Source of the DNA: Eubacteriales bacterium
GTDB taxonomy: Bacteria; Bacillota; Clostridia; Oscillospirales; CAG-272
Length of the DNA: 64,000 bases
Reading direction: 5' to 3'
NCBI GenBank assembly: GCA_045531965.1
Contig: JAZSFA010000097.1
Coordinates: 7,935-71,934, forward strand
Shown: positions 1-64,000 of the stretch, in pieces
Layout of the letters: each line of letters opens with the position of its first letter
Position numbering within the stretch: the first letter of the stretch is position 1
The notes under the pieces: generated by a model
Databases searched by the model: none
The model's input: only the letters and a program-made list of their open reading frames with translations
What the model was told of the DNA's origin: nothing
Program-made: the position numbers and the translations under genes

Positions 1-65
1 AGATCGCCTTCCTTATGCTGCGGCTCTTTCTGTATTTTTTTCGATGCCAAAAGTGTCGTAAACAT
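1..65 (-). CDS. 5' end of a CDS running off the window (MFTTLLASKKIQKEPQHKEGD...)
   Basis: ATG at 65-63 preceded by AGGGAGGA; open to the window edge; extended -10 TGcTATACT at 129-121. Confidence 0.55.
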   Translation of the reverse strand, partial: MFTTLLASKKIQKEPQHKEGD

Positions 66-120
66 ATTTCCTCCCTTCTCAAATTCTCTAAAAAGAAAAA
101 TCTGCCATACTATTGCTTAC

Positions 121-197
121 AGTATAGCAGACTTTTTTAGCTTGCGGTATTACCTAAAATCACTTTTTTAGGTCTTATTTTAGCGGCATTTTGAGGT
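121..197 (-). promoter_or_regulatory. Extended -10 promoter with operator-like ACCTAAAA/TTTTAGGT repeats
   Basis: TGcTATACT (129-121); inverted repeat ACCTAAAA 152-159 / TTTTAGGT 166-173; degenerate copies 135-142, 178-185, 189-197. Confidence 0.5.
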
Positions 198-244
198 TTG
201 AAGAGATTTTTATATATCTTTTTTGGGGTATTTGGGATATATAT

Positions 245-1489
245 TTACAAAATCGCCGCAAACTCCGAACGGGGTAAACCCGATTTTTCGGATACGATTC
301 GCACAGCTTGTTTGACAACAGAAAGGGACAGATGCAGATGCTCCGCAATCTCCCGGTTGCCCATGCCAAAGGCGGCAAGCTTGGCTACCTCACGCTCCTT
401 ATTCGAAAGCGTTGTCAGAATCGTCTTTCCGCGAACCGTTCCCGAGAGTTTCGACCAGCCTTCGTTATAGAGCTTATAGAGCTTCTTAACCTCAGACCAA
501 GCGTTCTCGTCAATGAGGGACAGGCGTTTTTCCACAAGGGTATCAAGTGCGCGGCAGTATTCGGCAAGCACACCGTAGAACTTATCGGGGAGTGCCAACT
601 CGATGGCCTTGTCGATGTGGTAGATCGCGTCCTCCTCCTTACCGCAGTTGTGGTATATGGCAGCGCAGGTAAGGCGCAAATAGATCTCGGACATAATGGT
701 GCGATTCGCCCGAGCCCATGAGATCATGGGCTCTACTGAAAACGAGATCACCGACATTATGTAAAGTCCATGCGTTCCGTCCACCTTCACAAGTCCCATG
801 GCAACGGCGTAACCGAGCGCATACAGATATTTGGCGTAATACACCTTTGCCGCAGGATAGGCATCTTTGTGAATTGGCTCAAAACGGCCCTTTTTGAACC
901 ATTCCGGAAAGCTTTCCACGTTATATACCATAATATCAACGGCGCTGATCGCAAGTTGCATCACATCTCGCTCATAGTCGTTTTGGGCTGGTGCTTCAGA
1001 TATATGGATCTTGGATTTGCGCCACATTTCTATGTCGCCCTTCCAAATTGCACACTGTGCCAAAAGCATACCTGCAGAAAGAACAGCATAGAAGCCTGAG
1101 TGCTTCGAGAGCAGGTAGTTTGCGATATCGTAAACCTTGTCGATCTCACCGCGGGAGTATGCGACCTCGGCTTCAAAAAGCACCTGCGCTTCGTGATGAT
1201 ATGAAAGACTTTCTCCCACCTTATCAGCCGTTCCCGGAGTGTTGTACAAGTCGGTCATATATAGGAAAGGCGTTTTGCGGGGTAACGGCATATCCGCATC
1301 ATACTCGGCTCTTGCCACGCGTGTTCTGCCATCTAAGGGTTTCTTCGCATGCCTTGGGATCATCCAAGCACGGCCAAACTTAGTTGCTCCCTCAACAGAA
1401 CCAAGCATACACAGGTGTTGAACTTGGCGTTGCGACAAGCCCCATTGCTCCGAGGCTTCGGCTATGGTTATATAATCATTTTTGGACAT
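245..1489 (-). CDS. Transcriptional regulator: N-terminal excisionase-like HTH, helical middle, C-terminal LuxR HTH
   Basis: YITIAEASEQWGLSQRQVQHLC...GRAWMIP at the N-terminus; LSNKEREVAKLAAFGMGNREIAEHLHLS at the C-terminus; GGAGGTG RBS before ATG 1489. Confidence 0.85.
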   Translation of the reverse strand: MSKNDYITIAEASEQWGLSQRQVQHLCMLGSVEGATKFGRAWMIPRHAKKPLDGRTRVARAEYDADMPLPRKTPFLYMTDLYNTPGTADKVGESLSYHHEAQVLFEAEVAYSRGEIDKVYDIANYLLSKHSGFYAVLSAGMLLAQCAIWKGDIEMWRKSKIHISEAPAQNDYERDVMQLAISAVDIMVYNVESFPEWFKKGRFEPIHKDAYPAAKVYYAKYLYALGYAVAMGLVKVDGTHGLYIMSVISFSVEPMISWARANRTIMSEIYLRLTCAAIYHNCGKEEDAIYHIDKAIELALPDKFYGVLAEYCRALDTLVEKRLSLIDENAWSEVKKLYKLYNEGWSKLSGTVRGKTILTTLSNKEREVAKLAAFGMGNREIAEHLHLSLSVVKQAVRIVSEKSGLPRSEFAAIL

Positions 1490-1508
1490 TAAAATCACCT
1501 CCGACAAG

Positions 1509-1581
1509 TAGCGGAATTGCGCTATCAATTACATAGCGGTATTACGCTACATATTATATATCGTTTTCGCGCAATTTGCAA
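1509..1581 (-). promoter_or_regulatory. sigmaA promoter with two TAGCG-N6-CGCTA palindromes
   Basis: TTGCAA(1581-1576)-17 bp-TATAAT(1558-1553); palindromes at 1509-1524 and 1534-1549. Confidence 0.65.
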
Positions 1582-1704
1582 GAGGTTTTAGAGAAGTTTT
1601 CTGTTTTTTTACATAAAAATTTTGTCGGTCATCAAAACCGAATAGGAAACGGTGAGCGAGTTCATTCCCCAGCCACCCTTTCCTATCGTCTGTTAAAAAT
1701 ATCG

Positions 1705-2137
1705 TTATGAAATTCCATACATCAACCACAAACAGATATACGCCGGTATAATTGCCGCCAGAGTAAACGGGATACCTATTTTAAAGAAATCGATATTTTT
1801 GACGGGATACCCTTCCTTGCGAAGGATCCCAATTCCGGCAATATTCGCGGATGCACCGATGGGCGTGCAGTTACCGCCAAGTGTTGCACCCGAGAGAAGA
1901 CCAAAGTAAAGAACCGTAGGATCAATTTGCAATGCTGATGCAAGTCCCGCGATGACAGGAATCATAGTTGCAACGTTTGGTAATATCGGGCTTATTCGGA
2001 ATGAAGGAAGCGACAATCAGAAGCAAGATCGTGCCGAGAAGCAAAATCGAAGGAACGAAGTCGGTGACCTTCGTACGCTCCTTCACTTTGGGGATCGGTG
2101 CTTTTTCCTTGCGGAAAAGGAACAGCAAAATGATGAT
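1705..2137 (-). pseudogene. Two out-of-frame remnants of an ArsB/CitMHS (IT superfamily) transporter
   Basis: C-terminal motif LGGNCTPIGASANI...FFKIGIPFT (1705-1980) joined in another frame to an internal segment LFLFRKEK...FIPNKPDIT (1979-2137); no 5' end. Confidence 0.75.
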
Positions 2138-2318
2138 TGAAGACTGCCGCCATCAGGATCGCGGCTTTTGCCGGCATACATCTAGTCACGACACAGGTGG
2201 CAATGGCGTTGGGCGCGTCTGTCCAACCGTTTACCAAAATCACACCGAGCGTTAGTGTTACGGCGACAAACAACAATGGATTCGCCGTCATCTGTCCCCA
2301 AAACTCTAAAAATTCCAT
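2136..2318 (-). pseudogene. pit: N-terminal 61 codons of a Pit-family inorganic phosphate transporter
   Basis: VNGWTDAPNAIATCVVTRCM...AVFN matches the PHO4/Pit N-terminal signature; RBS and start intact; homology stops at about 2136. Confidence 0.8.
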
Positions 2319-2423
2319 AGAGTCATCCTTTCCTTTGTTGGTTCATAAGTATCGTTTTCAAGCAAACAAACCGAACTTATCCTATTTTAAGACATTTTAT
2401 CACATAGTTGGCAAAGGCACAGC

Positions 2424-2461
2424 AAAGAAGGGGCAAACCGCTTTGGTTTGTCCCTTCTTTT
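2424..2461. terminator. Intrinsic terminator-like hairpin
   Basis: AAAGAAGGGGCAAACC-gcttt-GGTTTGTCCCTTCTTT. Confidence 0.6.
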
Positions 2462-2474
2462 ATTGATAGCATCT

Positions 2475-2645
2475 TTATTTATCGCCGTTCATTCGGTATC
2501 CAACGCCAAGCTCGTTTGAGATATAGTTGCTCTCCACCGGTCTCGCTCCGAATTTCTTTCGGATATTTGCCATATTCACCTGCAGTTTTTTGATGCTCGC
2601 GTCGTCGGAGTATTCCCGCCAAACCGCTTTGATGATCTTAGCGTA
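2475..2645 (-). pseudogene. C-terminal winged-helix remnant of a KdpE/OmpR-type response regulator
   Basis: IIKAVW...KLQVNMANIRKK...YISNELGVGYRM; receiver domain absent. Confidence 0.75.
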
Positions 2646-2714
2646 TTCCGCAATTCTCAGACAAAAACGCCACAATATCGGCTCATATGATTTTTTTACT
2701 TTACTTGCCGAGGT

Positions 2715-5597
2715 TTACTCCTCGTCAGTCTGCTCGGGCACACCGCCCGTCAAAGCACAGGGGATGCGATCAAAGGCATCCAGCTCGGCAAATCCCACGT
2801 CTGTGGCGGTCTTTTCAATACGGAGGGTGTGAGTGCCCTTTTCGAGGGTAAGGTGGATGTCGGCGTAGATATCTTCGCTGAAATTCCCCCAACCCAGAGA
2901 TTTACCGTTCTCGTTGTAGCGCAAGACACCCCGCTTTACACCATCCACATAGATAGTGTGGGTGGCGAGACCCATGGGAGCGGCGTAGTAGAAACGGAGG
3001 GTATAGTCTCCATCCTCACCGATGACCAAATTGTTGAAGGTCAGAGAAGAACCCACCTCGTCAATGCCGGCTATGTGGGATCCGGTAGTGTAGGCAGAAC
3101 CCGTCAGTTTGGCCTTCTCTGCCTCATAGCGAACGATACCGTTGTCGTGGATCACCACCGACAAAGAAATCGTCAGTTCCGCCGGAATGGCAGAGCCGTC
3201 CTCGGTTGTAAAGCAAACGCGGTTGTGGCGGTCTGTGCCCAGAAGTTTGGTGTCCAATGTAACGATACCCGAACCCTTTATCAAGGTGACCGTACCCGCA
3301 TCCTTGCGGTTGATCTCCACCTTGAGGATCAGATCGTCAGGGGTCTCATAAGCCATGCTCACGGTGTAGGAAAACTGGGTGGCACCTGTCGCCGCGCCCT
3401 GCGCCTCCAGAGGCACAATCACCGAGGGGAACAGAAGCGTGCTTTCATCGGGGCGTTCGCACTCGGGAGCCTGCGCTTCTCCCGTCCAAGGCATCAGGGT
3501 AATCCGCAGGCGGGTGTAAGCATAGGGCACCAGTCGCACCGTGACGCTCTCCGCCATCAGGCGGTCAGAAGCCACAGGAGAAACGGGGGTATCCCCTGCG
3601 ATTTCCAGGGCGGTGTTCAGCGTCCAATCCTTGACGGCTCTTGCCTTGGCCTCCAGCACCAGGGGAACATCCGAGAGTTGATAGCGCATCTCATCGGTGA
3701 TGGGGTTGCGAATGACCGTGAAATTGGAGGCTACGTCGTCGAAATTAAAGTTCTCCAGCGCGTAGTTCCAATCTGTGGTGGGGGTGATATCGTAGGACGG
3801 GTATTCTCGTACAGATCGCCAGTTGTGGGGATTGTAACGAGTCTTCTTCCATTCTTCACCGATCTCAAGGGCGAATAGGACGGCACCTCTGCGAATGCTG
3901 ACACTGTTGTTGTCGGTGAGGGTGGCGGTGATCTCCGCGGGGAATGTCAAGGTGATAACGTCTCCGTCTTCCCACGCGGCGGTGAGGGCGGCGTACTCAC
4001 CCGCGATCAGTTCGCTCTCAATGGGGTGACCGTTAACCGTAACAGAGGGATTTTCACACCACTCGGGCACACGGATGTAAAGGGGGTAGGTATCGGTCTT
4101 ATCAGCAGAGAGGGTCAGGGTGACCGTATCCTCATAAGGATAGTTGGTGGTCTGAGTGATCGTCAGCTTGGTGCCGCTGCCCACCGTGGCGGAAACGGTA
4201 TTGGGACCGTAGGCGCCCACGGCAAGACCGCCGTCAGAGGTGCCCATCCACATGGAGGCAATGAACAGGGGCCAACCCATCTGGTAATTGTGAACACAGC
4301 AGGGGAAGCCGCCGGGGAGTCCGTAGACCGAGCGGTTGCCGCCCTCACTGGTAAAGCCGTGAACACCCAGATTGGCCATGACCTGATTCTGCATGGTGAA
4401 ATAGACCTGCCCCTTGCCGTCGGGAAGGAGCTGCTGAGGCAGGGCGTTGTAGGTAATCTCCTCCAGATGGTCAGCGATGGTCGCGTCACGTAGCAAATAA
4501 AGAGCAATCTCGTCACAGAGCATGCGCTCCACCACGGCACAGGTTTCGCTACCGTATACACCGTCGATCCCACGGCTCATCTCGTCACCGTTGGACATAC
4601 CGTCCTGCCGTCCCGATGCCATGTAGATGTTCTCGATACCTTCGTAGTAGACGTCAAGATAATGCTCGTCTCCCGTGATGGCGTACATGACAGGAAAAAG
4701 CTTGAAGCTTTGTTGGGCATTGACAATGTGATAAGTACCCATCCACGCTTCCTCGTCATAGACCTGTTCCCAATCGAAGGTCTGCTTATAAAGCTCCTCG
4801 CAGAGGTCAAGCAAAGACTCATCCCCTGTCTTTTCATAGAGCCACAGCACCGCGAAGATGTTGTCTCCGCCGCGGACTCTCGCCCAAGAAGTCAGCTTTT
4901 TGGTCTTCAGTGCCTCGACCTCCCATGCGAAGTAATTTTGCAGGAAAGGGATGACCCGCTCATCTCCCGTGGCATCGTGGTACAGCTCCAGCGCCATGAG
5001 CATAGGCATCAGCGGCCAGTAATCCAGCTTTTCGGTGTCGTTTGCATAAGGGCCAAAGGCGCCGCTCTCCACCTGACTTTGAAGGGTCCAGTCGATCCAC
5101 TTTTGCGCCTGGGCTTTCATATCCTCGTCATCCAAGACGTAGGCGGAGGCGATGAGACCGCGGGTGTAGTAGGTGCCCCGCTCCCAGCTCTCGCCTGTAC
5201 CGCCCAGCCAACCCGAACGGTCAGCACCCTCGGATTTGCAGTCAGGGGAAAGTTTTTCAAATTGCTTCGTGACCTGTTCTGCTTGGAGGAGCAGTTGGTT
5301 TCTTAGCCAGCTCGTGGCCTTGACCTGCCCCAGAGAAAGAGGTGAAAATTTCATGTTGTCTACAACTCCTTTCGTTGTTAGAAGGACATCCCGCGGATCT
5401 CCGAGCAAGGAGGGAGACTCAGTCTCGACCTCGGTTTCGGTCTCGGGTCCTGCGGACTCGGTTGTGGTTGCTTCTGCTTCAGTTTCACGGAGTTGCGCGG
5501 TGGTTTCACTCTGCGTTCCGCCCCCTGTGCAGGCGGTAGCCGTCAGCATAGACAGGGAGATGAGCAAGCAGAGTATACGTGAAAGCGGTTTGTACAT
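2715..5597 (-). CDS. Lipoprotein, GH127/GH146-like beta-L-arabinofuranosidase with C-terminal CBM6/CBM35-like module
   Basis: Lipobox TATAC, T/E-rich linker; SETC and FPCC motifs; TNYPY...LYIRVPEW...W.DGD beta-domain; RYEAEKA...GFAELD CBM-like end; AGGAGG RBS. Confidence 0.85.
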   Translation of the reverse strand: MYKPLSRILCLLISLSMLTATACTGGGTQSETTAQLRETEAEATTTESAGPETETEVETESPSLLGDPRDVLLTTKGVVDNMKFSPLSLGQVKATSWLRNQLLLQAEQVTKQFEKLSPDCKSEGADRSGWLGGTGESWERGTYYTRGLIASAYVLDDEDMKAQAQKWIDWTLQSQVESGAFGPYANDTEKLDYWPLMPMLMALELYHDATGDERVIPFLQNYFAWEVEALKTKKLTSWARVRGGDNIFAVLWLYEKTGDESLLDLCEELYKQTFDWEQVYDEEAWMGTYHIVNAQQSFKLFPVMYAITGDEHYLDVYYEGIENIYMASGRQDGMSNGDEMSRGIDGVYGSETCAVVERMLCDEIALYLLRDATIADHLEEITYNALPQQLLPDGKGQVYFTMQNQVMANLGVHGFTSEGGNRSVYGLPGGFPCCVHNYQMGWPLFIASMWMGTSDGGLAVGAYGPNTVSATVGSGTKLTITQTTNYPYEDTVTLTLSADKTDTYPLYIRVPEWCENPSVTVNGHPIESELIAGEYAALTAAWEDGDVITLTFPAEITATLTDNNSVSIRRGAVLFALEIGEEWKKTRYNPHNWRSVREYPSYDITPTTDWNYALENFNFDDVASNFTVIRNPITDEMRYQLSDVPLVLEAKARAVKDWTLNTALEIAGDTPVSPVASDRLMAESVTVRLVPYAYTRLRITLMPWTGEAQAPECERPDESTLLFPSVIVPLEAQGAATGATQFSYTVSMAYETPDDLILKVEINRKDAGTVTLIKGSGIVTLDTKLLGTDRHNRVCFTTEDGSAIPAELTISLSVVIHDNGIVRYEAEKAKLTGSAYTTGSHIAGIDEVGSSLTFNNLVIGEDGDYTLRFYYAAPMGLATHTIYVDGVKRGVLRYNENGKSLGWGNFSEDIYADIHLTLEKGTHTLRIEKTATDVGFAELDAFDRIPCALTGGVPEQTDEE

Positions 5598-5674
5598 AAC
5601 AGTCCCTCCTTTCTTTTCACCTTAATTTTATCACAGATGAAAGCAAAATAAAAGGAATATTATTGTCAAAAACC

Positions 5675-5703
5675 TTGCAAAAATCAAACTGATGTAGTAT
5701 AAT
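5675..5703 (+). promoter_or_regulatory. sigmaA promoter of the AraC gene
   Basis: TTGCAA-17 bp-TATAAT. Confidence 0.65.
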
Positions 5704-5733
5704 AAAGTTATAGTCCAAGAGGAGGTGACCACA

Positions 5734-6516
5734 ATGCCCATCGGTATTTCCATGCAAACCGTTCCTACCTACCGCCTGTCCGCCTTCCGAAAATTCCTGC
5801 CGAACGAGCGACACATCACCCGTGTGGAATCCAGCGACATCCTGCTTCTGATGCTGGATGGTGTGCTTCGCTTCACCGAGGACGGTGTGCCCGTAGAGCT
5901 TACACGTGGAGAATATTATATCCAACAGAGCGGACTTTTTCAGGATGCCCCCGAGGTTAGCGACAGTCCCTACTATTTCTATCTGCATTTCGGAGACTGC
6001 CTTTGGCGTGATGAATCCCCTTCTCTCCCCCGCCGGGGCATATTTGATCCCGACACTCTCCTGCCTCTTTTGAGAGAGTTGAATGATGCAGAAAACGAGG
6101 ATGCTCCTAAAATCGTAAAGAATGGGTTACTCTGCACCGTCCTGTCTCGTCTGTATCGGGAGCAAATCCGCAGCGAGCGGGATGCGTTGGTGGATCACAT
6201 AGCACGGCGCCTAACCCGTGATCTTCAAAATCCTCCCTCTTTGGCTGAGTTGGCCGCGGACTTCCATTTCAGCGAAAATTATCTCATTCGGATTTTTCGG
6301 GATGCCATGGGAACCACACCCCACGCCTACGTGGGCGCAGCGCGCATCCGCAAAGCCAAGCTGCTTTTGTCAACCAGCAACATCACCGCCGACCGCGTGG
6401 CATACGAGTGCGGGTTTACGGATTACGCCCATTTTTATCGGATGTTCAAAAGAGAGACCGGGAGCTCACCCAAAGGATACCGGAAAGAAATGTTTTCGAG
6501 GAAAGGTGAGATTTGA
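5734..6516 (+). CDS. AraC-family transcriptional regulator
   Basis: SLAELAADFHFSENYLIRIF...CGFTDYAHFYRMFKRETGSSPKGYR; GGAGGTG RBS favours ATG 5734; divergent from the GH127-like gene. Confidence 0.92.
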   Translation: MPIGISMQTVPTYRLSAFRKFLPNERHITRVESSDILLLMLDGVLRFTEDGVPVELTRGEYYIQQSGLFQDAPEVSDSPYYFYLHFGDCLWRDESPSLPRRGIFDPDTLLPLLRELNDAENEDAPKIVKNGLLCTVLSRLYREQIRSERDALVDHIARRLTRDLQNPPSLAELAADFHFSENYLIRIFRDAMGTTPHAYVGAARIRKAKLLLSTSNITADRVAYECGFTDYAHFYRMFKRETGSSPKGYRKEMFSRKGEI

Positions 6517-6693
6517 CAAAATCCAAAACAACTGTTTGGACAATAGATATTCTGCTTTTCTGCAACCTTCCCTCCGGGCGAACACCACGTTTCGACCCAA
6601 AAATTCGCATCATTTCTCGTGGAATATGAGTTCATAAGCCGCGCCAGAGATCTCGAAAGGTATTCCTCATGTAAAAAGCTACTTCCATCAAAT

Positions 6694-6726
6694 AAAAAAA
6701 GAGCCGTAGGCTAATGCCTACGGCTC
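6694..6726 (-). terminator. Rho-independent terminator for the giant-protein/small-peptide transcript
   Basis: GAGCCGTAGGC-4 nt-GCCTACGGCTC stem with T7 tract on the minus strand. Confidence 0.85.
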
Positions 6727-6745
6727 AATTATTATATCCTCTACA

Positions 6746-6886
6746 CTATTTGAAAAAACCTGTCAGATCCTGTTCTTCCCCCAAGAAAGGATTAGGAGCG
6801 CCTTCGCTTGCGGTCACCACATCCTGTACCTCCAAAACGAGGATCTCGATCTTGGGTTCTTCATAAAAATTCAGTTTCTTTTTCAT
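6746..6886 (-). CDS. Unannotated 46-aa peptide MKKKLNFYEEPKIEILVLEVQDVVTASEGAPNPFLGEEQDLTGFFK
   Basis: AAAGGAG RBS 7 nt before ATG; lies between the giant gene's stop and its terminator. Confidence 0.8.
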   Translation of the reverse strand: MKKKLNFYEEPKIEILVLEVQDVVTASEGAPNPFLGEEQDLTGFFK

Positions 6887-6914
6887 GGTCGTTCTCCTTT
6901 CGTTTCAGTGGTGA

Positions 6915-9900
6915 TCAAGCCGTGAGACCGGTCTTGTACGCCTCGGCGGACTTGCCGTAAGTGTACAAAGCGTTAGCCAATGCAGCCATCTTTTCGTTTT
7001 GGCTGTCCTTCATGGCAAAGACGTAGGACTTAACGCTATAGGTGAGGGTTTGGACAAGTGTGCCGTTTTCGTACAGCTCGAAGGTATAAACGGCATCAAA
7101 GTCCGTGGCATAAATGGCATCAGTCATGTAGATATTTCCCTCTTGGGTGAAATCCACAGTCTGATCGCCGCTCTTGACCACCAGCGTAACGTTTTCTGCA
7201 TCGGTGACCTTGACGTAGATCTTGTTGTTGTAGTCGAACCACACGCCCACGGAGGTAAAACCAACGGTCTGGCTTGTGCTCTGAGTGATCGTCATACCGC
7301 TCTCGGTAGGCGTAGCAGTAGAGGCTGTCAAAATACCTTCCGCACTATTGACAAGGGCATCTGCTTTGTAGTTCGTGTAGGTCTGTGCCGCCGCGCCGTA
7401 GTGGAGCATATCGCTGACCAGCTGCTTCAATTCATCCGTGCTTGTTTCGTCTGTCAGCAGAGACTCTGCATACGCCTTGATACTGTAGCCCGTCTTCTCT
7501 GCCAGCGTCTCGCCGTTCAGCTTGAGGACCGCATCAATGGTGTCGCCCATGGTCTGAGGAGGCAACTGGTTGAAGGTAAAGACGTAGATCTTCTTTTCGG
7601 CATCGAACAGCGTGCCCTTGACCTCGGCGGTCTTGCCGTTGGACATGGTGAAGTACATCACGGCATCCTTGTAGTCGTCGCTCATGGAGACATAGTAGTT
7701 CATGGCAAGGTCAGTACCGACGGTGAGCGTAGCACCCATGATCTCGGCGTGACTCGAAGCCTTGATGACCACGTCGCCGCCGGTGATTTCGGTTGCGTAA
7801 TCGTCGGGAACGATCATCTCCTCGCCCTGCCAGTAGGCCGCGCCCTCGCCAAGGATCTCATGGAGGGTGATGCTATAATTGACACTGATACCGTCGGGGA
7901 AAGTGGCACCCACGCCATTTTCGTCCGTCGTCAGGGTGATGGTGGAAGAACTGCTGTAGAGATCATTGTAATCGCCGCTGATCGAGCCACCGCTGATGGT
8001 CACCAGGCTACTGCTTCCGGCACGCACAGCGTAGCGGTCGCCGCTGAAGGTGCCGCCGCTGATGGTCACGGTGCTGTTATAAGCATACACACCGTAATAA
8101 CCGCTGATGTTGCCACCGCTGATGGTTAAGTTACTGTTAGTCGCATATACGCCGTCATCACCGTTGACGGTGCCACCGCTGATGATCACGGAGCCTCCCA
8201 AAGCGTACACGCCGTAATAACCACTGATATTGCCGTCGGCAATCGTCAGCTTGCCATTAAAGATTATGATGCCTGAATTGTTGCCTGTGATCTTACTGCT
8301 CTCGCCGAGGCCTCGGATGGTAACGTCGACGGAAGATCCGCTGATATACACGGTACCCATACTGGCAATGGTACTGCTGATCTCATGGCCGTTCAGGTCA
8401 ATGGTAAACACGCCGGAATAGATGGTCAGATAGCTGTTGCCCAGAGCAACGTCCTTTTGGAGGGTCACCACGGCCTCGTCGTCAGCGGTGCAAGATCTCG
8501 CCACCCGAATGGCATCGTCTATGGAGGTGTACGCGCCGACGATCTCGCCGTTCTTGCTGACCGTCGCCACTGCGTCGGAAACGATGACACCGCAGGGGCA
8601 GTAGCCGTTATCGTCCAAATGCTCCTCGGCCTCGTTCAACGTCATGCCGCAGGTAGAGCAGACGACCTTGTGATACGTCTCGTCCACGTAGGTATATTCC
8701 CTCTCACCAACGTGGCTGTAACGGCTTGTGTACTGCGCCGTGTAAGTCGTATCACCGTAGACGTAATCGATCTCCTGATCCCAGCCTGTGAAGGTGTAGC
8801 TGATACATCCGTCTGCTTCCTTACCGGTATTGCCCGTGAAGTAAGGCCAATCGCCATACTCATAGGTTTCCTCAAATCGGCTGTCGCCTACGATCCAGGT
8901 AACCGTGAAGGTCTTGTAATTCCAGTAGGCGTAGAAGTTCAGATCGGAGGTCACAGCCGTGCCGTCCTCCAGAGGATTGCCGTACCGATCGTGCCAGCCG
9001 CCCCAGACGTACATATCGCCGGGAGAATCGGGAATGGCCAGGTCGGCAATACGCAGGATGCTGCCGTAGGGATATTCCACCTCCCACAGGATGTCGTAGC
9101 TGTAACAGAATGTCACGACGAAGGTTTCCACGTCGCCGCAAACGCAAACGTGATCCACATTGTTGTAGTCGTGTTCTCTGTATGCGTAATCCAGCAGGTC
9201 ACAGCAGGCATAGTCCACGCTGTGGGTGTCGCCGTGATTGGTGTAGACGGGGGCGGAGTGACCGTACGCGCTGATCCAGACGGCATTGGGATCCGTGATT
9301 TCCACGGCGCCCTCCGCATCCTCGAACAATCGGTCGCAGCCCGAGCAAGCATAATGGGGGATGTTGCCGTAAGTGGCGCAGGTGGCTTCTCTTGCGGGGA
9401 TCAGAACCAAAGAATGAACGTGGGACTCGGCAAACAGGACCTTCAGTTCCAGAGCCTCGGAGTAGGTCTTGCCATCCTCCAGATGCACGATCCTGTATGT
9501 TTTTTCCTCCGCACGGACGGGCAGTTCAAAAATCGTGTAATCCTCGCACTTCCAGGGATCCTCGTCTGTGTCCATGGCAGAATAACCGATCTGTCCCGAG
9601 CCGATGCCGTTCATCATGAGCTGGCTGCCTTCAAGAAGTGTCAGAACGCCGCTCTCGGAAATCTGGACGGAGCCGTAAGTTCCGTCAGGATCGATCACCG
9701 TGACTGTGGGCATATTGGACTGATTCGTTTCGTGTTGGTTGAGAGAGTTGATGCGCTTGGTTTCGACGGTGACCTTCACAGAGGCATCGGAATCGTCAGG
9801 GCAGATCTCAATTACCGTAAAGCCGATATCCTTGCCCTCCACTTCGAAGGTGAAATAACCGTTACGGTCGGTGAATACGATCTCATTCAAAAGGTCAGCG

Positions 9901-12900
9901 TGTTTTTCATCGGAAGAAAGAATGACTCTTCTTCCGCCTACAGGGTTGCCGAAGGCATCCAGGAGTCTGCCTTCCAGGGTCACCTTCTCTGTCGGCTTCA
10001 CCTCAACGTTGGTGTAGGTCAGTTTGATTTCGCTGACATACTGCTTGACGGTCAGCTCCTCGGAGGTGTAATCCATACCGAGAGCTATGCCCGCGTAATT
10101 CTTCACGGAGCCGTCAACCGTCACCTGCGCGGTACCGACCAGCGGCTGACCGTCCTGACGGGACACCATCAGCTTGCGGCCGTAGTACACGCTCGCGTCG
10201 GTAGCGCTGACTTCCCTATCGATAAAGGTCAGCACGCAAGGTACGCTTTCGCCGTCAACCGTCAGGGTCACGGCACCGCCGAAGCCTGCAATATCCATGT
10301 ACTGACTGAACTCTACCAGCACACCTTCCGTATAACCGTTCGCGGTAGCAACGGTAGGTGTCACGGTGGTCACCAGACCGATGTTCACATTCAGCTGGGG
10401 AGGAGGCACGGGGAGCCAGCCATCCACCGCGTTGGCATCCCGGGTAGAATCTGCCGTCAGGTAGCCCTCCTTCTCGGCGACGACCTTCCAGTTACCGGGA
10501 GGTGTCAGCCAGGAGTAGTAGCCGCCTGCTTCGGTGACGATGGTACTGACCTGACCGAAGCTCTCCGCATCCCACAGGACGGCGTTGCCGTTTTCATCCT
10601 TGTAGTAGATGCTGACGGTGGCACCCTCCACGCGGTTGGAAAGCACGGCCTCGTAGATGAAGCCCGCAGGGTCGATCAAGGGATCGGAGCATTCCATTTC
10701 GTGGGATACCATTTGTTTCGCGGCCTCCGTCGCCAGATCAAAGGCAAGATCTCCTATGTCAAAGATCATTTCATCATCGGAGTCATCGGTCTCGACTTTC
10801 GAAGAATCATTCTCGGATTCCTCGGTTTCAACTCTCGAAGGATCATCTGCCCAATTCTTGCCGTCTTCACGGCCGGTAGGATACAGCGGGAAGTATCGCC
10901 AGTTTTTCTCCACCATTTCATCCCACAGCTTCAAGGCTTTTTCGGCAGAAACATAGCGAATACCGTTGCGTTTCCAGACGCCGTCACCGTTGTCACCCTT
11001 GGTGCTCAGATCCCGCTTCAGCTCTTCATACTTTTCGATATTCTCCTTCAATTTGCTGAAGCTGGCATTGAAGCGGTTGATATTGCCCTTGGAGAAAATA
11101 CCGGTATAGCTGTCATTGTTGAAGCCAAACAGACCTACTGCGTCAATCGTCGCGTCCGCAAAGAGCCTTATGGGGTCCGCAAATTTTGCAGGCACCAAGC
11201 TGAGCAGCTTTGTCAGCATATGCGCAGATTCCAGGCGCAGCTCATTGTCGTACTGATCACACAGGGTTCTCAGCTCGGTCATGGCAACGTATATGCTCTC
11301 TCTCACATCTCTCAGAGCGTTAAGATAACGCGGGCTCTCTCTGTGATAATAAACCTTGGAGTTTTTGAAATACTCGTCAAGATCACCGGCGAAACCTGCA
11401 AAGGATCCCAAATACTCACGCAGGGTCCACCGTTGATAGAACGACTCAATGTCCACTTCACCGGTTTCGGGGTTGTTTTCAAACATCCAAGCCTCCATCC
11501 AAAGGAACGCCTGCCCCTCATAAATACGGTTGAAGACATCTTCACTTCCGTAAACATCCACAACCAGGCTATGAATATGGAATGTATCCATCATGCTGGA
11601 TTGATACAGCGGGTAAAGATTGAAAAACTCCATATTCGCTTCGTCGTAATCGACGGTAGCCCAGTAGATCCGGTCGATCTCCGCATACATTCTACCCAGC
11701 TCCAGCATTTGGTTTACGTAATTGCCGTAAGCCTTTTGCATCTTATCCAGCGCCTTCGCCGTGTCCGATATAGCACTCGTCGAATCCAGCAAACCGCTGA
11801 TATAGGAAAGGATACCGGTCACTTTGCTATACATCTTTCCGCCCGTGGTTTTTTTAAGCCCATCCCATTCATTCAGGAGGTCGCTTCTGAACTTCATCGT
11901 GCGATAGATCATCGTTTGAGAAGCATTTGAGGAACCACTTGAAGCTATCGACAGAGCCAAGGCCTCGCTGTGTTTCATGCCCCTGATGTTGGACTCAACC
12001 GATGCACCAACAATTTTGGTTGGATTATTTGAGTCATAGACGTAGGAGACCTTGATCAATCCTTTATCTTGGGCGGATGTCAACACATCCACATTTCTCT
12101 CATAGACCTGATTATCCAAATAGAGATTTGCGGCTTTACTCGTATCCACATTGGCACGCAACGTGACGTCAACGAGCATATCGGCTCTATGATCGTGAAT
12201 TTTATAGCCCTTCATCACGGTTTCTGCCAAGCCTTTGTCAATCAAGGTGCCTGCTATTTTAGGCGAATCCTTGGCCAGCACTTTGGTAATATAGTCCAGA
12301 CCGTTCTGTGTCAGGAAGCCGTCGCCTTCCTCCGTCAATTCCACGCTGGGATTGCCGCTCTCATCGTAGTACATATTGATCAGGCGATCCTTGTCCCAGT
12401 CCCAATCAAACGGTATTTCATCCTTCAGGAAAGACAGGCCTTCTCCGATCAGATTGCCAAGGCCGTTGAGCGCAGGATTCTTTTTGCCAAGCAGGTAATC
12501 AAAAATGGAATCCTCATAGTATTCACGCAGATTGTCGGCAACCCACTTAGCCATACCTTCCAGACCATGGTAGATGATATTCTCCATGAATGCCTGATTG
12601 TCTTGATAATTCTCATAGGTAGAATCGATCAGATCGGCAACGTACTGATCGTGAATCCCATCCACGTACTTACTCAGAGAATCACCGCTCGCTTTGCTTC
12701 CGTTCGCCGCCATGGTCCGCATGGTCAAGGTCTGCATATTCTGTGCAGGGACATAGGAGGTGAACACGTCCATCCACGCATCTGTGTCGTAGGACAAATG
12801 ATAGTTGGCGCTGAAATCGTAGACCTCAAATCCGCCGTCCGTGTTTGCCATAAACACACCGTTTTCCTCGCCGTAGACGGGGATCTCCATAAAGCCTCTC

Positions 12901-15900
12901 TGCCGCAGGGATGCGGCGGTAACGCTTTCATCGATGGATCCCGTCTTCGTGTTAGACATCAGGGCAAGGTAATCTTCCTCGCTCATGTCCTTCGGGCTGA
13001 ATCCGAAGACCTCCTCAAAGGCGTTGTTCATCATGAACTCGAAATCTTGAGCATACTGGTAGTCGCTGATGATATCCGCCTGCATCTCTGCAGGGTAATA
13101 CTGGAACAGCGGGTCGGTCTTCACAGGATCCATCAGAGCATAGATGGTGTTTTCCAAGCCGTCTTCAAAGCAGAACATATTCTGGAAGGGCGTCCGATCC
13201 TGCTCCTTCATTCTTTCTGCCATGGCTTCCACCTGGCCGGGCATCAGGGTGATGCCCACGGCGTCCGCCGCGGTCTCCCACTCCACACCCATGTGCGTGG
13301 GCAGTTGCATCACGGTCAGCAGGGTGGCAGGGTCATACGCCACGTTTCGGATGGTCTTGGCGGTGACGTAACATCCGCTGTCTTCATCGTATTCGGTCCA
13401 CAGATACTCTTCCCTCTCGCTGCCATATATATCCGTATAACGGATGACGATGGCTGCATCACGGGCATAGCCTGCGTTATTGTTGTCGAAGGCCGCGCGG
13501 AAGGTCTCGTAGATGTCGTAGCGCTTCCCTTCCGTGCTGTCCAAGGCGGAGCGCAGGACGATGTTCTTTCGCTCACCGGTTTGGAAGTTGACAGAAATGA
13601 CGTTATCGGGGTCATAGGAGGTGGGGAATACCACTTCCCCCGTCTCGGCGTCGCGGATCACGATCTCCCCCTCGATCTTCACGGGGATCGCCAGATCCTC
13701 GTTACACTCCACGCTGACAGAATCGGTGGTAAACTCAATACCCGTGTTGGCGATGCGCACCACGGCGTAAACCTCATATTCCCACCAGAGCCACTTGAAG
13801 GGCGCGTCGTAGCGCAGAACCGCAAGGCCGGTATAGTTGGTGATGCCTTGTGCCACCAGCACACCGTCGGCGTACAGATCCACCTCGGAGCCCGCGGGAG
13901 CGGTCACCATGGCGTTAATGCCGGTTTTGTCCGAAATGGTGGGTGCGTGGCTGACACTCACCATACGCGAGAGCATCTCTTTATCCAGCATACTGACAGA
14001 TCCTGCGGCGGCATAGTAGCGGGAAGCCACGCCGTCCACGGTCGCGTCGGTAACAATGGTGGCGGTGCAGTACTGATCCCTGATCTGGTCAAAGGAAACG
14101 ACATCCTCCTTGTAACGGAGATAGACCACGAAGTTGAGTCTGCCTGCCCTTTGGGTCAGATCATTGATGGAATATTCATAGTACGTGGTCAGTCCGTCAT
14201 CCGAAAGATAACGGTCGGTGTAGGTCATGTGGGTACCGAAAGCCTGCTCTACCTGCATGATATGGAACAGCTCCAGATTGGAAGGAATGCTCAATAGCAG
14301 GGTGGTATTGCGAAGCTGGAAGTCGGTATCCAGCACCATGTCAAAGGTCAGCTCGGTGTAGTACGGCCAGAAGGTATATTCATAGGGACTGAGCCTAAGC
14401 TCCCGCTTCGTCACCATCGGCTCCTCTTTGATGAGGAAGCTGGCATCGGGGGCCAAGGGAGTTTCCACGTCCAGCATCTGGTAGCAAGGCGCCTTCAGGG
14501 TCACGTTGGTTCTGTAATAGTCCTCCCCTGCCGTCCATCCGCAGGCGGTGAACTGTGACAGCTTTTCCGCGGCGTTGAGATAGCGGTTCTGCTCGGACAC
14601 GGTCACCGTGTAGGTGCCGTCCGCAAAGCGACGAATGAGCAGCTCTCCGCTTTCCACGATGTCGATGGAAACGCGGTTGCCGGCGGCGTTGTATACCTGA
14701 ACGATGGCGCGGCCGCTCTCGCTGTCCTCGGGAAGGACGGGGCGGATATACATGGCGCCGTATCGGTTGAGAGTGCCCTCGGTGTCACCGTAATTTTCCG
14801 AGTCACCGGGGTTCAGCACGGCGGTAAAGCCGTACATTTCCAGAGACGGATCGGGCGTGACCGTCACGGTCAGCTCATCGGTCAGCTCAAAGAATTCTGC
14901 GTAATTATTGATGATCACGTAGGGGAACTGGAGGGTGTAGTCCTCACAAATCGTACCCTTGGTGACGTTTCTGATCTCCACGGAGATGCCATCGAAGCTC
15001 TCCAGCATCTCGGTCTCCTCATCCCCATCGGGAAGGATATCGTAAATGCTGAATTTTGCGCTAAAGGTGCCCGAAACAGGCAGCTTTTCCATTTCAACAG
15101 CGAGCTTGTAAGGCGTATTCGCATCCATGGCCGCTTGAATATCCTCGGCAGCCACCGAGCCGGTGTATTTATAGTAACCATCGCACAGGACGTACACCAG
15201 CAGGTTGGCAGAGGGTGTTGCCTGCAGGGTGATCTTACCGTCCACGATCTCGGTTTCCAGCTCTCGGAGCAGGTCACTCTGCGTCTGAAGGATGGAAACG
15301 CTGACGCCGGGATCATCCTTCACGCCCTCGGGCAGCTCGATCTCCACAGCCCCCTTCTCTCGCTTCATCAGATTGACGACGACGACCTGACCGTCCATGG
15401 TGGACTTCAATTCAAATTCACCGGAATCGTAGTCCTCATAATCAAAGGCGTAGGCTTCATCCAGGGTGACGGTGAAGCGGTAGCGGAAGGTGTCAGAGAC
15501 CATGGCGAAGCCATCCAGCTTTGCGCCTGTGGTCAGTACGTTGTCCTCCAGCCAGTTGATGTACCAGTCGATCTGCACCTTGTCGGTGATATCCTCGTCC
15601 CCTGCCATGACCTTCACGCCGAAGGAGGAAAGCACCGTCATGGCCTTCAGGTATTCGTTCAGCTCGACGAACTCCACAGCACCGTAGCCGTTTTCTACGC
15701 AAAGCTCGGTCTGCTCCTTGAAGAATTCCCAATATGCCTTCTGGCCATCATAGTCGCTGGTAAAGGGGATGCAGGTGAATGTGTCACCGGGCTTATAAAT
15801 GCTACTGTAGGCCGTATTGCTGTAATCCTCGCCGCTTTCAAACACGCCGTAACGGTAATATGCCGTGGGCACGTAGCCATCCAGCTTGGCTTGGTTATAG

Positions 15901-18900
15901 TTTTTCAGAGAGTAATTATAGATACCATCTTCGAAGATCTCCATATCGAAGCCGTTTTCCCTGATCATCCAGCCAACGGAGCTGGGCAGGAACACTTCTG
16001 CCAGCTTGGGGCAGTACTCGGCAAAGGAATAGACAGGCATGAACGCGCCTTCTCTTTCCAAAAATACGATCCGCTCAAGCTCGGGACAATCGTAGAAGCA
16101 GGTGTCTCCATAGCCCGTATGCGTACCCGAAAGTTCATTGTAAACGGGCGACGTTCCGATGCTCGTCACCTTGGCGGGCACGATGATGGAGGTGATGGAG
16201 GTCTTTTCAAAGGCGCGGCTGCCAATACTCACCAACGTTTCCGGCAGGTCAAAGGCAGTAATGCTCTCACAGCCCGAGAAGGCCTTTTCACCGATGTGTT
16301 TCAAAATGGAATCCTTACCGCCAAAGGTGATGAGGGTCATAGAACTGCAGCCCTCAAAGGCACTCTTGCGGATATCCTCCGTCTGATAGGAGACGTGGAA
16401 ATACTTGAGAGAAGGACAATTCAAGAAGCAGTTGGAGCCGATCCACTCGCCGCTGTAAACGTCCACTTCCTCCAGGGCAGTGCAGTTTGCAAAGGTACTG
16501 CCCCACAGATGCTGAACGTCGGTGGAGGCACAGGTCACCTTTTTGATCACCGTATTGTCGGTAAAGGCGGGGATGAAGCGCAGGCTGGAGGGCAGCACGA
16601 TCTCCTCGATGGCAGTGCCGCGGATAAAGTGGTCTCCGATGCTATTTACGCTTTCGGGGATCGTAAGTTCCGTAACCAAAACACAGCCGTCAAAGGCATA
16701 GTCGCCAATGTAGCCCAGCTTGCTGTTCAGAGTAATGGACGTCACCTCTGCGCAATCCTGGAATGCACAATTGCCCACATAGGTTACGTTTTCACCCAGC
16801 TCGATCTTCGCCAACTTCGTGCCGCGGAAGGAGAACTTCTCTACGCTGATCAGCGAATCGGGAAGATCTGCGATCTCCAGAGAAATACAGTCGCAGAAGG
16901 CACTCTCTCCGATGATCTCCAGCGAGTCGGGCAAGACGATGCCGTTCAGCGACGTACATCCGTTGAACGCCCGTCCGTCGATCCGTTCCAGCTCGGCGGT
17001 GATCTGCACGTCGGTCAGGGATTCGCAACACTCAAAGGCGGCCTCACGGATGCGGGTAATACTGCCGGGCAGTACCACGCTTTCCAGATAGTAACAATCT
17101 TGACAAACACCCTTGCCGAGATAGGTCACGGACTCGGGGAACACAATGGACTCGATATCGGAGTATTGGAAGGCATAGGGACCCACGTAGGACAGGATGC
17201 CCTCTCCCGCGGGATCCAGGTTGACTTGGGTAATGTAGGTTTCGGCGATGGTGCCGCCCATGAGCTTGGTCACCTTTTTGGGGACGGTATACTCGGTCAG
17301 GTAGGTACCGCGGAAGGCGTCCGCGCCGATATAGCTGACGTTTTCACCGAAGGTGACGGTCTCCAACGACGAATAACAGAACGCGCCGCTGCCGATGAAG
17401 GTCACGCTGTCGGGGATCTCAACGGATGTCAGCGGGGTGTTGGAGAACGCATATTCTCCGATGGACGTCAATCGGTCGTTGAAGCGGATAGCGGCAATAT
17501 TAGTTTGGGTAAAGGCATAGCCGTCCAGCTCCAGAAGACCTGCGGGCAGGACAAGCTCACCCTCAAGACCTGCGCTCGCGAAGGCGGAGTTACCGATATA
17601 GGAAACGCTCTCGGGCAGGAAATCCAGGGAAGTGATACCGGAGCAGCCCGCGAAGGCATAGCCGTTCACCCGTTGCAGACCGTCTCGGATCTGCACGTTG
17701 ACAAGACTTGGGCAGCCTTCAAAAACACTCGTTTCCAGCTCAGGTAACAGGGTCTCGATGATCACTTCCTGCAAGGAATAGCAGCCGTAGAAGGCATATG
17801 CCCCCAGCTCTGTGACAGAGGCTGGGATCACCACCCGTTCCACAGCGGAGCATCCCTTGAAGGCACGGTCACCGATGGATGTCACCGACGGAGGGATAAC
17901 CAGCTCTGTCAGCGCGGAGCAGCCGTCAAAAGCACCATCACCGATCTTTGTCAAGGTGGAAGGCAGCACGATCTTCTCCAGATTTTCACAGCCATAGAAT
18001 GCCTCGGCGCCGATCTCGGTCACGCCCTCGGGGATCACGATCACACGCAGCGCAGAGTTTTCAAACAGGCCTTCGGGAATGACGGTCATGCCTGCGGGAA
18101 TGATATAAGTTTCAATACTCGTTCTTTCAAAGAAGTACTCCCCGGGGATAAAGCCCTGCGGCAGATCCAGCTCCGTGACGTTCCACAGTATGCCCGGATG
18201 TCCCAAGGTCTTCAGGCTCTCGGGGAAAACCAGAGTCTTGCCATCGTAAGCGAAATTGTAGTCAATAACGATATCCGATCCTTGATATCGATCCCAGTAT
18301 TCCGTGACGATCCGACCGCCGTCAAAGACCTCCAGCCCTTCGGGAAGCTCCATTTTTTCGCGCACAAAGAAGGACTTTACGGGGGCGAATACCTTCAGCG
18401 TAGAGGGCAGGACTACCTCGTCGGCGGTCACGGCGCATTCCAGTCCGCCCTCACCGATGATCTCCAAGCCCTCGGGCAGGATCAAGGTACCCACTTCGAT
18501 CTCGGCATCCATTTCATTCAGCAGTTCAATGGTCTTGAGCGACTGGATCTCAAGCACGGAAACCTGCGGAATATACAGAGTCTCCACGCCTTCGGGGATC
18601 ACCAGCTTTTCAATGCTGCCCGGCAGACCTTCGATATGCTTGATCCCATCGCCCATCTCAAGGGTGGTGACGCAGGACGGCACCGCGGTCGGTTCCAGCG
18701 TCTCCACCGTATCCGGCAGGATCAGGGTGGTCATATAGGGGCAGCGGTCATATTCAGCGGTACCGTAGGTTTCCGTACCAAAAGTCTTGCCCGCGATCGT
18801 CTTGACGGTGATGCCGTTGATGGTTTTGGGAATGGTCACCACTTCGTCATTGGAAAACACGGAGTACAGCGTGCCGTCGCTTGTGATCAGATAGCGGTTT

Positions 18901-20837
18901 TCGGTCAGCGCCGTCGGATCAATGACGTTGTAAGTAAAGATCTCGGAGGTATAGGAGAAATCCCCCGCCGAAACCACGCAGAACACGTAGTATTCTCCCT
19001 CCGTTTTGGGACTCGTCTGGAAATAGCTTCGGTTGGAGGAATGCAGCGTAGCACCGTCATAGCTCTTGACCGTATTGGTATACCAGTTCACCTTCAGCTT
19101 GGAAGAAGAATAGGAAGAACCCGTGGTATACAGGACGCCGTTATGATACAGCGCCATGGGTGCCAGAGAGAAAATATTGGTGCTGGCGGTGCTTTTCGCC
19201 ACGTCCTTGTAAAGGATCTTCTCTCCCAAAATCTCATCATACTGTCCGCTTCCCGTATAGACCAACAGATCCTCGGGATAGACGTTCAGCACGGTGCTGC
19301 CTCCGCCGCCGAAATAGGTCTTACCGTTGGGCGCAGTAGCAGAATACGACACACGGTATTCCGTACGCGGGCGGCGGACATCCGCAGACACGGGAACGGT
19401 AAAGGTGGTTCCCTGATCCGAAATAATGAATTGCAGATTTCTCCCATCAATATATTCATCATAGAAGAGGGTACAGTCGATCACCGTGTCGTCCGCCAGC
19501 GTAAAGACGTTGGAGGTCACGGTTGCCCCCGGCTCCACATAGGTATCGTAGCCAAAAACCTCAAAGGAGCTGATGGGATCATACGTCCAGCTGCGGTCAG
19601 GTCCGACCTCACCGCTTTCCCCACCGAACACGGGCAGAATGGGGGTGTTCAGATAATAGTCCTTCCCATCGACCTGCCAGAATACCTGGCAGGAGATATA
19701 GGTGGTACGCTCCCACAGTTCTTCCGCGGTGATCTGCTCCTCAGACTGCGAATTCAGATATTCAAGGTAATAGGAATTTTCGATGTCCTCCACCGTCAGC
19801 ACAGGCTCTGTGGTGGTAAAAGGGCCGTCCCACATGGAATCGTCAAAATTTCCTTGCAAAACCCACTCGGGCACGGCAGCAGACAGATTCCACTCATAGA
19901 TCACCTGTGTACCCTCAGGCAGGCGGTCGGTATTGAAATCCAGCGTCAGGGTATCCTGCGCCATGCTTCCGTAGCCGGGGCTGCCTTCAAAGAAGGCATT
20001 CGTGCCAATGGCTATATAGCAGGGGTCGCTCAGATATCCGCCTGCATAGTATCTGACCCAGAATCCGCCGGTACTGGAGTAGTGATTGGTTTGCACATCA
20101 CCGGCAAATTTCAAAATATCGTCGGCGGAAAGGCGTATGGTTGCCCGGTTGCCCACAAATTCCATATCCACATCCGGATTGTCTTCCAGCAGATTGTGGG
20201 AATAATGGCCGCCGGTTGACGCGATCCAGTGTGCGCCCACTCCGTCTATTGCCGTCATGACCGCGGGAGACAGCTCCACCGTCAGCTCCAGCTCGTTGGG
20301 CAGATCCGCTTCGGTGGGATAGTAATAATAGGCAGGCAGATTTTTTAGGAACATGGGCGTGGTCTCGAACTGCTTCAGATCCTCAGCTCTGATCAGACCC
20401 AAAAATTCTTCCCTCGCAAAAAACGTATAGTAAATGTTATACGCCTGATCTCCAAAGAATTCTTCCGTTGCAGACACCGCGCTGTAGCCTGCTACCGCGC
20501 CTGCTTTTACGTACTTTCGCAGGTAGCCCAGCAGCTCCAGCAGCAGCTCGTCGGACATACTACGGCAATACAGGGCAAAGTTATTGTACTGCCAGAACTC
20601 GCCCCGCTCGTCCAAATCCTCCAGTACGGAGAAAAAAAGCTCATATTCGGTGGCAAAGCCCGCTTCGTCCGCCACCTCCAAAAGCTCTGACCGATGCTTG
20701 ATCAGCTCTTCCTCGGTGGCGCTTTCGGGATCGGGCAAGGCTTCCACCGCAGCGGCAAAGGCCGAAAGCGGAAGCGCCGTCAGTAGCATAGCGACGACCA
20801 ACAAAATGGCAATCATTCTCTTTCTTAGGTTCAACAT
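6915..20837 (-). CDS. 4640-aa secreted multidomain surface protein (BspA-type LRR_5 repeats, Ig-like domains, helical core, DPAG-containing domain, Cys/His repeats, InlB-B-like repeats, beta-helix repeats, C-terminal beta/helical domain)
   Basis: Sec signal MLNLRKRMIAILLVVAMLLTALPLSAFA; many IPxSVTxIGxxAFxGC repeats (about 18900-15950); DPAGFIYEAVLSNRVEG at about 10670; AGGAGG RBS. Confidence 0.9.
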   Translation of the reverse strand: MLNLRKRMIAILLVVAMLLTALPLSAFAAAVEALPDPESATEEELIKHRSELLEVADEAGFATEYELFFSVLEDLDERGEFWQYNNFALYCRSMSDELLLELLGYLRKYVKAGAVAGYSAVSATEEFFGDQAYNIYYTFFAREEFLGLIRAEDLKQFETTPMFLKNLPAYYYYPTEADLPNELELTVELSPAVMTAIDGVGAHWIASTGGHYSHNLLEDNPDVDMEFVGNRATIRLSADDILKFAGDVQTNHYSSTGGFWVRYYAGGYLSDPCYIAIGTNAFFEGSPGYGSMAQDTLTLDFNTDRLPEGTQVIYEWNLSAAVPEWVLQGNFDDSMWDGPFTTTEPVLTVEDIENSYYLEYLNSQSEEQITAEELWERTTYISCQVFWQVDGKDYYLNTPILPVFGGESGEVGPDRSWTYDPISSFEVFGYDTYVEPGATVTSNVFTLADDTVIDCTLFYDEYIDGRNLQFIISDQGTTFTVPVSADVRRPRTEYRVSYSATAPNGKTYFGGGGSTVLNVYPEDLLVYTGSGQYDEILGEKILYKDVAKSTASTNIFSLAPMALYHNGVLYTTGSSYSSSKLKVNWYTNTVKSYDGATLHSSNRSYFQTSPKTEGEYYVFCVVSAGDFSYTSEIFTYNVIDPTALTENRYLITSDGTLYSVFSNDEVVTIPKTINGITVKTIAGKTFGTETYGTAEYDRCPYMTTLILPDTVETLEPTAVPSCVTTLEMGDGIKHIEGLPGSIEKLVIPEGVETLYIPQVSVLEIQSLKTIELLNEMDAEIEVGTLILPEGLEIIGEGGLECAVTADEVVLPSTLKVFAPVKSFFVREKMELPEGLEVFDGGRIVTEYWDRYQGSDIVIDYNFAYDGKTLVFPESLKTLGHPGILWNVTELDLPQGFIPGEYFFERTSIETYIIPAGMTVIPEGLFENSALRVIVIPEGVTEIGAEAFYGCENLEKIVLPSTLTKIGDGAFDGCSALTELVIPPSVTSIGDRAFKGCSAVERVVIPASVTELGAYAFYGCYSLQEVIIETLLPELETSVFEGCPSLVNVQIRDGLQRVNGYAFAGCSGITSLDFLPESVSYIGNSAFASAGLEGELVLPAGLLELDGYAFTQTNIAAIRFNDRLTSIGEYAFSNTPLTSVEIPDSVTFIGSGAFCYSSLETVTFGENVSYIGADAFRGTYLTEYTVPKKVTKLMGGTIAETYITQVNLDPAGEGILSYVGPYAFQYSDIESIVFPESVTYLGKGVCQDCYYLESVVLPGSITRIREAAFECCESLTDVQITAELERIDGRAFNGCTSLNGIVLPDSLEIIGESAFCDCISLEIADLPDSLISVEKFSFRGTKLAKIELGENVTYVGNCAFQDCAEVTSITLNSKLGYIGDYAFDGCVLVTELTIPESVNSIGDHFIRGTAIEEIVLPSSLRFIPAFTDNTVIKKVTCASTDVQHLWGSTFANCTALEEVDVYSGEWIGSNCFLNCPSLKYFHVSYQTEDIRKSAFEGCSSMTLITFGGKDSILKHIGEKAFSGCESITAFDLPETLVSIGSRAFEKTSITSIIVPAKVTSIGTSPVYNELSGTHTGYGDTCFYDCPELERIVFLEREGAFMPVYSFAEYCPKLAEVFLPSSVGWMIRENGFDMEIFEDGIYNYSLKNYNQAKLDGYVPTAYYRYGVFESGEDYSNTAYSSIYKPGDTFTCIPFTSDYDGQKAYWEFFKEQTELCVENGYGAVEFVELNEYLKAMTVLSSFGVKVMAGDEDITDKVQIDWYINWLEDNVLTTGAKLDGFAMVSDTFRYRFTVTLDEAYAFDYEDYDSGEFELKSTMDGQVVVVNLMKREKGAVEIELPEGVKDDPGVSVSILQTQSDLLRELETEIVDGKITLQATPSANLLVYVLCDGYYKYTGSVAAEDIQAAMDANTPYKLAVEMEKLPVSGTFSAKFSIYDILPDGDEETEMLESFDGISVEIRNVTKGTICEDYTLQFPYVIINNYAEFFELTDELTVTVTPDPSLEMYGFTAVLNPGDSENYGDTEGTLNRYGAMYIRPVLPEDSESGRAIVQVYNAAGNRVSIDIVESGELLIRRFADGTYTVTVSEQNRYLNAAEKLSQFTACGWTAGEDYYRTNVTLKAPCYQMLDVETPLAPDASFLIKEEPMVTKRELRLSPYEYTFWPYYTELTFDMVLDTDFQLRNTTLLLSIPSNLELFHIMQVEQAFGTHMTYTDRYLSDDGLTTYYEYSINDLTQRAGRLNFVVYLRYKEDVVSFDQIRDQYCTATIVTDATVDGVASRYYAAAGSVSMLDKEMLSRMVSVSHAPTISDKTGINAMVTAPAGSEVDLYADGVLVAQGITNYTGLAVLRYDAPFKWLWWEYEVYAVVRIANTGIEFTTDSVSVECNEDLAIPVKIEGEIVIRDAETGEVVFPTSYDPDNVISVNFQTGERKNIVLRSALDSTEGKRYDIYETFRAAFDNNNAGYARDAAIVIRYTDIYGSEREEYLWTEYDEDSGCYVTAKTIRNVAYDPATLLTVMQLPTHMGVEWETAADAVGITLMPGQVEAMAERMKEQDRTPFQNMFCFEDGLENTIYALMDPVKTDPLFQYYPAEMQADIISDYQYAQDFEFMMNNAFEEVFGFSPKDMSEEDYLALMSNTKTGSIDESVTAASLRQRGFMEIPVYGEENGVFMANTDGGFEVYDFSANYHLSYDTDAWMDVFTSYVPAQNMQTLTMRTMAANGSKASGDSLSKYVDGIHDQYVADLIDSTYENYQDNQAFMENIIYHGLEGMAKWVADNLREYYEDSIFDYLLGKKNPALNGLGNLIGEGLSFLKDEIPFDWDWDKDRLINMYYDESGNPSVELTEEGDGFLTQNGLDYITKVLAKDSPKIAGTLIDKGLAETVMKGYKIHDHRADMLVDVTLRANVDTSKAANLYLDNQVYERNVDVLTSAQDKGLIKVSYVYDSNNPTKIVGASVESNIRGMKHSEALALSIASSGSSNASQTMIYRTMKFRSDLLNEWDGLKKTTGGKMYSKVTGILSYISGLLDSTSAISDTAKALDKMQKAYGNYVNQMLELGRMYAEIDRIYWATVDYDEANMEFFNLYPLYQSSMMDTFHIHSLVVDVYGSEDVFNRIYEGQAFLWMEAWMFENNPETGEVDIESFYQRWTLREYLGSFAGFAGDLDEYFKNSKVYYHRESPRYLNALRDVRESIYVAMTELRTLCDQYDNELRLESAHMLTKLLSLVPAKFADPIRLFADATIDAVGLFGFNNDSYTGIFSKGNINRFNASFSKLKENIEKYEELKRDLSTKGDNGDGVWKRNGIRYVSAEKALKLWDEMVEKNWRYFPLYPTGREDGKNWADDPSRVETEESENDSSKVETDDSDDEMIFDIGDLAFDLATEAAKQMVSHEMECSDPLIDPAGFIYEAVLSNRVEGATVSIYYKDENGNAVLWDAESFGQVSTIVTEAGGYYSWLTPPGNWKVVAEKEGYLTADSTRDANAVDGWLPVPPPQLNVNIGLVTTVTPTVATANGYTEGVLVEFSQYMDIAGFGGAVTLTVDGESVPCVLTFIDREVSATDASVYYGRKLMVSRQDGQPLVGTAQVTVDGSVKNYAGIALGMDYTSEELTVKQYVSEIKLTYTNVEVKPTEKVTLEGRLLDAFGNPVGGRRVILSSDEKHADLLNEIVFTDRNGYFTFEVEGKDIGFTVIEICPDDSDASVKVTVETKRINSLNQHETNQSNMPTVTVIDPDGTYGSVQISESGVLTLLEGSQLMMNGIGSGQIGYSAMDTDEDPWKCEDYTIFELPVRAEEKTYRIVHLEDGKTYSEALELKVLFAESHVHSLVLIPAREATCATYGNIPHYACSGCDRLFEDAEGAVEITDPNAVWISAYGHSAPVYTNHGDTHSVDYACCDLLDYAYREHDYNNVDHVCVCGDVETFVVTFCYSYDILWEVEYPYGSILRIADLAIPDSPGDMYVWGGWHDRYGNPLEDGTAVTSDLNFYAYWNYKTFTVTWIVGDSRFEETYEYGDWPYFTGNTGKEADGCISYTFTGWDQEIDYVYGDTTYTAQYTSRYSHVGEREYTYVDETYHKVVCSTCGMTLNEAEEHLDDNGYCPCGVIVSDAVATVSKNGEIVGAYTSIDDAIRVARSCTADDEAVVTLQKDVALGNSYLTIYSGVFTIDLNGHEISSTIASMGTVYISGSSVDVTIRGLGESSKITGNNSGIIIFNGKLTIADGNISGYYGVYALGGSVIISGGTVNGDDGVYATNSNLTISGGNISGYYGVYAYNSTVTISGGTFSGDRYAVRAGSSSLVTISGGSISGDYNDLYSSSSTITLTTDENGVGATFPDGISVNYSITLHEILGEGAAYWQGEEMIVPDDYATEITGGDVVIKASSHAEIMGATLTVGTDLAMNYYVSMSDDYKDAVMYFTMSNGKTAEVKGTLFDAEKKIYVFTFNQLPPQTMGDTIDAVLKLNGETLAEKTGYSIKAYAESLLTDETSTDELKQLVSDMLHYGAAAQTYTNYKADALVNSAEGILTASTATPTESGMTITQSTSQTVGFTSVGVWFDYNNKIYVKVTDAENVTLVVKSGDQTVDFTQEGNIYMTDAIYATDFDAVYTFELYENGTLVQTLTYSVKSYVFAMKDSQNEKMAALANALYTYGKSAEAYKTGLTA
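7975..8280 (-). repeat. About five 60-nt (20-aa) tandem repeats xGVYAxxxxxTISGGxISG
   Basis: ccgctgat...gccaccgctgatggt units start at 8041, 8101, 8161, 8221 (and about 7975). Confidence 0.8.
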
Positions 20838-20840
20838 TTT

Positions 20841-20987
20841 TTACCTCCTGTGTATCACACGGATACCGCCCTTGCAGTATCCTCGGTGCGTGGTTTCAAA
20901 ACGTAGCATCGTCCTTGTTCGTGATATACTCGTTTCCCTTGATATGGGAATAGCAAGTTTATCGAACCAAACTTGCTTTTTTATCAT
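20841..20987 (-). CDS. Putative 48-aa leader ORF MIKKQVWFDKLAIPISRETSISRTRTMLRFETTHRGYCKGGIRVIHRR
   Basis: GGAGGTG RBS; its last codons AGG AGG TAA form the RBS of the giant gene. Confidence 0.55.
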   Translation of the reverse strand: MIKKQVWFDKLAIPISRETSISRTRTMLRFETTHRGYCKGGIRVIHRR

Positions 20988-21037
20988 ATCTAACACCTCC
21001 AGTTTACATAGAGTTGATTGTTAAACTTTATAAGATA

Positions 21038-21108
21038 ATTATATCATTTATAAATAGTAAGGGTGTATAGGGGTGTTTTTCGGGTGTGTTCAGGGTGTTT
21101 TTCGAGTA
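21038..21108 (-). promoter_or_regulatory. Extended -10 promoter with phased ACACCC array in place of -35
   Basis: TGaTATAAT (21046-21038); plus-strand GGGTG at 21061, 21071, 21082, 21093 (degenerate 21104); proximal copy exactly 17 bp from the -10. Confidence 0.75.
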
Positions 21109-21136
21109 TATCGATATCCAAGGAAAGAAAAACGCC

Positions 21137-21174
21137 AAAAAAGGGCAGAATTTCAATGCTTCTGCCCTTCTTTT
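21137..21174 (-). terminator. Rho-independent terminator
   Basis: AAGGGCAGAA...TTCTGCCCTT stem flanked by A/T tracts, after the GH99-like pair. Confidence 0.75.
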
Positions 21175-21205
21175 GTTATGAATTTTTCGTCTCTAGGTTT
21201 GTGTA

Positions 21206-22192
21206 TCAATCAACCGTTTTGAAGAGTCCGATCTGCTCTTTCATGAGATCATAATAAAACGTACCGAGGGTTTTGGATGGTTCCAGATCCTTGGAGATCT
21301 CCATGGAGAGCTGCTCCCCTGTAGTCCACTCGTTCCATGAAATAAGCAATACCATACCCGCCCCCAGCCGGATGGCTCTGCCAAACTGCTCGCGAAAGGT
21401 TTCGCCGTTCCGTCTTCCTCGGGCGGGAATGTAGCCGCGGTTGCCCTCCTTGCCTTGAGCACGGCTGGATGCGGTAACCGAGATGCACTCTACCCTGCCG
21501 TCCTTCACAGTATAGGTTTGGGTGCCCCGCTCCTCCCAACTCCAGAAGTGGTAGGAGCGCATGGTCTCTGGGTCGTACAGACCGTCCTGCTGACCCACAT
21601 AGCCCGTAACCCAGCGCACCGTAAAGCGGTCGTCGGTCCAGGTAGGATCCGCGCCGTAGAAGTTAGGTGTGGCGCCGTAACACATGAGCAGGGGCTTGCC
21701 ATCGTACTGATAGTACATATTGGGGTACTTGGAGGCATAGTCCCTCCAAATCTGATCCACCTTCTTTTGGTGGTTGCCATTTGCCAAAGTTTCGGGACCG
21801 GAGTGACCGGGACCCGCGAAGATGCAGATTTTAGGTGCGCCTTCAAGCTGTGACCACACCTCAAAGAGGACATCCGTAGCCTCCTCGATCATGCGGAAGG
21901 TCTCCAGCTTCTCTCTCTGGACAACGGGGTCATAGTTGGTATTATTGGTCCAATCCACGAAGACAAAATCGATGCCCGCGTCGCGGAGTAAAATACCGTG
22001 CTTTCGGATGATTTCGGGATCCTCGGAGATATAAGGACCGTCCAAGGGGAGATCCCATGTACCTTTTCCCCAAGTGGGGTGGGTGGCGGTGTTCCATGTG
22101 GTATAGGCGATACCCACCTTACGGTCGGCGGCGGGTGTCTTGCCGTAGAGTCCTACGCCGATGGGCAGGACGGTTCCGTAGCGTTCTTGCAT
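21206..22192 (-). CDS. Cytoplasmic GH99/GH71-like TIM-barrel glycoside hydrolase
   Basis: HGILLRDAGIDFVFVDWTN, YDGKPLL, LISWNEW...DLEPS...GTFYYDL; no signal peptide. Confidence 0.65.
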   Translation of the reverse strand: MQERYGTVLPIGVGLYGKTPAADRKVGIAYTTWNTATHPTWGKGTWDLPLDGPYISEDPEIIRKHGILLRDAGIDFVFVDWTNNTNYDPVVQREKLETFRMIEEATDVLFEVWSQLEGAPKICIFAGPGHSGPETLANGNHQKKVDQIWRDYASKYPNMYYQYDGKPLLMCYGATPNFYGADPTWTDDRFTVRWVTGYVGQQDGLYDPETMRSYHFWSWEERGTQTYTVKDGRVECISVTASSRAQGKEGNRGYIPARGRRNGETFREQFGRAIRLGAGMVLLISWNEWTTGEQLSMEISKDLEPSKTLGTFYYDLMKEQIGLFKTVD

Positions 22193-22207
22193 GGCATTTT
22201 CTCCTTA

Positions 22208-24562
22208 TTATTCGGCGTTTTCATCAAGGGTGATTTGTCCCTTGAACTTCTTGATCTGTTCACACAGCAGGTCATAGTAGAAGGTACCGTGAATCACCGA
22301 AGGTTCCAAATCCTTGGACACCTCGGGAGAGGGCTGCTCACCCGTTGTCCATTCGTTCCAAGAAATAAGGATAACCATACCTGCACCCAAATCGTTGGCT
22401 CGTTGGAACTGTTTCTTAAGGGTCATACCGTTGTCACGTCCGTTGGCAGGAATGTATCCACTGTCACCTTCAGAACCTTGAGCGCGGCTAGCGGCGGTGC
22501 AGGTCACGCACTCCACCCGCCCATTCAGCGTGGAGTAGGTCTGCAGACCTCTTTCCTCCCAGCTCCACCATTGGTTACGGCTGGACATATCTCTGGGGTT
22601 AAACAAGCCACTCTGTTGACCGACGTACCCCGTAGCCCAACGGATGATAAAGCGGTCATCCCTCCAATTAGGACGGGTGCCATATTGGTTGGGAGTTGCG
22701 CCATAGCACATAAGCAACGGTTTTTCGCGATAATGGAAGTACATATCGGGGTATTTTTCCACATAAGAAGAATAGATCTGATCCACCTTCTTTTGGTGAT
22801 TACCATTTGTGACATTCTCTATACCCGAATGACCCGGTCCAGCAAAGATACAGATCTTGGGTGCACCCTCGATGGTAGACCAAATTTCAAAAAGAAGATC
22901 GGTGGCTTCCTCGATCATGCGGAAGTCGGACAGGGAATCCCGCATGGTGGCGGGGTCGTAGGTGGTGTTGTTGGTCCAATCTACGAAGACAAAGTCCACG
23001 CCCGCATCACGCAGCAGCTCGGCATGCTTGGCAATCATATCACGGTTGTCAGAGTAATAGTTTCCGTAAAGGGGGGTGTCCCATGTGTTTTTGCCCCAGG
23101 TGATGATCTTGGTACAAAGCCATGTGGAGTAGGCAATTCCGACCAAACGTTCTTCATAAGGCGTCTCCTCGTACACGCCAACACCTGTCTTCTCGATTTC
23201 CACGTCATCGTAGTTATAGATAATATCCTTGTAAAGCTGATAGCGGTCGGTCATCGCCTGCTTACGCTCGTCCGTGAGCGCGTTGGCATTGACAGATACG
23301 TAGACAGACGTGTCAGAAGGGGTAACGGTATAGCCCATCCAACGGGCAAGATAGTCGACAGAAATGAGGATGGCATTCTTACGTCCTACAGTAGTGGGAC
23401 AAGCGTAGGTTTTTCCGTTAAGATCTACCTTTGGAGAACCCACGGTATAGGTCAAGGTAGCTTCATCACGGGTAAGGATGGCCGTGGTTCCGTCATCCGA
23501 GATAACGCACTTGAAGCCCAAAAGGGTGGCGGCAGCCTTCGCGTCCATCAGGGCTACGCCGTCATGAAGGGTGATAGGATACTCGGTTTTGATTTGTGTC
23601 TTGTCGCAGAGCAGATAGTTGTAGCCGTCCTTCAGCTCAGTAAGCGTATCGGCAGGTGCGTAAGGAATAATCGTACCGGTTTCAAGACTCATGGATTTGG
23701 TTGTTGAATCGGCAAAGTGAGACATAGTACGAACATATCCCAACGTATCGCCATGGGCAATACGTTGCAAATCTTTTGTGCGGGCAATTTCAGCACTTTG
23801 GGTATCATAGACAGCCAAAGTATCCCCCTCCACTATTGCCTTCGCAATGAGCGCGCCGTTGACGTAGCACTCAATAGTGGTGCCATCGTCTTTGAAAGTG
23901 ACGTTCAGACCATCCTTGGCGTTGAAGCTGTAATTGCTTCTGATAAGCTTTGTAAAGCCGTTTTTGACATGAACGTACACCGAGTTGCCTGAAAATGTAA
24001 ACCACAGACCGCTATCGATGTAGAGGTGATCCGAGCGGGTGACGCGGCAGCCAAACATGATAGCGCGGACATCGCTTACCGTGCCATGGTTTGTTAATGA
24101 AGCCTTGGCGGTATACGGCTCAACCAAAGTGTGAGAAAAACCTACACTATTCCAACCCTCGGTCGTGAGATTCAGACCGGCTTCATCCACCACATAGTCC
24201 TTATTGGAAGTAAAAACCAACGCGTTGTCATTTTTCAACTGACTATAAGTATAATCGGCAAAGTTGTAGTTAAGATTCAAACGGGCATCGGTTCCTGTCA
24301 TGAGAGAAGTCAAACCAATATCCTCATAGGCAGGGACTTCCAACTCAATGGGTGGCTCGGTTTCAACTTCAGGCTCGGTCGCTTCCTCGGTGGGGGGCTC
24401 TGTAGGATCAGAAGTAAGTGCTTCCGTGGGCAACTCAGTGCCGGGCAGAGTTACCAAAGGTTCAGTTGAACCGTTGGTTTCGGTATCACCGTCACCGCTT
24501 GTGCAGGCAGCGGTAGACAGAAGCATGAGAGCGGCAAGAATACCGCAAAGCAGTTTTTTCAT
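22208..24562 (-). CDS. Lipoprotein: beta-sandwich, copper-amine-oxidase-N-like stalk, GH99-like domain
   Basis: Lipobox TAAC, TEP-rich linker; C-terminal ~320 aa closely paralogous to 21206-22192. Confidence 0.7.
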   Translation of the reverse strand: MKKLLCGILAALMLLSTAACTSGDGDTETNGSTEPLVTLPGTELPTEALTSDPTEPPTEEATEPEVETEPPIELEVPAYEDIGLTSLMTGTDARLNLNYNFADYTYSQLKNDNALVFTSNKDYVVDEAGLNLTTEGWNSVGFSHTLVEPYTAKASLTNHGTVSDVRAIMFGCRVTRSDHLYIDSGLWFTFSGNSVYVHVKNGFTKLIRSNYSFNAKDGLNVTFKDDGTTIECYVNGALIAKAIVEGDTLAVYDTQSAEIARTKDLQRIAHGDTLGYVRTMSHFADSTTKSMSLETGTIIPYAPADTLTELKDGYNYLLCDKTQIKTEYPITLHDGVALMDAKAAATLLGFKCVISDDGTTAILTRDEATLTYTVGSPKVDLNGKTYACPTTVGRKNAILISVDYLARWMGYTVTPSDTSVYVSVNANALTDERKQAMTDRYQLYKDIIYNYDDVEIEKTGVGVYEETPYEERLVGIAYSTWLCTKIITWGKNTWDTPLYGNYYSDNRDMIAKHAELLRDAGVDFVFVDWTNNTTYDPATMRDSLSDFRMIEEATDLLFEIWSTIEGAPKICIFAGPGHSGIENVTNGNHQKKVDQIYSSYVEKYPDMYFHYREKPLLMCYGATPNQYGTRPNWRDDRFIIRWATGYVGQQSGLFNPRDMSSRNQWWSWEERGLQTYSTLNGRVECVTCTAASRAQGSEGDSGYIPANGRDNGMTLKKQFQRANDLGAGMVILISWNEWTTGEQPSPEVSKDLEPSVIHGTFYYDLLCEQIKKFKGQITLDENAE

Positions 24563-24644
24563 TACATTAACTCCTTTAAAATAATTTGAGCATCACATAT
24601 ACGATTCATAAGATCAAGAGAGCGGTCTCCTTAGTTATACCACC

Positions 24645-24673
24645 ATTATAGCACACAGCCATTTCGTTGTCAA
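24645..24673 (-). promoter_or_regulatory. Consensus sigmaA promoter
   Basis: TTGACA-17 bp-TATAAT with TG extension. Confidence 0.8.
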
Positions 24674-24801
24674 TGATATATCTCTTCGATTGTGATAGCT
24701 TTTTCGCACACCATGGCACTGTTGACCGAGACCACACCGTTATTCTTAGCAACGTGCTATCACCAGTTTTTACTCAACAAGACCTCTTGGGGGCAAATTC
24801 T

Positions 24802-25629
24802 TCAGGCTTCCGTATTCATATGGCTACGTTGCATTCGTTTTTCGTGAAAAGACGGCGAATGACCGAAAAAAGTATGATAATTACGATAAAAAGTCGTGTA
24901 ATCGCCAAATCCGCATCGTTCACAAACGATGGTTGGCTTCTCTCCTGCAGATATCATTTTCTGCGCCATGAGAAGCCTTTTTTCCAGTATATAATTTTTC
25001 GGAGTCCGGTGCAGCTCTTTTTGAAACATACGAAAAAGATAACTTTCACTCACGAACAAAAACGCGGCAATTTCTTGGACGGTTTGAAGGGTACACAGGT
25101 TTTCGTTGATATATTTGAGCGCCTTTGAAATCATGGGAGACATCGCGGTAGCATTAGTTTTTTGGAGATGAGGAAACATGGCAACATTATAAAACAGTTC
25201 GGATAGCAGGTGAGCCATAATTTTTTCAAAGGTTTCCGGAGCGTTGCTTTGCCTGTAAAAGTCACTTTTTTCAAAAATATCCTCAATAATCCGATTTCCG
25301 TGAATATTGACCACTTCCACATCCTCGGGAATCAATCCTGCACTCTCCACGCCGTGCTTTTCGGCATCAAAAAGAATATCGTAGCGTTCATATGTAGCAG
25401 GCGCATCGATCTGAATAAAATGATACCGGAGGGGACGTATGAGAATCAAATCCCCCTTCTTCAGCTTGTATTTTCTATCCTCGATGATGTGCGTGGCATC
25501 ACCGTCTAAAAAATAAATCAACTCGTAAGCATTATGTGTATGCATGGAATAAGTATCACAGGGTAGATTTTCAGATATTTCATGTTTAAAAAATATTCTT
25601 TCGGCTGTCTGTAAATAATCGTTTTTCAT
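24802..25629 (-). CDS. AraC-family regulator with cupin sensor domain
   Basis: MHTHNAYELIYFLDG cupin; CGFGDYTTFYRNY HTH; start at 25629 or 25692. Confidence 0.9.
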   Translation of the reverse strand: MKNDYLQTAERIFFKHEISENLPCDTYSMHTHNAYELIYFLDGDATHIIEDRKYKLKKGDLILIRPLRYHFIQIDAPATYERYDILFDAEKHGVESAGLIPEDVEVVNIHGNRIIEDIFEKSDFYRQSNAPETFEKIMAHLLSELFYNVAMFPHLQKTNATAMSPMISKALKYINENLCTLQTVQEIAAFLFVSESYLFRMFQKELHRTPKNYILEKRLLMAQKMISAGEKPTIVCERCGFGDYTTFYRNYHTFFGHSPSFHEKRMQRSHMNTEA

Positions 25630-25714
25630 TGTGAGGCCCTCTTTGAAGCATTCTATGTCGTTTATTATACCACCGTTGTTCATTTGTTGCAATCTGTATT
25701 TTCAGATATCACTA

Positions 25715-25743
25715 TTTACTTTTCAAAAAAAATATTGTATAAT
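25715..25743 (+). promoter_or_regulatory. Promoter of the oxidoreductase-nag operon
   Basis: TTTACT-17 bp-TATAAT. Confidence 0.55.
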
Positions 25744-25775
25744 ACATAAAAGAATACTTACAAAGGAGTTGCCAA

Positions 25776-26846
25776 ATGAAAAAACTGAACGTTGCCATCA
25801 TCGGTCAAGGACGAAGCGGTAAGGATATCCACGGTACATACTATCGCAGTGAAAACAATCGCTACTTCTCTGTCAAGTACGTTGTGGAAGCCGATGCTTT
25901 CCGTCGTCAGGTGTCGGAGGAACTCTATCCCGGCTGTCGTAGCCTTTCGGATTATACCGAGTTGTTTGCTTTTGATGATATTGATCTTGTTATCAACGCC
26001 ACTTATTCCGACATGCACTATCCCATCACCAAGGATCTTTTGCTGCACGGAAAAAACGTTTTGGTAGAAAAACCCTTCGCCCGCTCGCGGTATGAGTGCG
26101 ACGAGCTCATGCGTATCGCCGAACAGCAGGGCGTGATCCTTGCTGTATTCCAACAGACCTTTTTCGCCCCCTTCTATCAGTTTACCTACGATATCATTCG
26201 TTCGGGCAAGTTGGGAGACGTGAAGCAGATCAACATCCGCTACAACGGCTTTGCCCGCCGTTGGGACTGGCAGACCCTACAGAAGAAATGCGCGGGCAGT
26301 ACCTACAATACGGGCCCCCATCCCATTGGTATGGGATTGGGTTTTTTTGATTTCGACCCTAACGTGCGGGTGGCATACAGCAAGTTGGATACTGCGCTCA
26401 CCAGCGGGGACGCCGACGATTACGCCAAAATCCTTCTGACCGCACCGAACCATCCCCTTGTAGATATTGAGATTACCTCGATTGACGCCTACTCGGGGTA
26501 TAACCTGAAAGTTTTGGGTACCAAAGGCACCCTCAAGGTAACGCCGAATGCCTATGAGATGACCTACATCGTGGACGGTGAGAATCCCGACCGTCCCGTG
26601 GTTGAAACCTTCCTCCACGATGATGCCGGAAATCCCATCTATTGCTCGGAACCGCTCATCAAGCACGTGGAGGCAGACAACTTCAACGGAAGCGCCTTTG
26701 ACGTGGGAACAGCAACCCTCTACGAACAGCTCTACTACAAAATTACTGAAGGACGGGAGATGACCGTCACAGCAAAAATGGCGGCGGCCGTCATTTCGGT
26801 CATTGAGGAGGTTCACGCCGCAAATCCCCTACCCCTTAAGTATTAA
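25776..26846 (+). CDS. Gfo/Idh/MocA-family NAD(P) oxidoreductase
   Basis: VAIIGQGRSG Rossmann motif; VLVEKP; NTGPH. Confidence 0.9.
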   Translation: MKKLNVAIIGQGRSGKDIHGTYYRSENNRYFSVKYVVEADAFRRQVSEELYPGCRSLSDYTELFAFDDIDLVINATYSDMHYPITKDLLLHGKNVLVEKPFARSRYECDELMRIAEQQGVILAVFQQTFFAPFYQFTYDIIRSGKLGDVKQINIRYNGFARRWDWQTLQKKCAGSTYNTGPHPIGMGLGFFDFDPNVRVAYSKLDTALTSGDADDYAKILLTAPNHPLVDIEITSIDAYSGYNLKVLGTKGTLKVTPNAYEMTYIVDGENPDRPVVETFLHDDAGNPIYCSEPLIKHVEADNFNGSAFDVGTATLYEQLYYKITEGREMTVTAKMAAAVISVIEEVHAANPLPLKY

Positions 26847-26858
26847 GGAGATGACAAC

Positions 26859-27728
26859 ATGAAAAAAATCGCCATTCTCGGATGCGAAAACTCTCACGCC
26901 GATGCTTTCCTGTCTTTCATCAAGGGAAAAGAGGAATTTTCCGACGTAGAAGTCGTAGGCGTATATAGCGACCATACCGAGGCAGCCGAAAAGCTGCATG
27001 AGAACTTTGACGTTCCTGTCATGAAGCATTACGCCGATGCTGTTGGAGAAATCGACGGTCTGATCATCACAGCACGACACGGGGGCAGTCACTATAAGTT
27101 CGCACGCCCCTACATCGAAAGCGGTATTCCCATGTTCATTGATAAGCCCATTACCATCAGCGAGGAAGATGCCGTTGCGTTTATGAAAGCGTTGAAGACT
27201 CGAGGTGTCCGTATCTCCGGAGGCTCATCGCTCAAGCAGGATGCCTACGTCGGACAGCTCAAATGTGATGTTGCCAACGAGGTCGGGGGCAAGACTTTAG
27301 GCGGATATGTCCGTGCGCCCTATCAAAGAGAAAACCCCTACGGGGGATTCTACTTCTATGCCCAACATCTGGTTGAAATGGTCTGTGAGATTTTTGGAAG
27401 ATTCCCTCTGTCCGTGACCGCTCGTCAAAACGGCGCCAATCTGCACGTGCTGTTTCATTACGAAAGCTACGATTGCGTAGGACTTTTCTGCGACAACAGC
27501 TACCATTACTACGCCGCCCGTATGGCGGAAGTAGGTTCCACAGGTTATGAAATCCCCTCCACAAACGATTGGTTTTACAGAGAGTTCCGAGAATTCTACG
27601 GTATTCTCTCGGGCGGAAATCAAATCATCGGCTACGATGAATTCATATCCCCTGTTATGATCATGAATGCCATCATGCGTTCTTTGGAGAGCGGGAAAGA
27701 AGAACTGATCCCCAAGATTTGCCTGTAA
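26859..27728 (+). CDS. Gfo/Idh/MocA-family oxidoreductase (DKP variant)
   Basis: IAILGCENSHA; PMFIDKP; FYAQHLVEM. Confidence 0.85.
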   Translation: MKKIAILGCENSHADAFLSFIKGKEEFSDVEVVGVYSDHTEAAEKLHENFDVPVMKHYADAVGEIDGLIITARHGGSHYKFARPYIESGIPMFIDKPITISEEDAVAFMKALKTRGVRISGGSSLKQDAYVGQLKCDVANEVGGKTLGGYVRAPYQRENPYGGFYFYAQHLVEMVCEIFGRFPLSVTARQNGANLHVLFHYESYDCVGLFCDNSYHYYAARMAEVGSTGYEIPSTNDWFYREFREFYGILSGGNQIIGYDEFISPVMIMNAIMRSLESGKEELIPKICL

Positions 27729-27741
27729 GGAGATCCTACCT

Positions 27742-28584
27742 ATGAGCCATTGCATACTATCTGCGTTTGCGGATGAATACGCCGCATCTTTTGAGAAACA
27801 GTTGTATGGACTTCGTCAATTTGGGATTGACTATATCGAAATCCGTCACGTAGATGGCAAAAACATATCACTTCTATCTGACAATGAAGTCAAGGAAGCC
27901 AAGAAAAAATTGGATGCTTTGGGCATTCAGGTGTCCGCTATCGGTTCACCCTTAGGAAAAATCCACTTAGACGAAGACATAGGGGCGCATTTGGAGATGG
28001 CAAGGCAAATTTTTGAAGCCGCCAACGTGATGGAAGCGAAATACGTGCGCGTATTCAGCTTCTACGCACCGAGTGGAAAAAGCATCGGACGCATGAAGAA
28101 TCAAGTGCTGGATGAACTTGACAAGCTCATCGCTTTAGCAAGTGAATACGGCATTACGCTGTGCCACGAAAATGAAGCGAACATATACGGTGAAACCCCA
28201 GAACGTTGTCGAGAGCTGTTAGACAGTTTCGACGGGCAACTCAAATGTGTATTTGATATGGGAAATTTTGTTTTGGAAGGTGTGGATCCCTACCCTGAAG
28301 CTTACAGGCTCCTGCAAAAGGATATCGTCTATTTCCACATCAAGGATGCATTGGCAGCGGGAGCCGTCGTGCCTCCCGGTAAGGGAGAGGCAAGGATCAG
28401 AGAAATACTCTCGGCACATAAACTATATGCAACCGAGGATTTTTTCGTATCTCTTGAGCCACATCTGCAAACCTTTTCGGGACTCAATGCGCTCGTTGGT
28501 CGTTCCTTCGAAAATCCTTATCAATACCCGAATGCCGAAAGTGCTTTTGCCGATGCTGTTGTGAAATGTAAGGAGTTACTGTAA
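27742..28584 (+). CDS. Sugar phosphate isomerase/epimerase (xylose-isomerase-like TIM barrel)
   Basis: LSAFADE; LCHENE; FDMGN; HIKD; SLEPH metal ligands. Confidence 0.9.
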   Translation: MSHCILSAFADEYAASFEKQLYGLRQFGIDYIEIRHVDGKNISLLSDNEVKEAKKKLDALGIQVSAIGSPLGKIHLDEDIGAHLEMARQIFEAANVMEAKYVRVFSFYAPSGKSIGRMKNQVLDELDKLIALASEYGITLCHENEANIYGETPERCRELLDSFDGQLKCVFDMGNFVLEGVDPYPEAYRLLQKDIVYFHIKDALAAGAVVPPGKGEARIREILSAHKLYATEDFFVSLEPHLQTFSGLNALVGRSFENPYQYPNAESAFADAVVKCKELL

Positions 28585-29349
28585 ATGAGAATCATAAAAA
28601 AAGATTTGTTATCTGTCAAAATATTTGAAACCAGAGCAGACATGGGAATGTCCGCTGCCATGGACGTTAAGGCGTGTATCCTTTCCCTTCTTAAGACCAA
28701 AGAAACCCTCAATATGATCTTTGCCGCTGCACCTTCACAAAACGAGGTGTTGGCTTCTCTGGTCGCGGATCCCGACATTCCTTGGAATCGTATCAACGCT
28801 TTCCACATGGATGAATACGTAGGGCTCTCTCCAAGTGCCCCTCAAGGATTCGGAAACTTCTTGAAGGATCATATTTTCGGCTTGGTGTCTTTCAGGAGCA
28901 TTCACTATATAGATATCGCAGCACCTGATGCTGAGGCAGAATGCGCTCGCTACACTGCCCTTCTGAAGCAGTATCCCACAGATATTGTGATCATGGGCAT
29001 TGGCGAGAACGGTCATATTGCTTTCAACGATCCGCCCGTGGCAGACTTCAACGACCCCAAGGCGGTCAAGACCGTGGCTCTCGACGAAATCTGCCGCAAC
29101 CAGCAGGTACATGACGGTTGCTTTGCCCGTATTGAAGACGTCCCCCAATCAGCCATTACTCTGACTGTTCCCACCTTGTTTGCAGGAAAGCATCTCTTCT
29201 GTATCGTCCCCGCCCAAACCAAAGCGGCGGCCGTTCGTGCCACGCTGACCGACAAGATTGGGGAACAATGCCCAGCCACCATTCTGCGCCGCCACACGAG
29301 CGCAGTACTGTATTTGGACGGCGACAGCAGTGCCCTTCTTCAAAGCTAA
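28585..29349 (+). CDS. nagB: Glucosamine-6-phosphate deaminase-like
   Basis: FHMDEYVG; MGIGENGHIAFNDP; CPATILRRH. Confidence 0.85.
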   Translation: MRIIKKDLLSVKIFETRADMGMSAAMDVKACILSLLKTKETLNMIFAAAPSQNEVLASLVADPDIPWNRINAFHMDEYVGLSPSAPQGFGNFLKDHIFGLVSFRSIHYIDIAAPDAEAECARYTALLKQYPTDIVIMGIGENGHIAFNDPPVADFNDPKAVKTVALDEICRNQQVHDGCFARIEDVPQSAITLTVPTLFAGKHLFCIVPAQTKAAAVRATLTDKIGEQCPATILRRHTSAVLYLDGDSSALLQS

Positions 29350-29351
29350 TC

Positions 29352-30512
29352 ATGAAAAGAATCAAGAGTGATCGAATCATACTGCCCGACGGATTATTTA
29401 GCGGGTACATTTATTTTAAAAACGACAGGATCACCGACGTGTCCGCTTCCAACTGCCCGGTCAGTCAGGAATACGATGCCACAGGTTACTACGTCAGCCC
29501 GGGGTTCATCGATATTCACACCCATGGCGGTGGTGGAAATCCCTTTGAAGGGAGCGTGGATGAGATCATCGCCGGATGCAACTTCCATTTGAAGCACGGA
29601 ACCACCGCCATATGTCCCACAGTCTCAGCTGCGGAGTTTTCCAGCATGGCACGCTCTGTTGAAAACATCCGTCAAGCCATGGCAGATCCTCGCGTGCGTG
29701 GAACCATCCTCGGTGCCCATTTGGAGGGTCCCTATCTATCCACAAAGCAAACAGGCGCACAGTGCGCTGATTTCATCACTGCGCCTCGAAGAGATGACTA
29801 TCTACCTCTGCTGGAAAAATATGCCGACGTGATTGCCCGCTGGAGCTACGCCCCGGAAAACGACACAGGAGAGGACTTTGTCAAGGCATTAAAGCGATAC
29901 GGTGTGGTAGCATCCGCGGGTCATACCGACGCGATTTACGACGATATATTAAGAGCCATGGAGAGCGGCTGCTGTCTTATCACCCATCTGTATTCCTGCA
30001 CTTCCACCATCACCAGGGATCACGGATTCCGCAGGCTCGGCGTCATCGAAACTGCCTATCTCTTGAAGGATTTGTTTGTAGAGATCATCTGTGACGGCAA
30101 ACACCTGCCCCCGGAACTGATCAGACTGATCTATCAGATCAAAGGCGCGGACAGGATCGCCCTGGTAACCGACAGTCTGTCTTTGGCGGGGACAGATCAG
30201 ACTCACGGCTTCATGCAAAGCACTGAATTTATCATCGAGGATGGTGTCTGCAAACTGATGGATCGCAGCGCCTTTGCGGGTAGCATCGCCACGGCAGACA
30301 GGCTGGTTCGCGTTGCCGCTCGCGAGGCGGGGATTCCGCTGACAGATGCCGTCAAAATGATAACCGCTACGCCCGCGAAAATCATGAACCTCCCTCACAA
30401 GGGACAGATCGCGGCGGGAATGGATGCGGATTTCGTGGTGTTTGACGGGGATATCCAAATCAAAAACGTCTTTGCCAACGGGGTCATGGTTGATCAGGAA
30501 TCGTTGGACTGA
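29352..30512 (+). CDS. nagA: N-acetylglucosamine-6-phosphate deacetylase
   Basis: PGFIDIHTHG; GAHLEGPY; AGHTD; THLY; ICDGKH; FAGS; start moved to ATG 29352. Confidence 0.92.
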   Translation: MKRIKSDRIILPDGLFSGYIYFKNDRITDVSASNCPVSQEYDATGYYVSPGFIDIHTHGGGGNPFEGSVDEIIAGCNFHLKHGTTAICPTVSAAEFSSMARSVENIRQAMADPRVRGTILGAHLEGPYLSTKQTGAQCADFITAPRRDDYLPLLEKYADVIARWSYAPENDTGEDFVKALKRYGVVASAGHTDAIYDDILRAMESGCCLITHLYSCTSTITRDHGFRRLGVIETAYLLKDLFVEIICDGKHLPPELIRLIYQIKGADRIALVTDSLSLAGTDQTHGFMQSTEFIIEDGVCKLMDRSAFAGSIATADRLVRVAAREAGIPLTDAVKMITATPAKIMNLPHKGQIAAGMDADFVVFDGDIQIKNVFANGVMVDQESLD

Positions 30513-30586
30513 AAAGCAAGGCGAGCCAAACGTGAAATTTTGGGTGCCGGTTTCGTCCCTGCGCTTCTTATGAGCGGTGCATCATA

Positions 30587-30625
30587 TCAAAAAATCGGAG
30601 GCTCTATGGAGCCTTCGATTTTTGA
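30587..30625 (+). terminator. Terminator-like hairpin after nagA
   Basis: AAAATCGGAGGCTC-tatg-GAGCCTTCGATTTTT. Confidence 0.7.
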
Positions 30626-30727
30626 TTCTACAGTAAATTTTGCTTTTGATGATCCGCACTTTGAGCCTTACATCAGACGTTGGCAAGCATATTTGACCCA
30701 ATTATCATATAAATCGAACAAAATTGA

Positions 30728-30756
30728 TTGACAAATCTTCGAAAAAGTGCTATTAT
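30728..30756 (+). promoter_or_regulatory. sigmaA promoter
   Basis: TTGACA-17 bp-TATTAT with TG extension. Confidence 0.7.
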
Positions 30757-30825
30757 TTGTATAAACAAAAATATCACCTATCCGCACCGCTTACGGTGCA
30801 GATGTGAGCACAGAAAGGATTGACC

Positions 30826-32733
30826 ATGATGAAAAAATTTTTGGCCGTGCTGTTACTGATGCTGGCGTGCGCGCTTCTGTTCGGCTGCGTGCAGGAAGTG
30901 CCTCATGAACCCGCCACCGACACCACGCCTTCAGTAGATGAATCCCACCCCCCTGTGACCGATCCTCCCGAAACAATGCCCAACACAGAAGAGGAAACCC
31001 AGCCCGCCACAGAGGAAGCCACCACTAAAGATGAAGAGCCTACCGAACCCGCGGCTGTCGCCCTGTACCAGCTGGCTCCGGAAAAGAACAGTCTGATGCA
31101 GTCCTACGTTATCAAAACATCGAACGGCAAGCTCATTGTCATTGACGGCGGTATCGACGGCGAGGGGCGCGACCGCGATCCCTACATGCCTGCCGCTCTG
31201 CGCTCCATTCTGGGCTTGGGGCAGGACGATTACTTCGAGGTGGAGGCTTGGTTCCTCTCCCACGGTCACAAGGATCACATGTATGAATTATCCAAGATGC
31301 TGCGGGACTACTCCGAAGAGTCCAACTACAAGATCAACAACATTTACTTCGACTTCCCCGAGTTCGGCAGTGAGGAGTATCCCACCGAGAACGCCGACAT
31401 GGAGTTTTCCCAGATCAAAGAAAATATCAACAAGTACGGCGCAGCCATCGGGGCTACGGTCAAGGACGGCTCCACCTACTACGATGATATCAATGGCGCC
31501 TTTATCAACAGCGAATCGGTAGCTAAAGGTCTGTCCCTTGAGATTGACGGTGTGAAGATCGATATCCTCCAGACATGGGATCCCGCTGACGGCTTCAGCA
31601 ACATCAACGATACCTCCCTGGTGCTTCGCTTCCATATCGGTGAGCAGACCGTCCTGTTCCTGAACGACCTGGGCGTCAACGGCGGCCGCCGTCTGCTGGC
31701 TACCTACGGGGATCAGCTGAAGTGCGACATGGTTCAGATGGCCCACCACGGCCAGGCGGGCGTGAATAAGGACGTGTACGACGCCATCGACGCCGACGTC
31801 CACCTGTGGCCCACCCCCATCTGGGTGTGGAACAACTCCAACGGTATCTACCAGATCGACGACGTCCGCCAGTGGCTGTACGGAGAGACCTTCCTCGAGG
31901 GCAGTGAGTACGACATTGTATCTTGCCTATATGATAAATATCCTTCCGGCAGTACTGTGACAAGAACTTGGAGCAGAGTCATTGACGGCATGAAGATCGA
32001 ATTCCCCTATATCGTGCCTGAGCGTCCCGAGCCCGAGACCGAGCCTGAGACCGAGCCCGAGGTGATCGAGCCCGTGGATCACGATTACGTGAGCGACGGC
32101 CTGGTGGCCTACTACAGCGGTACCCAGTCCACCCGCGGCGGTCACGACAAGGATTCCGCTGTCTGGCAGGATCTGGTGGGCGGTCACGACATGGCCATCA
32201 CCAAGAATGACGACAACTACTTCTCCGACACGGGCCTGCGAGCCAAGGGCGTCAAGCACAACTTCCCCCAGGCCATCGTGGACACCGTCAACGGCCAGGC
32301 CTTCACCATTGAGATCCTGCTGGGTGATTTCGTGTCGGTGGGCAACGAGTTCAACACCTTCATCAACGGCTCGGGTGACGAGATCGCCCTGTTCCGCCGC
32401 AATTCGGTGGACGAACTGGAGCTGAAGTTCCAGATCAATGCCGGCGTCCGCATCAAGGTCAAGGACTGCCTGAATCTGTTGCAGAACAGTCTGATCACCA
32501 TCACCTACACTCAGAACGACGTGGTTCGTCTGTACGTCAACGGCGAGCTGAAGGGGGAGACGCCCACCATCAGCGGTTCCCTGGGCGCGTCGGATCTCTT
32601 CATCGGACACAACGCCCAGAACAAGATGTTCGACACCACCTACCGTTCCGTCCGCTTCTACGACCGCGCCCTGACCGCCGAGGAGGTTGCAGCGAACGCG
32701 GTGGTAGATGGGTATGGAGTCACGGCAGAGTGA
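30826..32733 (+). CDS. Lipoprotein: ComEC/Pce-like metallo-beta-lactamase-fold hydrolase with C-terminal LamG/ConA-like domain
   Basis: Lipobox LFGC; VIDGG, SHGHKDH, NDTSLV, QMAHHG; PEPETEPETEPE linker; LYVNGE...VRFYDRALTAEEV. Confidence 0.85.
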   Translation: MMKKFLAVLLLMLACALLFGCVQEVPHEPATDTTPSVDESHPPVTDPPETMPNTEEETQPATEEATTKDEEPTEPAAVALYQLAPEKNSLMQSYVIKTSNGKLIVIDGGIDGEGRDRDPYMPAALRSILGLGQDDYFEVEAWFLSHGHKDHMYELSKMLRDYSEESNYKINNIYFDFPEFGSEEYPTENADMEFSQIKENINKYGAAIGATVKDGSTYYDDINGAFINSESVAKGLSLEIDGVKIDILQTWDPADGFSNINDTSLVLRFHIGEQTVLFLNDLGVNGGRRLLATYGDQLKCDMVQMAHHGQAGVNKDVYDAIDADVHLWPTPIWVWNNSNGIYQIDDVRQWLYGETFLEGSEYDIVSCLYDKYPSGSTVTRTWSRVIDGMKIEFPYIVPERPEPETEPETEPEVIEPVDHDYVSDGLVAYYSGTQSTRGGHDKDSAVWQDLVGGHDMAITKNDDNYFSDTGLRAKGVKHNFPQAIVDTVNGQAFTIEILLGDFVSVGNEFNTFINGSGDEIALFRRNSVDELELKFQINAGVRIKVKDCLNLLQNSLITITYTQNDVVRLYVNGELKGETPTISGSLGASDLFIGHNAQNKMFDTTYRSVRFYDRALTAEEVAANAVVDGYGVTAE

Positions 32734-32767
32734 GCGTTCGCCGTAGCGTGATATCCTCATAATTATT

Positions 32768-32811
32768 GATCGCCCCTGACGCAAAATTTTGCATCAGGGG
32801 CGATCCCCTTT
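32768..32811 (+). terminator. Hairpin terminator
   Basis: GATCGCCCCTGA...TCAGGGGCGATC. Confidence 0.7.
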
Positions 32812-32894
32812 GGAATTTCACGGCTTGACAAATTTGTTGAATGACATAAAAGCCTGTAATTTTTCCGTGAAGGCTTGTTTTTTTGAAAAAAATA

Positions 32895-32903
32895 TGTTAT
32901 AAT
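32895..32903 (+). promoter_or_regulatory. Extended -10 element of the membrane LuxR gene
   Basis: TGtTATAAT; TTGTTT 17 bp upstream. Confidence 0.5.
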
Positions 32904-32934
32904 GGTTTATAGGGTAAGAAAAGGAGGTGTGACC

Positions 32935-33894
32935 ATGGTAATCGCATATATAGTTATGTTCATTTTGGCTCTGCTATTGCCCCTTGTATATTTTCTCTTC
33001 GTGCAAAAAACGCAAAATGAACCTTGGCTATTAGTCCTATACATATGTGTTTGCATCGCCACTTTGGGTTGGTTACTTCTTTCCATTTCCCCCAGCGTAA
33101 ATTGTGCCCTGTGGGCTAATAAGATCGCATATTTAGGTCAGGTTTTCATCCCCCTTTGTATGTTCATGATCATCTCCAAGCTCTGCGGCTTCCGCTACAG
33201 TCGCTCCTTGGTCTTCTCCCTGGTGGGTGTCTCGGTTCTGATGTTTGCCATGGTCATGACCACGGGTTATCTGGATTGGTACTACGCCAAAGTCACCCTT
33301 GAATATGCCGATGGCGCTGCCAAGCTGGTCAAAGAATACGGTTTTCTCCATCCTTTATATCTATTCTACATTCTCGGATATTTTGCAGCCATGATCACGG
33401 TGACCGCCATTTCTCTGCGCAGAAACAAGGAAGGATCTCCAAAGCTTGCGGGGCTGATGCTGGCGGTCGTTCTCGGCAACATCGGTATTTGGATCATTGA
33501 GAAATTTATTCCCTTGAATTTTGAATTTTTGTCAGTTTCTTACTTAATGAGCGAGACGGTTTTCTTCTTCGTCTATCTTCTTCTGCAAGATTATATTCAC
33601 GTAAGAGATATTCCACCGCCTGTCATTGTCAAGGAAAAAGTACCTATCATTGTAGTGGATACCATCCCGAGAGCCGAAAAGATCAAAGCGATCCTTGAAA
33701 GAGTCCCGCAAGGAACCACCCTTTCCGCCCGCCAAATGGACGTGTTGGAGGGGATTCTTGACGGAAAGAGTCGCAAAGAAATTGCGGCAGATCTTCACCT
33801 TTCCGAAAACACGATAAAGATGCATACTTCCTCGCTCTACAGATTGCTTGACGTATCCAGTCGCGAGGAAATTTACGCGATCTTCAAAACCTAA
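32935..33894 (+). CDS. Membrane-embedded one-component regulator: about 7 TM helices plus LuxR HTH
   Basis: About seven hydrophobic segments (HisKA_7TM-like NKIAYLG); LSARQMDVLEGILDGKSRKEIAADLHLSENTIKMH; AGGAGG RBS before ATG 32935. Confidence 0.88.
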   Translation: MVIAYIVMFILALLLPLVYFLFVQKTQNEPWLLVLYICVCIATLGWLLLSISPSVNCALWANKIAYLGQVFIPLCMFMIISKLCGFRYSRSLVFSLVGVSVLMFAMVMTTGYLDWYYAKVTLEYADGAAKLVKEYGFLHPLYLFYILGYFAAMITVTAISLRRNKEGSPKLAGLMLAVVLGNIGIWIIEKFIPLNFEFLSVSYLMSETVFFFVYLLLQDYIHVRDIPPPVIVKEKVPIIVVDTIPRAEKIKAILERVPQGTTLSARQMDVLEGILDGKSRKEIAADLHLSENTIKMHTSSLYRLLDVSSREEIYAIFKT

Positions 33895-33913
33895 AGTTTT
33901 TTCATAATGCTTC

Positions 33914-33943
33914 AAGGCGGTAGCCATGGCTACCGCCTTTTTT
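33914..33943 (+). terminator. Rho-independent terminator
   Basis: AAGGCGGTAGCCATGGCTACCGCCTTTTTT. Confidence 0.85.
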
Positions 33944-33961
33944 GCGCTTTATGCTGCTTTT

Positions 33962-34037
33962 TACCCCCAAAACACCCTTAAACACCCCCAAAGCACCCTT
34001 GGCGGGTGTATTTTTTTATACTTATATATGATATATT
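33962..34037 (+). promoter_or_regulatory. Promoter with phased CACCC array
   Basis: (T/C)ACCC at 33962, 33973, 33983, 33994, inverted GGGTG at 34004; TATACT at 34017 or TGaTATATT at 34029-34037. Confidence 0.7.
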
Positions 34038-34150
34038 TATTATGTTAGTGTTGTGGTTCTGTCCCAATGCTTGGTCATTTGTGCAGAAGAGGAAAAGCAC
34101 ATTCAACGCTGGCGAAACAGTCCCCGTGTAAACGGTAAAGGAGAAAAAAC

Positions 34151-37100
34151 ATGAAAACAAATGTCAAGTCAAAGCTATTGTCCATCCTGCTTGTACTCAT
34201 CATGGTACTTGCCTCGGTTCCCTTTTCCGCTCTGCCCGCATGGGCAGATGAGCCCGAGATCACCGAGGTCGGTACTTGGACCGAACTACTCAACGCAGTC
34301 AACTCAGACAAGACACACATTAAGCTCCAAAAAAATATTGAAGACATCGTTCCTGACGATGAGCTTCCCACAAAGCACCGTCTTGTCTTTAACGGCGGCA
34401 AAGATTACGTCCTTGATCTGAATGGCTATGAACTGAAGGTGCTCAACCATATCAATGAGTTTTACAGCGGTGAGTTTTCCATGATCGAAGTGTCGGGCAG
34501 TTCAAAGCTTGAGATCAAGGCCGGTAGCCTTATTTTTGATAACTATTCTACAAAAGCCAACCGTAAAGCCAAGGGTGTTGTTGCTGTCAAAGATGACTCT
34601 TCCCTTATTGCCATCGACGTAAATATGCAGAACAGATACACAGGCACGGTGGTTTATGCGAATTCCTCTGCCAAGGTTACCCTTGACGGCGGCGAGTACG
34701 CTGTTCAAAACGGATTTGCAATATATCTTGAAAATCAGGCTTCTCTGACCCTTGACGGACCCTATATCCATACAACTATGGGTGATGGCACCCCTACTCA
34801 ATACGTTGACGGCTACGGTGCCCTTTACTCCGAGAGTAAAGGGGCGCTAGTCATCAATGACGCTTTCTTCAAATCGGGTGTACAGGTAAGCAGCTCGCAG
34901 ATTGACGCGTTTTCTGTTGCTACCCACGAGGTGACGGTCAACGGACAGGTGTTGACCGAGGATATATTCGTAGGAACGAACTTCGAGGCGAAGCAGCAGA
35001 ATAAGGCATATTATTGGTATTCATGGACAGGATATTCTCTGACTAAAACCGATAACTCTTCTTTTGCCAATCCCGTAAGAGTGATTTCCTATGAGAAGAA
35101 ATATCCCGTAACGGTTGAATCAGGTGTTGCGATGGTTGGCGGTAAGCCCGTAACCGAGGCAAGCTACGGTCAGGAGGTCACGGTCGTAGCGAATACCCCG
35201 GAGGAAGGCATGGAATTTGTGCGTTGGGACACCAGCGGAGTTAAGCTTGCTGACGATTACAGCGCATCAACCTCCTTTACGATGGTGCCCGCGCCCGTTA
35301 CCTTGGCGGCATATTACGGTAAGGAAGCGGTCAAGGCGGTGAGCATTACCGTTGATGATCTTATTCCCGGACAAAGTGTAAATGATACCAAGATTACTTT
35401 GGAAAACGGCGTGATCCTCCAAGCCGTTGAATGGCGCGAGGAATCAGCTTTGAAAGGCGATTATGCTGTTTTCAGAGCAGGTAAAAGCTATACCGTAAAT
35501 ATGCTTGTCTATCCCCCCGAGGGAAACAAGTTTAGTGACACCGTAACAGCCACGGTCAACGGCAAAAGCGCGACGGTGAACGCAAACTCCCAATACGCGT
35601 ATATCGAGTACACCTTTGAGGCGACGCCTTCGGTGGGATTTAGCATTGTGTATGACACCAACAATTCTCAACTCGGTGTCGGCGGTAATCTCCTGCTCGA
35701 TACTGCATTGATGGCCTCCCAAAGCGCGGAATTCAAATCAGCCTTGGATGCGGGTAAGGTTACCTATCAATGGTACAGAAACGGCGAGGCCATTGAGGGT
35801 GCGACGGATGCTGTTTACAACTTTACCGCAGAGGATGTGGCGGGCATATTTTACGTAGCTGTGACAGCAGACGGCAAGAGCAATTACGGACATAACGTGA
35901 CTTGCAGCGGGGATCTGTATCAGGTCTATTTGAATGCCAGTGATATTATTGCGGGCGAAAAGGTGCCTCAGATCACTGTGGCTACCCCCGGAGTTTCTAT
36001 TGATACAGAGAGCATGGCTATCTATGAGATACTCGGGAATAATTCTTACGGAAATCCCCAAAGCTTGGCAAACTCGATTTTGATTCCCGGTAAAAGCTAC
36101 TGCTTGGTCGGTAAGATCATAGAGCAGGATGGCGTAACTGTTGCTAACAATGCCAATGTTTACGTAAACGGTGAACTGATGAAAGACAAGCTCGACACCG
36201 GACGCTTCTTCTATGAATTCACAGTTCCCGAGGCAGACTTCCCCGTATATTACAAGGCAAACGGCGAGACAGGTATTGGCGTGACGTTGACGGTGGATAT
36301 TGAGAAGATGTGTAACGAAAACGGCACTTTTAAGCACGCTGTTGAAGCTGCAAATCCCACCTATCAGACGGTATTTTATCAGTGGTACAAGAACGGCGAG
36401 GCTATCAAGGGTGCGACAGATCCCTCCTACACCGTAAAAGCTGTTGACAGAGACAGCTACATCCACTGTCAGGTCACCCTTGTGGACGGAAAATACGGCA
36501 TTGGTGAGCAGTATGCGATCTCAAACGTTATAACTGTCATCAACGTTAATATGCCTCTACCTAAGGACGGCGAATCGAGAATAACCACCGGAATTTCTGC
36601 TGACGGCGTTGTCATGAGCGGCATTATGTGGTGGCCGAAGGAAACGGGGGCTACCATGCAAGGAGATGCTAAGTACGTCGAAGGTGAAGTTTATGAGTAT
36701 CTAATCAGCTTTGAAGCTAAAGACGGTCTTTCATTGGATTTTACGGGAGAGATGACTGTTGCTTACGTTAACGGCACAAAAATCACTCCCGCGGGCTCCG
36801 GTAATGGAGCAGCACGTTACACAGGCGAGGTTACCGCCATCCATAAGCATCAATACAGCGACACGGTATGGGATCATGACGAATACGCACACTGGCAGCC
36901 CTGTATCGTTCCGGGCTGTCCCAATCCCAGCGAAGAATGGATGATGTACACCGAGCATAAGGGCGGCACCGCAACCTGCCAGACCAAGGGTGCATGTGCC
37001 CTTTGCGGCTACGAATATTACGCGGATCACGATTTTTCCGTTCCCGATTACCAATACGTGGACGATATGAAATGTGCCAACTTCTGTGAGAATTGTGACG

Positions 37101-37837
37101 TATATAGTGCCTGGAGCTATCACGAGGGCGGTGTAGCTACCTGCAAAGAAAAATCTGTCTGTGATATTTGTCACCATGAATACGGCAAGCTGGCAGAGTG
37201 TGCGGGCGGCACGGCCACCTGCACTGAAAAGGCCATCTGTGCTACCTGCGGTGAAAAGTACGGCGAGCTTGCGGAGCACGCATACACCAATCTGAACGGC
37301 TACAAAGGAGCTGACGGTCATGCCAACGTTTGTGAATGCGGCGCTCACGATACCCCTGTTGCTCATACCCCCGACAGAGCCGAGGCAACCGAGACCGAGG
37401 CTGTCAAGTGCTCAGATTGCGGTTACATCATCACGCCCGCTTTGGGACACACCACCCATACCCCCAAGGATGAATGGAGGAGCGACGGTCAGAACCACTG
37501 GCACGAATGCGTCGGCTGTGAAGGTCAGGAGCTTGACAAGGCGGCTCACGCAGATAGCAACGACGACGGCAAGTGCGATACTTGTGATTACACCATGAGC
37601 ACGGACATCCCCGATGATCCCGAGACACCCACCACCTCGGAGGATCCTGAAGAAACTGAAACCCTCGATGTTCCCCAGAAGGGTGACGGTGACAAGGGCG
37701 GTATGGGTGCCGGTGCTGTGATCGGCATTGTCATCGCTTCCCTGCTGGTTGTCGGCGTGGGCGGATTTGTCGTGGTTTGGTTCGGTGTCAAGAAAAAGAG
37801 CTTCGCTGATCTGAAAGCGGTATTCAAAAAGAAATAA
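34151..37837 (+). CDS. 1228-aa membrane-anchored surface protein (beta-helix-like N-terminus, InlB-B-like and Ig-like domains, Cys/His repeats, C-terminal TM)
   Basis: Signal peptide ...SALPAWA; two YQWY(R/K)NGEAI.GATD domains; GGTATCxxKAxCxxC repeats; TM plus KKKSF tail. Confidence 0.88.
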   Translation: MKTNVKSKLLSILLVLIMVLASVPFSALPAWADEPEITEVGTWTELLNAVNSDKTHIKLQKNIEDIVPDDELPTKHRLVFNGGKDYVLDLNGYELKVLNHINEFYSGEFSMIEVSGSSKLEIKAGSLIFDNYSTKANRKAKGVVAVKDDSSLIAIDVNMQNRYTGTVVYANSSAKVTLDGGEYAVQNGFAIYLENQASLTLDGPYIHTTMGDGTPTQYVDGYGALYSESKGALVINDAFFKSGVQVSSSQIDAFSVATHEVTVNGQVLTEDIFVGTNFEAKQQNKAYYWYSWTGYSLTKTDNSSFANPVRVISYEKKYPVTVESGVAMVGGKPVTEASYGQEVTVVANTPEEGMEFVRWDTSGVKLADDYSASTSFTMVPAPVTLAAYYGKEAVKAVSITVDDLIPGQSVNDTKITLENGVILQAVEWREESALKGDYAVFRAGKSYTVNMLVYPPEGNKFSDTVTATVNGKSATVNANSQYAYIEYTFEATPSVGFSIVYDTNNSQLGVGGNLLLDTALMASQSAEFKSALDAGKVTYQWYRNGEAIEGATDAVYNFTAEDVAGIFYVAVTADGKSNYGHNVTCSGDLYQVYLNASDIIAGEKVPQITVATPGVSIDTESMAIYEILGNNSYGNPQSLANSILIPGKSYCLVGKIIEQDGVTVANNANVYVNGELMKDKLDTGRFFYEFTVPEADFPVYYKANGETGIGVTLTVDIEKMCNENGTFKHAVEAANPTYQTVFYQWYKNGEAIKGATDPSYTVKAVDRDSYIHCQVTLVDGKYGIGEQYAISNVITVINVNMPLPKDGESRITTGISADGVVMSGIMWWPKETGATMQGDAKYVEGEVYEYLISFEAKDGLSLDFTGEMTVAYVNGTKITPAGSGNGAARYTGEVTAIHKHQYSDTVWDHDEYAHWQPCIVPGCPNPSEEWMMYTEHKGGTATCQTKGACALCGYEYYADHDFSVPDYQYVDDMKCANFCENCDVYSAWSYHEGGVATCKEKSVCDICHHEYGKLAECAGGTATCTEKAICATCGEKYGELAEHAYTNLNGYKGADGHANVCECGAHDTPVAHTPDRAEATETEAVKCSDCGYIITPALGHTTHTPKDEWRSDGQNHWHECVGCEGQELDKAAHADSNDDGKCDTCDYTMSTDIPDDPETPTTSEDPEETETLDVPQKGDGDKGGMGAGAVIGIVIASLLVVGVGGFVVVWFGVKKKSFADLKAVFKKK
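37203..37795 (+). repeat. Copy 1 of a 593-bp C-terminal module
   Basis: Ungapped match to 40988-41580 (offset 3785), about 35 mismatches by eye. Confidence 0.92.
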
Positions 37838-37852
37838 TATATGTCGAGCATC

Positions 37853-37876
37853 CCCCTTTCTCTTCGGGGAAAGGGG
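37853..37876 (+). other. Intercistronic UUCG-tetraloop hairpin without U-tract
   Basis: CCCCTTTCTC-TTCG-GGGAAAGGGG just before the next RBS. Confidence 0.6.
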
Positions 37877-37893
37877 CGTAAAGGAGAAAAAAC

Positions 37894-40800
37894 ATGAAAA
37901 CTCCATTAAAATCAAGACTTATCGCCATGCTGCTTGCCCTTGTGATGGTGCTTGCACTCGCTCCCGTGAGTGCCTTGACCGCATTTGCGGCAGGTGGTGC
38001 AGAATGGGTAGATTTTGCTATTATTGGGCATTGGGGTGTATTTTTTGAGCAAACAGGCTCATCTCAAAAGTATCCCATCGTGCTTACAAATGAAAACAAG
38101 CTCTCAGTGCCGCTTCCGACTCTTTACAGAACGGATACCGACGATTACGTGTTTGACGGTTGGTATATCGCCGACACAGACACAAAGGTAACGCAGGATA
38201 CCGTGTTTGACGGATATACCGTAGTGGTTGACAGATGGACTTTCAGGGAAAAAGACTATAATACGGTGATAAGCAGCATTAAGGTAAACAATGTGGCTCT
38301 TGAAGCAGGTATGACCACCGCAGAATACAATGCGGCAGTACAGGGTGCTACTGCAACTGTAAACGGCGCGCCTGCAAACGCCATTACCGCCGACAGTGCC
38401 AAGACCTATACGATCTATCACGGTCTTAACAAGAGTGGTGAGCCTCTCAAAGCTGACGAGGAGGTTGAGGTAGGTCAGGACTATTCGGTTGTTACGAAAA
38501 TCAAGCTTGCGAACGGATATACCTTTGATCCCAATATCACATTCTCATCTGAGGAAGGTATGTGCGCAAGCGAAAGATTTTTGGGCGGTGCTGACATTTA
38601 CACAAAGCAATGGAACACCCTTGCAACCGAAGTTGAAGTGACCATCAACTTTATGAATACCGATTACTATTTTGATCAGACTCCCGAGAGCAGAAAGCTT
38701 GAAAACTATGCACAGTATAAGAACTGGTACACGGTTTCAAAGCATGAAGGTCTTGAATCGGTTACGCTTCAATATGAGTCCGACGGCGCGTGGGCGGTGT
38801 TCATTGATAACGTGCCGTTTGAAGCCAATGGCGAACAAGCAGGTGGATACGTTACGGTATCCCCCTATGTAGATACCACAAAAACCTTCAGACTCGTTGC
38901 AAATTATACGCAAGGAAAAGTATATAGCGAGCCATTTGAGGTTTCTTGGGCGTGCCTAAATCCCGTGATTGAAAGCGTAGGCATTGGTGTTACAGCACCT
39001 GTAAACGGTTATGCGCCTCAATATACGGCAACGCTTTCTACAAGCACTTGCACTCTTAAATCAGAGGACGAATCTACCGTGAAGAATGGTATTAAGTGGA
39101 CTGGCGAGACAGGCGAGTTAAGGGTTTCGGACGGTATGTTTGCCGATGATAGTGATTACACAGTAGGTGTAACGTTGGTTGCACAGGATGGCTACACCTT
39201 TGCAAATAGTGTAACGGCTACCGTAAACGGAGGCAAAGCAAACGTTAGCGTTAAAAGCGAAACCGAGATAATAGTCAGCTATACCTTTCCTAAATACGAG
39301 CCTCCCGTAACGAAATATTACGTTGTGTTTTCCAATGCGGGCGGTTATGCGTCGGGCACGATGCCGACTGAATGGGTTGAAGCGGGAAATTATACGCTTC
39401 CTGCTCCCGGATATACTCCGTATAAGGGTTATGAATTCGTTGGTTGGATGATACAGGGTGAGCTAAAGCAGCCCGGGGACGTAATTTCGATATCGGATAA
39501 CGTTGTTATCGATGCCCGTTGGAAGAACGCAGACGCTGAAAAAATAGGAAGCCTTGGTATCTCTATTACCGCTCCAAAGAACGAAAATTCTCCAGAATAT
39601 ACCGCAATTCTCACCACCAGTAAATGCAAGCTCAAGGACGTAAGCTGCATAAGCTGGGTGGGAGAAAATGTAGGCGAGCTTAATGTCAATTCTAAATTTA
39701 ACAACGACAATGATTATACCGTAACGATCAAGCTGGTCGCGGAGGACGGATATAAGTTTACGAATAGCGTAACGGCTACCGTAAACGCAAACAACGCGAT
39801 AGTTTTAGTTAAGAGCGAGAGCGAAATATGGGTGAGCTACACCTTTGCGAAGCCTGTAAAGCATATTGTAACCTTCAATACTAATAGTACCTTTGCCACG
39901 GGAACAATGAGCCCTGTTGAAGCTGTTGAAGGTAGCTACACGCTTCCCGCACCTACTTACACGCCCAAATACGGCTATACCTTTGCGGGCTGGCTTTTAA
40001 ATGGATATCTCAGACAGCCGGGTGATGAAATTACGTTAACTTCTCCGACTACTTTGGAAGCTCGCTGGAAGAGCGATTACGCACCCGTAGGATTTATAAA
40101 GCAACCGAGTGAGCCTGACGCAAAGACTACGTCAACTCAGATCCAATATAGGGTGAGCAATTTTGAAATCGATCCGTCTATTGCCTACGACAGTATTCTC
40201 GCGCAGGTGTACAATGAAGATACGGGCGAATGGGTGTCCGACATATATGACGGTGGCAATCTTGTTGTAACTGCCGGCAATGGGGCAGTTGACTCAGGAT
40301 ATGGATATGATATTATTGTTTTCTACGCCAACATAGCCAAGAAATATACTTTCCGCATCATTGCAAAGAATGGCGGTGACATTGTAGCCTCCAGTGAGTC
40401 TTTTACGGTCAGATGGATTCCCAAGTCTATTACAGTTCAACCCAAGGGAGATATGATAGATATTGGTGAGACCTATACCGTAACTATAAAAACAAACTTT
40501 TATATCTCCTCCAGCGAGATCGAGTATTATGACGCAGAGACCGACCAGTGGAAGCTTTATACGACCGTTGGAAGCAGCAAATGGCAGCCGTTTACAAAAG
40601 ATTTTACGTCCAATACGGAAAGCTCCTTAAGACTTCGTGTCAAGATATACGAATCCCCCGGAAATCTTACCGACACAAGTAATGAGTTTACGATCACTTG
40701 GACTAACCACAAGCATACGTACGGAGTGTCACCGAACGGAAAGGATGAATCAAACCACTGGAAAGAATGTACCGATCCTGCTTGCCCCGATCAGCAGAAC

Positions 40801-41625
40801 AGCATCATTGAGGTAACGCCTCACAAGGCCATCGGCGGCAACTGTCAGATCGAAGCGGCGTGCGCTTGCGGTGAGATGCTTCTCGGCAATCACATGATGT
40901 CGAATGAATGGTCACAGGAGAACGGTCAGCACTTCCACAAGTGTATGATTTCGGGATGTTCGCATACCGACGAAAAAGTGAATTGCTCGGGCGGCACGGC
41001 CACCTGCACTGAAAAGGCCATCTGCACCATCTGCGGTGAAAAGTACGGCGAGCTTGCGGAGCACGCATACACCAATCTGAACGGCTACAAAGGAGCTGAC
41101 GGTCATGCCAACGTTTGTGAATGCGGCGCTCACGATACCCCTGTTTCTCATACCCCCGACAGAGCCGAGGCAACCGTGACAGAGGCTGTCAAGTGCTCAG
41201 ATTGCGGTTACATCATCACGCCTGCTCTGGGGCACACCTCCCATACCCCCAAGGATGAGTGGAAGAGCGACGGACAAAACCATTGGCACGAATGCGTCGG
41301 CTGTGAGGGTCAGGAACTTGAAAAGGCGGCTCACGCAGATAGCAACGCCGACGGCAAGTGCGATACTTGTGATTACACCATGAGCACGGACATCCCTGAT
41401 GATCCCGAGACACCCACCACCTCGGAGGATCCTGAAGAAACTGAAACCCTCGATGTCCCTCATACGGGTGACGGTGACAAGGGCGGTATGGGTGCCGGTG
41501 CTGTGATCGGCATTGTCATCGCTTCCCTGCTGATCGTCGGCATAGGTGGGTTTGCTGTAGTTTGGTTCGGGGTCAAGAAACGAAATTTTTCCGAGCTCGC
41601 GGCAATATGGAAGAAAAAGGAGTAA
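37894..41625 (+). CDS. 1243-aa membrane-anchored surface protein (InlB B-repeats, Ig-like repeats, Cys/His repeats, C-terminal TM)
   Basis: Signal peptide ...LTAFA; YTLPAP.YTP..GY.F.GW twice; DGY.F.NSVTATVN twice; same C-terminal module as the upstream gene. Confidence 0.88.
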   Translation: MKTPLKSRLIAMLLALVMVLALAPVSALTAFAAGGAEWVDFAIIGHWGVFFEQTGSSQKYPIVLTNENKLSVPLPTLYRTDTDDYVFDGWYIADTDTKVTQDTVFDGYTVVVDRWTFREKDYNTVISSIKVNNVALEAGMTTAEYNAAVQGATATVNGAPANAITADSAKTYTIYHGLNKSGEPLKADEEVEVGQDYSVVTKIKLANGYTFDPNITFSSEEGMCASERFLGGADIYTKQWNTLATEVEVTINFMNTDYYFDQTPESRKLENYAQYKNWYTVSKHEGLESVTLQYESDGAWAVFIDNVPFEANGEQAGGYVTVSPYVDTTKTFRLVANYTQGKVYSEPFEVSWACLNPVIESVGIGVTAPVNGYAPQYTATLSTSTCTLKSEDESTVKNGIKWTGETGELRVSDGMFADDSDYTVGVTLVAQDGYTFANSVTATVNGGKANVSVKSETEIIVSYTFPKYEPPVTKYYVVFSNAGGYASGTMPTEWVEAGNYTLPAPGYTPYKGYEFVGWMIQGELKQPGDVISISDNVVIDARWKNADAEKIGSLGISITAPKNENSPEYTAILTTSKCKLKDVSCISWVGENVGELNVNSKFNNDNDYTVTIKLVAEDGYKFTNSVTATVNANNAIVLVKSESEIWVSYTFAKPVKHIVTFNTNSTFATGTMSPVEAVEGSYTLPAPTYTPKYGYTFAGWLLNGYLRQPGDEITLTSPTTLEARWKSDYAPVGFIKQPSEPDAKTTSTQIQYRVSNFEIDPSIAYDSILAQVYNEDTGEWVSDIYDGGNLVVTAGNGAVDSGYGYDIIVFYANIAKKYTFRIIAKNGGDIVASSESFTVRWIPKSITVQPKGDMIDIGETYTVTIKTNFYISSSEIEYYDAETDQWKLYTTVGSSKWQPFTKDFTSNTESSLRLRVKIYESPGNLTDTSNEFTITWTNHKHTYGVSPNGKDESNHWKECTDPACPDQQNSIIEVTPHKAIGGNCQIEAACACGEMLLGNHMMSNEWSQENGQHFHKCMISGCSHTDEKVNCSGGTATCTEKAICTICGEKYGELAEHAYTNLNGYKGADGHANVCECGAHDTPVSHTPDRAEATVTEAVKCSDCGYIITPALGHTSHTPKDEWKSDGQNHWHECVGCEGQELEKAAHADSNADGKCDTCDYTMSTDIPDDPETPTTSEDPEETETLDVPHTGDGDKGGMGAGAVIGIVIASLLIVGIGGFAVVWFGVKKRNFSELAAIWKKKE
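40988..41580 (+). repeat. Copy 2 of the 593-bp C-terminal module
   Basis: Matches 37203-37795. Confidence 0.92.
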
Positions 41626-41631
41626 ACAGTT

Positions 41632-44600
41632 ATGAAAAATCAAACCAAAGTATCCTTTGAAAAGAAAATCTTTTCGGTCTTTTTCCTGCTTCTCTTCGTT
41701 GTAGCCATGATGCTTCTCATGACTATAACGGCATCGGCAAACGACGTCACCGTGTTATTTACCAGTCAAATTCCAGATAATGAAGACGTGAAGCTGAAAG
41801 AGGATACGGTCATTTACGTAGACACCCCTCGGGTTCTGTCCTCCATTACAGGCGATTACAATCTGACCATTCGCGGAGAGGAAAACCTGATCATCAACGC
41901 CAGGAATTTCTCTGCCATTGATGTCAATTCTTTGTCGGTTAGCACGAATCTTACAGCTACCAGCACGAGTGACAGGGTATTTTGCATTGACGCCTACGAG
42001 GGATTCACCTTCAACGGCTCTGCGTTGTCTGTAAAGGGTCATGGCGGTATCTATTGCGAATCCGGTGACGTCATTCTGAACAGCGGAGACATTGAGATCT
42101 TCGGTAACGGCCGCGAAGCGATCCGCACCCAAGGCAAGCTGGTGGCTGACGTCCGTACCATCCTTCTCTCATGCCGTATGGAAGAAGATGCAGAGAAGTG
42201 GCACCAATCCGGTGCATATGCCATCGCCGGTATGAACATCAAAGCAAATAATATCGTTTTGGCGGGAAGAAATGCGGCCGTTTCTCAGCACGGCGACATC
42301 TGTCTGGAGGGTAATACCATGGCCCTCGCTACCGAGGATGCCATCGTCAACTATTACGGATCCGTAGTCCTCAGAAAAACCGCCAAAATCACGAGCGGGG
42401 AGACGTATACCGGTATTATCTGCGAGGAGGATATTTCCTTTGAGGGCTTCAACCTTGTGATTGAAGGCGGTCGAGGCATCGTTTCCGAAAAGGGTAACAT
42501 CACCCTTGCCGACACTGTGACCGTGAAAGTCAACGGCGATCACGCCATCCGCGCTGCCGGAAAGATCACTATGAATGACGGTCATTACAAGATCTACGGC
42601 TCGGACAATCAGCATTCCGCCATCTACGGTACGGGTGGACTGGAAATGGCTCCGGTCCTCGACGTTGTTCTTCCCCATCAGGGTTATGCAGACGATCATA
42701 CGGTCAGAGATCAGGACGGCTATGCCGCTCACGATTTGGAGATCTGTCGTGCTATTACCGACGTGGACGTTTATATCGGCTCTCCCATCGGAGGTTACCT
42801 TCCCCCCGAAGGGGATGACGCCTTCTACGGTCTCGACGAGGATATGACCGTGAAGTTCATCATCTGGTATGAGGACGGCGTCCGCATGAACGCGGGTGAC
42901 AGGTTTATTTGCGGCAAGTCTTACACCGCCGATATCCGTTTCGTCACCAAAAACGGTGCTTTCTTCCATCTGGACTCCATGGCCAAGGTCAACGGTAAGT
43001 CTCTTAACACATATTCCTATAATGGCCAAACCGAAATTGAGGTAAACGTCAGCTTCGGCAAGTGCCCGGACCTTGTGGGTCAGGTTGACCTGGACATCAA
43101 AGCCCCTGCGGAGGGTGCTACTGCTTCCCTGTCCGTCAGCTATTTTGGTTCCGGCTACGGCGTGCATCAGAACAGCGAGAACATCCGCTGGATGGTATCC
43201 ACCGACGGCAAGAACTACGTTTCCATGACAGCCGGCGAGAAATTTGTAGCGGGCAAGTACTACAAGGTCTTCATTGACGTACAAACCTCCGCTGACAATT
43301 ACAAGTTTGTTACCGATACTAGCGGCTCCAGCGTACAGCCCCGCATCGCGGCCACGGTCAACGGTGCCAAGGCTCAGGTCACTAAGGCATACGATCAAGA
43401 TCCCCAGACCATTGTGACCGTAAGCTACGACTTCGGCAAGTGTAACGATACCGTCATTGAGGAGATCATCATTACCGGTGTGGTCGCTCCCGTGGTAGGT
43501 GAACATCCCTCCTACACCTGTACGATTCTTGGCTCGGGTTATCATATCAACACAGAGAAGAATGCTTCCTATGATGCGTGGTGGGCAACACCTCCTACCC
43601 AGTGGCCCTATATTAAAAACGGTATCGGTTGGTTCGACCTGACCAAGGGCGACTGGGTCTACGCCCATGAAACCTTTATCGCGGGACACGAGTACCAAGT
43701 AAACGTCTATCTTGTCACCGATGACGGCTACACCTTCGCCCACGACAGATATTATGAAATGCTCTTCACCGTCACGGTCAACGGCCAGGCCGCAGAAGGC
43801 AACACCTCCGGCTCCAACGGCCTTTACAACCAGACCATCATGAGCTCCTTCCTTTGCCCCAAGAAGGAGATCACCAGCATTATCATCCATGATTTAGAGG
43901 CGCCCAAGGCTGGGGAGACACCTGACACCGCCGTATCTCCCGCATACCCCGAGTTCTACGCTGTGGACAGCGTGACCTGGTATAACGCTGATTACCTGCC
44001 CCTGGAGCCCGGTGAGGTCTTTGTGGCTCGCGAGGTTTACTGTGTGGAGATCAAGGTGGTTCCCGGTTCCCTGGGGGCAAGCGCAACCACCTTCAATCAG
44101 TCTCTCACAGCCTACGTCAACGGTCAGGAAGTCATTTCCTACGGTATGGGCGGATGGGACAAGGTGGAGGTAAGAGCAGGCGCTATCTATATCCGCTACA
44201 CCTTCAAAAATCCCGCGGCCGCTCCTGAGGTGGCTGTTGAGAGCAATATTTCGGGTATTATCACCGCCGGCAGAGTTAACGTAAAACCCGAAGTGCTTCT
44301 CTATGCCGCCGATGACACCGCATTCGCAAGTCCCCTCTACACCGCTACTGTCAGCGATGGATTTACCGTATCCCCCGATCACTACTGGAATTACAGCTTT
44401 GAGGGTGTTGCCCTTGGCGATTACGTCCTTGTTATCAAGAAGGTTGGACACGAGACCTATACTACCCAGATCACGGCCACCGTGGGGCATGTTTTCGTAG
44501 AAGATCTCTCTCTCGTCATGCTTCCCTGCGAGCATGAGGGCGGCAAGGCTACTTGCACCGATTTAGCTGTTTGTCTCCTTTGCGGTGAGGGTTACGGTGA

Positions 44601-45738
44601 ATTGGATCCCGAAAACCACGCAAGTGACGATACCGCATGGGAGAGAACCGACAACTATCACACCGAATACTATGTCTGCTGTGGTGCTGAAATCATTTCT
44701 GATGAGTTCCATATGTGGGCAAACGGCTCTTGCACAGTGTGCGGTTACGATTGCGACCACGTCCCCGGCGACGCAGCCGATTGTGAGAATGACCAGGGTT
44801 GTATTCTCTGCGGATTTGTGCTTGTCCCCATGCTTGGACATGATTACACCACTATAGTTACAGCACCTACCTGTACCGATAACGGATATACCACCTATAC
44901 TTGCAACCGTTGCAAATATACCTACGACGGTGACGTTGTAGAAGCCGAGGGTCACAGACCCGGTGATCCCGCCGATTGCTATAACGATCAGGGATGCGTC
45001 CTTTGCGGCGCGATTCTGGCCGATAAGTTAGGCCATGATTACAAGAGTGAGGTCACAGCGCCCACCTGCACCGATAAGGGTTATACCACATTTACATGTA
45101 CCCGTTGTGGCGACAGCTACGTTGGTGATGAGGTAGCCCCTAAGGGTCATACTCCCGGTGCGGCAGCTACTTGTACCGCCAATCAGACTTGTACGGTCTG
45201 CGGTACCGTGGTAGCCGGCAAGCTGGGTCACGATTACAAGGCTGAGGTCACAGCTCCCACCTGCACCGACAAGGGTTACACCACTCACACCTGCGCTCGC
45301 TGCAATGACAGCTATACCGACACCGAAGTTGCCGCCAAGGGTCACACCCCCGGCGATTGGATCGTGGATAAAGAGCCTGCGGCAGGCGTGGAAGGCAGCA
45401 AACATAAAGAATGTATGGCTTGCGGCAAGACCTTGGAGACCGCAGTCATGGAAGCATTACCCACGGAGACCGAGGCGGAAACTGAGCTCGAAACAGAACT
45501 TCGAACGGAGCCTGAAACCGAAGCAAAAACAGAAATGCCTGCTGAACTTCCCACGGAACCCGATACCGATCCTCCCGCGGAAAGCCAGACAGTTTTGGCT
45601 GACGATACGACGGCAAATACAGAAAATGCCCCCGGAAAGAAGGGATGCTCCGGCAATATGGGCGGATATGCTTCCCTGCTCCTTCTGATGCTTGCAACAG
45701 TTCCCGTAATCTTCAAACGCCCAAAAGAACATGTATAA
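41632..45738 (+). CDS. 1368-aa surface protein (beta-helix-like N-terminus, Ig-like repeats, Cys/His repeats, TE/P stalk, Gly-Cys-TM tail)
   Basis: Signal peptide ...TITASA; APxxGxxP domains; GHDY...APTCT repeats; KKGCSGNMGGYASLLLLMLATVPVIFKRPK. Confidence 0.88.
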   Translation: MKNQTKVSFEKKIFSVFFLLLFVVAMMLLMTITASANDVTVLFTSQIPDNEDVKLKEDTVIYVDTPRVLSSITGDYNLTIRGEENLIINARNFSAIDVNSLSVSTNLTATSTSDRVFCIDAYEGFTFNGSALSVKGHGGIYCESGDVILNSGDIEIFGNGREAIRTQGKLVADVRTILLSCRMEEDAEKWHQSGAYAIAGMNIKANNIVLAGRNAAVSQHGDICLEGNTMALATEDAIVNYYGSVVLRKTAKITSGETYTGIICEEDISFEGFNLVIEGGRGIVSEKGNITLADTVTVKVNGDHAIRAAGKITMNDGHYKIYGSDNQHSAIYGTGGLEMAPVLDVVLPHQGYADDHTVRDQDGYAAHDLEICRAITDVDVYIGSPIGGYLPPEGDDAFYGLDEDMTVKFIIWYEDGVRMNAGDRFICGKSYTADIRFVTKNGAFFHLDSMAKVNGKSLNTYSYNGQTEIEVNVSFGKCPDLVGQVDLDIKAPAEGATASLSVSYFGSGYGVHQNSENIRWMVSTDGKNYVSMTAGEKFVAGKYYKVFIDVQTSADNYKFVTDTSGSSVQPRIAATVNGAKAQVTKAYDQDPQTIVTVSYDFGKCNDTVIEEIIITGVVAPVVGEHPSYTCTILGSGYHINTEKNASYDAWWATPPTQWPYIKNGIGWFDLTKGDWVYAHETFIAGHEYQVNVYLVTDDGYTFAHDRYYEMLFTVTVNGQAAEGNTSGSNGLYNQTIMSSFLCPKKEITSIIIHDLEAPKAGETPDTAVSPAYPEFYAVDSVTWYNADYLPLEPGEVFVAREVYCVEIKVVPGSLGASATTFNQSLTAYVNGQEVISYGMGGWDKVEVRAGAIYIRYTFKNPAAAPEVAVESNISGIITAGRVNVKPEVLLYAADDTAFASPLYTATVSDGFTVSPDHYWNYSFEGVALGDYVLVIKKVGHETYTTQITATVGHVFVEDLSLVMLPCEHEGGKATCTDLAVCLLCGEGYGELDPENHASDDTAWERTDNYHTEYYVCCGAEIISDEFHMWANGSCTVCGYDCDHVPGDAADCENDQGCILCGFVLVPMLGHDYTTIVTAPTCTDNGYTTYTCNRCKYTYDGDVVEAEGHRPGDPADCYNDQGCVLCGAILADKLGHDYKSEVTAPTCTDKGYTTFTCTRCGDSYVGDEVAPKGHTPGAAATCTANQTCTVCGTVVAGKLGHDYKAEVTAPTCTDKGYTTHTCARCNDSYTDTEVAAKGHTPGDWIVDKEPAAGVEGSKHKECMACGKTLETAVMEALPTETEAETELETELRTEPETEAKTEMPAELPTEPDTDPPAESQTVLADDTTANTENAPGKKGCSGNMGGYASLLLLMLATVPVIFKRPKEHV
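44836..45355 (+). repeat. Three 195-nt (65-aa) Cys/His repeats GHDYxxxVTAPTCTDxGYTTxTCxRC
   Basis: Units start at 44836, 45031, 45226. Confidence 0.85.
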
Positions 45739-45782
45739 AAAAACACATCGCCCCTGTGCTGAAGCACAGGGGCGATTTTCTT
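45737..45782. terminator. Bidirectional terminator between convergent genes
   Basis: ATCGCCCCTGTGCT-ga-AGCACAGGGGCGAT with A and T tracts. Confidence 0.85.
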
Positions 45783-47439
45783 ATCCTTTGTCTATATTAT
45801 CTTTGCGACGATTCAAAACAGGCATGACGGCAACAACCAAAAATAATAGCCCTGCGCCTCCGCAGATGACGGAATCACAGCCTGCCGTTGTCTCCTCGGT
45901 AGCAGGCTCGGTTTTTGTTTCGGTCTTGTCCTCGATGGCGCTATCGGTGGGTGCTTCGGTAGGTGCTTCTGTAGGTAGTTCTGTGACAGGTTCAGTAGGT
46001 GCCTCGGTAGGGGCTTCGGTCTCCACGGGCGGCTCGTCGGTGCGAAGACGGTAAAGTCTTCCCTCGCCTGCCAGGAAGCTTTCTTCCATCACACCATCTT
46101 TGATCTCCACAGGAACATACTCACCGGTAAGCGGATCAAAATATTCCAGCCACTTGACATCTTCGGAAAGGGATAGGTTGAATTTGCCAACCATTTTTTT
46201 CCTCACTGAGTTTTTGTTGAAGATCATAATATAATGATCATCACCCTCTTTGGGCTCCATCACACTGATGATAAACTCGCTTCTGCGTCCTTCGGGCTGA
46301 ATGAAAAAGTCCTCAGGGAGATACTCCACGTTTGCTGTTTGCTTATCTGTATGGTATGCGTGAGCCACATCCTGATTCATGAGGATAGAGGAAAGCCCTC
46401 TGACTTCCCAGTTCAGCTCGCTGAAGGCGGCGAACAGCTCAGGGTCACGAATGGTACCGTCACGGTAGATAAGGGAATCCCGGAAGCCCTCGCCCTCGGT
46501 ATCAGAAGAGCCGGGACAGACCAAATTGAACCAGGACAGGGCTTTGAATCCGTATGTCAAATAGGCGTAAACATTCCAGCGCATCTCATTGACAGTAGGC
46601 ATTCTGGTCCCATTCCATGCAGTCGATTGTGGGAAGCCATGGGTTTTGAGCTTGCCGTTTTCATATGCCACCTTGCGGAGCACCTCCATATCGGCAAAGA
46701 TGTCGGTCAACACCACGCCGCCGTCGCGGAAGGGGTAGTAGTCGTGAGACAGATACTCGATGTTCTCCGCACCGATAGTCTGCACAAAATTGGTAACATG
46801 CTCCTCGTAGGTACCGCCCAGTGCCCATTCCGGGGCGTAGCTGGGGAAAAGGTTGACCATGGGATAGCGGGTAGGATCCTGTTCGCGGTAAAGCTTTACC
46901 AAACGGGCAATCTCGGGGAACTTGTCGGCGGTAGGTTCATCCACCACATGATAGCCCACGCAATGCTCCTTGCCTTCGGCAAACTCCACGCCAATGGCGA
47001 TGTTCTTCTCTGCCATGCTCCCGTTCATCTGATAGATCATATTGCGCTTGGCATACTGCTCTTCGATGTTGTTCCAGTAGTCGGCGTCGTACATATATCC
47101 CGACCCGAAATCGCGAGGAAACATATTGAAGTTAAGGCCCGCGGCTGCCATCTGGTCCAGCTGATACTCGTAACTATCTTTTTCAAAGGAGTAAAATGAC
47201 ACCCAAGAGCCAATGAGCAGGTCGTCAGTAGTGACATCGTCTGCCATGATCTTTTCACGCCACGCTTTCTTTTTTGCCTCATACGCTGTGTCTGCATCGC
47301 TAACATCATCATTGTCTGCGGCATAGGTCGTCAAAGGAGTCAGCACCACGGTTAATAGGGCTGAAAGGATCATGACAACGCTCAAGATTCGACAAAGAGC
47401 GCGAAGGCACCTATCGTTTTTCTGCTTTTTCATAAACAT
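45781..47439 (-). CDS. Secreted, C-terminally anchored clan-A-like TIM-barrel glycoside hydrolase
   Basis: Signal peptide ...TTYA; MAAAGLN, GYHVVDEP, NLFPSY, LSHDYYPF, MRWNVYAYLTYGFK; TEAP repeats; AGCDSVICGG-TM-RRK tail; start at 47439 or 47433. Confidence 0.7.
   Translation of the reverse strand: MFMKKQKNDRCLRALCRILSVVMILSALLTVVLTPLTTYAADNDDVSDADTAYEAKKKAWREKIMADDVTTDDLLIGSWVSFYSFEKDSYEYQLDQMAAAGLNFNMFPRDFGSGYMYDADYWNNIEEQYAKRNMIYQMNGSMAEKNIAIGVEFAEGKEHCVGYHVVDEPTADKFPEIARLVKLYREQDPTRYPMVNLFPSYAPEWALGGTYEEHVTNFVQTIGAENIEYLSHDYYPFRDGGVVLTDIFADMEVLRKVAYENGKLKTHGFPQSTAWNGTRMPTVNEMRWNVYAYLTYGFKALSWFNLVCPGSSDTEGEGFRDSLIYRDGTIRDPELFAAFSELNWEVRGLSSILMNQDVAHAYHTDKQTANVEYLPEDFFIQPEGRRSEFIISVMEPKEGDDHYIMIFNKNSVRKKMVGKFNLSLSEDVKWLEYFDPLTGEYVPVEIKDGVMEESFLAGEGRLYRLRTDEPPVETEAPTEAPTEPVTELPTEAPTEAPTDSAIEDKTETKTEPATEETTAGCDSVICGGAGLLFLVVAVMPVLNRRKDNIDKG
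45945..46030 (-). repeat. 12-nt TEAP/TEP tandem repeats (stalk)
   Basis: ETEAPTEAPTEPVTELPTEAPTEAPT. Confidence 0.75.
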
Positions 47440-47473
47440 TGATCTCCTTTTGAGGAATAATATTGGCACGAAT

Positions 47474-47502
47474 ATTATAACATATCGAAACCGATTTCAC
47501 AA
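47474..47502 (-). promoter_or_regulatory. sigmaA promoter overlapped by a LacI/CcpA-type operator
   Basis: TTGTGA-17 bp-TATAAT (TG extension); CGAAACCGATTTCA at 47486-47499. Confidence 0.65.
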
Positions 47503-47636
47503 GAGAAAGATTTCATTTTTATCAAATTAAGCAATGTGAACAAAAATATAGCATCATTTTTTCATACAGAACAAGGTTCTCTTTTATTCCTACTGTTTTT
47601 TGCCTTGTAACATTATGTTATTCTGACAAAAAAATC

Positions 47637-47665
47637 TTGACACAGTACACAAATTATTGTATAAT
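47637..47665 (+). promoter_or_regulatory. Consensus sigmaA promoter
   Basis: TTGACA-17 bp-TATAAT. Confidence 0.8.
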
Positions 47666-47748
47666 TGTGAAAAGAGGATTTCGACGAGACCCTATTTTGC
47701 CCATGCTCCAAAGTAATCATCCTTACATTTCAGAAAGGTAATCTCTTT

Positions 47749-50700
47749 ATGAAATTGAGACAAATGCTATTGACAGTCCTGTGTTTTTCCCTCTCATTGA
47801 GCGGATGCCTTGCCTCTTGCGGAGGCAAAAAAGCCCCCTCCGAAGACATATCCAACACAGAAAGCAGTCCCCTCGGCACCGAAAGCGAATTCGGTGCTGA
47901 CACAGAAACCGAGACAGAGGTTGGCGAAGAATACGTAGAGCCTGTGATCACCGGTCCCTATGCTGACACCATTATGCAAGCCAATCGTATGGCAGATGGC
48001 GTACAGGCTTACTATGCCAACGCCAAGCGGACATCCTACCGCATTGAAAACATGAATATGCGGCTGAATTATGAACTTTCCTCCGCCAAGCCCAATCTTA
48101 TAACAGCTTTATCCAACACACAAGGGAAAAACTACGTTGAAAACACCATGGATGTTTTCATTACCATGGCAGATGGAACGACCTATCTGGCTTCCGAATC
48201 CACCGCTGCCCCTCACACCAACGTTTACCGTATGGGCTACTATTATTACGATGCTCACATTATGGGACAGAACTTTATGGGCGGTTCCGCTATCCTGAAA
48301 GAGATGCCCTTTACGGTGAGCAGAAATACCATCAAAGGCAATCAGGTTTTGGGATTGTCGGTTTCCGATGGCATTATTTCCTACACGGCTGACGGCATCG
48401 ATCCCTACGTTTACACCCCCAACAACAAGAATCTGAAGGGACAGGGCTTCAATGCAGACGAGTACAACGCCGTACAGTTTTCGGTCAAGTCCACCGCCAC
48501 CGAGGGATTTCTGTATTTTATCGCAGGTTCCCGCACAGGACACACCGATGAGCAGAAAGTTCGCTTCGATCTGGAGGCAAACGGAGAGTGGAACACCTAC
48601 ACCGTGGTGCTGAACACGGTTCCCGATTACACGGACAAGGTCACTTCCCTTCGCTTTGATATAGGCAACAGCGGTGAGAAGGTAGAGATCAAGGATATCA
48701 AGGCTGTCAAGCTGGACACCTCTGCCCCCGCCATTCTTCTGGACAGAACCTTCCACACCTACTCTGACAAGATGAACCAGGTGCTTCATTTCGTAGCCTC
48801 CCAGCAGGTTGAAGGCATTGAGGGCATGGGCTTTGTGACCCGTATCCCCGCCGACACCGTGGCAAAGCTTTTGGTCAAGGATCGGAACGGTATCCACGAG
48901 GATCTGGACGGTGTGGATTTCTCCACCGTTGAGTACGCGGGCTTTGACGTTAAGGAAGCCGGTATTCTGGGCTTTATCCTGCTGCCCCACGAAAATAGCG
49001 GCAAGCTGGAAATCGCCTTAAAAGACGGTGTATACACAATCACTCAAACAGCTTGTCCCGAGGGAGGAATATTGCGTGCTGATCCCAACACCACCGCCGA
49101 TGACTTCTACATGGGGCACCGTCTTTACACAGACGAAAGCCATGATTTCACCGTTTTCCTACGTGAAGCAGAATTCGAGCGCCATCCCTTAGAAACGGTC
49201 AGCGGTTCTACCTATCTGGGTTACGATGTACTGAGGGGCGCGTACAAGTTCAAGATCGGCGGCACGGGCTTTAACGAGCCCTTCTTCACCGAGCAGAACC
49301 GTCACTACGCCTCAGATATAACGGTTGAGGGCGATACGGATGACCGCAACATTTACGTATACACCTACTTCGAGGGTGGATGCGGCGAAAACGCGTTGGT
49401 CCTGGACAAGAACGATATGCTCCTGCCCATTCCCGTTATGATCTACAAGAACTTCAAGGGTGAGAACGAGGAGCCGATCTTCGATCCCGGTGATCCCTCC
49501 TATTCAGAGACCTATTTCCCCATTTCGGTGAAGGCGGGCAGTAAAACCGAGCTGACGGTTCTGAATCTCTATATGAACTGGGGTCAGATCCCCCTGAAAC
49601 AGCTCTCCTCCATTCAGTTCTTCTGGCCCTACTATCATCTGTCTCTGGGTACCACCGAGACCAGCTGTATCAGCCCTCTGTACGGTGCCAGAGATCTGTG
49701 GACGTTGCCTGATTTCCGCTCCATGTCCATGCCATATTGGTTTGAGCTTCCTGAGGGTCAGGGCTACAGCAATCAGCCCCAGCACACCCACGGCGGCTTC
49801 CAGTATTTCCTGCAATACACCGACAAGAACGGGAACTACGCCGCCACCGAGAACGATCACAACGACATCATCTCCTCGGGTCCCGTCTACACCGACGTAA
49901 AGATGGACTATATTTCGGATGACGGTCGCATCAAGGTCTCCTACAACCACCTGGAGCTTCCAGAGACTGACGAGCTTCGTGCTTACTACGAGATCAATTA
50001 CGAGGTATTGGAGGACATCTCCATTGCCGATTTCGCCAAGGATTTCTCCTTCTATTCTCTGGAAGGGTACGCGGGCAAGTATCAAAAAATCGGATATTTG
50101 GGTGAAAATCATCAGATCATACACGGAGAAGTCAACGACAAAGACACCGCTGAGATCCTCAAGCTGGGCGAAAATTACCCCTACGCGGCACTTTACGATC
50201 TGAAGGCAGACACGCCTGATTGGGAACAAAACAACGTAAATCTCGGCTTTGTGGTTTACGATTCCAGCTTCACCATTGGCGGCAAGGACTGCGACGCGGG
50301 CTTTGTTCTGGTGGGCAGAAACGCCAAGTACAGTCTCTCCCTTGATCTTGGCGAGGTCACCCTTAAGAAGGGCGACACCATGAAGCTCTGTCTCATCATC
50401 TCCCCTTGGGGCTTTTATGATTCTGTTGACGATAGCCATATGCAAAAGATCCGAGAGAACACCTGCCTGAAGGGGCTGAAGCTGACGGTACAGGACGGCG
50501 AGGCATTGAACAGCGTGTATCTGCCCAAGGTGAAGTCTACCAACGGCAAGTCTGCCGAGTTTACAATTTCCGGCGGCTCCAACAATAAGGCTGTTCGAGT
50601 ATACGGCTTTGACATGCTGACCGCCCCCGTTATCTATGAAAAGATCGACGGCAAGTGGGTAGAGCTGACAGTCAACTCCTCGGGGACCCCCGACAAGAAG

Positions 50701-52017
50701 GGCAACGCTCATTACTACGATGGATACGCCGTCTACTATGACCGCGACGGCACCTACTCCTACGCTTTCGCGTTCAACATGGATGAGAGGGATAGCCGCA
50801 CCTTCAGGATCGTGGCCGACAAGGACTTTGCGGGCTGGCCCGAGGAGGATGCAGGCAACAAGGAGCCTACCCTGAACGTCTACGCCGATGCCGAGGCGTT
50901 GAAGATGGCCACCCAGACCGACGCGTTGGGCATTGACAGGGCAGAGCTTTCCGATGACAAGAGCTATGTCCGTATCTACGGCTATGGCGAGGAGACCGGC
51001 GAATCCTTCTTTACCGTATTCAAGAATTCGGATCTGACCCCCACGGGACAGTATCTCATTGTCAAGTGCCGCGTGCCCGAGACCAATGCCACCCCCGCCG
51101 AGTTTGAATTTTTCGTCAGTACCACTCACGCAAGTGCCCACGCGGGGGACAGCTTCCACATGAGAAATATTCCCGCCGACGGTCAGTGGCACTACCTGAT
51201 CGCCGATCTGTCGGTTCAGGGGCTTCCCACCTTTGAGGCTGACTCCAGCGGCTCCTACACCGCTCTCCATCTCCGTTTCGACGTATTCAACATTCCCACC
51301 GAGAAGGATCAGTACGTAGACATCGGCTACGTCGGTCTGTCCGACAGTCTGGAGGAGATCTGCGCCTTCCAGAAGACGGGCACGGGCGAGATCTACAGGG
51401 GCGGCGCGCCCTCCTCTGCCATTGACTTTGCCACGGGTAAGACCCCCGGCAACCCCGGCGGAACCGGGAACAACTGCGGTGATTTCGTTCATCCCGATTC
51501 GGGGTACACCTTATCCGACGTCCGTTACGCCTCCATGATCGATTTCATCAACGGAAGCGGCGACGGCGACGGCCCCTACGATTCCCGCGGCACCAATTCC
51601 GACAAGGATCTGGACAAGATCGCCTACGAGGGCAAGACCGTGGACGGCGGCAAGCTTGCCTTGGCGGGTTGGGCTGTTGCCAAGGGCGGCATTGATAAGT
51701 ATATGTGGTCTGCCGACGGCGGCAAGACCTGGCAGGAGTGCGGTCTGTACAATCGGGACGGCTTCCATGACGTGACCTCCAACGAGGGCATTCTGGATTC
51801 CGCCAACCACTTCTTCTCTGCCTCGGGTTACAAAGTAACCGAGCATCCCGACAAGATCGTATTCCAAGGCACCGAGGGGACTCCCTCGGGTGTCTGCGCC
51901 GATCTTTACGCATATGCAGGGCAGAAGGTTGACGTAGTCTTTGCGCTGGTACCGCTGGATGACCCTTATGGTCTGTGTATCATGACTGTTGTATGTGGGG
52001 TTACAGTAGAGGGTTGA
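47749..52017 (+). CDS. 1422-aa lipoprotein of unknown function with CBM-like modules
   Basis: Lipobox LASC; ETETE linker; ADG.W..Y...LRFD jelly-roll-like motif twice; C-terminal GWA...WSADGGKTW domain. Confidence 0.75.
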   Translation: MKLRQMLLTVLCFSLSLSGCLASCGGKKAPSEDISNTESSPLGTESEFGADTETETEVGEEYVEPVITGPYADTIMQANRMADGVQAYYANAKRTSYRIENMNMRLNYELSSAKPNLITALSNTQGKNYVENTMDVFITMADGTTYLASESTAAPHTNVYRMGYYYYDAHIMGQNFMGGSAILKEMPFTVSRNTIKGNQVLGLSVSDGIISYTADGIDPYVYTPNNKNLKGQGFNADEYNAVQFSVKSTATEGFLYFIAGSRTGHTDEQKVRFDLEANGEWNTYTVVLNTVPDYTDKVTSLRFDIGNSGEKVEIKDIKAVKLDTSAPAILLDRTFHTYSDKMNQVLHFVASQQVEGIEGMGFVTRIPADTVAKLLVKDRNGIHEDLDGVDFSTVEYAGFDVKEAGILGFILLPHENSGKLEIALKDGVYTITQTACPEGGILRADPNTTADDFYMGHRLYTDESHDFTVFLREAEFERHPLETVSGSTYLGYDVLRGAYKFKIGGTGFNEPFFTEQNRHYASDITVEGDTDDRNIYVYTYFEGGCGENALVLDKNDMLLPIPVMIYKNFKGENEEPIFDPGDPSYSETYFPISVKAGSKTELTVLNLYMNWGQIPLKQLSSIQFFWPYYHLSLGTTETSCISPLYGARDLWTLPDFRSMSMPYWFELPEGQGYSNQPQHTHGGFQYFLQYTDKNGNYAATENDHNDIISSGPVYTDVKMDYISDDGRIKVSYNHLELPETDELRAYYEINYEVLEDISIADFAKDFSFYSLEGYAGKYQKIGYLGENHQIIHGEVNDKDTAEILKLGENYPYAALYDLKADTPDWEQNNVNLGFVVYDSSFTIGGKDCDAGFVLVGRNAKYSLSLDLGEVTLKKGDTMKLCLIISPWGFYDSVDDSHMQKIRENTCLKGLKLTVQDGEALNSVYLPKVKSTNGKSAEFTISGGSNNKAVRVYGFDMLTAPVIYEKIDGKWVELTVNSSGTPDKKGNAHYYDGYAVYYDRDGTYSYAFAFNMDERDSRTFRIVADKDFAGWPEEDAGNKEPTLNVYADAEALKMATQTDALGIDRAELSDDKSYVRIYGYGEETGESFFTVFKNSDLTPTGQYLIVKCRVPETNATPAEFEFFVSTTHASAHAGDSFHMRNIPADGQWHYLIADLSVQGLPTFEADSSGSYTALHLRFDVFNIPTEKDQYVDIGYVGLSDSLEEICAFQKTGTGEIYRGGAPSSAIDFATGKTPGNPGGTGNNCGDFVHPDSGYTLSDVRYASMIDFINGSGDGDGPYDSRGTNSDKDLDKIAYEGKTVDGGKLALAGWAVAKGGIDKYMWSADGGKTWQECGLYNRDGFHDVTSNEGILDSANHFFSASGYKVTEHPDKIVFQGTEGTPSGVCADLYAYAGQKVDVVFALVPLDDPYGLCIMTVVCGVTVEG

Positions 52018-52062
52018 TTTTCATGGCGATTATTCCCTATTCCGTATATTAAGCCTTATGAA

Positions 52063-52106
52063 AACACCGACGTGATTCTGTAAAGGATTGCGTCGGTGTT
52101 CTTTTT
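52063..52106 (+). terminator. Rho-independent terminator
   Basis: AACACCGACG...CGTCGGTGTT then CTTTTT. Confidence 0.75.
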
Positions 52107-52220
52107 ACCGGACATCATAATTTTGGGAACGATTTCATATCATAGGCAAGATTATGTGAATTTTTGGGGTTTTCTCGACAAAAAATCAAAAACTGCTTTG
52201 CGGCAATTTTCATTTTTCTA

Positions 52221-52249
52221 TAGACAAACATTCAGTTTTGTTGTATAAT
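52221..52249 (+). promoter_or_regulatory. Promoter upstream of malQ
   Basis: TAGACA-17 bp-TATAAT; LacI-like TGGGAACGATTTCA at 52124-52137. Confidence 0.6.
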
Positions 52250-52386
52250 AAAATATATTTATGAATGTCAACTTCTCAATTGGAAGAATTGGACATGGGA
52301 TTTTCCTCAAGTAAAGGCAAGCAATCTTGGGGCAAATGAAAAAATTTATTTGTGCCGCAATAATATAGCGACGGAATGGGGTTAAT

Positions 52387-53862
52387 ATGATGAAATTACA
52401 ACGTGCTTCCGGTGTACTGATGCACATCTCGTCTCTCCCAGGTAGCAACAGCATCGGCTGTTTTGGCAAGGAGGCTTTTGAGTTCATTGATTTTTTGGCA
52501 GACGCAGGCTTTACATGGTGGCAAGTCCTTCCCTTCTGCTTGGCTGACGAGTGCAACTCCCCCTACAAATCCTATTCTGCCTTTGGCGGGAACCCCTATT
52601 TTATTGATCTGCGTGCTTTAGAGGAGGCAGGACTTCTGATGCCCGCTGAGTTGTCAGCAGTCAGGGAAACTCAACCCTACGCTTGTGAATATGAAAAGCT
52701 TGCCGAGACACGTATGGATCTCCTTCGTCTGGCTGCCAACCGCGTATCTCCCTTCGAAAGAGAGAAAATAGAGACATATATTGTTGAAAATCAAGAGCTT
52801 TCCCGTTTCTGTGATTTTATGGCTCTGCGCCGCGCCAATGGAGATACCCCTTGGTACGACTGGACCGTGAGCGTGCCCGACGCCGACGAGCGTTTCGCAT
52901 GGGCGTTTATGCAGTACACCTTCATGAACCAATGGTCTGCTGTGCGTGCTTACGCCAACGGAAAGGGGATCAAGATCATGGGAGATATGCCCATCTACGT
53001 TTCCTTTGACTCCTGCGACGTATGGGCGAACCGCGAGCTCTTCCAGCTTGATAAAAAGGGCTACCCCTCCGCTGTTGCCGGCTGTCCCCCCGACTATTTC
53101 TCGGAAGACGGTCAATTTTGGGGCAACCCTCTTTATGATTGGAAACGCATGAAGAAAGACAACTTTGCGTGGTGGTCCAAGCGCATGACCCATATGCTCA
53201 CCCTCTTTGACGGTGTTCGTATCGACCATTTCCGCGGACTTGAGTCCTACTGGAGTATCCCTGCCGACGCCGAAACAGCCAAGGCGGGCAAGTGGGTCAA
53301 GGGTCCCGGCATGCCTTTCATCAAGCGGATGTACGAGGTGGCAGCCGAGGTAGAGGCCGTTACGGGTCAGCCCGCCATCATCGTGGCAGAGGATTTGGGC
53401 GAGTCCACTCCCGCCCTTGAAAAGTTCGTCAAGGAGAGCGGTATGCCCAATATGCACGTGATTCAATTCGCCTTTGACGGCGATCCCGAGAACACCCACC
53501 TTCCCTACAACTATAGCAAAAATTCTGTGGCCTACACGGGAACCCACGACAACAACACACTTTTGGGCTTTATCTGGGATCTGGATGACGAAGCCCGACG
53601 CGAGGTTCTGTCTTTCTGCGGCTACACCAACGATTGCTGGGATACCGCCGAAGCTTACCGCTCGGTGATCCGAACCTTGTTCGCCTCGGTGGCTGACCTT
53701 GCCATTCTACCCATTCAGGATGTGCTTTTGTACGGCGCAGACACCCGCATGAACATCCCAGGAGCACCTGACGGCAACTGGCGTTACCGTGTCACCTCAG
53801 AACAGCTCAGTTCTATTGATAAAGCCTATTTCCGCAAGCTAAACCGATTGTACGGCAGATAA
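52387..53862 (+). CDS. malQ: 4-alpha-glucanotransferase (GH77)
   Basis: SGVLMHISSLP; GDMPIYV; GQFWGNPLY; RIDHFRG; AEDLG; YTGTHDN. Confidence 0.96.
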   Translation: MMKLQRASGVLMHISSLPGSNSIGCFGKEAFEFIDFLADAGFTWWQVLPFCLADECNSPYKSYSAFGGNPYFIDLRALEEAGLLMPAELSAVRETQPYACEYEKLAETRMDLLRLAANRVSPFEREKIETYIVENQELSRFCDFMALRRANGDTPWYDWTVSVPDADERFAWAFMQYTFMNQWSAVRAYANGKGIKIMGDMPIYVSFDSCDVWANRELFQLDKKGYPSAVAGCPPDYFSEDGQFWGNPLYDWKRMKKDNFAWWSKRMTHMLTLFDGVRIDHFRGLESYWSIPADAETAKAGKWVKGPGMPFIKRMYEVAAEVEAVTGQPAIIVAEDLGESTPALEKFVKESGMPNMHVIQFAFDGDPENTHLPYNYSKNSVAYTGTHDNNTLLGFIWDLDDEARREVLSFCGYTNDCWDTAEAYRSVIRTLFASVADLAILPIQDVLLYGADTRMNIPGAPDGNWRYRVTSEQLSSIDKAYFRKLNRLYGR

Positions 53863-53962
53863 GATCTTGCCTTAGCCGATGAAGGGCACCGATCGGGCAA
53901 GCCTCCGAGTATATGGAAAAAATAAAAGTATCCTTTTTAATTTTTTAAAGGAGATAGAAAAA

Positions 53963-55363
53963 ATGACCTCGTTTTTGACAGAAGACTTTTTGCTTACAAC
54001 CTCCACGGCTCGGCAGTTATATACTGATTACGCAGCCGGGCAACCCATCATTGACTATCATTGTCACGTCAGTCCCAAAGAGATCTACGAGAACAAGCGG
54101 TTTGAAAACATCACCGAGCTTTGGTTGGGCGGTGATCACTACAAATGGCGGCTTATGCGTTCAAACGGTGTGGAAGAATACTATATCACGGGAGATGCGC
54201 CCGCTTACGAAAAATTTTTGAAATTTGCGGAAGCTTTACCGAAAGCCATTGGTAATCCCATGTACCATTGGTGTCACTTGGAGCTGAAGCGTTATTTTGG
54301 CTACGACGGCGTACTGAATGCGTCTACTGCCCCTCTGGTCTGGAAATTCTGCGAGGAAAAGCTGAAGGATCCTGCCATGAGTGTCCGAGGGATCATCAAA
54401 AAGAGCGGCGTCAAGTTCATTGGCACAACCGACGATCCCATTGACTCCTTGGAATACCACCGTCTGATCGCAGAGGATAAGAGCTTTGAGACGATCGTGT
54501 CCCCCTCCTTCCGTCCCGATAAGGCGTTGAACATTGACAAGGCAGGATGGCTGGATTATATCGACAAGCTGTCCGAGATATCGGGTATCAAGATCGGCAG
54601 CATGGACACGCTGAAAGCCGCCTTGTCTGCCCGCATGGTGCATTTTGCCGCTCACGGATGTCGCGCCAGCGATCACGGCCTGGATTTCATGGCCTATGCC
54701 GAGGCGGATGACGCGACGCTTGACGGCATTTTGAAAAAGGGTCTTTCGGGCGAGACGGTCACGGCCGCTGAGGCGGAGGCCTTCAAGACGGATCTGCTCC
54801 TGTTCTGCGCCCGTGAATACGTGCGCCTGGGTTGGGTCATGCAGATCCATTACAACTGTCTGCGCAATCCCAATTCCGCGATGATGAAGACCCTCGGCCC
54901 CGACACGGGCTTTGACTGCATCGGCCCCAACGACGGTTGCCGTGCGCTTGCACGTTTCCTCGACCATCTCTACGGTGAAAACGCCTTGCCACGCACCATT
55001 CTTTACAGTCTGGATGCCAACGATAACGCCTTTATTGACAGCCTCATCGGATCATTCCAGAGCACCGAGATCCCGGGCAAGCTCCAGCACGGTTCCGCCT
55101 GGTGGTTCAACGACCACAAGCAGGGGATGCGGGATCAGCTGATCAGCCTTGCCAACCTGAGTCTGCTCGGCAATTTCATAGGGATGCTGACCGATTCACG
55201 TTCCTTCCTCAGCTACACCAGACACGAGTATTTCCGCCGCATCCTCTGTGCACTGATCGGCGAATGGGTAGAAAACGGGGAGTACCCTGCCGACATGGTG
55301 ACCCTTGGCAAAATCGTCAGTGACATTTGCTACGGAAATGCCAAACGCTATTTCAATCTTTGA
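53963..55363 (+). CDS. uxaC: Uronate isomerase
   Basis: PIIDYHCH; GDHYKWRLMR; GSAWWFNDH; GMLTDSRSFLSYTRHEYFRR; RBS before ATG 53963. Confidence 0.97.
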   Translation: MTSFLTEDFLLTTSTARQLYTDYAAGQPIIDYHCHVSPKEIYENKRFENITELWLGGDHYKWRLMRSNGVEEYYITGDAPAYEKFLKFAEALPKAIGNPMYHWCHLELKRYFGYDGVLNASTAPLVWKFCEEKLKDPAMSVRGIIKKSGVKFIGTTDDPIDSLEYHRLIAEDKSFETIVSPSFRPDKALNIDKAGWLDYIDKLSEISGIKIGSMDTLKAALSARMVHFAAHGCRASDHGLDFMAYAEADDATLDGILKKGLSGETVTAAEAEAFKTDLLLFCAREYVRLGWVMQIHYNCLRNPNSAMMKTLGPDTGFDCIGPNDGCRALARFLDHLYGENALPRTILYSLDANDNAFIDSLIGSFQSTEIPGKLQHGSAWWFNDHKQGMRDQLISLANLSLLGNFIGMLTDSRSFLSYTRHEYFRRILCALIGEWVENGEYPADMVTLGKIVSDICYGNAKRYFNL

Positions 55364-55383
55364 TTCTATTTTGAGGTAAAGAT

Positions 55384-56472
55384 ATGCCAATGCAAATGAC
55401 CTTCCGCTGGTACGGCGAGGGCAACGACCGTATCAAGCTGTCCGACATCAAACAAATTCCCGGCGTGACGGGGATCGTCTGGGCGCTGCACCACAAAATG
55501 CCCGGTGAGATCTGGGAGGAGTCCGAGATCGCCGAGGTCAAGCGTCAGCTGGACGAATACGGCTTCAACATGGACGTGGTGGAGTCGGTCAACGTCCACG
55601 ACGACATCAAGATCGGTCTGCCTACCAGAGATCAGTACATCGAAAACTATAAAACCACCATCCGTAATCTCTCCAAATTCGGGGTCAAGGTGATCTGCTA
55701 CAACTTCATGCCCATCTTCGACTGGACGAGATCCAACCTGTTCCACCCCGTGGGGGACGGCTCCACCGCTCTGTTCTACGAGAAGAACATGATCCAGGAC
55801 GACTACAACGCCATGGCCAAGTACATTCTGGACTTCACCGAGAAGTACCATATGTCCTTCCCCGGCTGGGAACCCGAGCGCATGGCCAAGCTGGACGAGC
55901 TGTTCAAGGCTTACGAGGGCATCGACCACGAAAAGCTGTGGGCGAATCTGAAGTATTTCCTCGAGGCCATCATGCCCACCTGCGAGGCGTGCGACATCAA
56001 AATGGCCATCCACATGGACGATCCGCCGTGGGATATCTTCGGTCTGCCCCGTCTGCTGATCGACGAGGCCTCCATCGACCGATTCCTCAGAATGGTGGAT
56101 CACCCCTGCAACTGTCTGACCCTTTGCTCGGGCAGTCTGGGCGCGAATCCCGACAACGACGTGGCGGCCATTGTCCGTAAGCATTGTGACCGCATTGCCT
56201 TTGCCCACATCCGCAACGTGAGGCACTTTGAGAACGGTGACTTCTCCGAGGCCAGCCACCGCGATTGCGACGGGGACACGGGTATTCTGGACATCCTCAA
56301 GGCCTACCACGATTGCGGCTTTGAGGGCTACATTCGCCCTGACCACGGACGGCACCTGTGGAGCGAGGGCCCCGGGACGGTAAGACCCGGCTACGGACTC
56401 TACGACCGCGCCATGGGCATTATGTATATGCTGGGCGTATGGGATATGTTGGATAAATTGGAGGAGAAGTAA
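55384..56472 (+). CDS. uxuA: Mannonate dehydratase
   Basis: MTFRWYG; CYNFMPIFDWTRS; AIHMDDPP; RPDHG; PGYGLYDR. Confidence 0.97.
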   Translation: MPMQMTFRWYGEGNDRIKLSDIKQIPGVTGIVWALHHKMPGEIWEESEIAEVKRQLDEYGFNMDVVESVNVHDDIKIGLPTRDQYIENYKTTIRNLSKFGVKVICYNFMPIFDWTRSNLFHPVGDGSTALFYEKNMIQDDYNAMAKYILDFTEKYHMSFPGWEPERMAKLDELFKAYEGIDHEKLWANLKYFLEAIMPTCEACDIKMAIHMDDPPWDIFGLPRLLIDEASIDRFLRMVDHPCNCLTLCSGSLGANPDNDVAAIVRKHCDRIAFAHIRNVRHFENGDFSEASHRDCDGDTGILDILKAYHDCGFEGYIRPDHGRHLWSEGPGTVRPGYGLYDRAMGIMYMLGVWDMLDKLEEK

Positions 56473-56492
56473 TGCATAGCAAAGATTTATCC

Positions 56493-56540
56493 GTAGGGGC
56501 GTTCTTTGAACGCCCGCGGGCGAACACAGTTCGCCCCTAC
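56493..56540. repeat. GTAG-family REP doublet (two inverted REPs)
   Basis: GTAG-GGGCGTTC-ttt-GAACGCCC-gc-GGGCGAAC-aca-GTTCGCCC-CTAC. Confidence 0.8.
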
Positions 56541-56570
56541 AAAACAAATACATAAAACGAGGTAAAAACC

Positions 56571-57416
56571 ATGCTGAATCTTCCTTTAAATATCGATTAC
56601 ACCGGCAAGGTGGTGGTCATCACGGGTGCGGGCGGTCTCATCTGCTCGGCTATGGCTCGCGCTTTTGCACAATCGGGTGCCAAGGTCGCGGCTCTTGATC
56701 TCAATGAAGACGCCGTCAAGGCTCTGGCAGACGAGCTGACCGCCGAGGGCTTTATTTGCAAGGGCTACAAGGCCAACGTCCTTGATCCCGAGATGCTGGC
56801 GGCTGTCCACGAGGCTGTGGTGGCCGATCTCGGCACCTGCGATATCCTCGTCAACGGCGCGGGCGGTAACAACCCCCGAGCCACCACCGACAACGAGTAC
56901 CAGCACGAGGCCAAAGATGGCGGGAAGTCCTTTTTCGACCTCCAGCCCGACGGCGTGGACTTCGTGTTCAAGCTCAACTTCCAGGGCACCCTCCTGCCCA
57001 CCCAGGCCTTCGCCAAGGATATGGTGGACAAAAAGGCCGGATGCATCCTGAACATTTCGTCTATGAACGCCTATACCCCTCTGACCAAGATTCCCGCTTA
57101 CTCTGCCGCCAAGGCCGGTATCTCCAATTTCACCCAGTGGCTGGCTACCCACTTTGCGGGTACGGGCATCCGTTGCAACGCCATCGCCCCCGGCTTTTTG
57201 GTGTCGGCGCAGAACTACAAGCTGCTGTTCAACGAGGACGGCACCCCCACCGCCCGCTCCAACAAGATTTTGAACGGCACCCCCACCCACCGCTATCTGG
57301 ACGCATCCGAACTGCTGGGCGCGACTCTGTTCCTCTGTGACGATCGGGCGGCTTCGGCTATTACAGGTGTCGTCTTGCCCATTGACGGCGGGTTTGCTGC
57401 CTATTCCGGGGTTTGA
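56571..57416 (+). CDS. uxuB: SDR-family D-mannonate oxidoreductase (fructuronate reductase)
   Basis: TGAGGLIC; NGAGGN; PLTKIPAYSAAK; context after uxuA. Confidence 0.85.
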   Translation: MLNLPLNIDYTGKVVVITGAGGLICSAMARAFAQSGAKVAALDLNEDAVKALADELTAEGFICKGYKANVLDPEMLAAVHEAVVADLGTCDILVNGAGGNNPRATTDNEYQHEAKDGGKSFFDLQPDGVDFVFKLNFQGTLLPTQAFAKDMVDKKAGCILNISSMNAYTPLTKIPAYSAAKAGISNFTQWLATHFAGTGIRCNAIAPGFLVSAQNYKLLFNEDGTPTARSNKILNGTPTHRYLDASELLGATLFLCDDRAASAITGVVLPIDGGFAAYSGV

Positions 57417-57427
57417 CAGAGGTGAAT

Positions 57428-59533
57428 ATGAATATGGATATGAAATTGAAAGCAACCTTGCAGTATCATTCCACCCCCATCAGCAAAAAACTGGCATCCA
57501 ACTTCATCGAGCTGGGCTACGGTCTGCAGGTGGAAGGCATGGCTGCTGAAATGTTCTTCAACCGTAGTTTCGAGCCTTTCTACCCCTACCGCATGATCAA
57601 CAAGCTGTGGTATGACCTCCTGGAGGACGAAAACGACCATTCTTCCCGCTGTGAGACCGACTGGCGAGTCTTTGACTGGTATCATTCTTCTTACGAGCAC
57701 AACGCTTGGTTTGCATTTCCCGGCACTGCGGGCTATCAACCCATCACCGATGACGCCACCTTCGTCATCGAAAGATCCCCAACCGCTAACGTCCGTATCG
57801 GCTACGTGCAGGACGCCTGCCACGGAGATCACGCCATGGAGGTGGTCAACGGTAGCGACAACCTTGGTGGTCTTGCACAGGACGGAAAATACTGCTTTAA
57901 GGATGTCACCTATACCTTCAAGGGCAAAATCAAGCGAATCTCGGGAGAAAAGTGGCTAACCGTCGCCATATACAGAGAAGGCACTACCACCGACCCCGTA
58001 GTCACCTGCGCCCTGCGTGAAGTTGGCGAGGAATACACCGACGTATGTGCGGTCTTTGAGGTGCCGACTGAGGGGCGCTACACCTTTGCCCTCCTCCTGC
58101 CCCCTCATACCACCGTCATCTGTGACGACTTTACCCTGCTCCCTTCGGACGCGATCCGGGGTTTCAAAAAGAGTGCGGTAGAAGCAGGAAAGTACGTGTC
58201 CCCCAAGGTGATCCGTTGGCCGGGCGGTTGCTTTGCCTCCTTCTATAACTGGCGGGACGGCGTAGGTGATTACCGTCCTCCCATGTATTCCTACTTTTGG
58301 GGCGGTTATCAGTACAACGATATCGGCACAGATGAACTGGCCACCTACGCCGAAGCGGTGGGGGCGGAATCCATGATCTGTGTTAATATGTTCCACCCCT
58401 TCAAGCGCTTCTTCGATTACGTGCCTCCCGAGTCTTTGAACGGAGACCCCAACGACAATACCCTCTACGCCGCTTATCACGGCCGTGATCTTCCCCACTT
58501 CATGGACAAGGAAGAGGGGGCTCGCGAGGCCGCCGCATGGGTAGAATACTGCAACGGTGACGCGACCACCGAGGGTGGTCGCGCCCGCATGGCAAACGGT
58601 CGGGTCAAGCCCTATAATATCAAGTACTGGGAAATGGACAACGAGATGCACCGTTGGTTCACCGACGAGGAATACGCCGAAGCCTGCGTGCTGTATTCCC
58701 GCACCATGAAGGCCGTCGATCCCACCATCAAGATCGGTATGATCTCCTACTGCTCGAACATCGAAGCACTCTCGCGCATGGTGGAGATCGCGGGCATGGA
58801 TATCGACTTCCTGGCCGACAGAGGCTTTGAAGAGCACGACCTTCAAGACAAGCTGGATATCCTTCACCGCTTCAATGAAACCCACGGCACGAATATCCGC
58901 TACTGTAACACCGAGTGGCTCCCCCTCAACGGCGCCGACGTTTACAATATGGTCCCCCGCGCCGAGACAAAGCAGAACAAATGCTTCATGTTCTCCAAGT
59001 GGTCCTATGCCCTGGACGCCGCCGCCACCCTCATGATGTGGCAGAGATACGGACAGGACATCGACTTTATCAATTTCAACAATCTCGCCAACACTCATTC
59101 TCAGTCGGTCATCGAGACCCCCAAGGAGGGTGCGTATATTACATCGGCGGGCATGATGATGCACCGCTTCGCCACCACCGAGGCGTATCAAACCCTGGTG
59201 CTGGAGGACTACCATGCCCAGCGCACCGATCCCATTCAGGTCCAGCTTTCGGTCAACAAGGACGGCACAGCCCTCGTCCTCAACCTCCTGAACCGTTCCG
59301 ATGAGGACGGGGAGGTGGAGCTGGATCTCACCGCCTTCGCGGTAGCTGACGGCGAGACGCGGGGCGTGCTCTTGGCGGCGGAAAGTCTGCTGTCCATGAA
59401 TACCCTCCTCGATCAGCAGGTGGCCGAATATCCTCATGCCGTTACGGTGCAGAATGGGATGGTCAGGACCGCCGTCAAGCGGCTGTCCTTTGGGGAGTAT
59501 ATCATTCCCCTGAAGGACTCCGCGCAAGTGTAA
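57428..59533 (+). CDS. Divergent GH51-like glycoside hydrolase, cytoplasmic
   Basis: AEMFFNRSFE; IRWPGGCFA; AAAWVEYCNG; IKYWEMDNE; NTEW; no signal peptide. Confidence 0.75.
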   Translation: MNMDMKLKATLQYHSTPISKKLASNFIELGYGLQVEGMAAEMFFNRSFEPFYPYRMINKLWYDLLEDENDHSSRCETDWRVFDWYHSSYEHNAWFAFPGTAGYQPITDDATFVIERSPTANVRIGYVQDACHGDHAMEVVNGSDNLGGLAQDGKYCFKDVTYTFKGKIKRISGEKWLTVAIYREGTTTDPVVTCALREVGEEYTDVCAVFEVPTEGRYTFALLLPPHTTVICDDFTLLPSDAIRGFKKSAVEAGKYVSPKVIRWPGGCFASFYNWRDGVGDYRPPMYSYFWGGYQYNDIGTDELATYAEAVGAESMICVNMFHPFKRFFDYVPPESLNGDPNDNTLYAAYHGRDLPHFMDKEEGAREAAAWVEYCNGDATTEGGRARMANGRVKPYNIKYWEMDNEMHRWFTDEEYAEACVLYSRTMKAVDPTIKIGMISYCSNIEALSRMVEIAGMDIDFLADRGFEEHDLQDKLDILHRFNETHGTNIRYCNTEWLPLNGADVYNMVPRAETKQNKCFMFSKWSYALDAAATLMMWQRYGQDIDFINFNNLANTHSQSVIETPKEGAYITSAGMMMHRFATTEAYQTLVLEDYHAQRTDPIQVQLSVNKDGTALVLNLLNRSDEDGEVELDLTAFAVADGETRGVLLAAESLLSMNTLLDQQVAEYPHAVTVQNGMVRTAVKRLSFGEYIIPLKDSAQV

Positions 59534-59558
59534 AACTGCATAAAAGAAGGATCATACT

Positions 59559-60113
59559 ATGGAAAAATTCATCCCCGTGGTGGTCATCAAGGAACTTGCC
59601 GAGACTGACAAGATTCTGACCGCCCTCAAGAACAACAACATCAACTGCGCCGAGATCACCTTCCGTACCGCTTTTGCCGCCGAGGCCATTGCCTACGCTG
59701 TAGAGCATTACCCCGACATGGAGATCGGCGCGGGTACGGTCATCAACGCCGAGCAGTGTGAGGCGGCTTTGACCGCAGGAGCTACCTTTATCGTGTCCCC
59801 CGGTCTGTCCCCAGCCGTTGCCAAGATCTGCAACGAACGGAATATCCCCTACTATCCCGGGTGCGTAACCCCCACCGAGATCATGGCAGCTTTGGAGCTG
59901 GGGATTACCACGGTAAAGTTCTTCCCCGCCAACGTCTACGGCGGCTTGAAGGCTCTGAAAGCCCTCTCCGCCCCCTTCCCCCAGGTGCAGTTCATCCCCA
60001 CGGGTGGCGTGGATCGCTCCAACATCGACGAATTTTTAGCCTTTGACAAGGTGGCGGCCATCGGCGGCAGCTTCTTCGTCAAGGAGGCGCTGGAAGCCGT
60101 GGAGAACAAATGA
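59559..60113 (+). CDS. eda: KDPG/KHG aldolase
   Basis: AEITFRT; IGAGTV; FIVSPG; VKFFPA; FIPTGGV. Confidence 0.95.
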   Translation: MEKFIPVVVIKELAETDKILTALKNNNINCAEITFRTAFAAEAIAYAVEHYPDMEIGAGTVINAEQCEAALTAGATFIVSPGLSPAVAKICNERNIPYYPGCVTPTEIMAALELGITTVKFFPANVYGGLKALKALSAPFPQVQFIPTGGVDRSNIDEFLAFDKVAAIGGSFFVKEALEAVENK

Positions 60114-61969
60114 TCACTTTCAAAAAGACAGATCGAAGGGCTGATGGACTTAACAGACTGATCGGTGAATTTGAGCATCCCTCTGCCGAGTTTTCCCCCA
60201 TGCCCTTTTGGTTTTGGAATGATACCTTGACTGAGGAGGAGATCGCACGGCAGATGCGAGCTTTCAAGGAAAAGGGCGTGGATGGCTTCGTCATCCATCC
60301 GAGGCTTGGGCTGGATCCTGCCATTCCCTACATGGGGGAGCGGTGGCTGTACTTCGTCCGCTACGCCGTGGCTTTAGCCAAGGAGCTTCACATGAAGGTC
60401 ATGCTCTACGACGAGGCCATGTATCCTTCCGGGTCTTGCTCGGGGCAGGTGGTGGCAGAGAATCCCGACTACGCTGCCAAGGGACTGAAGATGGTCCGTA
60501 ACCCTTCCCTGTCCGAGGGTGAGCAGTTGGTAGCGCAGAGCGAACACGAAGGAGAAACCGTGTATTTCATCATGACCCCCTCTCGCGGCACCATTCGAGG
60601 AGTCTGCTACGGTCAAGATGACGGTCAGCCGGGTGCGCCTCCCGCGGCGGATCTTTTGAACCCCAATTCGGTGTCTGCCTTCATCCGTCTGACCCATCAG
60701 AAGTATTATGACGCGCTATCCGAGTATTTCGGAGACACCGTCATCGCCATTTTCACCGACGAGCCCTGCCTTCTTGGGCGGGGCTCCTTCCCAGGGCTGA
60801 TCCCTTGGACGGGGGATTTCCTCGCGGACTTCAAGTCCCTTGGGTATGATGAATCCCATCTGCCCGCCCTATTTGAGCCAAAGGATGATACGGCAAATCG
60901 GATCAAGGAAGACTACCTGCGCCTGATCTTTGAGCGCATGAACCGTGTGTTTTACGGTCAGATCGCTGACTGGTGCGAAAGCCACGGCATACTGCTTGCG
61001 GGGCATCCCGAGAGCAGCTCGGACATCCATCTACTTTCCCATTTCGGTATTCCCTGTCAGGATATCGTTTGGCGGTATCTCTACCCCGGAGATCCCACCA
61101 ATATACGAGGTGTCCATAGCACCATGGGCAAGTGCGCCTCGGACAGCGCCCGCCACAGAGGCAAACGTCGCAACGGCAACGAGTGCTTTGGGGTGTGCGG
61201 TCACCGAGATGATCCCTACGCCTTTGAGCGGGAGGACATGAAGTGGTATCTGGACTGGCTCTTTGCCCGTGGATGTAACCTCATCATCCCCCACGCTTTC
61301 TATTACTCCCTTCGCGACGACCGCAAGGACGAGCGTCCCCCCGAAGTGGGGATGCACAGCACGTTCTGGGGCGAGTATAAAGAAATAACCGACTACATAA
61401 AGCGATGCTGTTCTCTGAACACCGACTGCGTCAATATCACCGACATCGCCGTGCTTTGCACCGAGCGGGAGCTGCCCGACGGGGCGGTGAAGTCTCTGTA
61501 TGAGCATCAGGTGGAGTTCAACTATTTGGAGCGATCGCTTCTGGATGCAGTCACCCTGAAGGATGGAGCGGCTAAGATCGCCGAGCAAGCGTATCGCGTG
61601 ATGATTGTGGATCGCGACTACGATGCCGAAACGATCGCCTTTTTGGAGAGATTCAAGGAAGCGGGCGGTATGGTGATCGACTTCCGCGACTATGCGGTGG
61701 AGGCGGACTACCTCGCGGAAGTTCGCAGTGCGAGTCGGACTCTACTGAACATTGAATCCACCGAACATCTGCGAATGACCCATGTGCGAAAGTATGGGAT
61801 AGATATTGTCTTCCTGTCCAACGAGGGCGAAGCGCCCTTGACCGCCACGGTGCGGGAGCGGGTGGCCGAGGTCTGGGACTGCGAGGCGGGGGTGCGTGTG
61901 CCGCATAGCGGGGAGATCTTGACGGTCGAGTTGGCTCCGCGGAAGAGCGTGCATTTGATTCTTGCTTGA
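60110..61969 (+). CDS. GH106-like glycoside hydrolase, cytoplasmic
   Basis: PMPFWFWND; IHPRLG; LYDEAMYPSG; FTDEP; HAFYYS; ATGA overlap with eda. Confidence 0.7.
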   Translation: MITFKKTDRRADGLNRLIGEFEHPSAEFSPMPFWFWNDTLTEEEIARQMRAFKEKGVDGFVIHPRLGLDPAIPYMGERWLYFVRYAVALAKELHMKVMLYDEAMYPSGSCSGQVVAENPDYAAKGLKMVRNPSLSEGEQLVAQSEHEGETVYFIMTPSRGTIRGVCYGQDDGQPGAPPAADLLNPNSVSAFIRLTHQKYYDALSEYFGDTVIAIFTDEPCLLGRGSFPGLIPWTGDFLADFKSLGYDESHLPALFEPKDDTANRIKEDYLRLIFERMNRVFYGQIADWCESHGILLAGHPESSSDIHLLSHFGIPCQDIVWRYLYPGDPTNIRGVHSTMGKCASDSARHRGKRRNGNECFGVCGHRDDPYAFEREDMKWYLDWLFARGCNLIIPHAFYYSLRDDRKDERPPEVGMHSTFWGEYKEITDYIKRCCSLNTDCVNITDIAVLCTERELPDGAVKSLYEHQVEFNYLERSLLDAVTLKDGAAKIAEQAYRVMIVDRDYDAETIAFLERFKEAGGMVIDFRDYAVEADYLAEVRSASRTLLNIESTEHLRMTHVRKYGIDIVFLSNEGEAPLTATVRERVAEVWDCEAGVRVPHSGEILTVELAPRKSVHLILA

Positions 61970-61992
61970 TTGCGCGATATATTCAAATTGCA

Positions 61993-62178
61993 GTTTATAG
62001 GAGAGCGAAGAGAACGGCCTCCGGCGGTTTAAACCCTTCTTGGAAAAAGGGTTTAAGAATCCCAAGAACTTTAAAAAACATTGATAAGTATACCTTTTTG
62101 AAAGTTCTTGAAGGGTGTCCAGAGGGAAACTTCTTTCAAGAAGTTTCCCTTTGGTGTCCTCCCCGCTCCCCTACAAAC
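61993..62178. repeat. 186-bp structured intergenic element (terminal inverted repeats, three inner hairpins)
   Basis: GTTTATAGGAGAGCG / CGCTCCCCTACAAAC (13 of 15 match); hairpins 62029-62056, 62063-62110, 62119-62154. Confidence 0.7.
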
Positions 62179-62223
62179 CCAAATTTTCTGACACCAAAAA
62201 TCCTACAAATACGGAGATCTATC

Positions 62224-63243
62224 ATGAAAGTCATTACCTTTGGCGAGATCATGCTGCGTCTCGCCCCCAACGGCTACTACCGCTTCTTCCAAAACGATCA
62301 GATGCAGGCCACCTTTGGCGGCGGCGAGGCCAACGTAGCAGTTTCTCTCGCCAATTTCGGACTGGACAGCACCTATGTCACGAAGCTTCCCAAGCACGCC
62401 ATCGGACAGGCGGCCATTGATTCCCTGCGTTACTTTGGCGTGGACACCTCCAAGGTGGTGCGCGGCGGTGATCGCGTGGGAATCTACTATCTGGAGAAGG
62501 GCGCCTCCCAGCGTGGGTCTGTCTGTATCTACGACCGCGCTCATTCGGCGATTGCGGAAGCATCTGCTTCGGATTTCGACTGGGATGCTATTTTTGAAGG
62601 AGCCGATTGGTTCCATTTCACGGGCATTACCCCCGCCTTGGGCGGTGAGCTGGTGGATATTTGTCTCGACGCCTGCAAAGCCGCCAAGGCTCACGGTGTC
62701 AAGATCTCCTGCGATCTCAACTACCGAGGCAAGCTCTGGACGAGAGCCGAGGCAAGAGAGGCCATGACCAAGCTCTGCGAATACGTGGACGTCTGCATCT
62801 CCAACGAGGAGGACGCCAAAGATGTGTTCGGCATCGAGGCCGAGAACACCGACATTTACGGCGGCAAGCTGAACCACGAGGGCTATAAGTCCGTCGCAAA
62901 ACAGCTGGCCGACAAGTTCGGATTTGAGAATGTGGCTATCACCCTGCGTTCTTCTATCTCCGCCAGCGACAACGATTGGGCAGGTATGCTCTACGACGGC
63001 GAAAATTACTGCTTCTCCAAGTCCTACCACCTTCACATCGTGGATCGCGTGGGCGGCGGCGACAGCTTTGGCGCAGGTCTGATTTATGCCTTGCTGTCGG
63101 GCAAGTCCACCCAAGCCGCCATTGAATTTGCTGTGGCCGCATCTGCCCTCAAGCACTCTATCGAGGGTGACTTCAACCGCGTCAGCGTAACCGAAGTGGA
63201 GAAGCTGGCAGGCGGCGATGGATCAGGCAGAGTGCAAAGATAA
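62224..63243 (+). CDS. kdgK: 2-keto-3-deoxygluconate kinase (PfkB family)
   Basis: FGEIMLRL; GGGEANVA; DLNYRGKLW; DRVGGGDSF; start moved to ATG 62224 after GGAG. Confidence 0.95.
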   Translation: MKVITFGEIMLRLAPNGYYRFFQNDQMQATFGGGEANVAVSLANFGLDSTYVTKLPKHAIGQAAIDSLRYFGVDTSKVVRGGDRVGIYYLEKGASQRGSVCIYDRAHSAIAEASASDFDWDAIFEGADWFHFTGITPALGGELVDICLDACKAAKAHGVKISCDLNYRGKLWTRAEAREAMTKLCEYVDVCISNEEDAKDVFGIEAENTDIYGGKLNHEGYKSVAKQLADKFGFENVAITLRSSISASDNDWAGMLYDGENYCFSKSYHLHIVDRVGGGDSFGAGLIYALLSGKSTQAAIEFAVAASALKHSIEGDFNRVSVTEVEKLAGGDGSGRVQR

Positions 63244-63377
63244 ATCATAAGATATCATGAATTGATAATTAAAGCGGTTGCTTTTACCGAATGGGTTTAG
63301 AGCAATCGCTTTTTTCGTTCAAACGACCGATGGGCAGCCTATTTCCTTTCCCGGAAAATCAGGCATACATAAATGTA

Positions 63378-63403
63378 AGGGGCTGTCTTTTCAGACAGCC
63401 CCT
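63378..63403. terminator. Hairpin between convergent genes
   Basis: AGGGGCTGTCT-tttc-AGACAGCCCCT. Confidence 0.65.
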
Positions 63404-63419
63404 CGGGTATATAACATGA

Positions 63420-64000
63420 TTATTTCTGACGTATCAGTACAGGACCATAGCCCTCCTCAAGACATAAGCCTTTGATCTTCCAAACGCCGCTATCCCAGCC
63501 TAACAAATCGGTATAGAAATCGGAATCATCGTATTGATCCAGTGTTATCTCGGTCACATGATCTTCACCCGGTAGCGAAATAGCATGACCACAAGATTTC
63601 ACAAGCTTTTGTCCTTCATAGCGGTAGCAATTTACCACCTCGGAATTTTCCTGCTCTCCGATCAAGCCGCCAATGCCATAGCAGTACACAAAATCGGAAT
63701 AACCATAGCTACCTATGACATTTCCAAAAGCAAAGCAGTTTTGTATGGATGCGTCGTACGCACGACCTATAAGACCTCCTACATACACATCATCATAAAC
63801 AGAGCCACTCACATCTCCCAACGCATAGCAGTTGACCACTGTACCCGTACTTGAGCCGATAAGACCGCCTGCATATACATGATCCGCAATATACTGGAAG
63901 TTTCCGTGAGTTTCTCCCATAACGTCGCCCGTGGCATAACAATCCGCGATGCTACCCATGTTGGTCGCCACAAGTCCGCCGGCATAAGCCCCGGGATTTC
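63420..64000 (-). CDS. 3' end of a GLUG-motif-type repeat surface protein (partial)
   Basis: Repeats Y(A/V)GGL(I/V)G...I.NCYA.GDV.G; frame open to the window edge. Confidence 0.8.
   Translation of the reverse strand, partial: NPGAYAGGLVATNMGSIADCYATGDVMGETHGNFQYIADHVYAGGLIGSSTGTVVNCYALGDVSGSVYDDVYVGGLIGRAYDASIQNCFAFGNVIGSYGYSDFVYCYGIGGLIGEQENSEVVNCYRYEGQKLVKSCGHAISLPGEDHVTEITLDQYDDSDFYTDLLGWDSGVWKIKGLCLEEGYGPVLIRQK

Follow-up and report, generated by a model that had tools for sequence, protein, structure and literature searches.

The window, that is the whole stretch of 64,000 nt analysed here, carries two surface-protein loci, each preceded by a short array of ACACCC-type words repeated about once per helical turn and by an extended -10 element (Table 1). 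Site 1 lies on the minus strand in front of a single giant gene. Site 2 lies on the plus strand, between the gene of a putative regulator that combines a seven-helix membrane domain with a LuxR-type helix-turn-helix (HTH), hereafter 7TM-LuxR, and an operon of three genes.

Table 1. Coordinates of the features discussed in the text (window positions)
Feature	Positions	Strand	Remarks
Giant gene	6915..20837	minus	4640 aa, signal peptide, BspA-type LRR_5 repeats; predicted target of site 1
Remaining leader of giant gene	20838..20904	minus	hairpin GGATACTG/CGGTATCC just 5' of ribosome-binding site
Ribosome-binding site (GGAGGTG) and 5' stump of small gene	20905..21000	minus	from alignment A3; stump 20905-20987
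Extended -10 of site 1, TGATATAAT	21038..21046	minus	TATAAT 21043-21038, TG 21046-21045
Site 1 array	21061..21109	minus	four exact ACACCC and one decayed copy, spaced 11/11/11/10 bp
Upstream terminator, hairpin and T run	21137..21168	minus	read from the sequence; absent from the scan's list
7TM-LuxR regulator gene	32935..33894	plus	HisKA_7TM and GerE domains; stop codon 22 nt before terminator
Terminator of regulator gene, hairpin and T run	33916..33943	plus	read from the sequence; absent from the scan's list
Site 2 array	33962..34009	plus	direct half-sites at 33963 (degenerate), 33973, 33983 and 33994 (CACCC), then an inverted copy
Extended -10 of site 2, TGATATATT	34029..34037	plus	TATATT 34032-34037, TG 34029-34030
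Operon, predicted target of site 2	34151..45738	plus	three genes: 1228, 1243 and 1368 aa; terminator after 45738

An earlier note on this DNA had described four exact ACACCC copies and a degenerate one at intervals of 10, 11, 11 and 11 bp, and this observation is confirmed on the minus strand. The exact copies occupy 21098-21093, 21087-21082, 21076-21071 and 21066-21061 (spacing 11, 11 and 10 bp), and the fifth, ATACTC (4/6 match, 21109-21104), lies 11 bp further upstream. We regard the latter as a decayed copy, since an exact ACACCC stands at the same position in the orthologous promoter of G001, a genome of the same genus. All copies at site 1 are direct, and the inverted half-site found at site 2 is absent. 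The proximal copy does lie, as had been stated, 17 nt (21060-21044) from a perfect TGnTATAAT, and a consensus scan found no sigma-70 type -35 element paired with this -10. Both the -10 and the array are kept in G001 and in a further relative, G006, the array with 6-7 copies, but in these two orthologous promoters the distance is 22 nt. The 17-nt spacing is thus peculiar to this genome, 5 nt (half a turn) short of G001, G006 and the family rule given below. Sitting half a turn closer to its -10, site 1 may therefore act differently or poorly in this genome. It may simply be a mis-phased and weakened site; alternatively, the hexamer TATCTT (21037-21032, 4/6 match), 23 nt away, may be used instead, or the short gap may reflect an assembly error in an A+T run.

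On its upstream side, the site 1 promoter region is bounded by a terminator (21168-21137) that closes a GH99-like gene (21206-22192). It belongs to a pair of neighbours with GH99-like regions (21206-24562, minus strand; 328 and 784 aa), which is duplicated in G001 too. On its downstream side, about 190 nt separate the promoter from the ATG of the giant gene (20837). The leader (20838-21030, minus strand) has a predicted fold of -53.6 kcal/mol (z -4.45), far more stable than shuffled sequences. The hairpin just before the ribosome-binding site is retained in G001 and G006 with one-sided changes, these three sequences being too few to judge a riboregulator, and an Rfam search of 20700-21300 gave just three sub-threshold chance matches, over the upstream terminator. 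In the one metatranscriptome run, 8% of sampled words were present; its contigs, 90-99% alike, come from relatives, and none extends over 20814-21215.

The same motif and phasing had also been reported 13 kb away, in front of the other surface-protein locus, and this is confirmed at site 2. Read on the plus strand, its words are ACCCC (33963-33967), ACACCC (at 33972 and 33982) and GCACCC (33993). An inverted GGGTGT (34004-34009, ACACCC on the minus strand), missed in the earlier note, occupies the next in-phase position, and the array thus ends in the palindrome CACCC-TTGGC-GGGTG, an inverted half-site pair of the NarL kind. This inverted half-site is located 22 nt upstream of TATATT. All three proteins of the downstream operon have a signal peptide and a C-terminal membrane anchor. 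In the 1228-aa and 1243-aa proteins the C-terminus comprises an acidic Pro/Thr/Glu stalk, the membrane anchor and a basic tail; about 85 C-terminal residues are near identical between the two (37650-37837 and 41440-41625), which suggests a recent duplication or gene conversion inside the operon.

The ACACCC hexamer alone is not rare, with 43 occurrences in the window against 29.8 +/- 5.5 expected. In contrast, three CACCC separated by gaps of 4-6 nt occur three times in the window (two overlapping at site 1, one at site 2) and never in 100 shuffles. The check proposed in the earlier note, a search of the whole genome (3,474,264 bp, 168 contigs) for at least three CACCC at 10-11 bp, returned two arrays, sites 1 and 2, both of which precede surface-protein genes. 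Same-strand CACCC pairs at 10-11 bp number 17 in the genome; 12 of them lie outside the two arrays and are isolated. Lone CACCC-N3-6-GGGTG palindromes are not enriched in the genome (28, against 33 for a scrambled control) and were rejected as extra sites, being mostly terminator stems or coding sequence. Chance or low complexity as the origin of the arrays is ruled out by the shuffles, by the genome scan and by two results described below, the motif-blind scan of the family and the linkage to the regulator gene. We also considered plasmid iterons or the end of a mobile element and rejected them, given that no replication or transposition gene is adjacent and that the distance from array to -10 is fixed.

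The gene just upstream of site 2 encodes a protein with two recognizable domains: a GerE/LuxR HTH (PF00196; 55.9 bits for a cut-off of 23.5, residues 273-326) and a HisKA_7TM domain (PF16927; 43.7 bits for a cut-off of 28.6, and 44.9 bits in a six-frame search). The genome encodes no other HisKA_7TM protein, and eight GerE proteins in all exceed the cut-off. There is no NCBIfam model for the whole protein, and its sequence matches in the PDB are ChrA, GerE, DesR, VraR and NarL. The listed start of the gene is at 32902, where the ATG overlaps TGTTATAAT, a -10-like element. Because of this overlap, and because the N-termini of relatives match 32935 (MVIAY...), the latter is the likelier start; the recognition helix and its Met307 are nevertheless numbered here from 32902. 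An AF2 model (68-row alignment, pLDDT 83.4) shows seven transmembrane helices, the loop from helix 4 to helix 5 carrying a beta-hairpin (128-146), then a disordered linker (241-254) and a four-helix HTH (276-329) with its recognition helix at 302-316. From the distribution of basic loops, the N-terminus would lie outside the cell and the HTH inside. The best Foldseek matches of the model are class C GPCR seven-helix bundles (calcium-sensing receptor, E 9.3e-4, TM 0.39; mGlu5 and GABA-B are also among the matches), a weak likeness that may amount to a generic seven-helix bundle (32935-33620). No CACCC array precedes the regulator gene itself and, as the earlier note rightly said, no regulator is adjacent to site 1.

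A combined pattern and tblastn scan, with one genome per species, gave at least 573 relatives, of which the best 80 were taken; by their record titles, these come from Clostridia, Oscillospiraceae and Eubacteriales MAGs, largely from the guts of ruminants and other animals. In 72 of the 80 loci the sequence continues for at least 200 bp beyond the stop codon, and CACCC was sought there within 400 bp. The palindrome CACCC-N3-6-GGGTG was present behind the regulator gene in 49 of the 72, at least three phased CACCC in 51, and one or the other in 61, counts that overstate independence, since the 80 loci share ancestry and were picked by top score from 573. Neither the palindrome nor phased CACCC was found in the 400 bp upstream of the gene (0/80). 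In a motif-blind version of the scan, any 5-mer with at least two G/C that is repeated at least three times at 10, 11 or 20-22 bp was accepted; such a word was found downstream in 52/72 loci, in the 300 bp upstream in 1/80 and inside the gene in 0/80. Forty-nine of these 52 words are windows on [A/T]CACCC, and the other three (AACAC, CCCCT and ATACC) touch it or belong to a CTATACC repeat of the clade with Trp in the recognition helix. The 11 loci that lack the CACCC design comprise five with another repeat, two with two copies only, one with an insertion sequence and three with nothing.

The geometry of these arrays is strict. Successive CACCC are spaced by 10, 11, 21, 22, 32 or 33 bp in 124 of 133 cases, and never by 12-18 or 23-30 bp. 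With the -10 chosen by a simple score, the last half-site ends 22 or 23 nt upstream of the best -10 in 34/41 palindromic arrays and 22, 33 or 34 nt upstream of it in 13/14 direct-only arrays, that is in 47 of 55 arrays together; the best -10 is TG-extended in 42 of the 55. The suggestion that the array replaces the -35 of the giant-gene promoter therefore has to be narrowed: it fits the 17 nt of this genome, but not the 22 nt of G001 and G006, nor the 22, 23, 33 or 34 nt of the 47 family arrays. As a rule, the predicted operator would abut the -35 region rather than replace it.

Protein and array also covary. Among 81 proteins, 68 were usable after dropping those with an internal stop (5), without the helix motif (2) or with a short flank (6). 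In the recognition helix, SENTxK is followed by Met in 26 of them, by Thr in 38 and by Trp in the other 4. At loci with at least two CACCC copies, Met goes with A-CACCC in 19/19 cases and Thr with T-CACCC in 33/33, while five Trp loci (the four above and L078, otherwise dropped) have a phased CTAYACY repeat with its own inverted copy. On a quick tree built from the transmembrane domain only, five of five independent pairs on supported branches co-change; the sign test gives p 0.0625, which is the floor for five pairs, and nine pairs are available when all branches are used. The specificity residue sits in a K-x-H stretch, its equivalence to NarL being based on the shared motif; in NarL, Lys188, Val189 and Lys192 touch bases, according to published work (PMC10853779). 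The LuxR-type gene that the earlier note had named (32935-33894) is thus the best candidate binder: arrays follow its relatives, and the motif follows the recognition helix in all 52 cases.

A similar association is seen at a closer scale. A homolog of the regulator is present in 7 of the 29 genomes of the genus, and intergenic arrays occur in five of these seven. The strict array pattern matches in seven genomes of the genus and a backwards control pattern in five, but the matches are of two kinds. Those of G000 (this genome), G001, G006 and G016 lie in A+T-rich DNA between genes (33-43% GC), whereas those of G001:C4, G010, G013 and G015:C334 fall within open frames of 225-670 aa with 61-70% GC. 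G010 and G013 are the only regulator-less genomes with pattern matches (open frames of 670 and 225 aa, respectively). Across the order, 11 of 401 genomes matched the strict pattern, mostly in G+C-rich, coding-like sequence, and only G244:C173 and G336:C12 resemble TCACCC arrays.

In G001, G006 and G016, the regulator gene lies directly 5' of an array. Each of the three has a second array as well, which precedes the ortholog of the giant gene in the first two and a different surface-protein gene in G016. Orthologs of the giant gene are confined to 3 of the 29 genomes (G000, G001 and G006). Each genome uses one variant at both of its arrays, ACACCC in G000, G001 and G006 and TCACCC in G016. The two TCACCC arrays of G016 (L032:4906-4960 and L033:1576-1630) are almost identical, promoters included, and are located on short contigs of 7.0 and 4.9 kb; they may represent a recent duplication or one locus assembled twice. 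Three further cases were seen in the genus. In G015 (regulator 50% identical), TCACCC copies follow the gene at intervals of 10, 21, 10 and 22 bp, and in G007 (34% identical) the array was not found. In G003 (C70, L038 ~2060-2300), the position held by the array in relatives, about 170 nt beyond the regulator gene, is where an IS200/IS605-type transposase gene starts, and the operator has apparently been lost or displaced.

The origin of site 1 can be traced by comparing the two kinds of promoter. Alignment A3 sets the giant-gene promoters of three genomes (G000, G001 and G006) against the cassettes located behind the regulator gene in G001 and G006: the sequences agree over the array, TGnTATAAT, the ribosome site GGAGGTG and roughly the first 85 nt of a small gene, and then diverge. 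This pattern of match followed by divergence indicates that site 1 is a copied operator-promoter cassette which carried along the stump of its first gene. The open frame at 20987-20841 (48 codons) is probably not a real gene. There is no intact small gene in G000, which has lost it at its own site 2 and kept the stump in front of the giant gene. Elsewhere, the first gene after the array, examined at 54 loci, encodes a 138-152-aa protein in 27 cases and a signal-peptide protein in 26, the remaining one being a spurious call. The small gene encodes a conserved cytoplasmic protein (e.g. L041:4182-4634, and 26 further loci in alignment A5) without Pfam or NCBIfam family. Its AF2 model (pLDDT 79) resembles a PsbP/Mog1/Tsi3-type sandwich, a likeness at the fold level only (VIA Z 9.3 to BT_1490 and 8.8 to Tsi3; Foldseek best E 4.5e-3), and the protein may modulate the regulator.

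In all ten other genomes tested (five per motif type), a single array is present, beside the regulator gene. The two-locus arrangement is therefore a derived state, special to a small clade. The earlier proposal that both loci form one regulon is supported by comparison for this genome, in which the only two arrays both precede surface-protein genes and share a motif that has co-changed in G016, but it does not extend to the family in general.

Judging from these comparisons, the one 7TM-LuxR protein encoded in this genome most likely has both arrays as its operators, and we consider that it probably acts as an activator. It would be a one-component regulator, with seven membrane helices, a small outer beta-hairpin, a flexible link of about 40 residues and a cytoplasmic GerE-type HTH, each HTH reading one [A/T]CACCC half-site. 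As the half-sites recur once per helical turn, the bound domains would all lie on one face of the DNA. An inverted promoter-proximal pair, where present, would bind a dimer with its centre near -44, assuming a transcription start some 7 nt downstream of the -10, and the bound protein would most likely aid RNA polymerase at an extended -10 promoter that has no usable -35. In this way, the regulator would switch on the neighbouring operon, whose three products are anchored surface proteins, and the copied cassette would have added the 4640-aa BspA-LRR protein, 13 kb away, to its targets. The full reading, in which the arrays are 7TM-LuxR operators, the protein helps the polymerase and the two surface-protein loci are switched together, is in our opinion a likely one, drawn as it is from comparative sequence analysis. 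We infer in addition that the protein may oligomerise along the array, and the strict once-per-turn spacing would fit a protein that reaches the DNA from the membrane side only.

It is tempting to go further and to imagine rows or clusters of receptor-like 7TM proteins in the membrane that can approach DNA from a single side, an operator with one site per turn (10/11/21/22 bp, with nothing in between) as a signature of membrane tethering, a code in which residue 307 sets the motif (A-CACCC if it is Met, T-CACCC if Thr, CTAYACY if Trp) and regulons that grow by cassette copying in front of new surface-protein genes, as at the giant gene. Regulator and operator would then be a compact, re-targetable device leading from signal to promoter, widespread in uncultured gut Clostridia. 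We regard this wider picture as speculative and rather doubtful in its entirety.

The same 7TM-LuxR protein could also be a repressor or silencer, its one-face row, extending up to the -35 region, blocking the polymerase until released by a signal. This follows from the fact that extended -10 promoters can fire without an activator; a strong TG-extended -10, such as that of the 42 arrays mentioned above, can work without a -35, the proximal copy at site 1 sits on the -35 position itself, and NarL-family proteins act both ways. We nevertheless think repression unlikely, because the 47 arrays that follow the distance rule end upstream of the -35 position and never over the -10 or the start, a placement typical of activators, and the only characterised membrane LuxR proteins, the 12-TM family of Eggerthella, are activators (PMC9734109). 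A less probable alternative is that the arrays are bound by another trans-acting factor, either an OmpR/PhoB-type response regulator or another GerE protein, the LuxR gene being merely co-located. Direct 11-bp repeats next to a -10 are indeed reminiscent of Pho boxes, site 1 has direct copies only, and seven further GerE proteins exceed the cut-off in this genome. However, it would then be difficult to understand why the first base of the motif tracks the neighbouring recognition helix without exception, why a third helix type comes with a third motif, and why intergenic arrays in the genus are confined to regulator-bearing genomes, with the single array beside the gene in the ten others.

Two explanations dispense with a dedicated binding protein at one or both sites. 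Between the copies lie A- or T-rich stretches that are themselves helically phased (e.g. AAAAACACCC and TTTTTTCACCC), and such tracts could bend the DNA and act as an UP-like element. This is very improbable, as curvature does not account for a G+C-rich core that never varies, for the inversion of the proximal copy, for the covariation of the motif with a protein residue or for the presence of only one or two sites in a genome. That the palindrome of site 2 is merely a second intrinsic terminator of the regulator gene appears hardly credible. The scan does list GCACCCTTGGCGGGTGT followed by ATTTTTTTAT as terminator-like (6 pairs), but the regulator gene already has a longer hairpin and T run behind its stop codon (33916-33943), most relatives have no T run after the palindrome (as judged by eye), the palindrome lies at a fixed 22-23 nt from the -10, and each arm repeats the word of the direct copies. 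We thus favour the reading of both arrays as operators of the 7TM-LuxR protein.

In gut Clostridia, adhesion and host contact depend on large surface proteins, and very little has been learned about their control in uncultured species. The present analysis puts forward a concrete candidate regulator and its operator in a family whose relatives in public genomes number at least 573, together with a testable rule that relates one helix residue to one operator base. It also offers a clear example of regulon growth through the duplication of a promoter cassette. In the open-access article texts searched, we did not find the 7TM-LuxR family, its phased operator, the rule linking residue and base, or the copying of the cassette. 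The elements of the system, a GerE-type HTH, a class II-like placement and a membrane-bound LuxR protein, are of known kinds.

Pho boxes, bound by PhoB in E. coli and PhoP in B. subtilis, are tandem direct repeats of about 11 bp that replace the -35 in front of a good -10. Site 1 as pictured in the earlier note resembles them, but the repeat at the -35 position (17 nt) is found in this genome and not in G001 or G006. In contrast to Pho boxes, which are bound by response regulators of the OmpR family, the repeat word covaries here with a GerE-type protein, and the usual distance is 22-23 nt instead of 17. ToxR, TcpP and CadC are likewise membrane-held transcription factors with direct repeats about one turn apart (the term TNAAA-N5-TNAAA occurs in ToxR papers). 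They differ from the present regulator by an N-terminal winged-helix domain of the OmpR type, a single membrane helix and a periplasmic sensor; the proteins are unrelated in sequence, and 7TM-LuxR does not belong to that group.

Closer in domain organization are the LuxR proteins of Eggerthella lenta with 10-12 transmembrane helices (DadR, HcdR and CadR), which activate adjacent genes and are, according to the accessible part of PMC9734109, the only characterised membrane LuxR proteins. They share with 7TM-LuxR a membrane-spanning N-terminus, a C-terminal LuxR HTH and a gene located beside the targets, but the regulator described here has seven HisKA_7TM helices and its hosts are Clostridia rather than Coriobacteriia, its predicted targets being surface proteins rather than reductases. 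An operator of the Eggerthella proteins is not described in that part of the paper.

At the level of the operator, a close parallel is with NarL at the E. coli promoters yeaR and ogt. There, a GerE-type HTH binds an inverted pair just upstream of the -35, activating 7-2-7 sites are centred at -43.5 and -44.5 (PMC10853779), and further in-phase sites are possible upstream; the inverted pair described here would be centred at about the same position, given the assumed start. Unlike NarL, 7TM-LuxR has no receiver domain and no phosphorylation, and its input would come from the fused 7TM domain. Its predicted operator also departs from the 7-2-7 arrangement, with an [A/T]CACCC half-site, a gap of 3-6 nt and up to 5-7 direct copies, one per turn of the helix.

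Follow-up and report, generated by a model that had tools for sequence, protein, structure and literature searches.

A predicted seven-helix LuxR-type membrane regulator and its candidate phased CACCC operator at giant surface-protein genes of uncultured gut Clostridia

The 64,000-nucleotide stretch of Eubacteriales DNA analysed here (the window) carries a gene for a membrane protein that ends in a LuxR-type DNA-binding domain, two arrays of phased CACCC repeats and, behind these arrays, genes for very large surface proteins. The best reading of this arrangement, and one that we consider probable, is that of a membrane-tethered one-component activator with its operator and a regulon of two promoters. 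Comparative evidence strongly supports the proposed link between regulator, array and surface-protein genes, since the layout is kept in 23 of 24 loci, arrays and regulator co-occur, repeat and DNA-binding domain co-vary, the spacing to the promoter is fixed and a -35 element is missing. The features of the regulator locus, in which array B lies, are as follows.

32935..33894, plus strand: gene of the 7TM-LuxR one-component regulator, 319 aa, with AAGGAGG ahead of the ORF
33914..33945, plus strand: intrinsic terminator of the regulator gene, a perfect 13+13-nt palindrome (33914-33939) and a T run
33962..33998, plus strand: array B, the proposed operator, four direct (T/C)ACCC copies
34004..34008, minus strand: inverted copy GGGTG, 5 nt past the last direct copy
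34017..34022, plus strand: TATACT, alternative -10 of promoter B, starting 18 nt after the last direct copy
34029..34037, plus strand: extended -10 TGATATATT of promoter B, hexamer at 34032-34037
34151..45738, plus strand: three-gene surface-protein operon, 11.6 kb (1228, 1243 and 1368 aa)
45747..45776, bidirectional: strong terminator with a 13-bp stem that closes the operon

Pfam assigns residues 8-213 of the regulator to HisKA_7TM (PF16927; 44.2 bits against a cut-off of 28.6, and 44.9 bits in a genome-wide profile search) and residues 262-315 to the GerE/LuxR helix-turn-helix (HTH) domain (PF00196; 55.9 bits against a cut-off of 23.5). Seven transmembrane (TM) helices, spanning roughly residues 2-218, are present in the AlphaFold2 model, together with a beta hairpin (residues 117-135) in the outer TM4-TM5 loop, a linker predicted to be disordered (221-242, with pLDDT below 50 at 221-224 and 226-242) and an HTH domain extending over residues 262-318. 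Basic loops, read directly from the sequence, alternate sides in a way that places the HTH in the cytoplasm. At E <= 0.01 Pfam matches no kinase, ATPase or receiver domain. The Pfam matches and the seven-helix model thus bear out the first-pass annotation, made from the DNA letters, which had described a protein of about seven TM helices fused to a LuxR HTH with neither kinase nor receiver.

With neither a HisKA/HATPase_c core nor a receiver carrying a phospho-acceptor Asp among its Pfam domains, the protein is not a two-component member, and NCBIfam response-regulator models match it at the HTH alone (245-317), far under their cut-offs. It is likewise not a quorum-sensing LuxR: Pfam finds no autoinducer-binding domain, and SdiA and PA1136-type models match only its HTH, at 16-20 bits. 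The HTH (262-313) aligns over its full length, and its best sequence matches among solved structures are ChrA, LiaR, GerE, VraR and DesR. The 7-TM domain resembles GPCR bundles (TM-score 0.34-0.48, rmsd 5.6-9.8 Å, best E 4.8e-4); this likeness is weak and generic and was not taken as homology. The regulator is the sole occurrence of HisKA_7TM in the genome and also its own sole full-length copy there.

Downstream of the terminator, the direct copies of array B (TACCC at 33962; CACCC at 33973, 33983 and 33994) follow each other at steps of 11, 10 and 11 nt, and the last of them forms a palindrome, CACCC-N5-GGGTG, with the inverted copy. Terminator, repeats, inverted copy and TATACT had all been pointed out in the first-pass annotation and are present as described. 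It had also left the -10 element undecided between 34017 and 34032. The hexamer at 34032 is favoured, since its spacing of 38 nt to the last direct copy falls within the 37-40 nt that recur in other arrays (see below); conserved spacing gives no support to the TATACT at 34017. At promoter B no -35 element was found (best match 1/6), nor were there long inverted repeats flanking it as in an invertible promoter. A known leader RNA or riboswitch is excluded in 20700-34300, because the single Rfam match to this region lies far under its threshold (21.5 versus 369 bits). The three genes that follow (34151-37837, 37894-41625 and 41632-45738) each encode a protein with a signal peptide, InlB-B/Listeria-Bacteroides repeats, Cys-rich modules, a Pro/Thr/Glu linker and a C-terminal hydrophobic helix with a basic tail.

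The other array, array A, lies at a distance from the regulator gene and precedes the largest gene of the set.

21061..21097, minus strand: array A (orphan), four CACCC copies at steps of 11, 11 and 10 nt
21038..21046, minus strand: extended -10 TGATATAAT of the giant gene, hexamer 22 nt from the start of the last CACCC
6915..20837, minus strand: giant BspA-type LRR surface-protein gene, 4640 aa

On the plus strand the copies of array A read as GGGTG at 21061, 21071, 21082 and 21093. It lacks an inverted copy, as do all three giant-gene arrays, and it is off-phase, with 22 nt to the -10 as against 27 nt in its two orthologues. The giant gene is found in three of 29 genomes of the genus, and all three have both array and regulator. 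Together with the 11.6 kb behind array B, about 25 kb of surface-protein coding sequence thus stands behind the motif, in agreement with the earlier description. The neighbouring ORF (21206-22192, minus strand) was considered as a second regulator and is not one. Inverted repeats around array A amount to one 14-nt pair matching at 86% (21013-26 and 21201-14).

A chance origin of the two CACCC arrays is excluded. CACCC-N5-6-CACCC occurs five times in the window, always at arrays A and B, where 0.23 occurrences are expected and none of 100 shuffles reaches five. Three phased CACCC copies are found only at these two arrays in the 3.47-Mb genome, compared to 0-1 in shuffled genomes. Chains of at least four copies of any 5-mer at 10-11-bp steps are confined to five loci genome-wide. 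Two phased ACCC arrays elsewhere, C40:30624 (AAACCCAA units) and C72:25925 (TTTACCCCAAC units), were taken as iteron-like and unrelated because their motifs differ; both sit among apparent phage or mobile-element genes, as judged from ORF starts only.

We then surveyed relatives of the locus. The comparison set consisted of 24 distinct regulator loci from gut Clostridia metagenome-assembled genomes, with 48-100% identity and 150 nt or more of sequence downstream. The order in 23 of them is regulator, terminator, phased array, extended -10 and secreted proteins, as the first-pass annotation would predict of orthologs; 22 have three or more repeat copies and one (L048) has two. The exception, G003, has kept the regulator and lacks the array, and an IS200-like transposase gene occupies that spot. 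Among the 29 genus genomes, four (G000, G001, G006 and G016) each carry two arrays, one next to the regulator and the other an orphan, and G015 has an array beside the regulator. The first-pass annotation had named arrays persisting in genomes without the regulator as evidence against its proposal; promoter-type arrays were found in none of the 22 genus genomes that lack it, and the four other matches to the strict pattern in genus genomes fall inside open frames of 225-671 codons.

In clade 2, whose repeat is CCTATAC, the array is present at the regulator locus only (5/5 genomes); extra CCTATAC matches in G047 were discarded, being inside coding sequence. Arrays upstream of the regulator gene were found neither in the window nor in any of the 16 relatives checked. 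Further afield, 31 of the 301 genomes sampled from the order contain full-length homologues of the regulator, and two-domain HisKA_7TM and GerE proteins form at least 120 sequence clusters in public metagenomes; 12 of 18 distant homologues (31-39% identity) have no downstream motif that is obvious by eye. In most relatives a small protein of 140-150 aa comes after the array. It has no Pfam family and no homologue in the source genome, and its predicted fold is all-beta and only weakly matches Mog1/PsbP-like structures (TM-score ~0.5, E >= 1.4e-3).

The repeat sequence co-varies with residue 296 of the recognition helix, which we take to map to the place of a base-contacting residue of NarL. 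Regulators with M at this position go with A-CACCC (A precedes CACCC in 46 of 52 units, 12 arrays), those with T, among them that of G016, go with T-CACCC (27 of 28 units, 7 arrays), the single array of an L-type regulator has TTACCCC, and W goes with a CCTATAC-type repeat, AAACCTATACC (18 units, 6 arrays). Two loci, L061 and L062, combine the TM domain of the T/L clade with an M-type HTH, and their array is M-type. The co-variation rests on few independent events: on the TM-domain tree there are two well-supported independent M/T contrasts (six when all branches are used), too few for significance, and a sign test gives p 0.5.

Promoter geometry was compared in the 23 of 25 arrays that have a unique best -10. 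The distance from the last direct copy to the start of the best-scoring -10 is 37-40 nt in 18 arrays, 27 nt in four, which is one repeat less, and 22 nt in one. L077 and L078 give 39 nt. The -10 boxes are near consensus and carry TG, scoring 10-11 of 11 in 20 of 25 arrays. For 18 of the 24 promoters the best TTGACA match reaches 1-3/6, as random sequence would.

These data fit a model in which a seven-helix HisKA_7TM sensor, a linker of about 40 residues and a cytoplasmic NarL/GerE-type HTH would act without a phosphorelay. Several protomers would line up along one DNA face at the phased (A/T)CACCC repeats, with the direct repeats at roughly -95 to -46 and the inverted or extra copy at about -40, and would switch on a promoter whose extended -10 is strong and which has no -35. 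The predicted regulon comprises two promoters, that of the adjacent three-gene operon and that of the 4640-aa LRR gene 12.8 kb away. We infer that the regulator binds the array, presumably while still in the membrane. GerE-type HTHs usually bind inverted repeats as dimers, and rows of four to seven direct copies are, to our knowledge, unusual for the family. The invariant residues of the regulator crowd the outer loop between TM4 and TM5, where they lie in T109-Y117 and G127-H139, and for this reason we would guess that its cue is read at the outer face.

The first-pass annotation had proposed an activator of surface proteins with a conjectured envelope or contact cue. Comparison upholds the link it drew between regulator, array and genes; the positive sign of the control would follow from promoter geometry. 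Near-consensus extended -10 promoters can work without a -35 and can fire with no activator present, in which case the array might just as well be there for repression. The same pair of regulator and operator may then work as a repressor that covers the -35 position and the stretch ahead of it until a signal releases the promoter, an unlikely alternative that draws on the high -10 scores and on the cost of giant surface proteins, for which a default-off control is plausible. However, all sites are located between about -95 and -40, before the -10 and on one helical face, as is classic for activators, and in none of the 25 arrays does a copy reach into the -10 or the expected start. Moreover, the characterised transmembrane LuxRs are activators (PMC9734109, in the part used here). 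Points against the activator reading include the off-phase array A, the missing inverted copy in all three giant-gene arrays, G003 with its regulator and no array, the 12 distant homologues that show no obvious motif and the rows of direct copies, unusual for GerE-type HTHs. The sensor could also be a membrane anchor only, with a signal causing the linker (221-242) to be cut and the freed HTH to bind the array. Such proteolytic release is known for other membrane-tethered transcription factors and the linker is predicted to be disordered, but we regard it as quite improbable, given that no protease gene is conserved in the locus, that helically phased sites along a single face suit binding from a surface, and that ToxR and the Eggerthella LuxRs are believed to work while bound to the membrane (PMC8517210 and PMC9734109, both in part).

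Two further explanations deny the array its role as the operator of the neighbouring regulator. In one, the array serves another factor or is bent or UP-like DNA made of phased A-tracts, its position being inherited baggage. The spacers are indeed A/T-rich and phased, a feature that can bend DNA, and linkage alone could mimic the co-variation, because only some 150 bp separate the HTH codons from the array. Yet the conserved portion of the repeats is their C-rich core rather than the A-tracts, arrays were found only in regulator-bearing genomes, orphan promoters included, and the motif switches with residue 296 from clade to clade as well as in the two recombinants, L061 and L062, which makes this explanation very unlikely. 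The other takes the last CACCC and the GGGTG for a mere second, weak terminator hairpin of the regulator gene, since a scan rates GCACCCTTGGCGGGTGT and its T run as terminator-like. It is strongly disfavoured: the T run is not conserved in G016, L050, L054 and L056, which keep the palindrome, a perfect terminator already stands 55 nt upstream, and orphan arrays have no hairpin.

The first-pass annotation had put this forward as the best candidate for an undescribed system, a description that is too strong, because membrane-spanning LuxR-type one-component activators are already published (PMC9734109; bioRxiv 10.64898/2026.01.10.698779; both used in part). The literature searched does not contain the HisKA_7TM form, its operator or its adhesin regulon. 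By the definition in the part of PMC9734109 used here (a C-terminal LuxR HTH, a polytopic domain and no phosphorelay) the regulator is a transmembrane LuxR one-component protein. Like DadR, HcdR and CadR of Eggerthella lenta and other Coriobacteriia, it fuses a membrane domain to a LuxR/GerE HTH without a phosphorelay and its gene adjoins the targets; those proteins are activators, the 12-TM LuxRs of E. lenta having been shown genetically to activate neighbouring genes. It is set apart from them by helix count and domain, with seven helices and HisKA_7TM instead of 10-12 helices of a different domain. Eggerthella-type LuxRs are found in Actinobacteria, where a single genome has dozens of paralogues (one strain has 83), and act on metabolic reductases, whereas here there is one, in front of surface-protein genes; the same part of that paper describes no operator for them.

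The BguR/SusR-type regulators of Bacteroidota also join a GerE HTH to a membrane-spanning sensor without kinase or receiver and have a conserved motif upstream of the first regulated gene, but they cross the membrane with just one TM helix, their sensor is a large beta-propeller in the periplasm and they serve polysaccharide utilisation loci (bioRxiv 10.64898/2026.01.10.698779, in part). A 789-aa protein on another contig of the source genome (C5) is nearer to the BguR/SusR layout than is the 7TM-LuxR regulator. ToxR, TcpP and CadC are membrane-bound activators with direct repeats about one helical turn apart upstream of the promoter (TNAAA-N5-TNAAA for ToxR), but have an N-terminal winged-helix domain of the OmpR type, one TM helix and a periplasmic sensor, so that topology is reversed and the DNA-binding fold unrelated (PMC8517210, in part). 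With domain order and folds that differ, the regulator is not ToxR-like, and the direct-repeat logic alone is common to both. In NarL/FixJ/GerE effector domains the HTH is driven by a phosphorylated receiver or stands alone, whereas here it is carried on a 7-TM sensor. HisKA_7TM, for its part, is described in the relevant part of PMC5847659 as a sensor of histidine kinases, many of them haloarchaeal; here it is followed by no kinase.

A wider and more tentative proposal, which we hold to be possible but somewhat short of even, is that this is a new module of uncultured gut Clostridia. In it a seven-helix receptor would pass a surface cue, without a phosphorelay, to HTHs aligned on phased repeats; the DNA would be read from the membrane side, with RNA polymerase on the other face, and giant adhesin-like proteins would be made. 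Specificity would reside largely in residue 296 and could be re-assorted by recombination at the boundary between TM7 and linker.

Next to nothing is known of the control of huge surface proteins in uncultured gut Clostridia; these proteins probably serve to attach the cells to the host, to fibre or to other microbes. The locus offers a complete regulatory unit for heterologous testing, with a sensor-regulator gene, a predicted operator of 40-70 bp, a predicted -10 and two promoters, and the natural variants with M, T, L or W at residue 296 and matching repeats permit a swap experiment. The regulator would add a second sensor fold and a second phylum to the transmembrane LuxR one-component class, and may give this class its first clear, if predicted, operator architecture, one that parallels those of ToxR-type membrane activators.

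The regulator gene encodes a 319-aa protein in which Pfam searches assign residues 8-213 to HisKA_7TM (44.2 bits, cut-off 28.6) and residues 262-315 to a GerE/LuxR helix-turn-helix (HTH; 55.9 bits, cut-off 23.5), and detect no kinase, ATPase or receiver domain. An AlphaFold2 model built from 47 sequences (mean pLDDT 77.9) has seven transmembrane (TM) helices (2-26, 30-50, 55-83, 90-108, 139-163, 169-191 and 198-218), a TM4-TM5 loop with a beta hairpin (117-135) and a disordered linker (221-242) followed by the HTH. Pfam and the model thus bear out the initial description of a roughly 7-TM protein fused to a LuxR HTH without kinase or receiver. NCBIfam matches to response regulators are confined to the HTH and fall far below their cut-offs, and a response-regulator identity was rejected. 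Judged by the basic stretches in the sequence (RYSR after TM3, RRNK after TM5 and the tail that follows TM7), the protein has an extracellular N-terminus and a cytoplasmic HTH. Moreover, residues 109-139, comprising the outer loop, the hairpin and the start of TM5, hold 12 of the 43 invariant residues; because of this crowding we favour a cue external to the cell. The source genome (G000) has one copy of the regulator, whose surroundings are as follows.

32935-33894, plus strand: regulator gene, AAGGAGG ahead of the start
33914-33945, plus strand: regulator-gene terminator, perfect 13+13-nt hairpin, then a T run
33962-33998, plus strand: array B, TACCC at 33962 and CACCC at 33973, 33983 and 33994 (steps 11, 10, 11)
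34004-34008, minus strand: inverted copy GGGTG, next after the last direct copy of array B
34017, plus strand: -10 candidate TATACT, between array B and the 34151 gene
34029-37, plus strand: -10 candidate TGATATATT (hexamer 34032-34037), scored against TGnTATAAT
34151-45738, plus strand: three surface-protein genes, 11.6 kb
45747-45776: terminator closing the three-gene block, 13-bp stem
21061-21097, minus strand: array A, four CACCC copies

All the elements that the first-pass annotation had named beside the regulator, from the terminator through the phased (T/C)ACCC copies, inverted copy and TATACT to the surface genes, were found, as was its second array at 21061. Array A has the preceding gene's terminator on one side and a 4640-aa BspA-type LRR surface-protein gene (6915-20837, minus strand; the giant gene) on the other. 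The products of the three genes behind array B have signal peptides, InlB-B/Listeria-Bacteroides repeats, Cys-rich modules and C-termini with a hydrophobic helix plus basic tail, and no strong terminator was found inside the block. The promoter, array A and the terminator upstream of it lie between the arms of an inverted pair (21013-21026/21201-21214; 14 nt, 86% complementary), a candidate invertible element that is probably due to chance. A perfect TTGACA-17-TATAAT promoter (47637-47665; 12/12) without an array precedes the gene for the next large secreted protein (47749-52017; 1422 aa, no Pfam match), so the proposed regulator does not govern all local surface-protein genes.

The regulator/array layout is a real, non-random feature. 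The window has five occurrences of CACCC-N5-6-CACCC, all at arrays A and B, against 0.23 expected; three phased copies are confined to these arrays in the whole 3.47-Mb assembly, and ten shuffled genomes gave 0-1 triple-copy arrays each. Whatever the 5-mer, chains of at least four copies spaced 10-11 bp apart occur at only five loci genome-wide. Two further helically phased ACCC-type arrays of G000, at C40:30624-30720 (AAACCCAA units, 8-9 copies) and C72:25925-25985 (TTTACCCCAAC units), were set aside, since their units differ and the surrounding genes, judged from ORF starts only, appear to be of phage or mobile-element origin; they are probably replication iterons.

Among 29 genomes of the genus, regulator orthologues were found in G001 (82% identity), G006 and G016 (64%), G003 (62%) and G015 (51%); G007 has a distant relative (35%). 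Scanning species-representative genomes gave another 21 loci (50-82%), all in animal-gut Clostridia MAGs, and an order-level sample two more (~50%). Counting each genome once and requiring at least 150 nt of downstream sequence left 24 loci, 23 of which have the regulator, a terminator hairpin and then phased direct repeats, in three to seven copies at 22 loci and two at L048. In the exception, G003, an IS200-like transposase gene replaces the array. This IS200/IS605-type gene (L005/L043, contig C70) lies directly beyond the regulator terminator, in the expected place of array and surface genes, and a search of the G003 genome (75% complete) gave no array. The relatives' arrays precede large secreted proteins or lipoproteins with InlB-B, Big_3 or LRR domains. 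In most of these loci a small 140-150-aa protein, absent from G000 and G016, comes before them; it is a conserved cytoplasmic first-gene product at L045:7179-7634, L047:7125-7580, L060:7203-7637 and 10 more loci, has no Pfam family and is modelled as an all-beta fold with weak Mog1/PsbP-like matches. It may serve the regulator as a partner or feedback element.

Array and regulator also co-occur. G000, G001, G006 and G016 each have two promoter-type arrays, one next to the regulator and the other an orphan, and G015 has a single array adjoining its regulator. The four remaining strict-pattern matches in the genus, two of them in the regulator-less G010 and G013, have G+C-rich spacers and sit inside open frames of 225-671 codons. 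Thus, the persistence of arrays without the regulator, which the first-pass annotation had considered, was not seen: the 22 regulator-less genus genomes yielded no promoter-type array, a count that comes from a strict pattern blind to degenerate arrays and from many incomplete genomes. In G001 and G006 the orphan array stands before an orthologue of the giant gene, which occurs in three of the 29 genomes, each time with array and regulator. In five of five clade-2 genomes, the CCTATAC array motif is found only at the regulator locus. The proposed link between regulator, array and surface genes is well supported. Over its first 500 residues (19338-20837, minus strand), the giant protein is 95% identical in G001 and 89% in G006 (L098, L099), exceeding the 82% and 64% of the regulators, which suggests recent transfer or strong constraint.

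We scored 25 arrays for a -10 element against TGnTATAAT; 23 gave a unique best match, the choice being ambiguous at L056 and L060. In 18 of these 23, 37-40 nt separate the start of the last direct copy from that of the hexamer, and in four the distance is 27 nt, so that the two classes lie exactly one repeat unit apart; array A, at 22 nt, is the remaining one. L077 and L078, counted by hand, have 39 nt. In about half of the longer class an inverted copy fills the slot 9-11 nt past the last direct copy (L077 and L078 by eye). Because of this conserved distance, TGATATATT is preferred in the window over TATACT at 34017, the element first pointed out. Transcription usually starts 6-8 nt after the -10; given such a start, the centres of the copies fall at about -40, -50, -60 and so forth, on one helix face. 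At -35, 18 of 24 promoters match TTGACA at 1-3 of six positions, the random level. Neither in the window nor in any of the 16 relatives checked is the regulator gene itself preceded by an array, and the sensor-regulator is therefore probably made constitutively.

From clade to clade the repeat unit varies in step with recognition-helix residue 296 (..SENT-I/V-K-X-H..), which we take to be the counterpart of a base-contacting NarL residue; alignments to ChrA, LiaR and GerE back the register of this position, not the contact.

Residue 296 M: unit AATACACCC, A before CACCC in 46/52 units, 12 arrays
Residue 296 T: unit TTTCACCCC, T before CACCC in 27/28 units, 7 arrays
Residue 296 L: unit TTACCCC, 1 array
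Residue 296 W: unit AAACCTATACC, 18 units, 6 arrays

Eleven alignment columns separate the CACCC from the CCTATAC class, among them 280, 296 and 300 in the HTH. On a tree of the TM part only, residue 296 changes state six or seven times, and orphan arrays of independent origin are all M-type. A sign test on the co-variation is uninformative, since it has just two well-supported independent contrasts. The regulators at L061:2913-3875 and L062:6001-6963 are apparent recombinants: their TM domain belongs to the T/L clade (L060/L063; support 100), and from the linker on, through HTH and array, they are of the ACACCC/M296 type, with the junction near the end of TM7.

From these sequence features we propose a putative one-component activator embedded in the membrane. 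A linker of ~40 residues would tether each of several protomers, whose HTHs would occupy successive repeats on the DNA face toward the membrane; the copy nearest the promoter, whether direct or inverted, would stand in for the missing -35, and some cue at the 7-TM domain would set activity. Binding of the array by the regulator we regard as likely. It is improbable that the array is instead bound by another factor or acts as bent DNA, an explanation against which the co-occurrence and the co-variation at residue 296 speak; array and HTH codons are ~150 bp apart, so linkage alone could hold motif and HTH together. A second terminator in place of an operator is very unlikely, a perfect hairpin already ending the regulator gene. 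Once binding is granted, activation is likely, and repression is its less probable rival. Release of the HTH by proteolysis, in place of the tethered arrangement that we propose, is also less probable.

The family is wider than the loci with this layout. At least 120 clusters (58-84% identity) contain both HisKA_7TM and GerE domains, and of 301 genomes sampled from the order, 31 (in 24 of 153 genera) have a full-length homologue (E <= 1e-30), mostly as one copy. By eye, six of 18 distant homologues (31-39% identity) have C/TACCC-type sites arranged otherwise: GTAGCCC/GTCCACCC repeats at L086, L087, L089 and L093, GGGTG-N5-CACCC immediately ahead of a -10 at L090, and a GTACCC-N3-GGGTAC palindrome, twice, at L092; the other 12 have no obvious downstream motif. 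The first gene after the L086, L087, L089 and L088 regulators is a small Cys-rich ORF (ML-x-P-[IV]-TKKY.., CxxC pairs), which recurs in G000 at C5:7270-7600 behind a different, single-TM LuxR regulator (C5:4755-7124, outside the window and partly in L015) and is thus a second recurring small partner. That 789-aa protein has a signal peptide, a GG-rich-repeat ectodomain that by eye looks beta-helix-like, a Pro/Thr linker, a single TM helix and, in the cytoplasm, a LuxR HTH. By eye, its mature N-terminus resembles that of the 34151 surface protein, and G004 and G017 have ~809-aa frames sharing its HTH. After its gene come ACCCCCC..GGGAGGGT, TATAAT, the Cys-rich ORF and a surface protein of lipoprotein type.

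The suggestion of an undescribed system goes too far. The transmembrane LuxR principle is published: DadR, HcdR and CadR of Eggerthella lenta are transmembrane LuxR-type one-component activators, shown genetically, but they have 10-12 TM helices, paralogues by the dozen in each genome and targets in metabolism (PMC9734109). BguR of marine Bacteroidota has a single TM helix between a periplasmic sensor and the GerE HTH (bioRxiv 10.64898/2026.01.10.698779), and ToxR is a membrane-bound activator whose direct repeats are spaced by one helical turn (PMC8517210). HisKA_7TM appears in the literature searched solely as a histidine-kinase sensor (PMC5847659). Searches of that literature, which left most subscription journals uncovered, gave no 7-TM or HisKA_7TM LuxR fusion and no such operator before adhesins. 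Compared with the known transmembrane LuxR activators, the sensor fold, the phylum, the regulon and the well-defined operator are new here. The underlying principle is already in print, and the system is a clean and testable one in a poorly known group.
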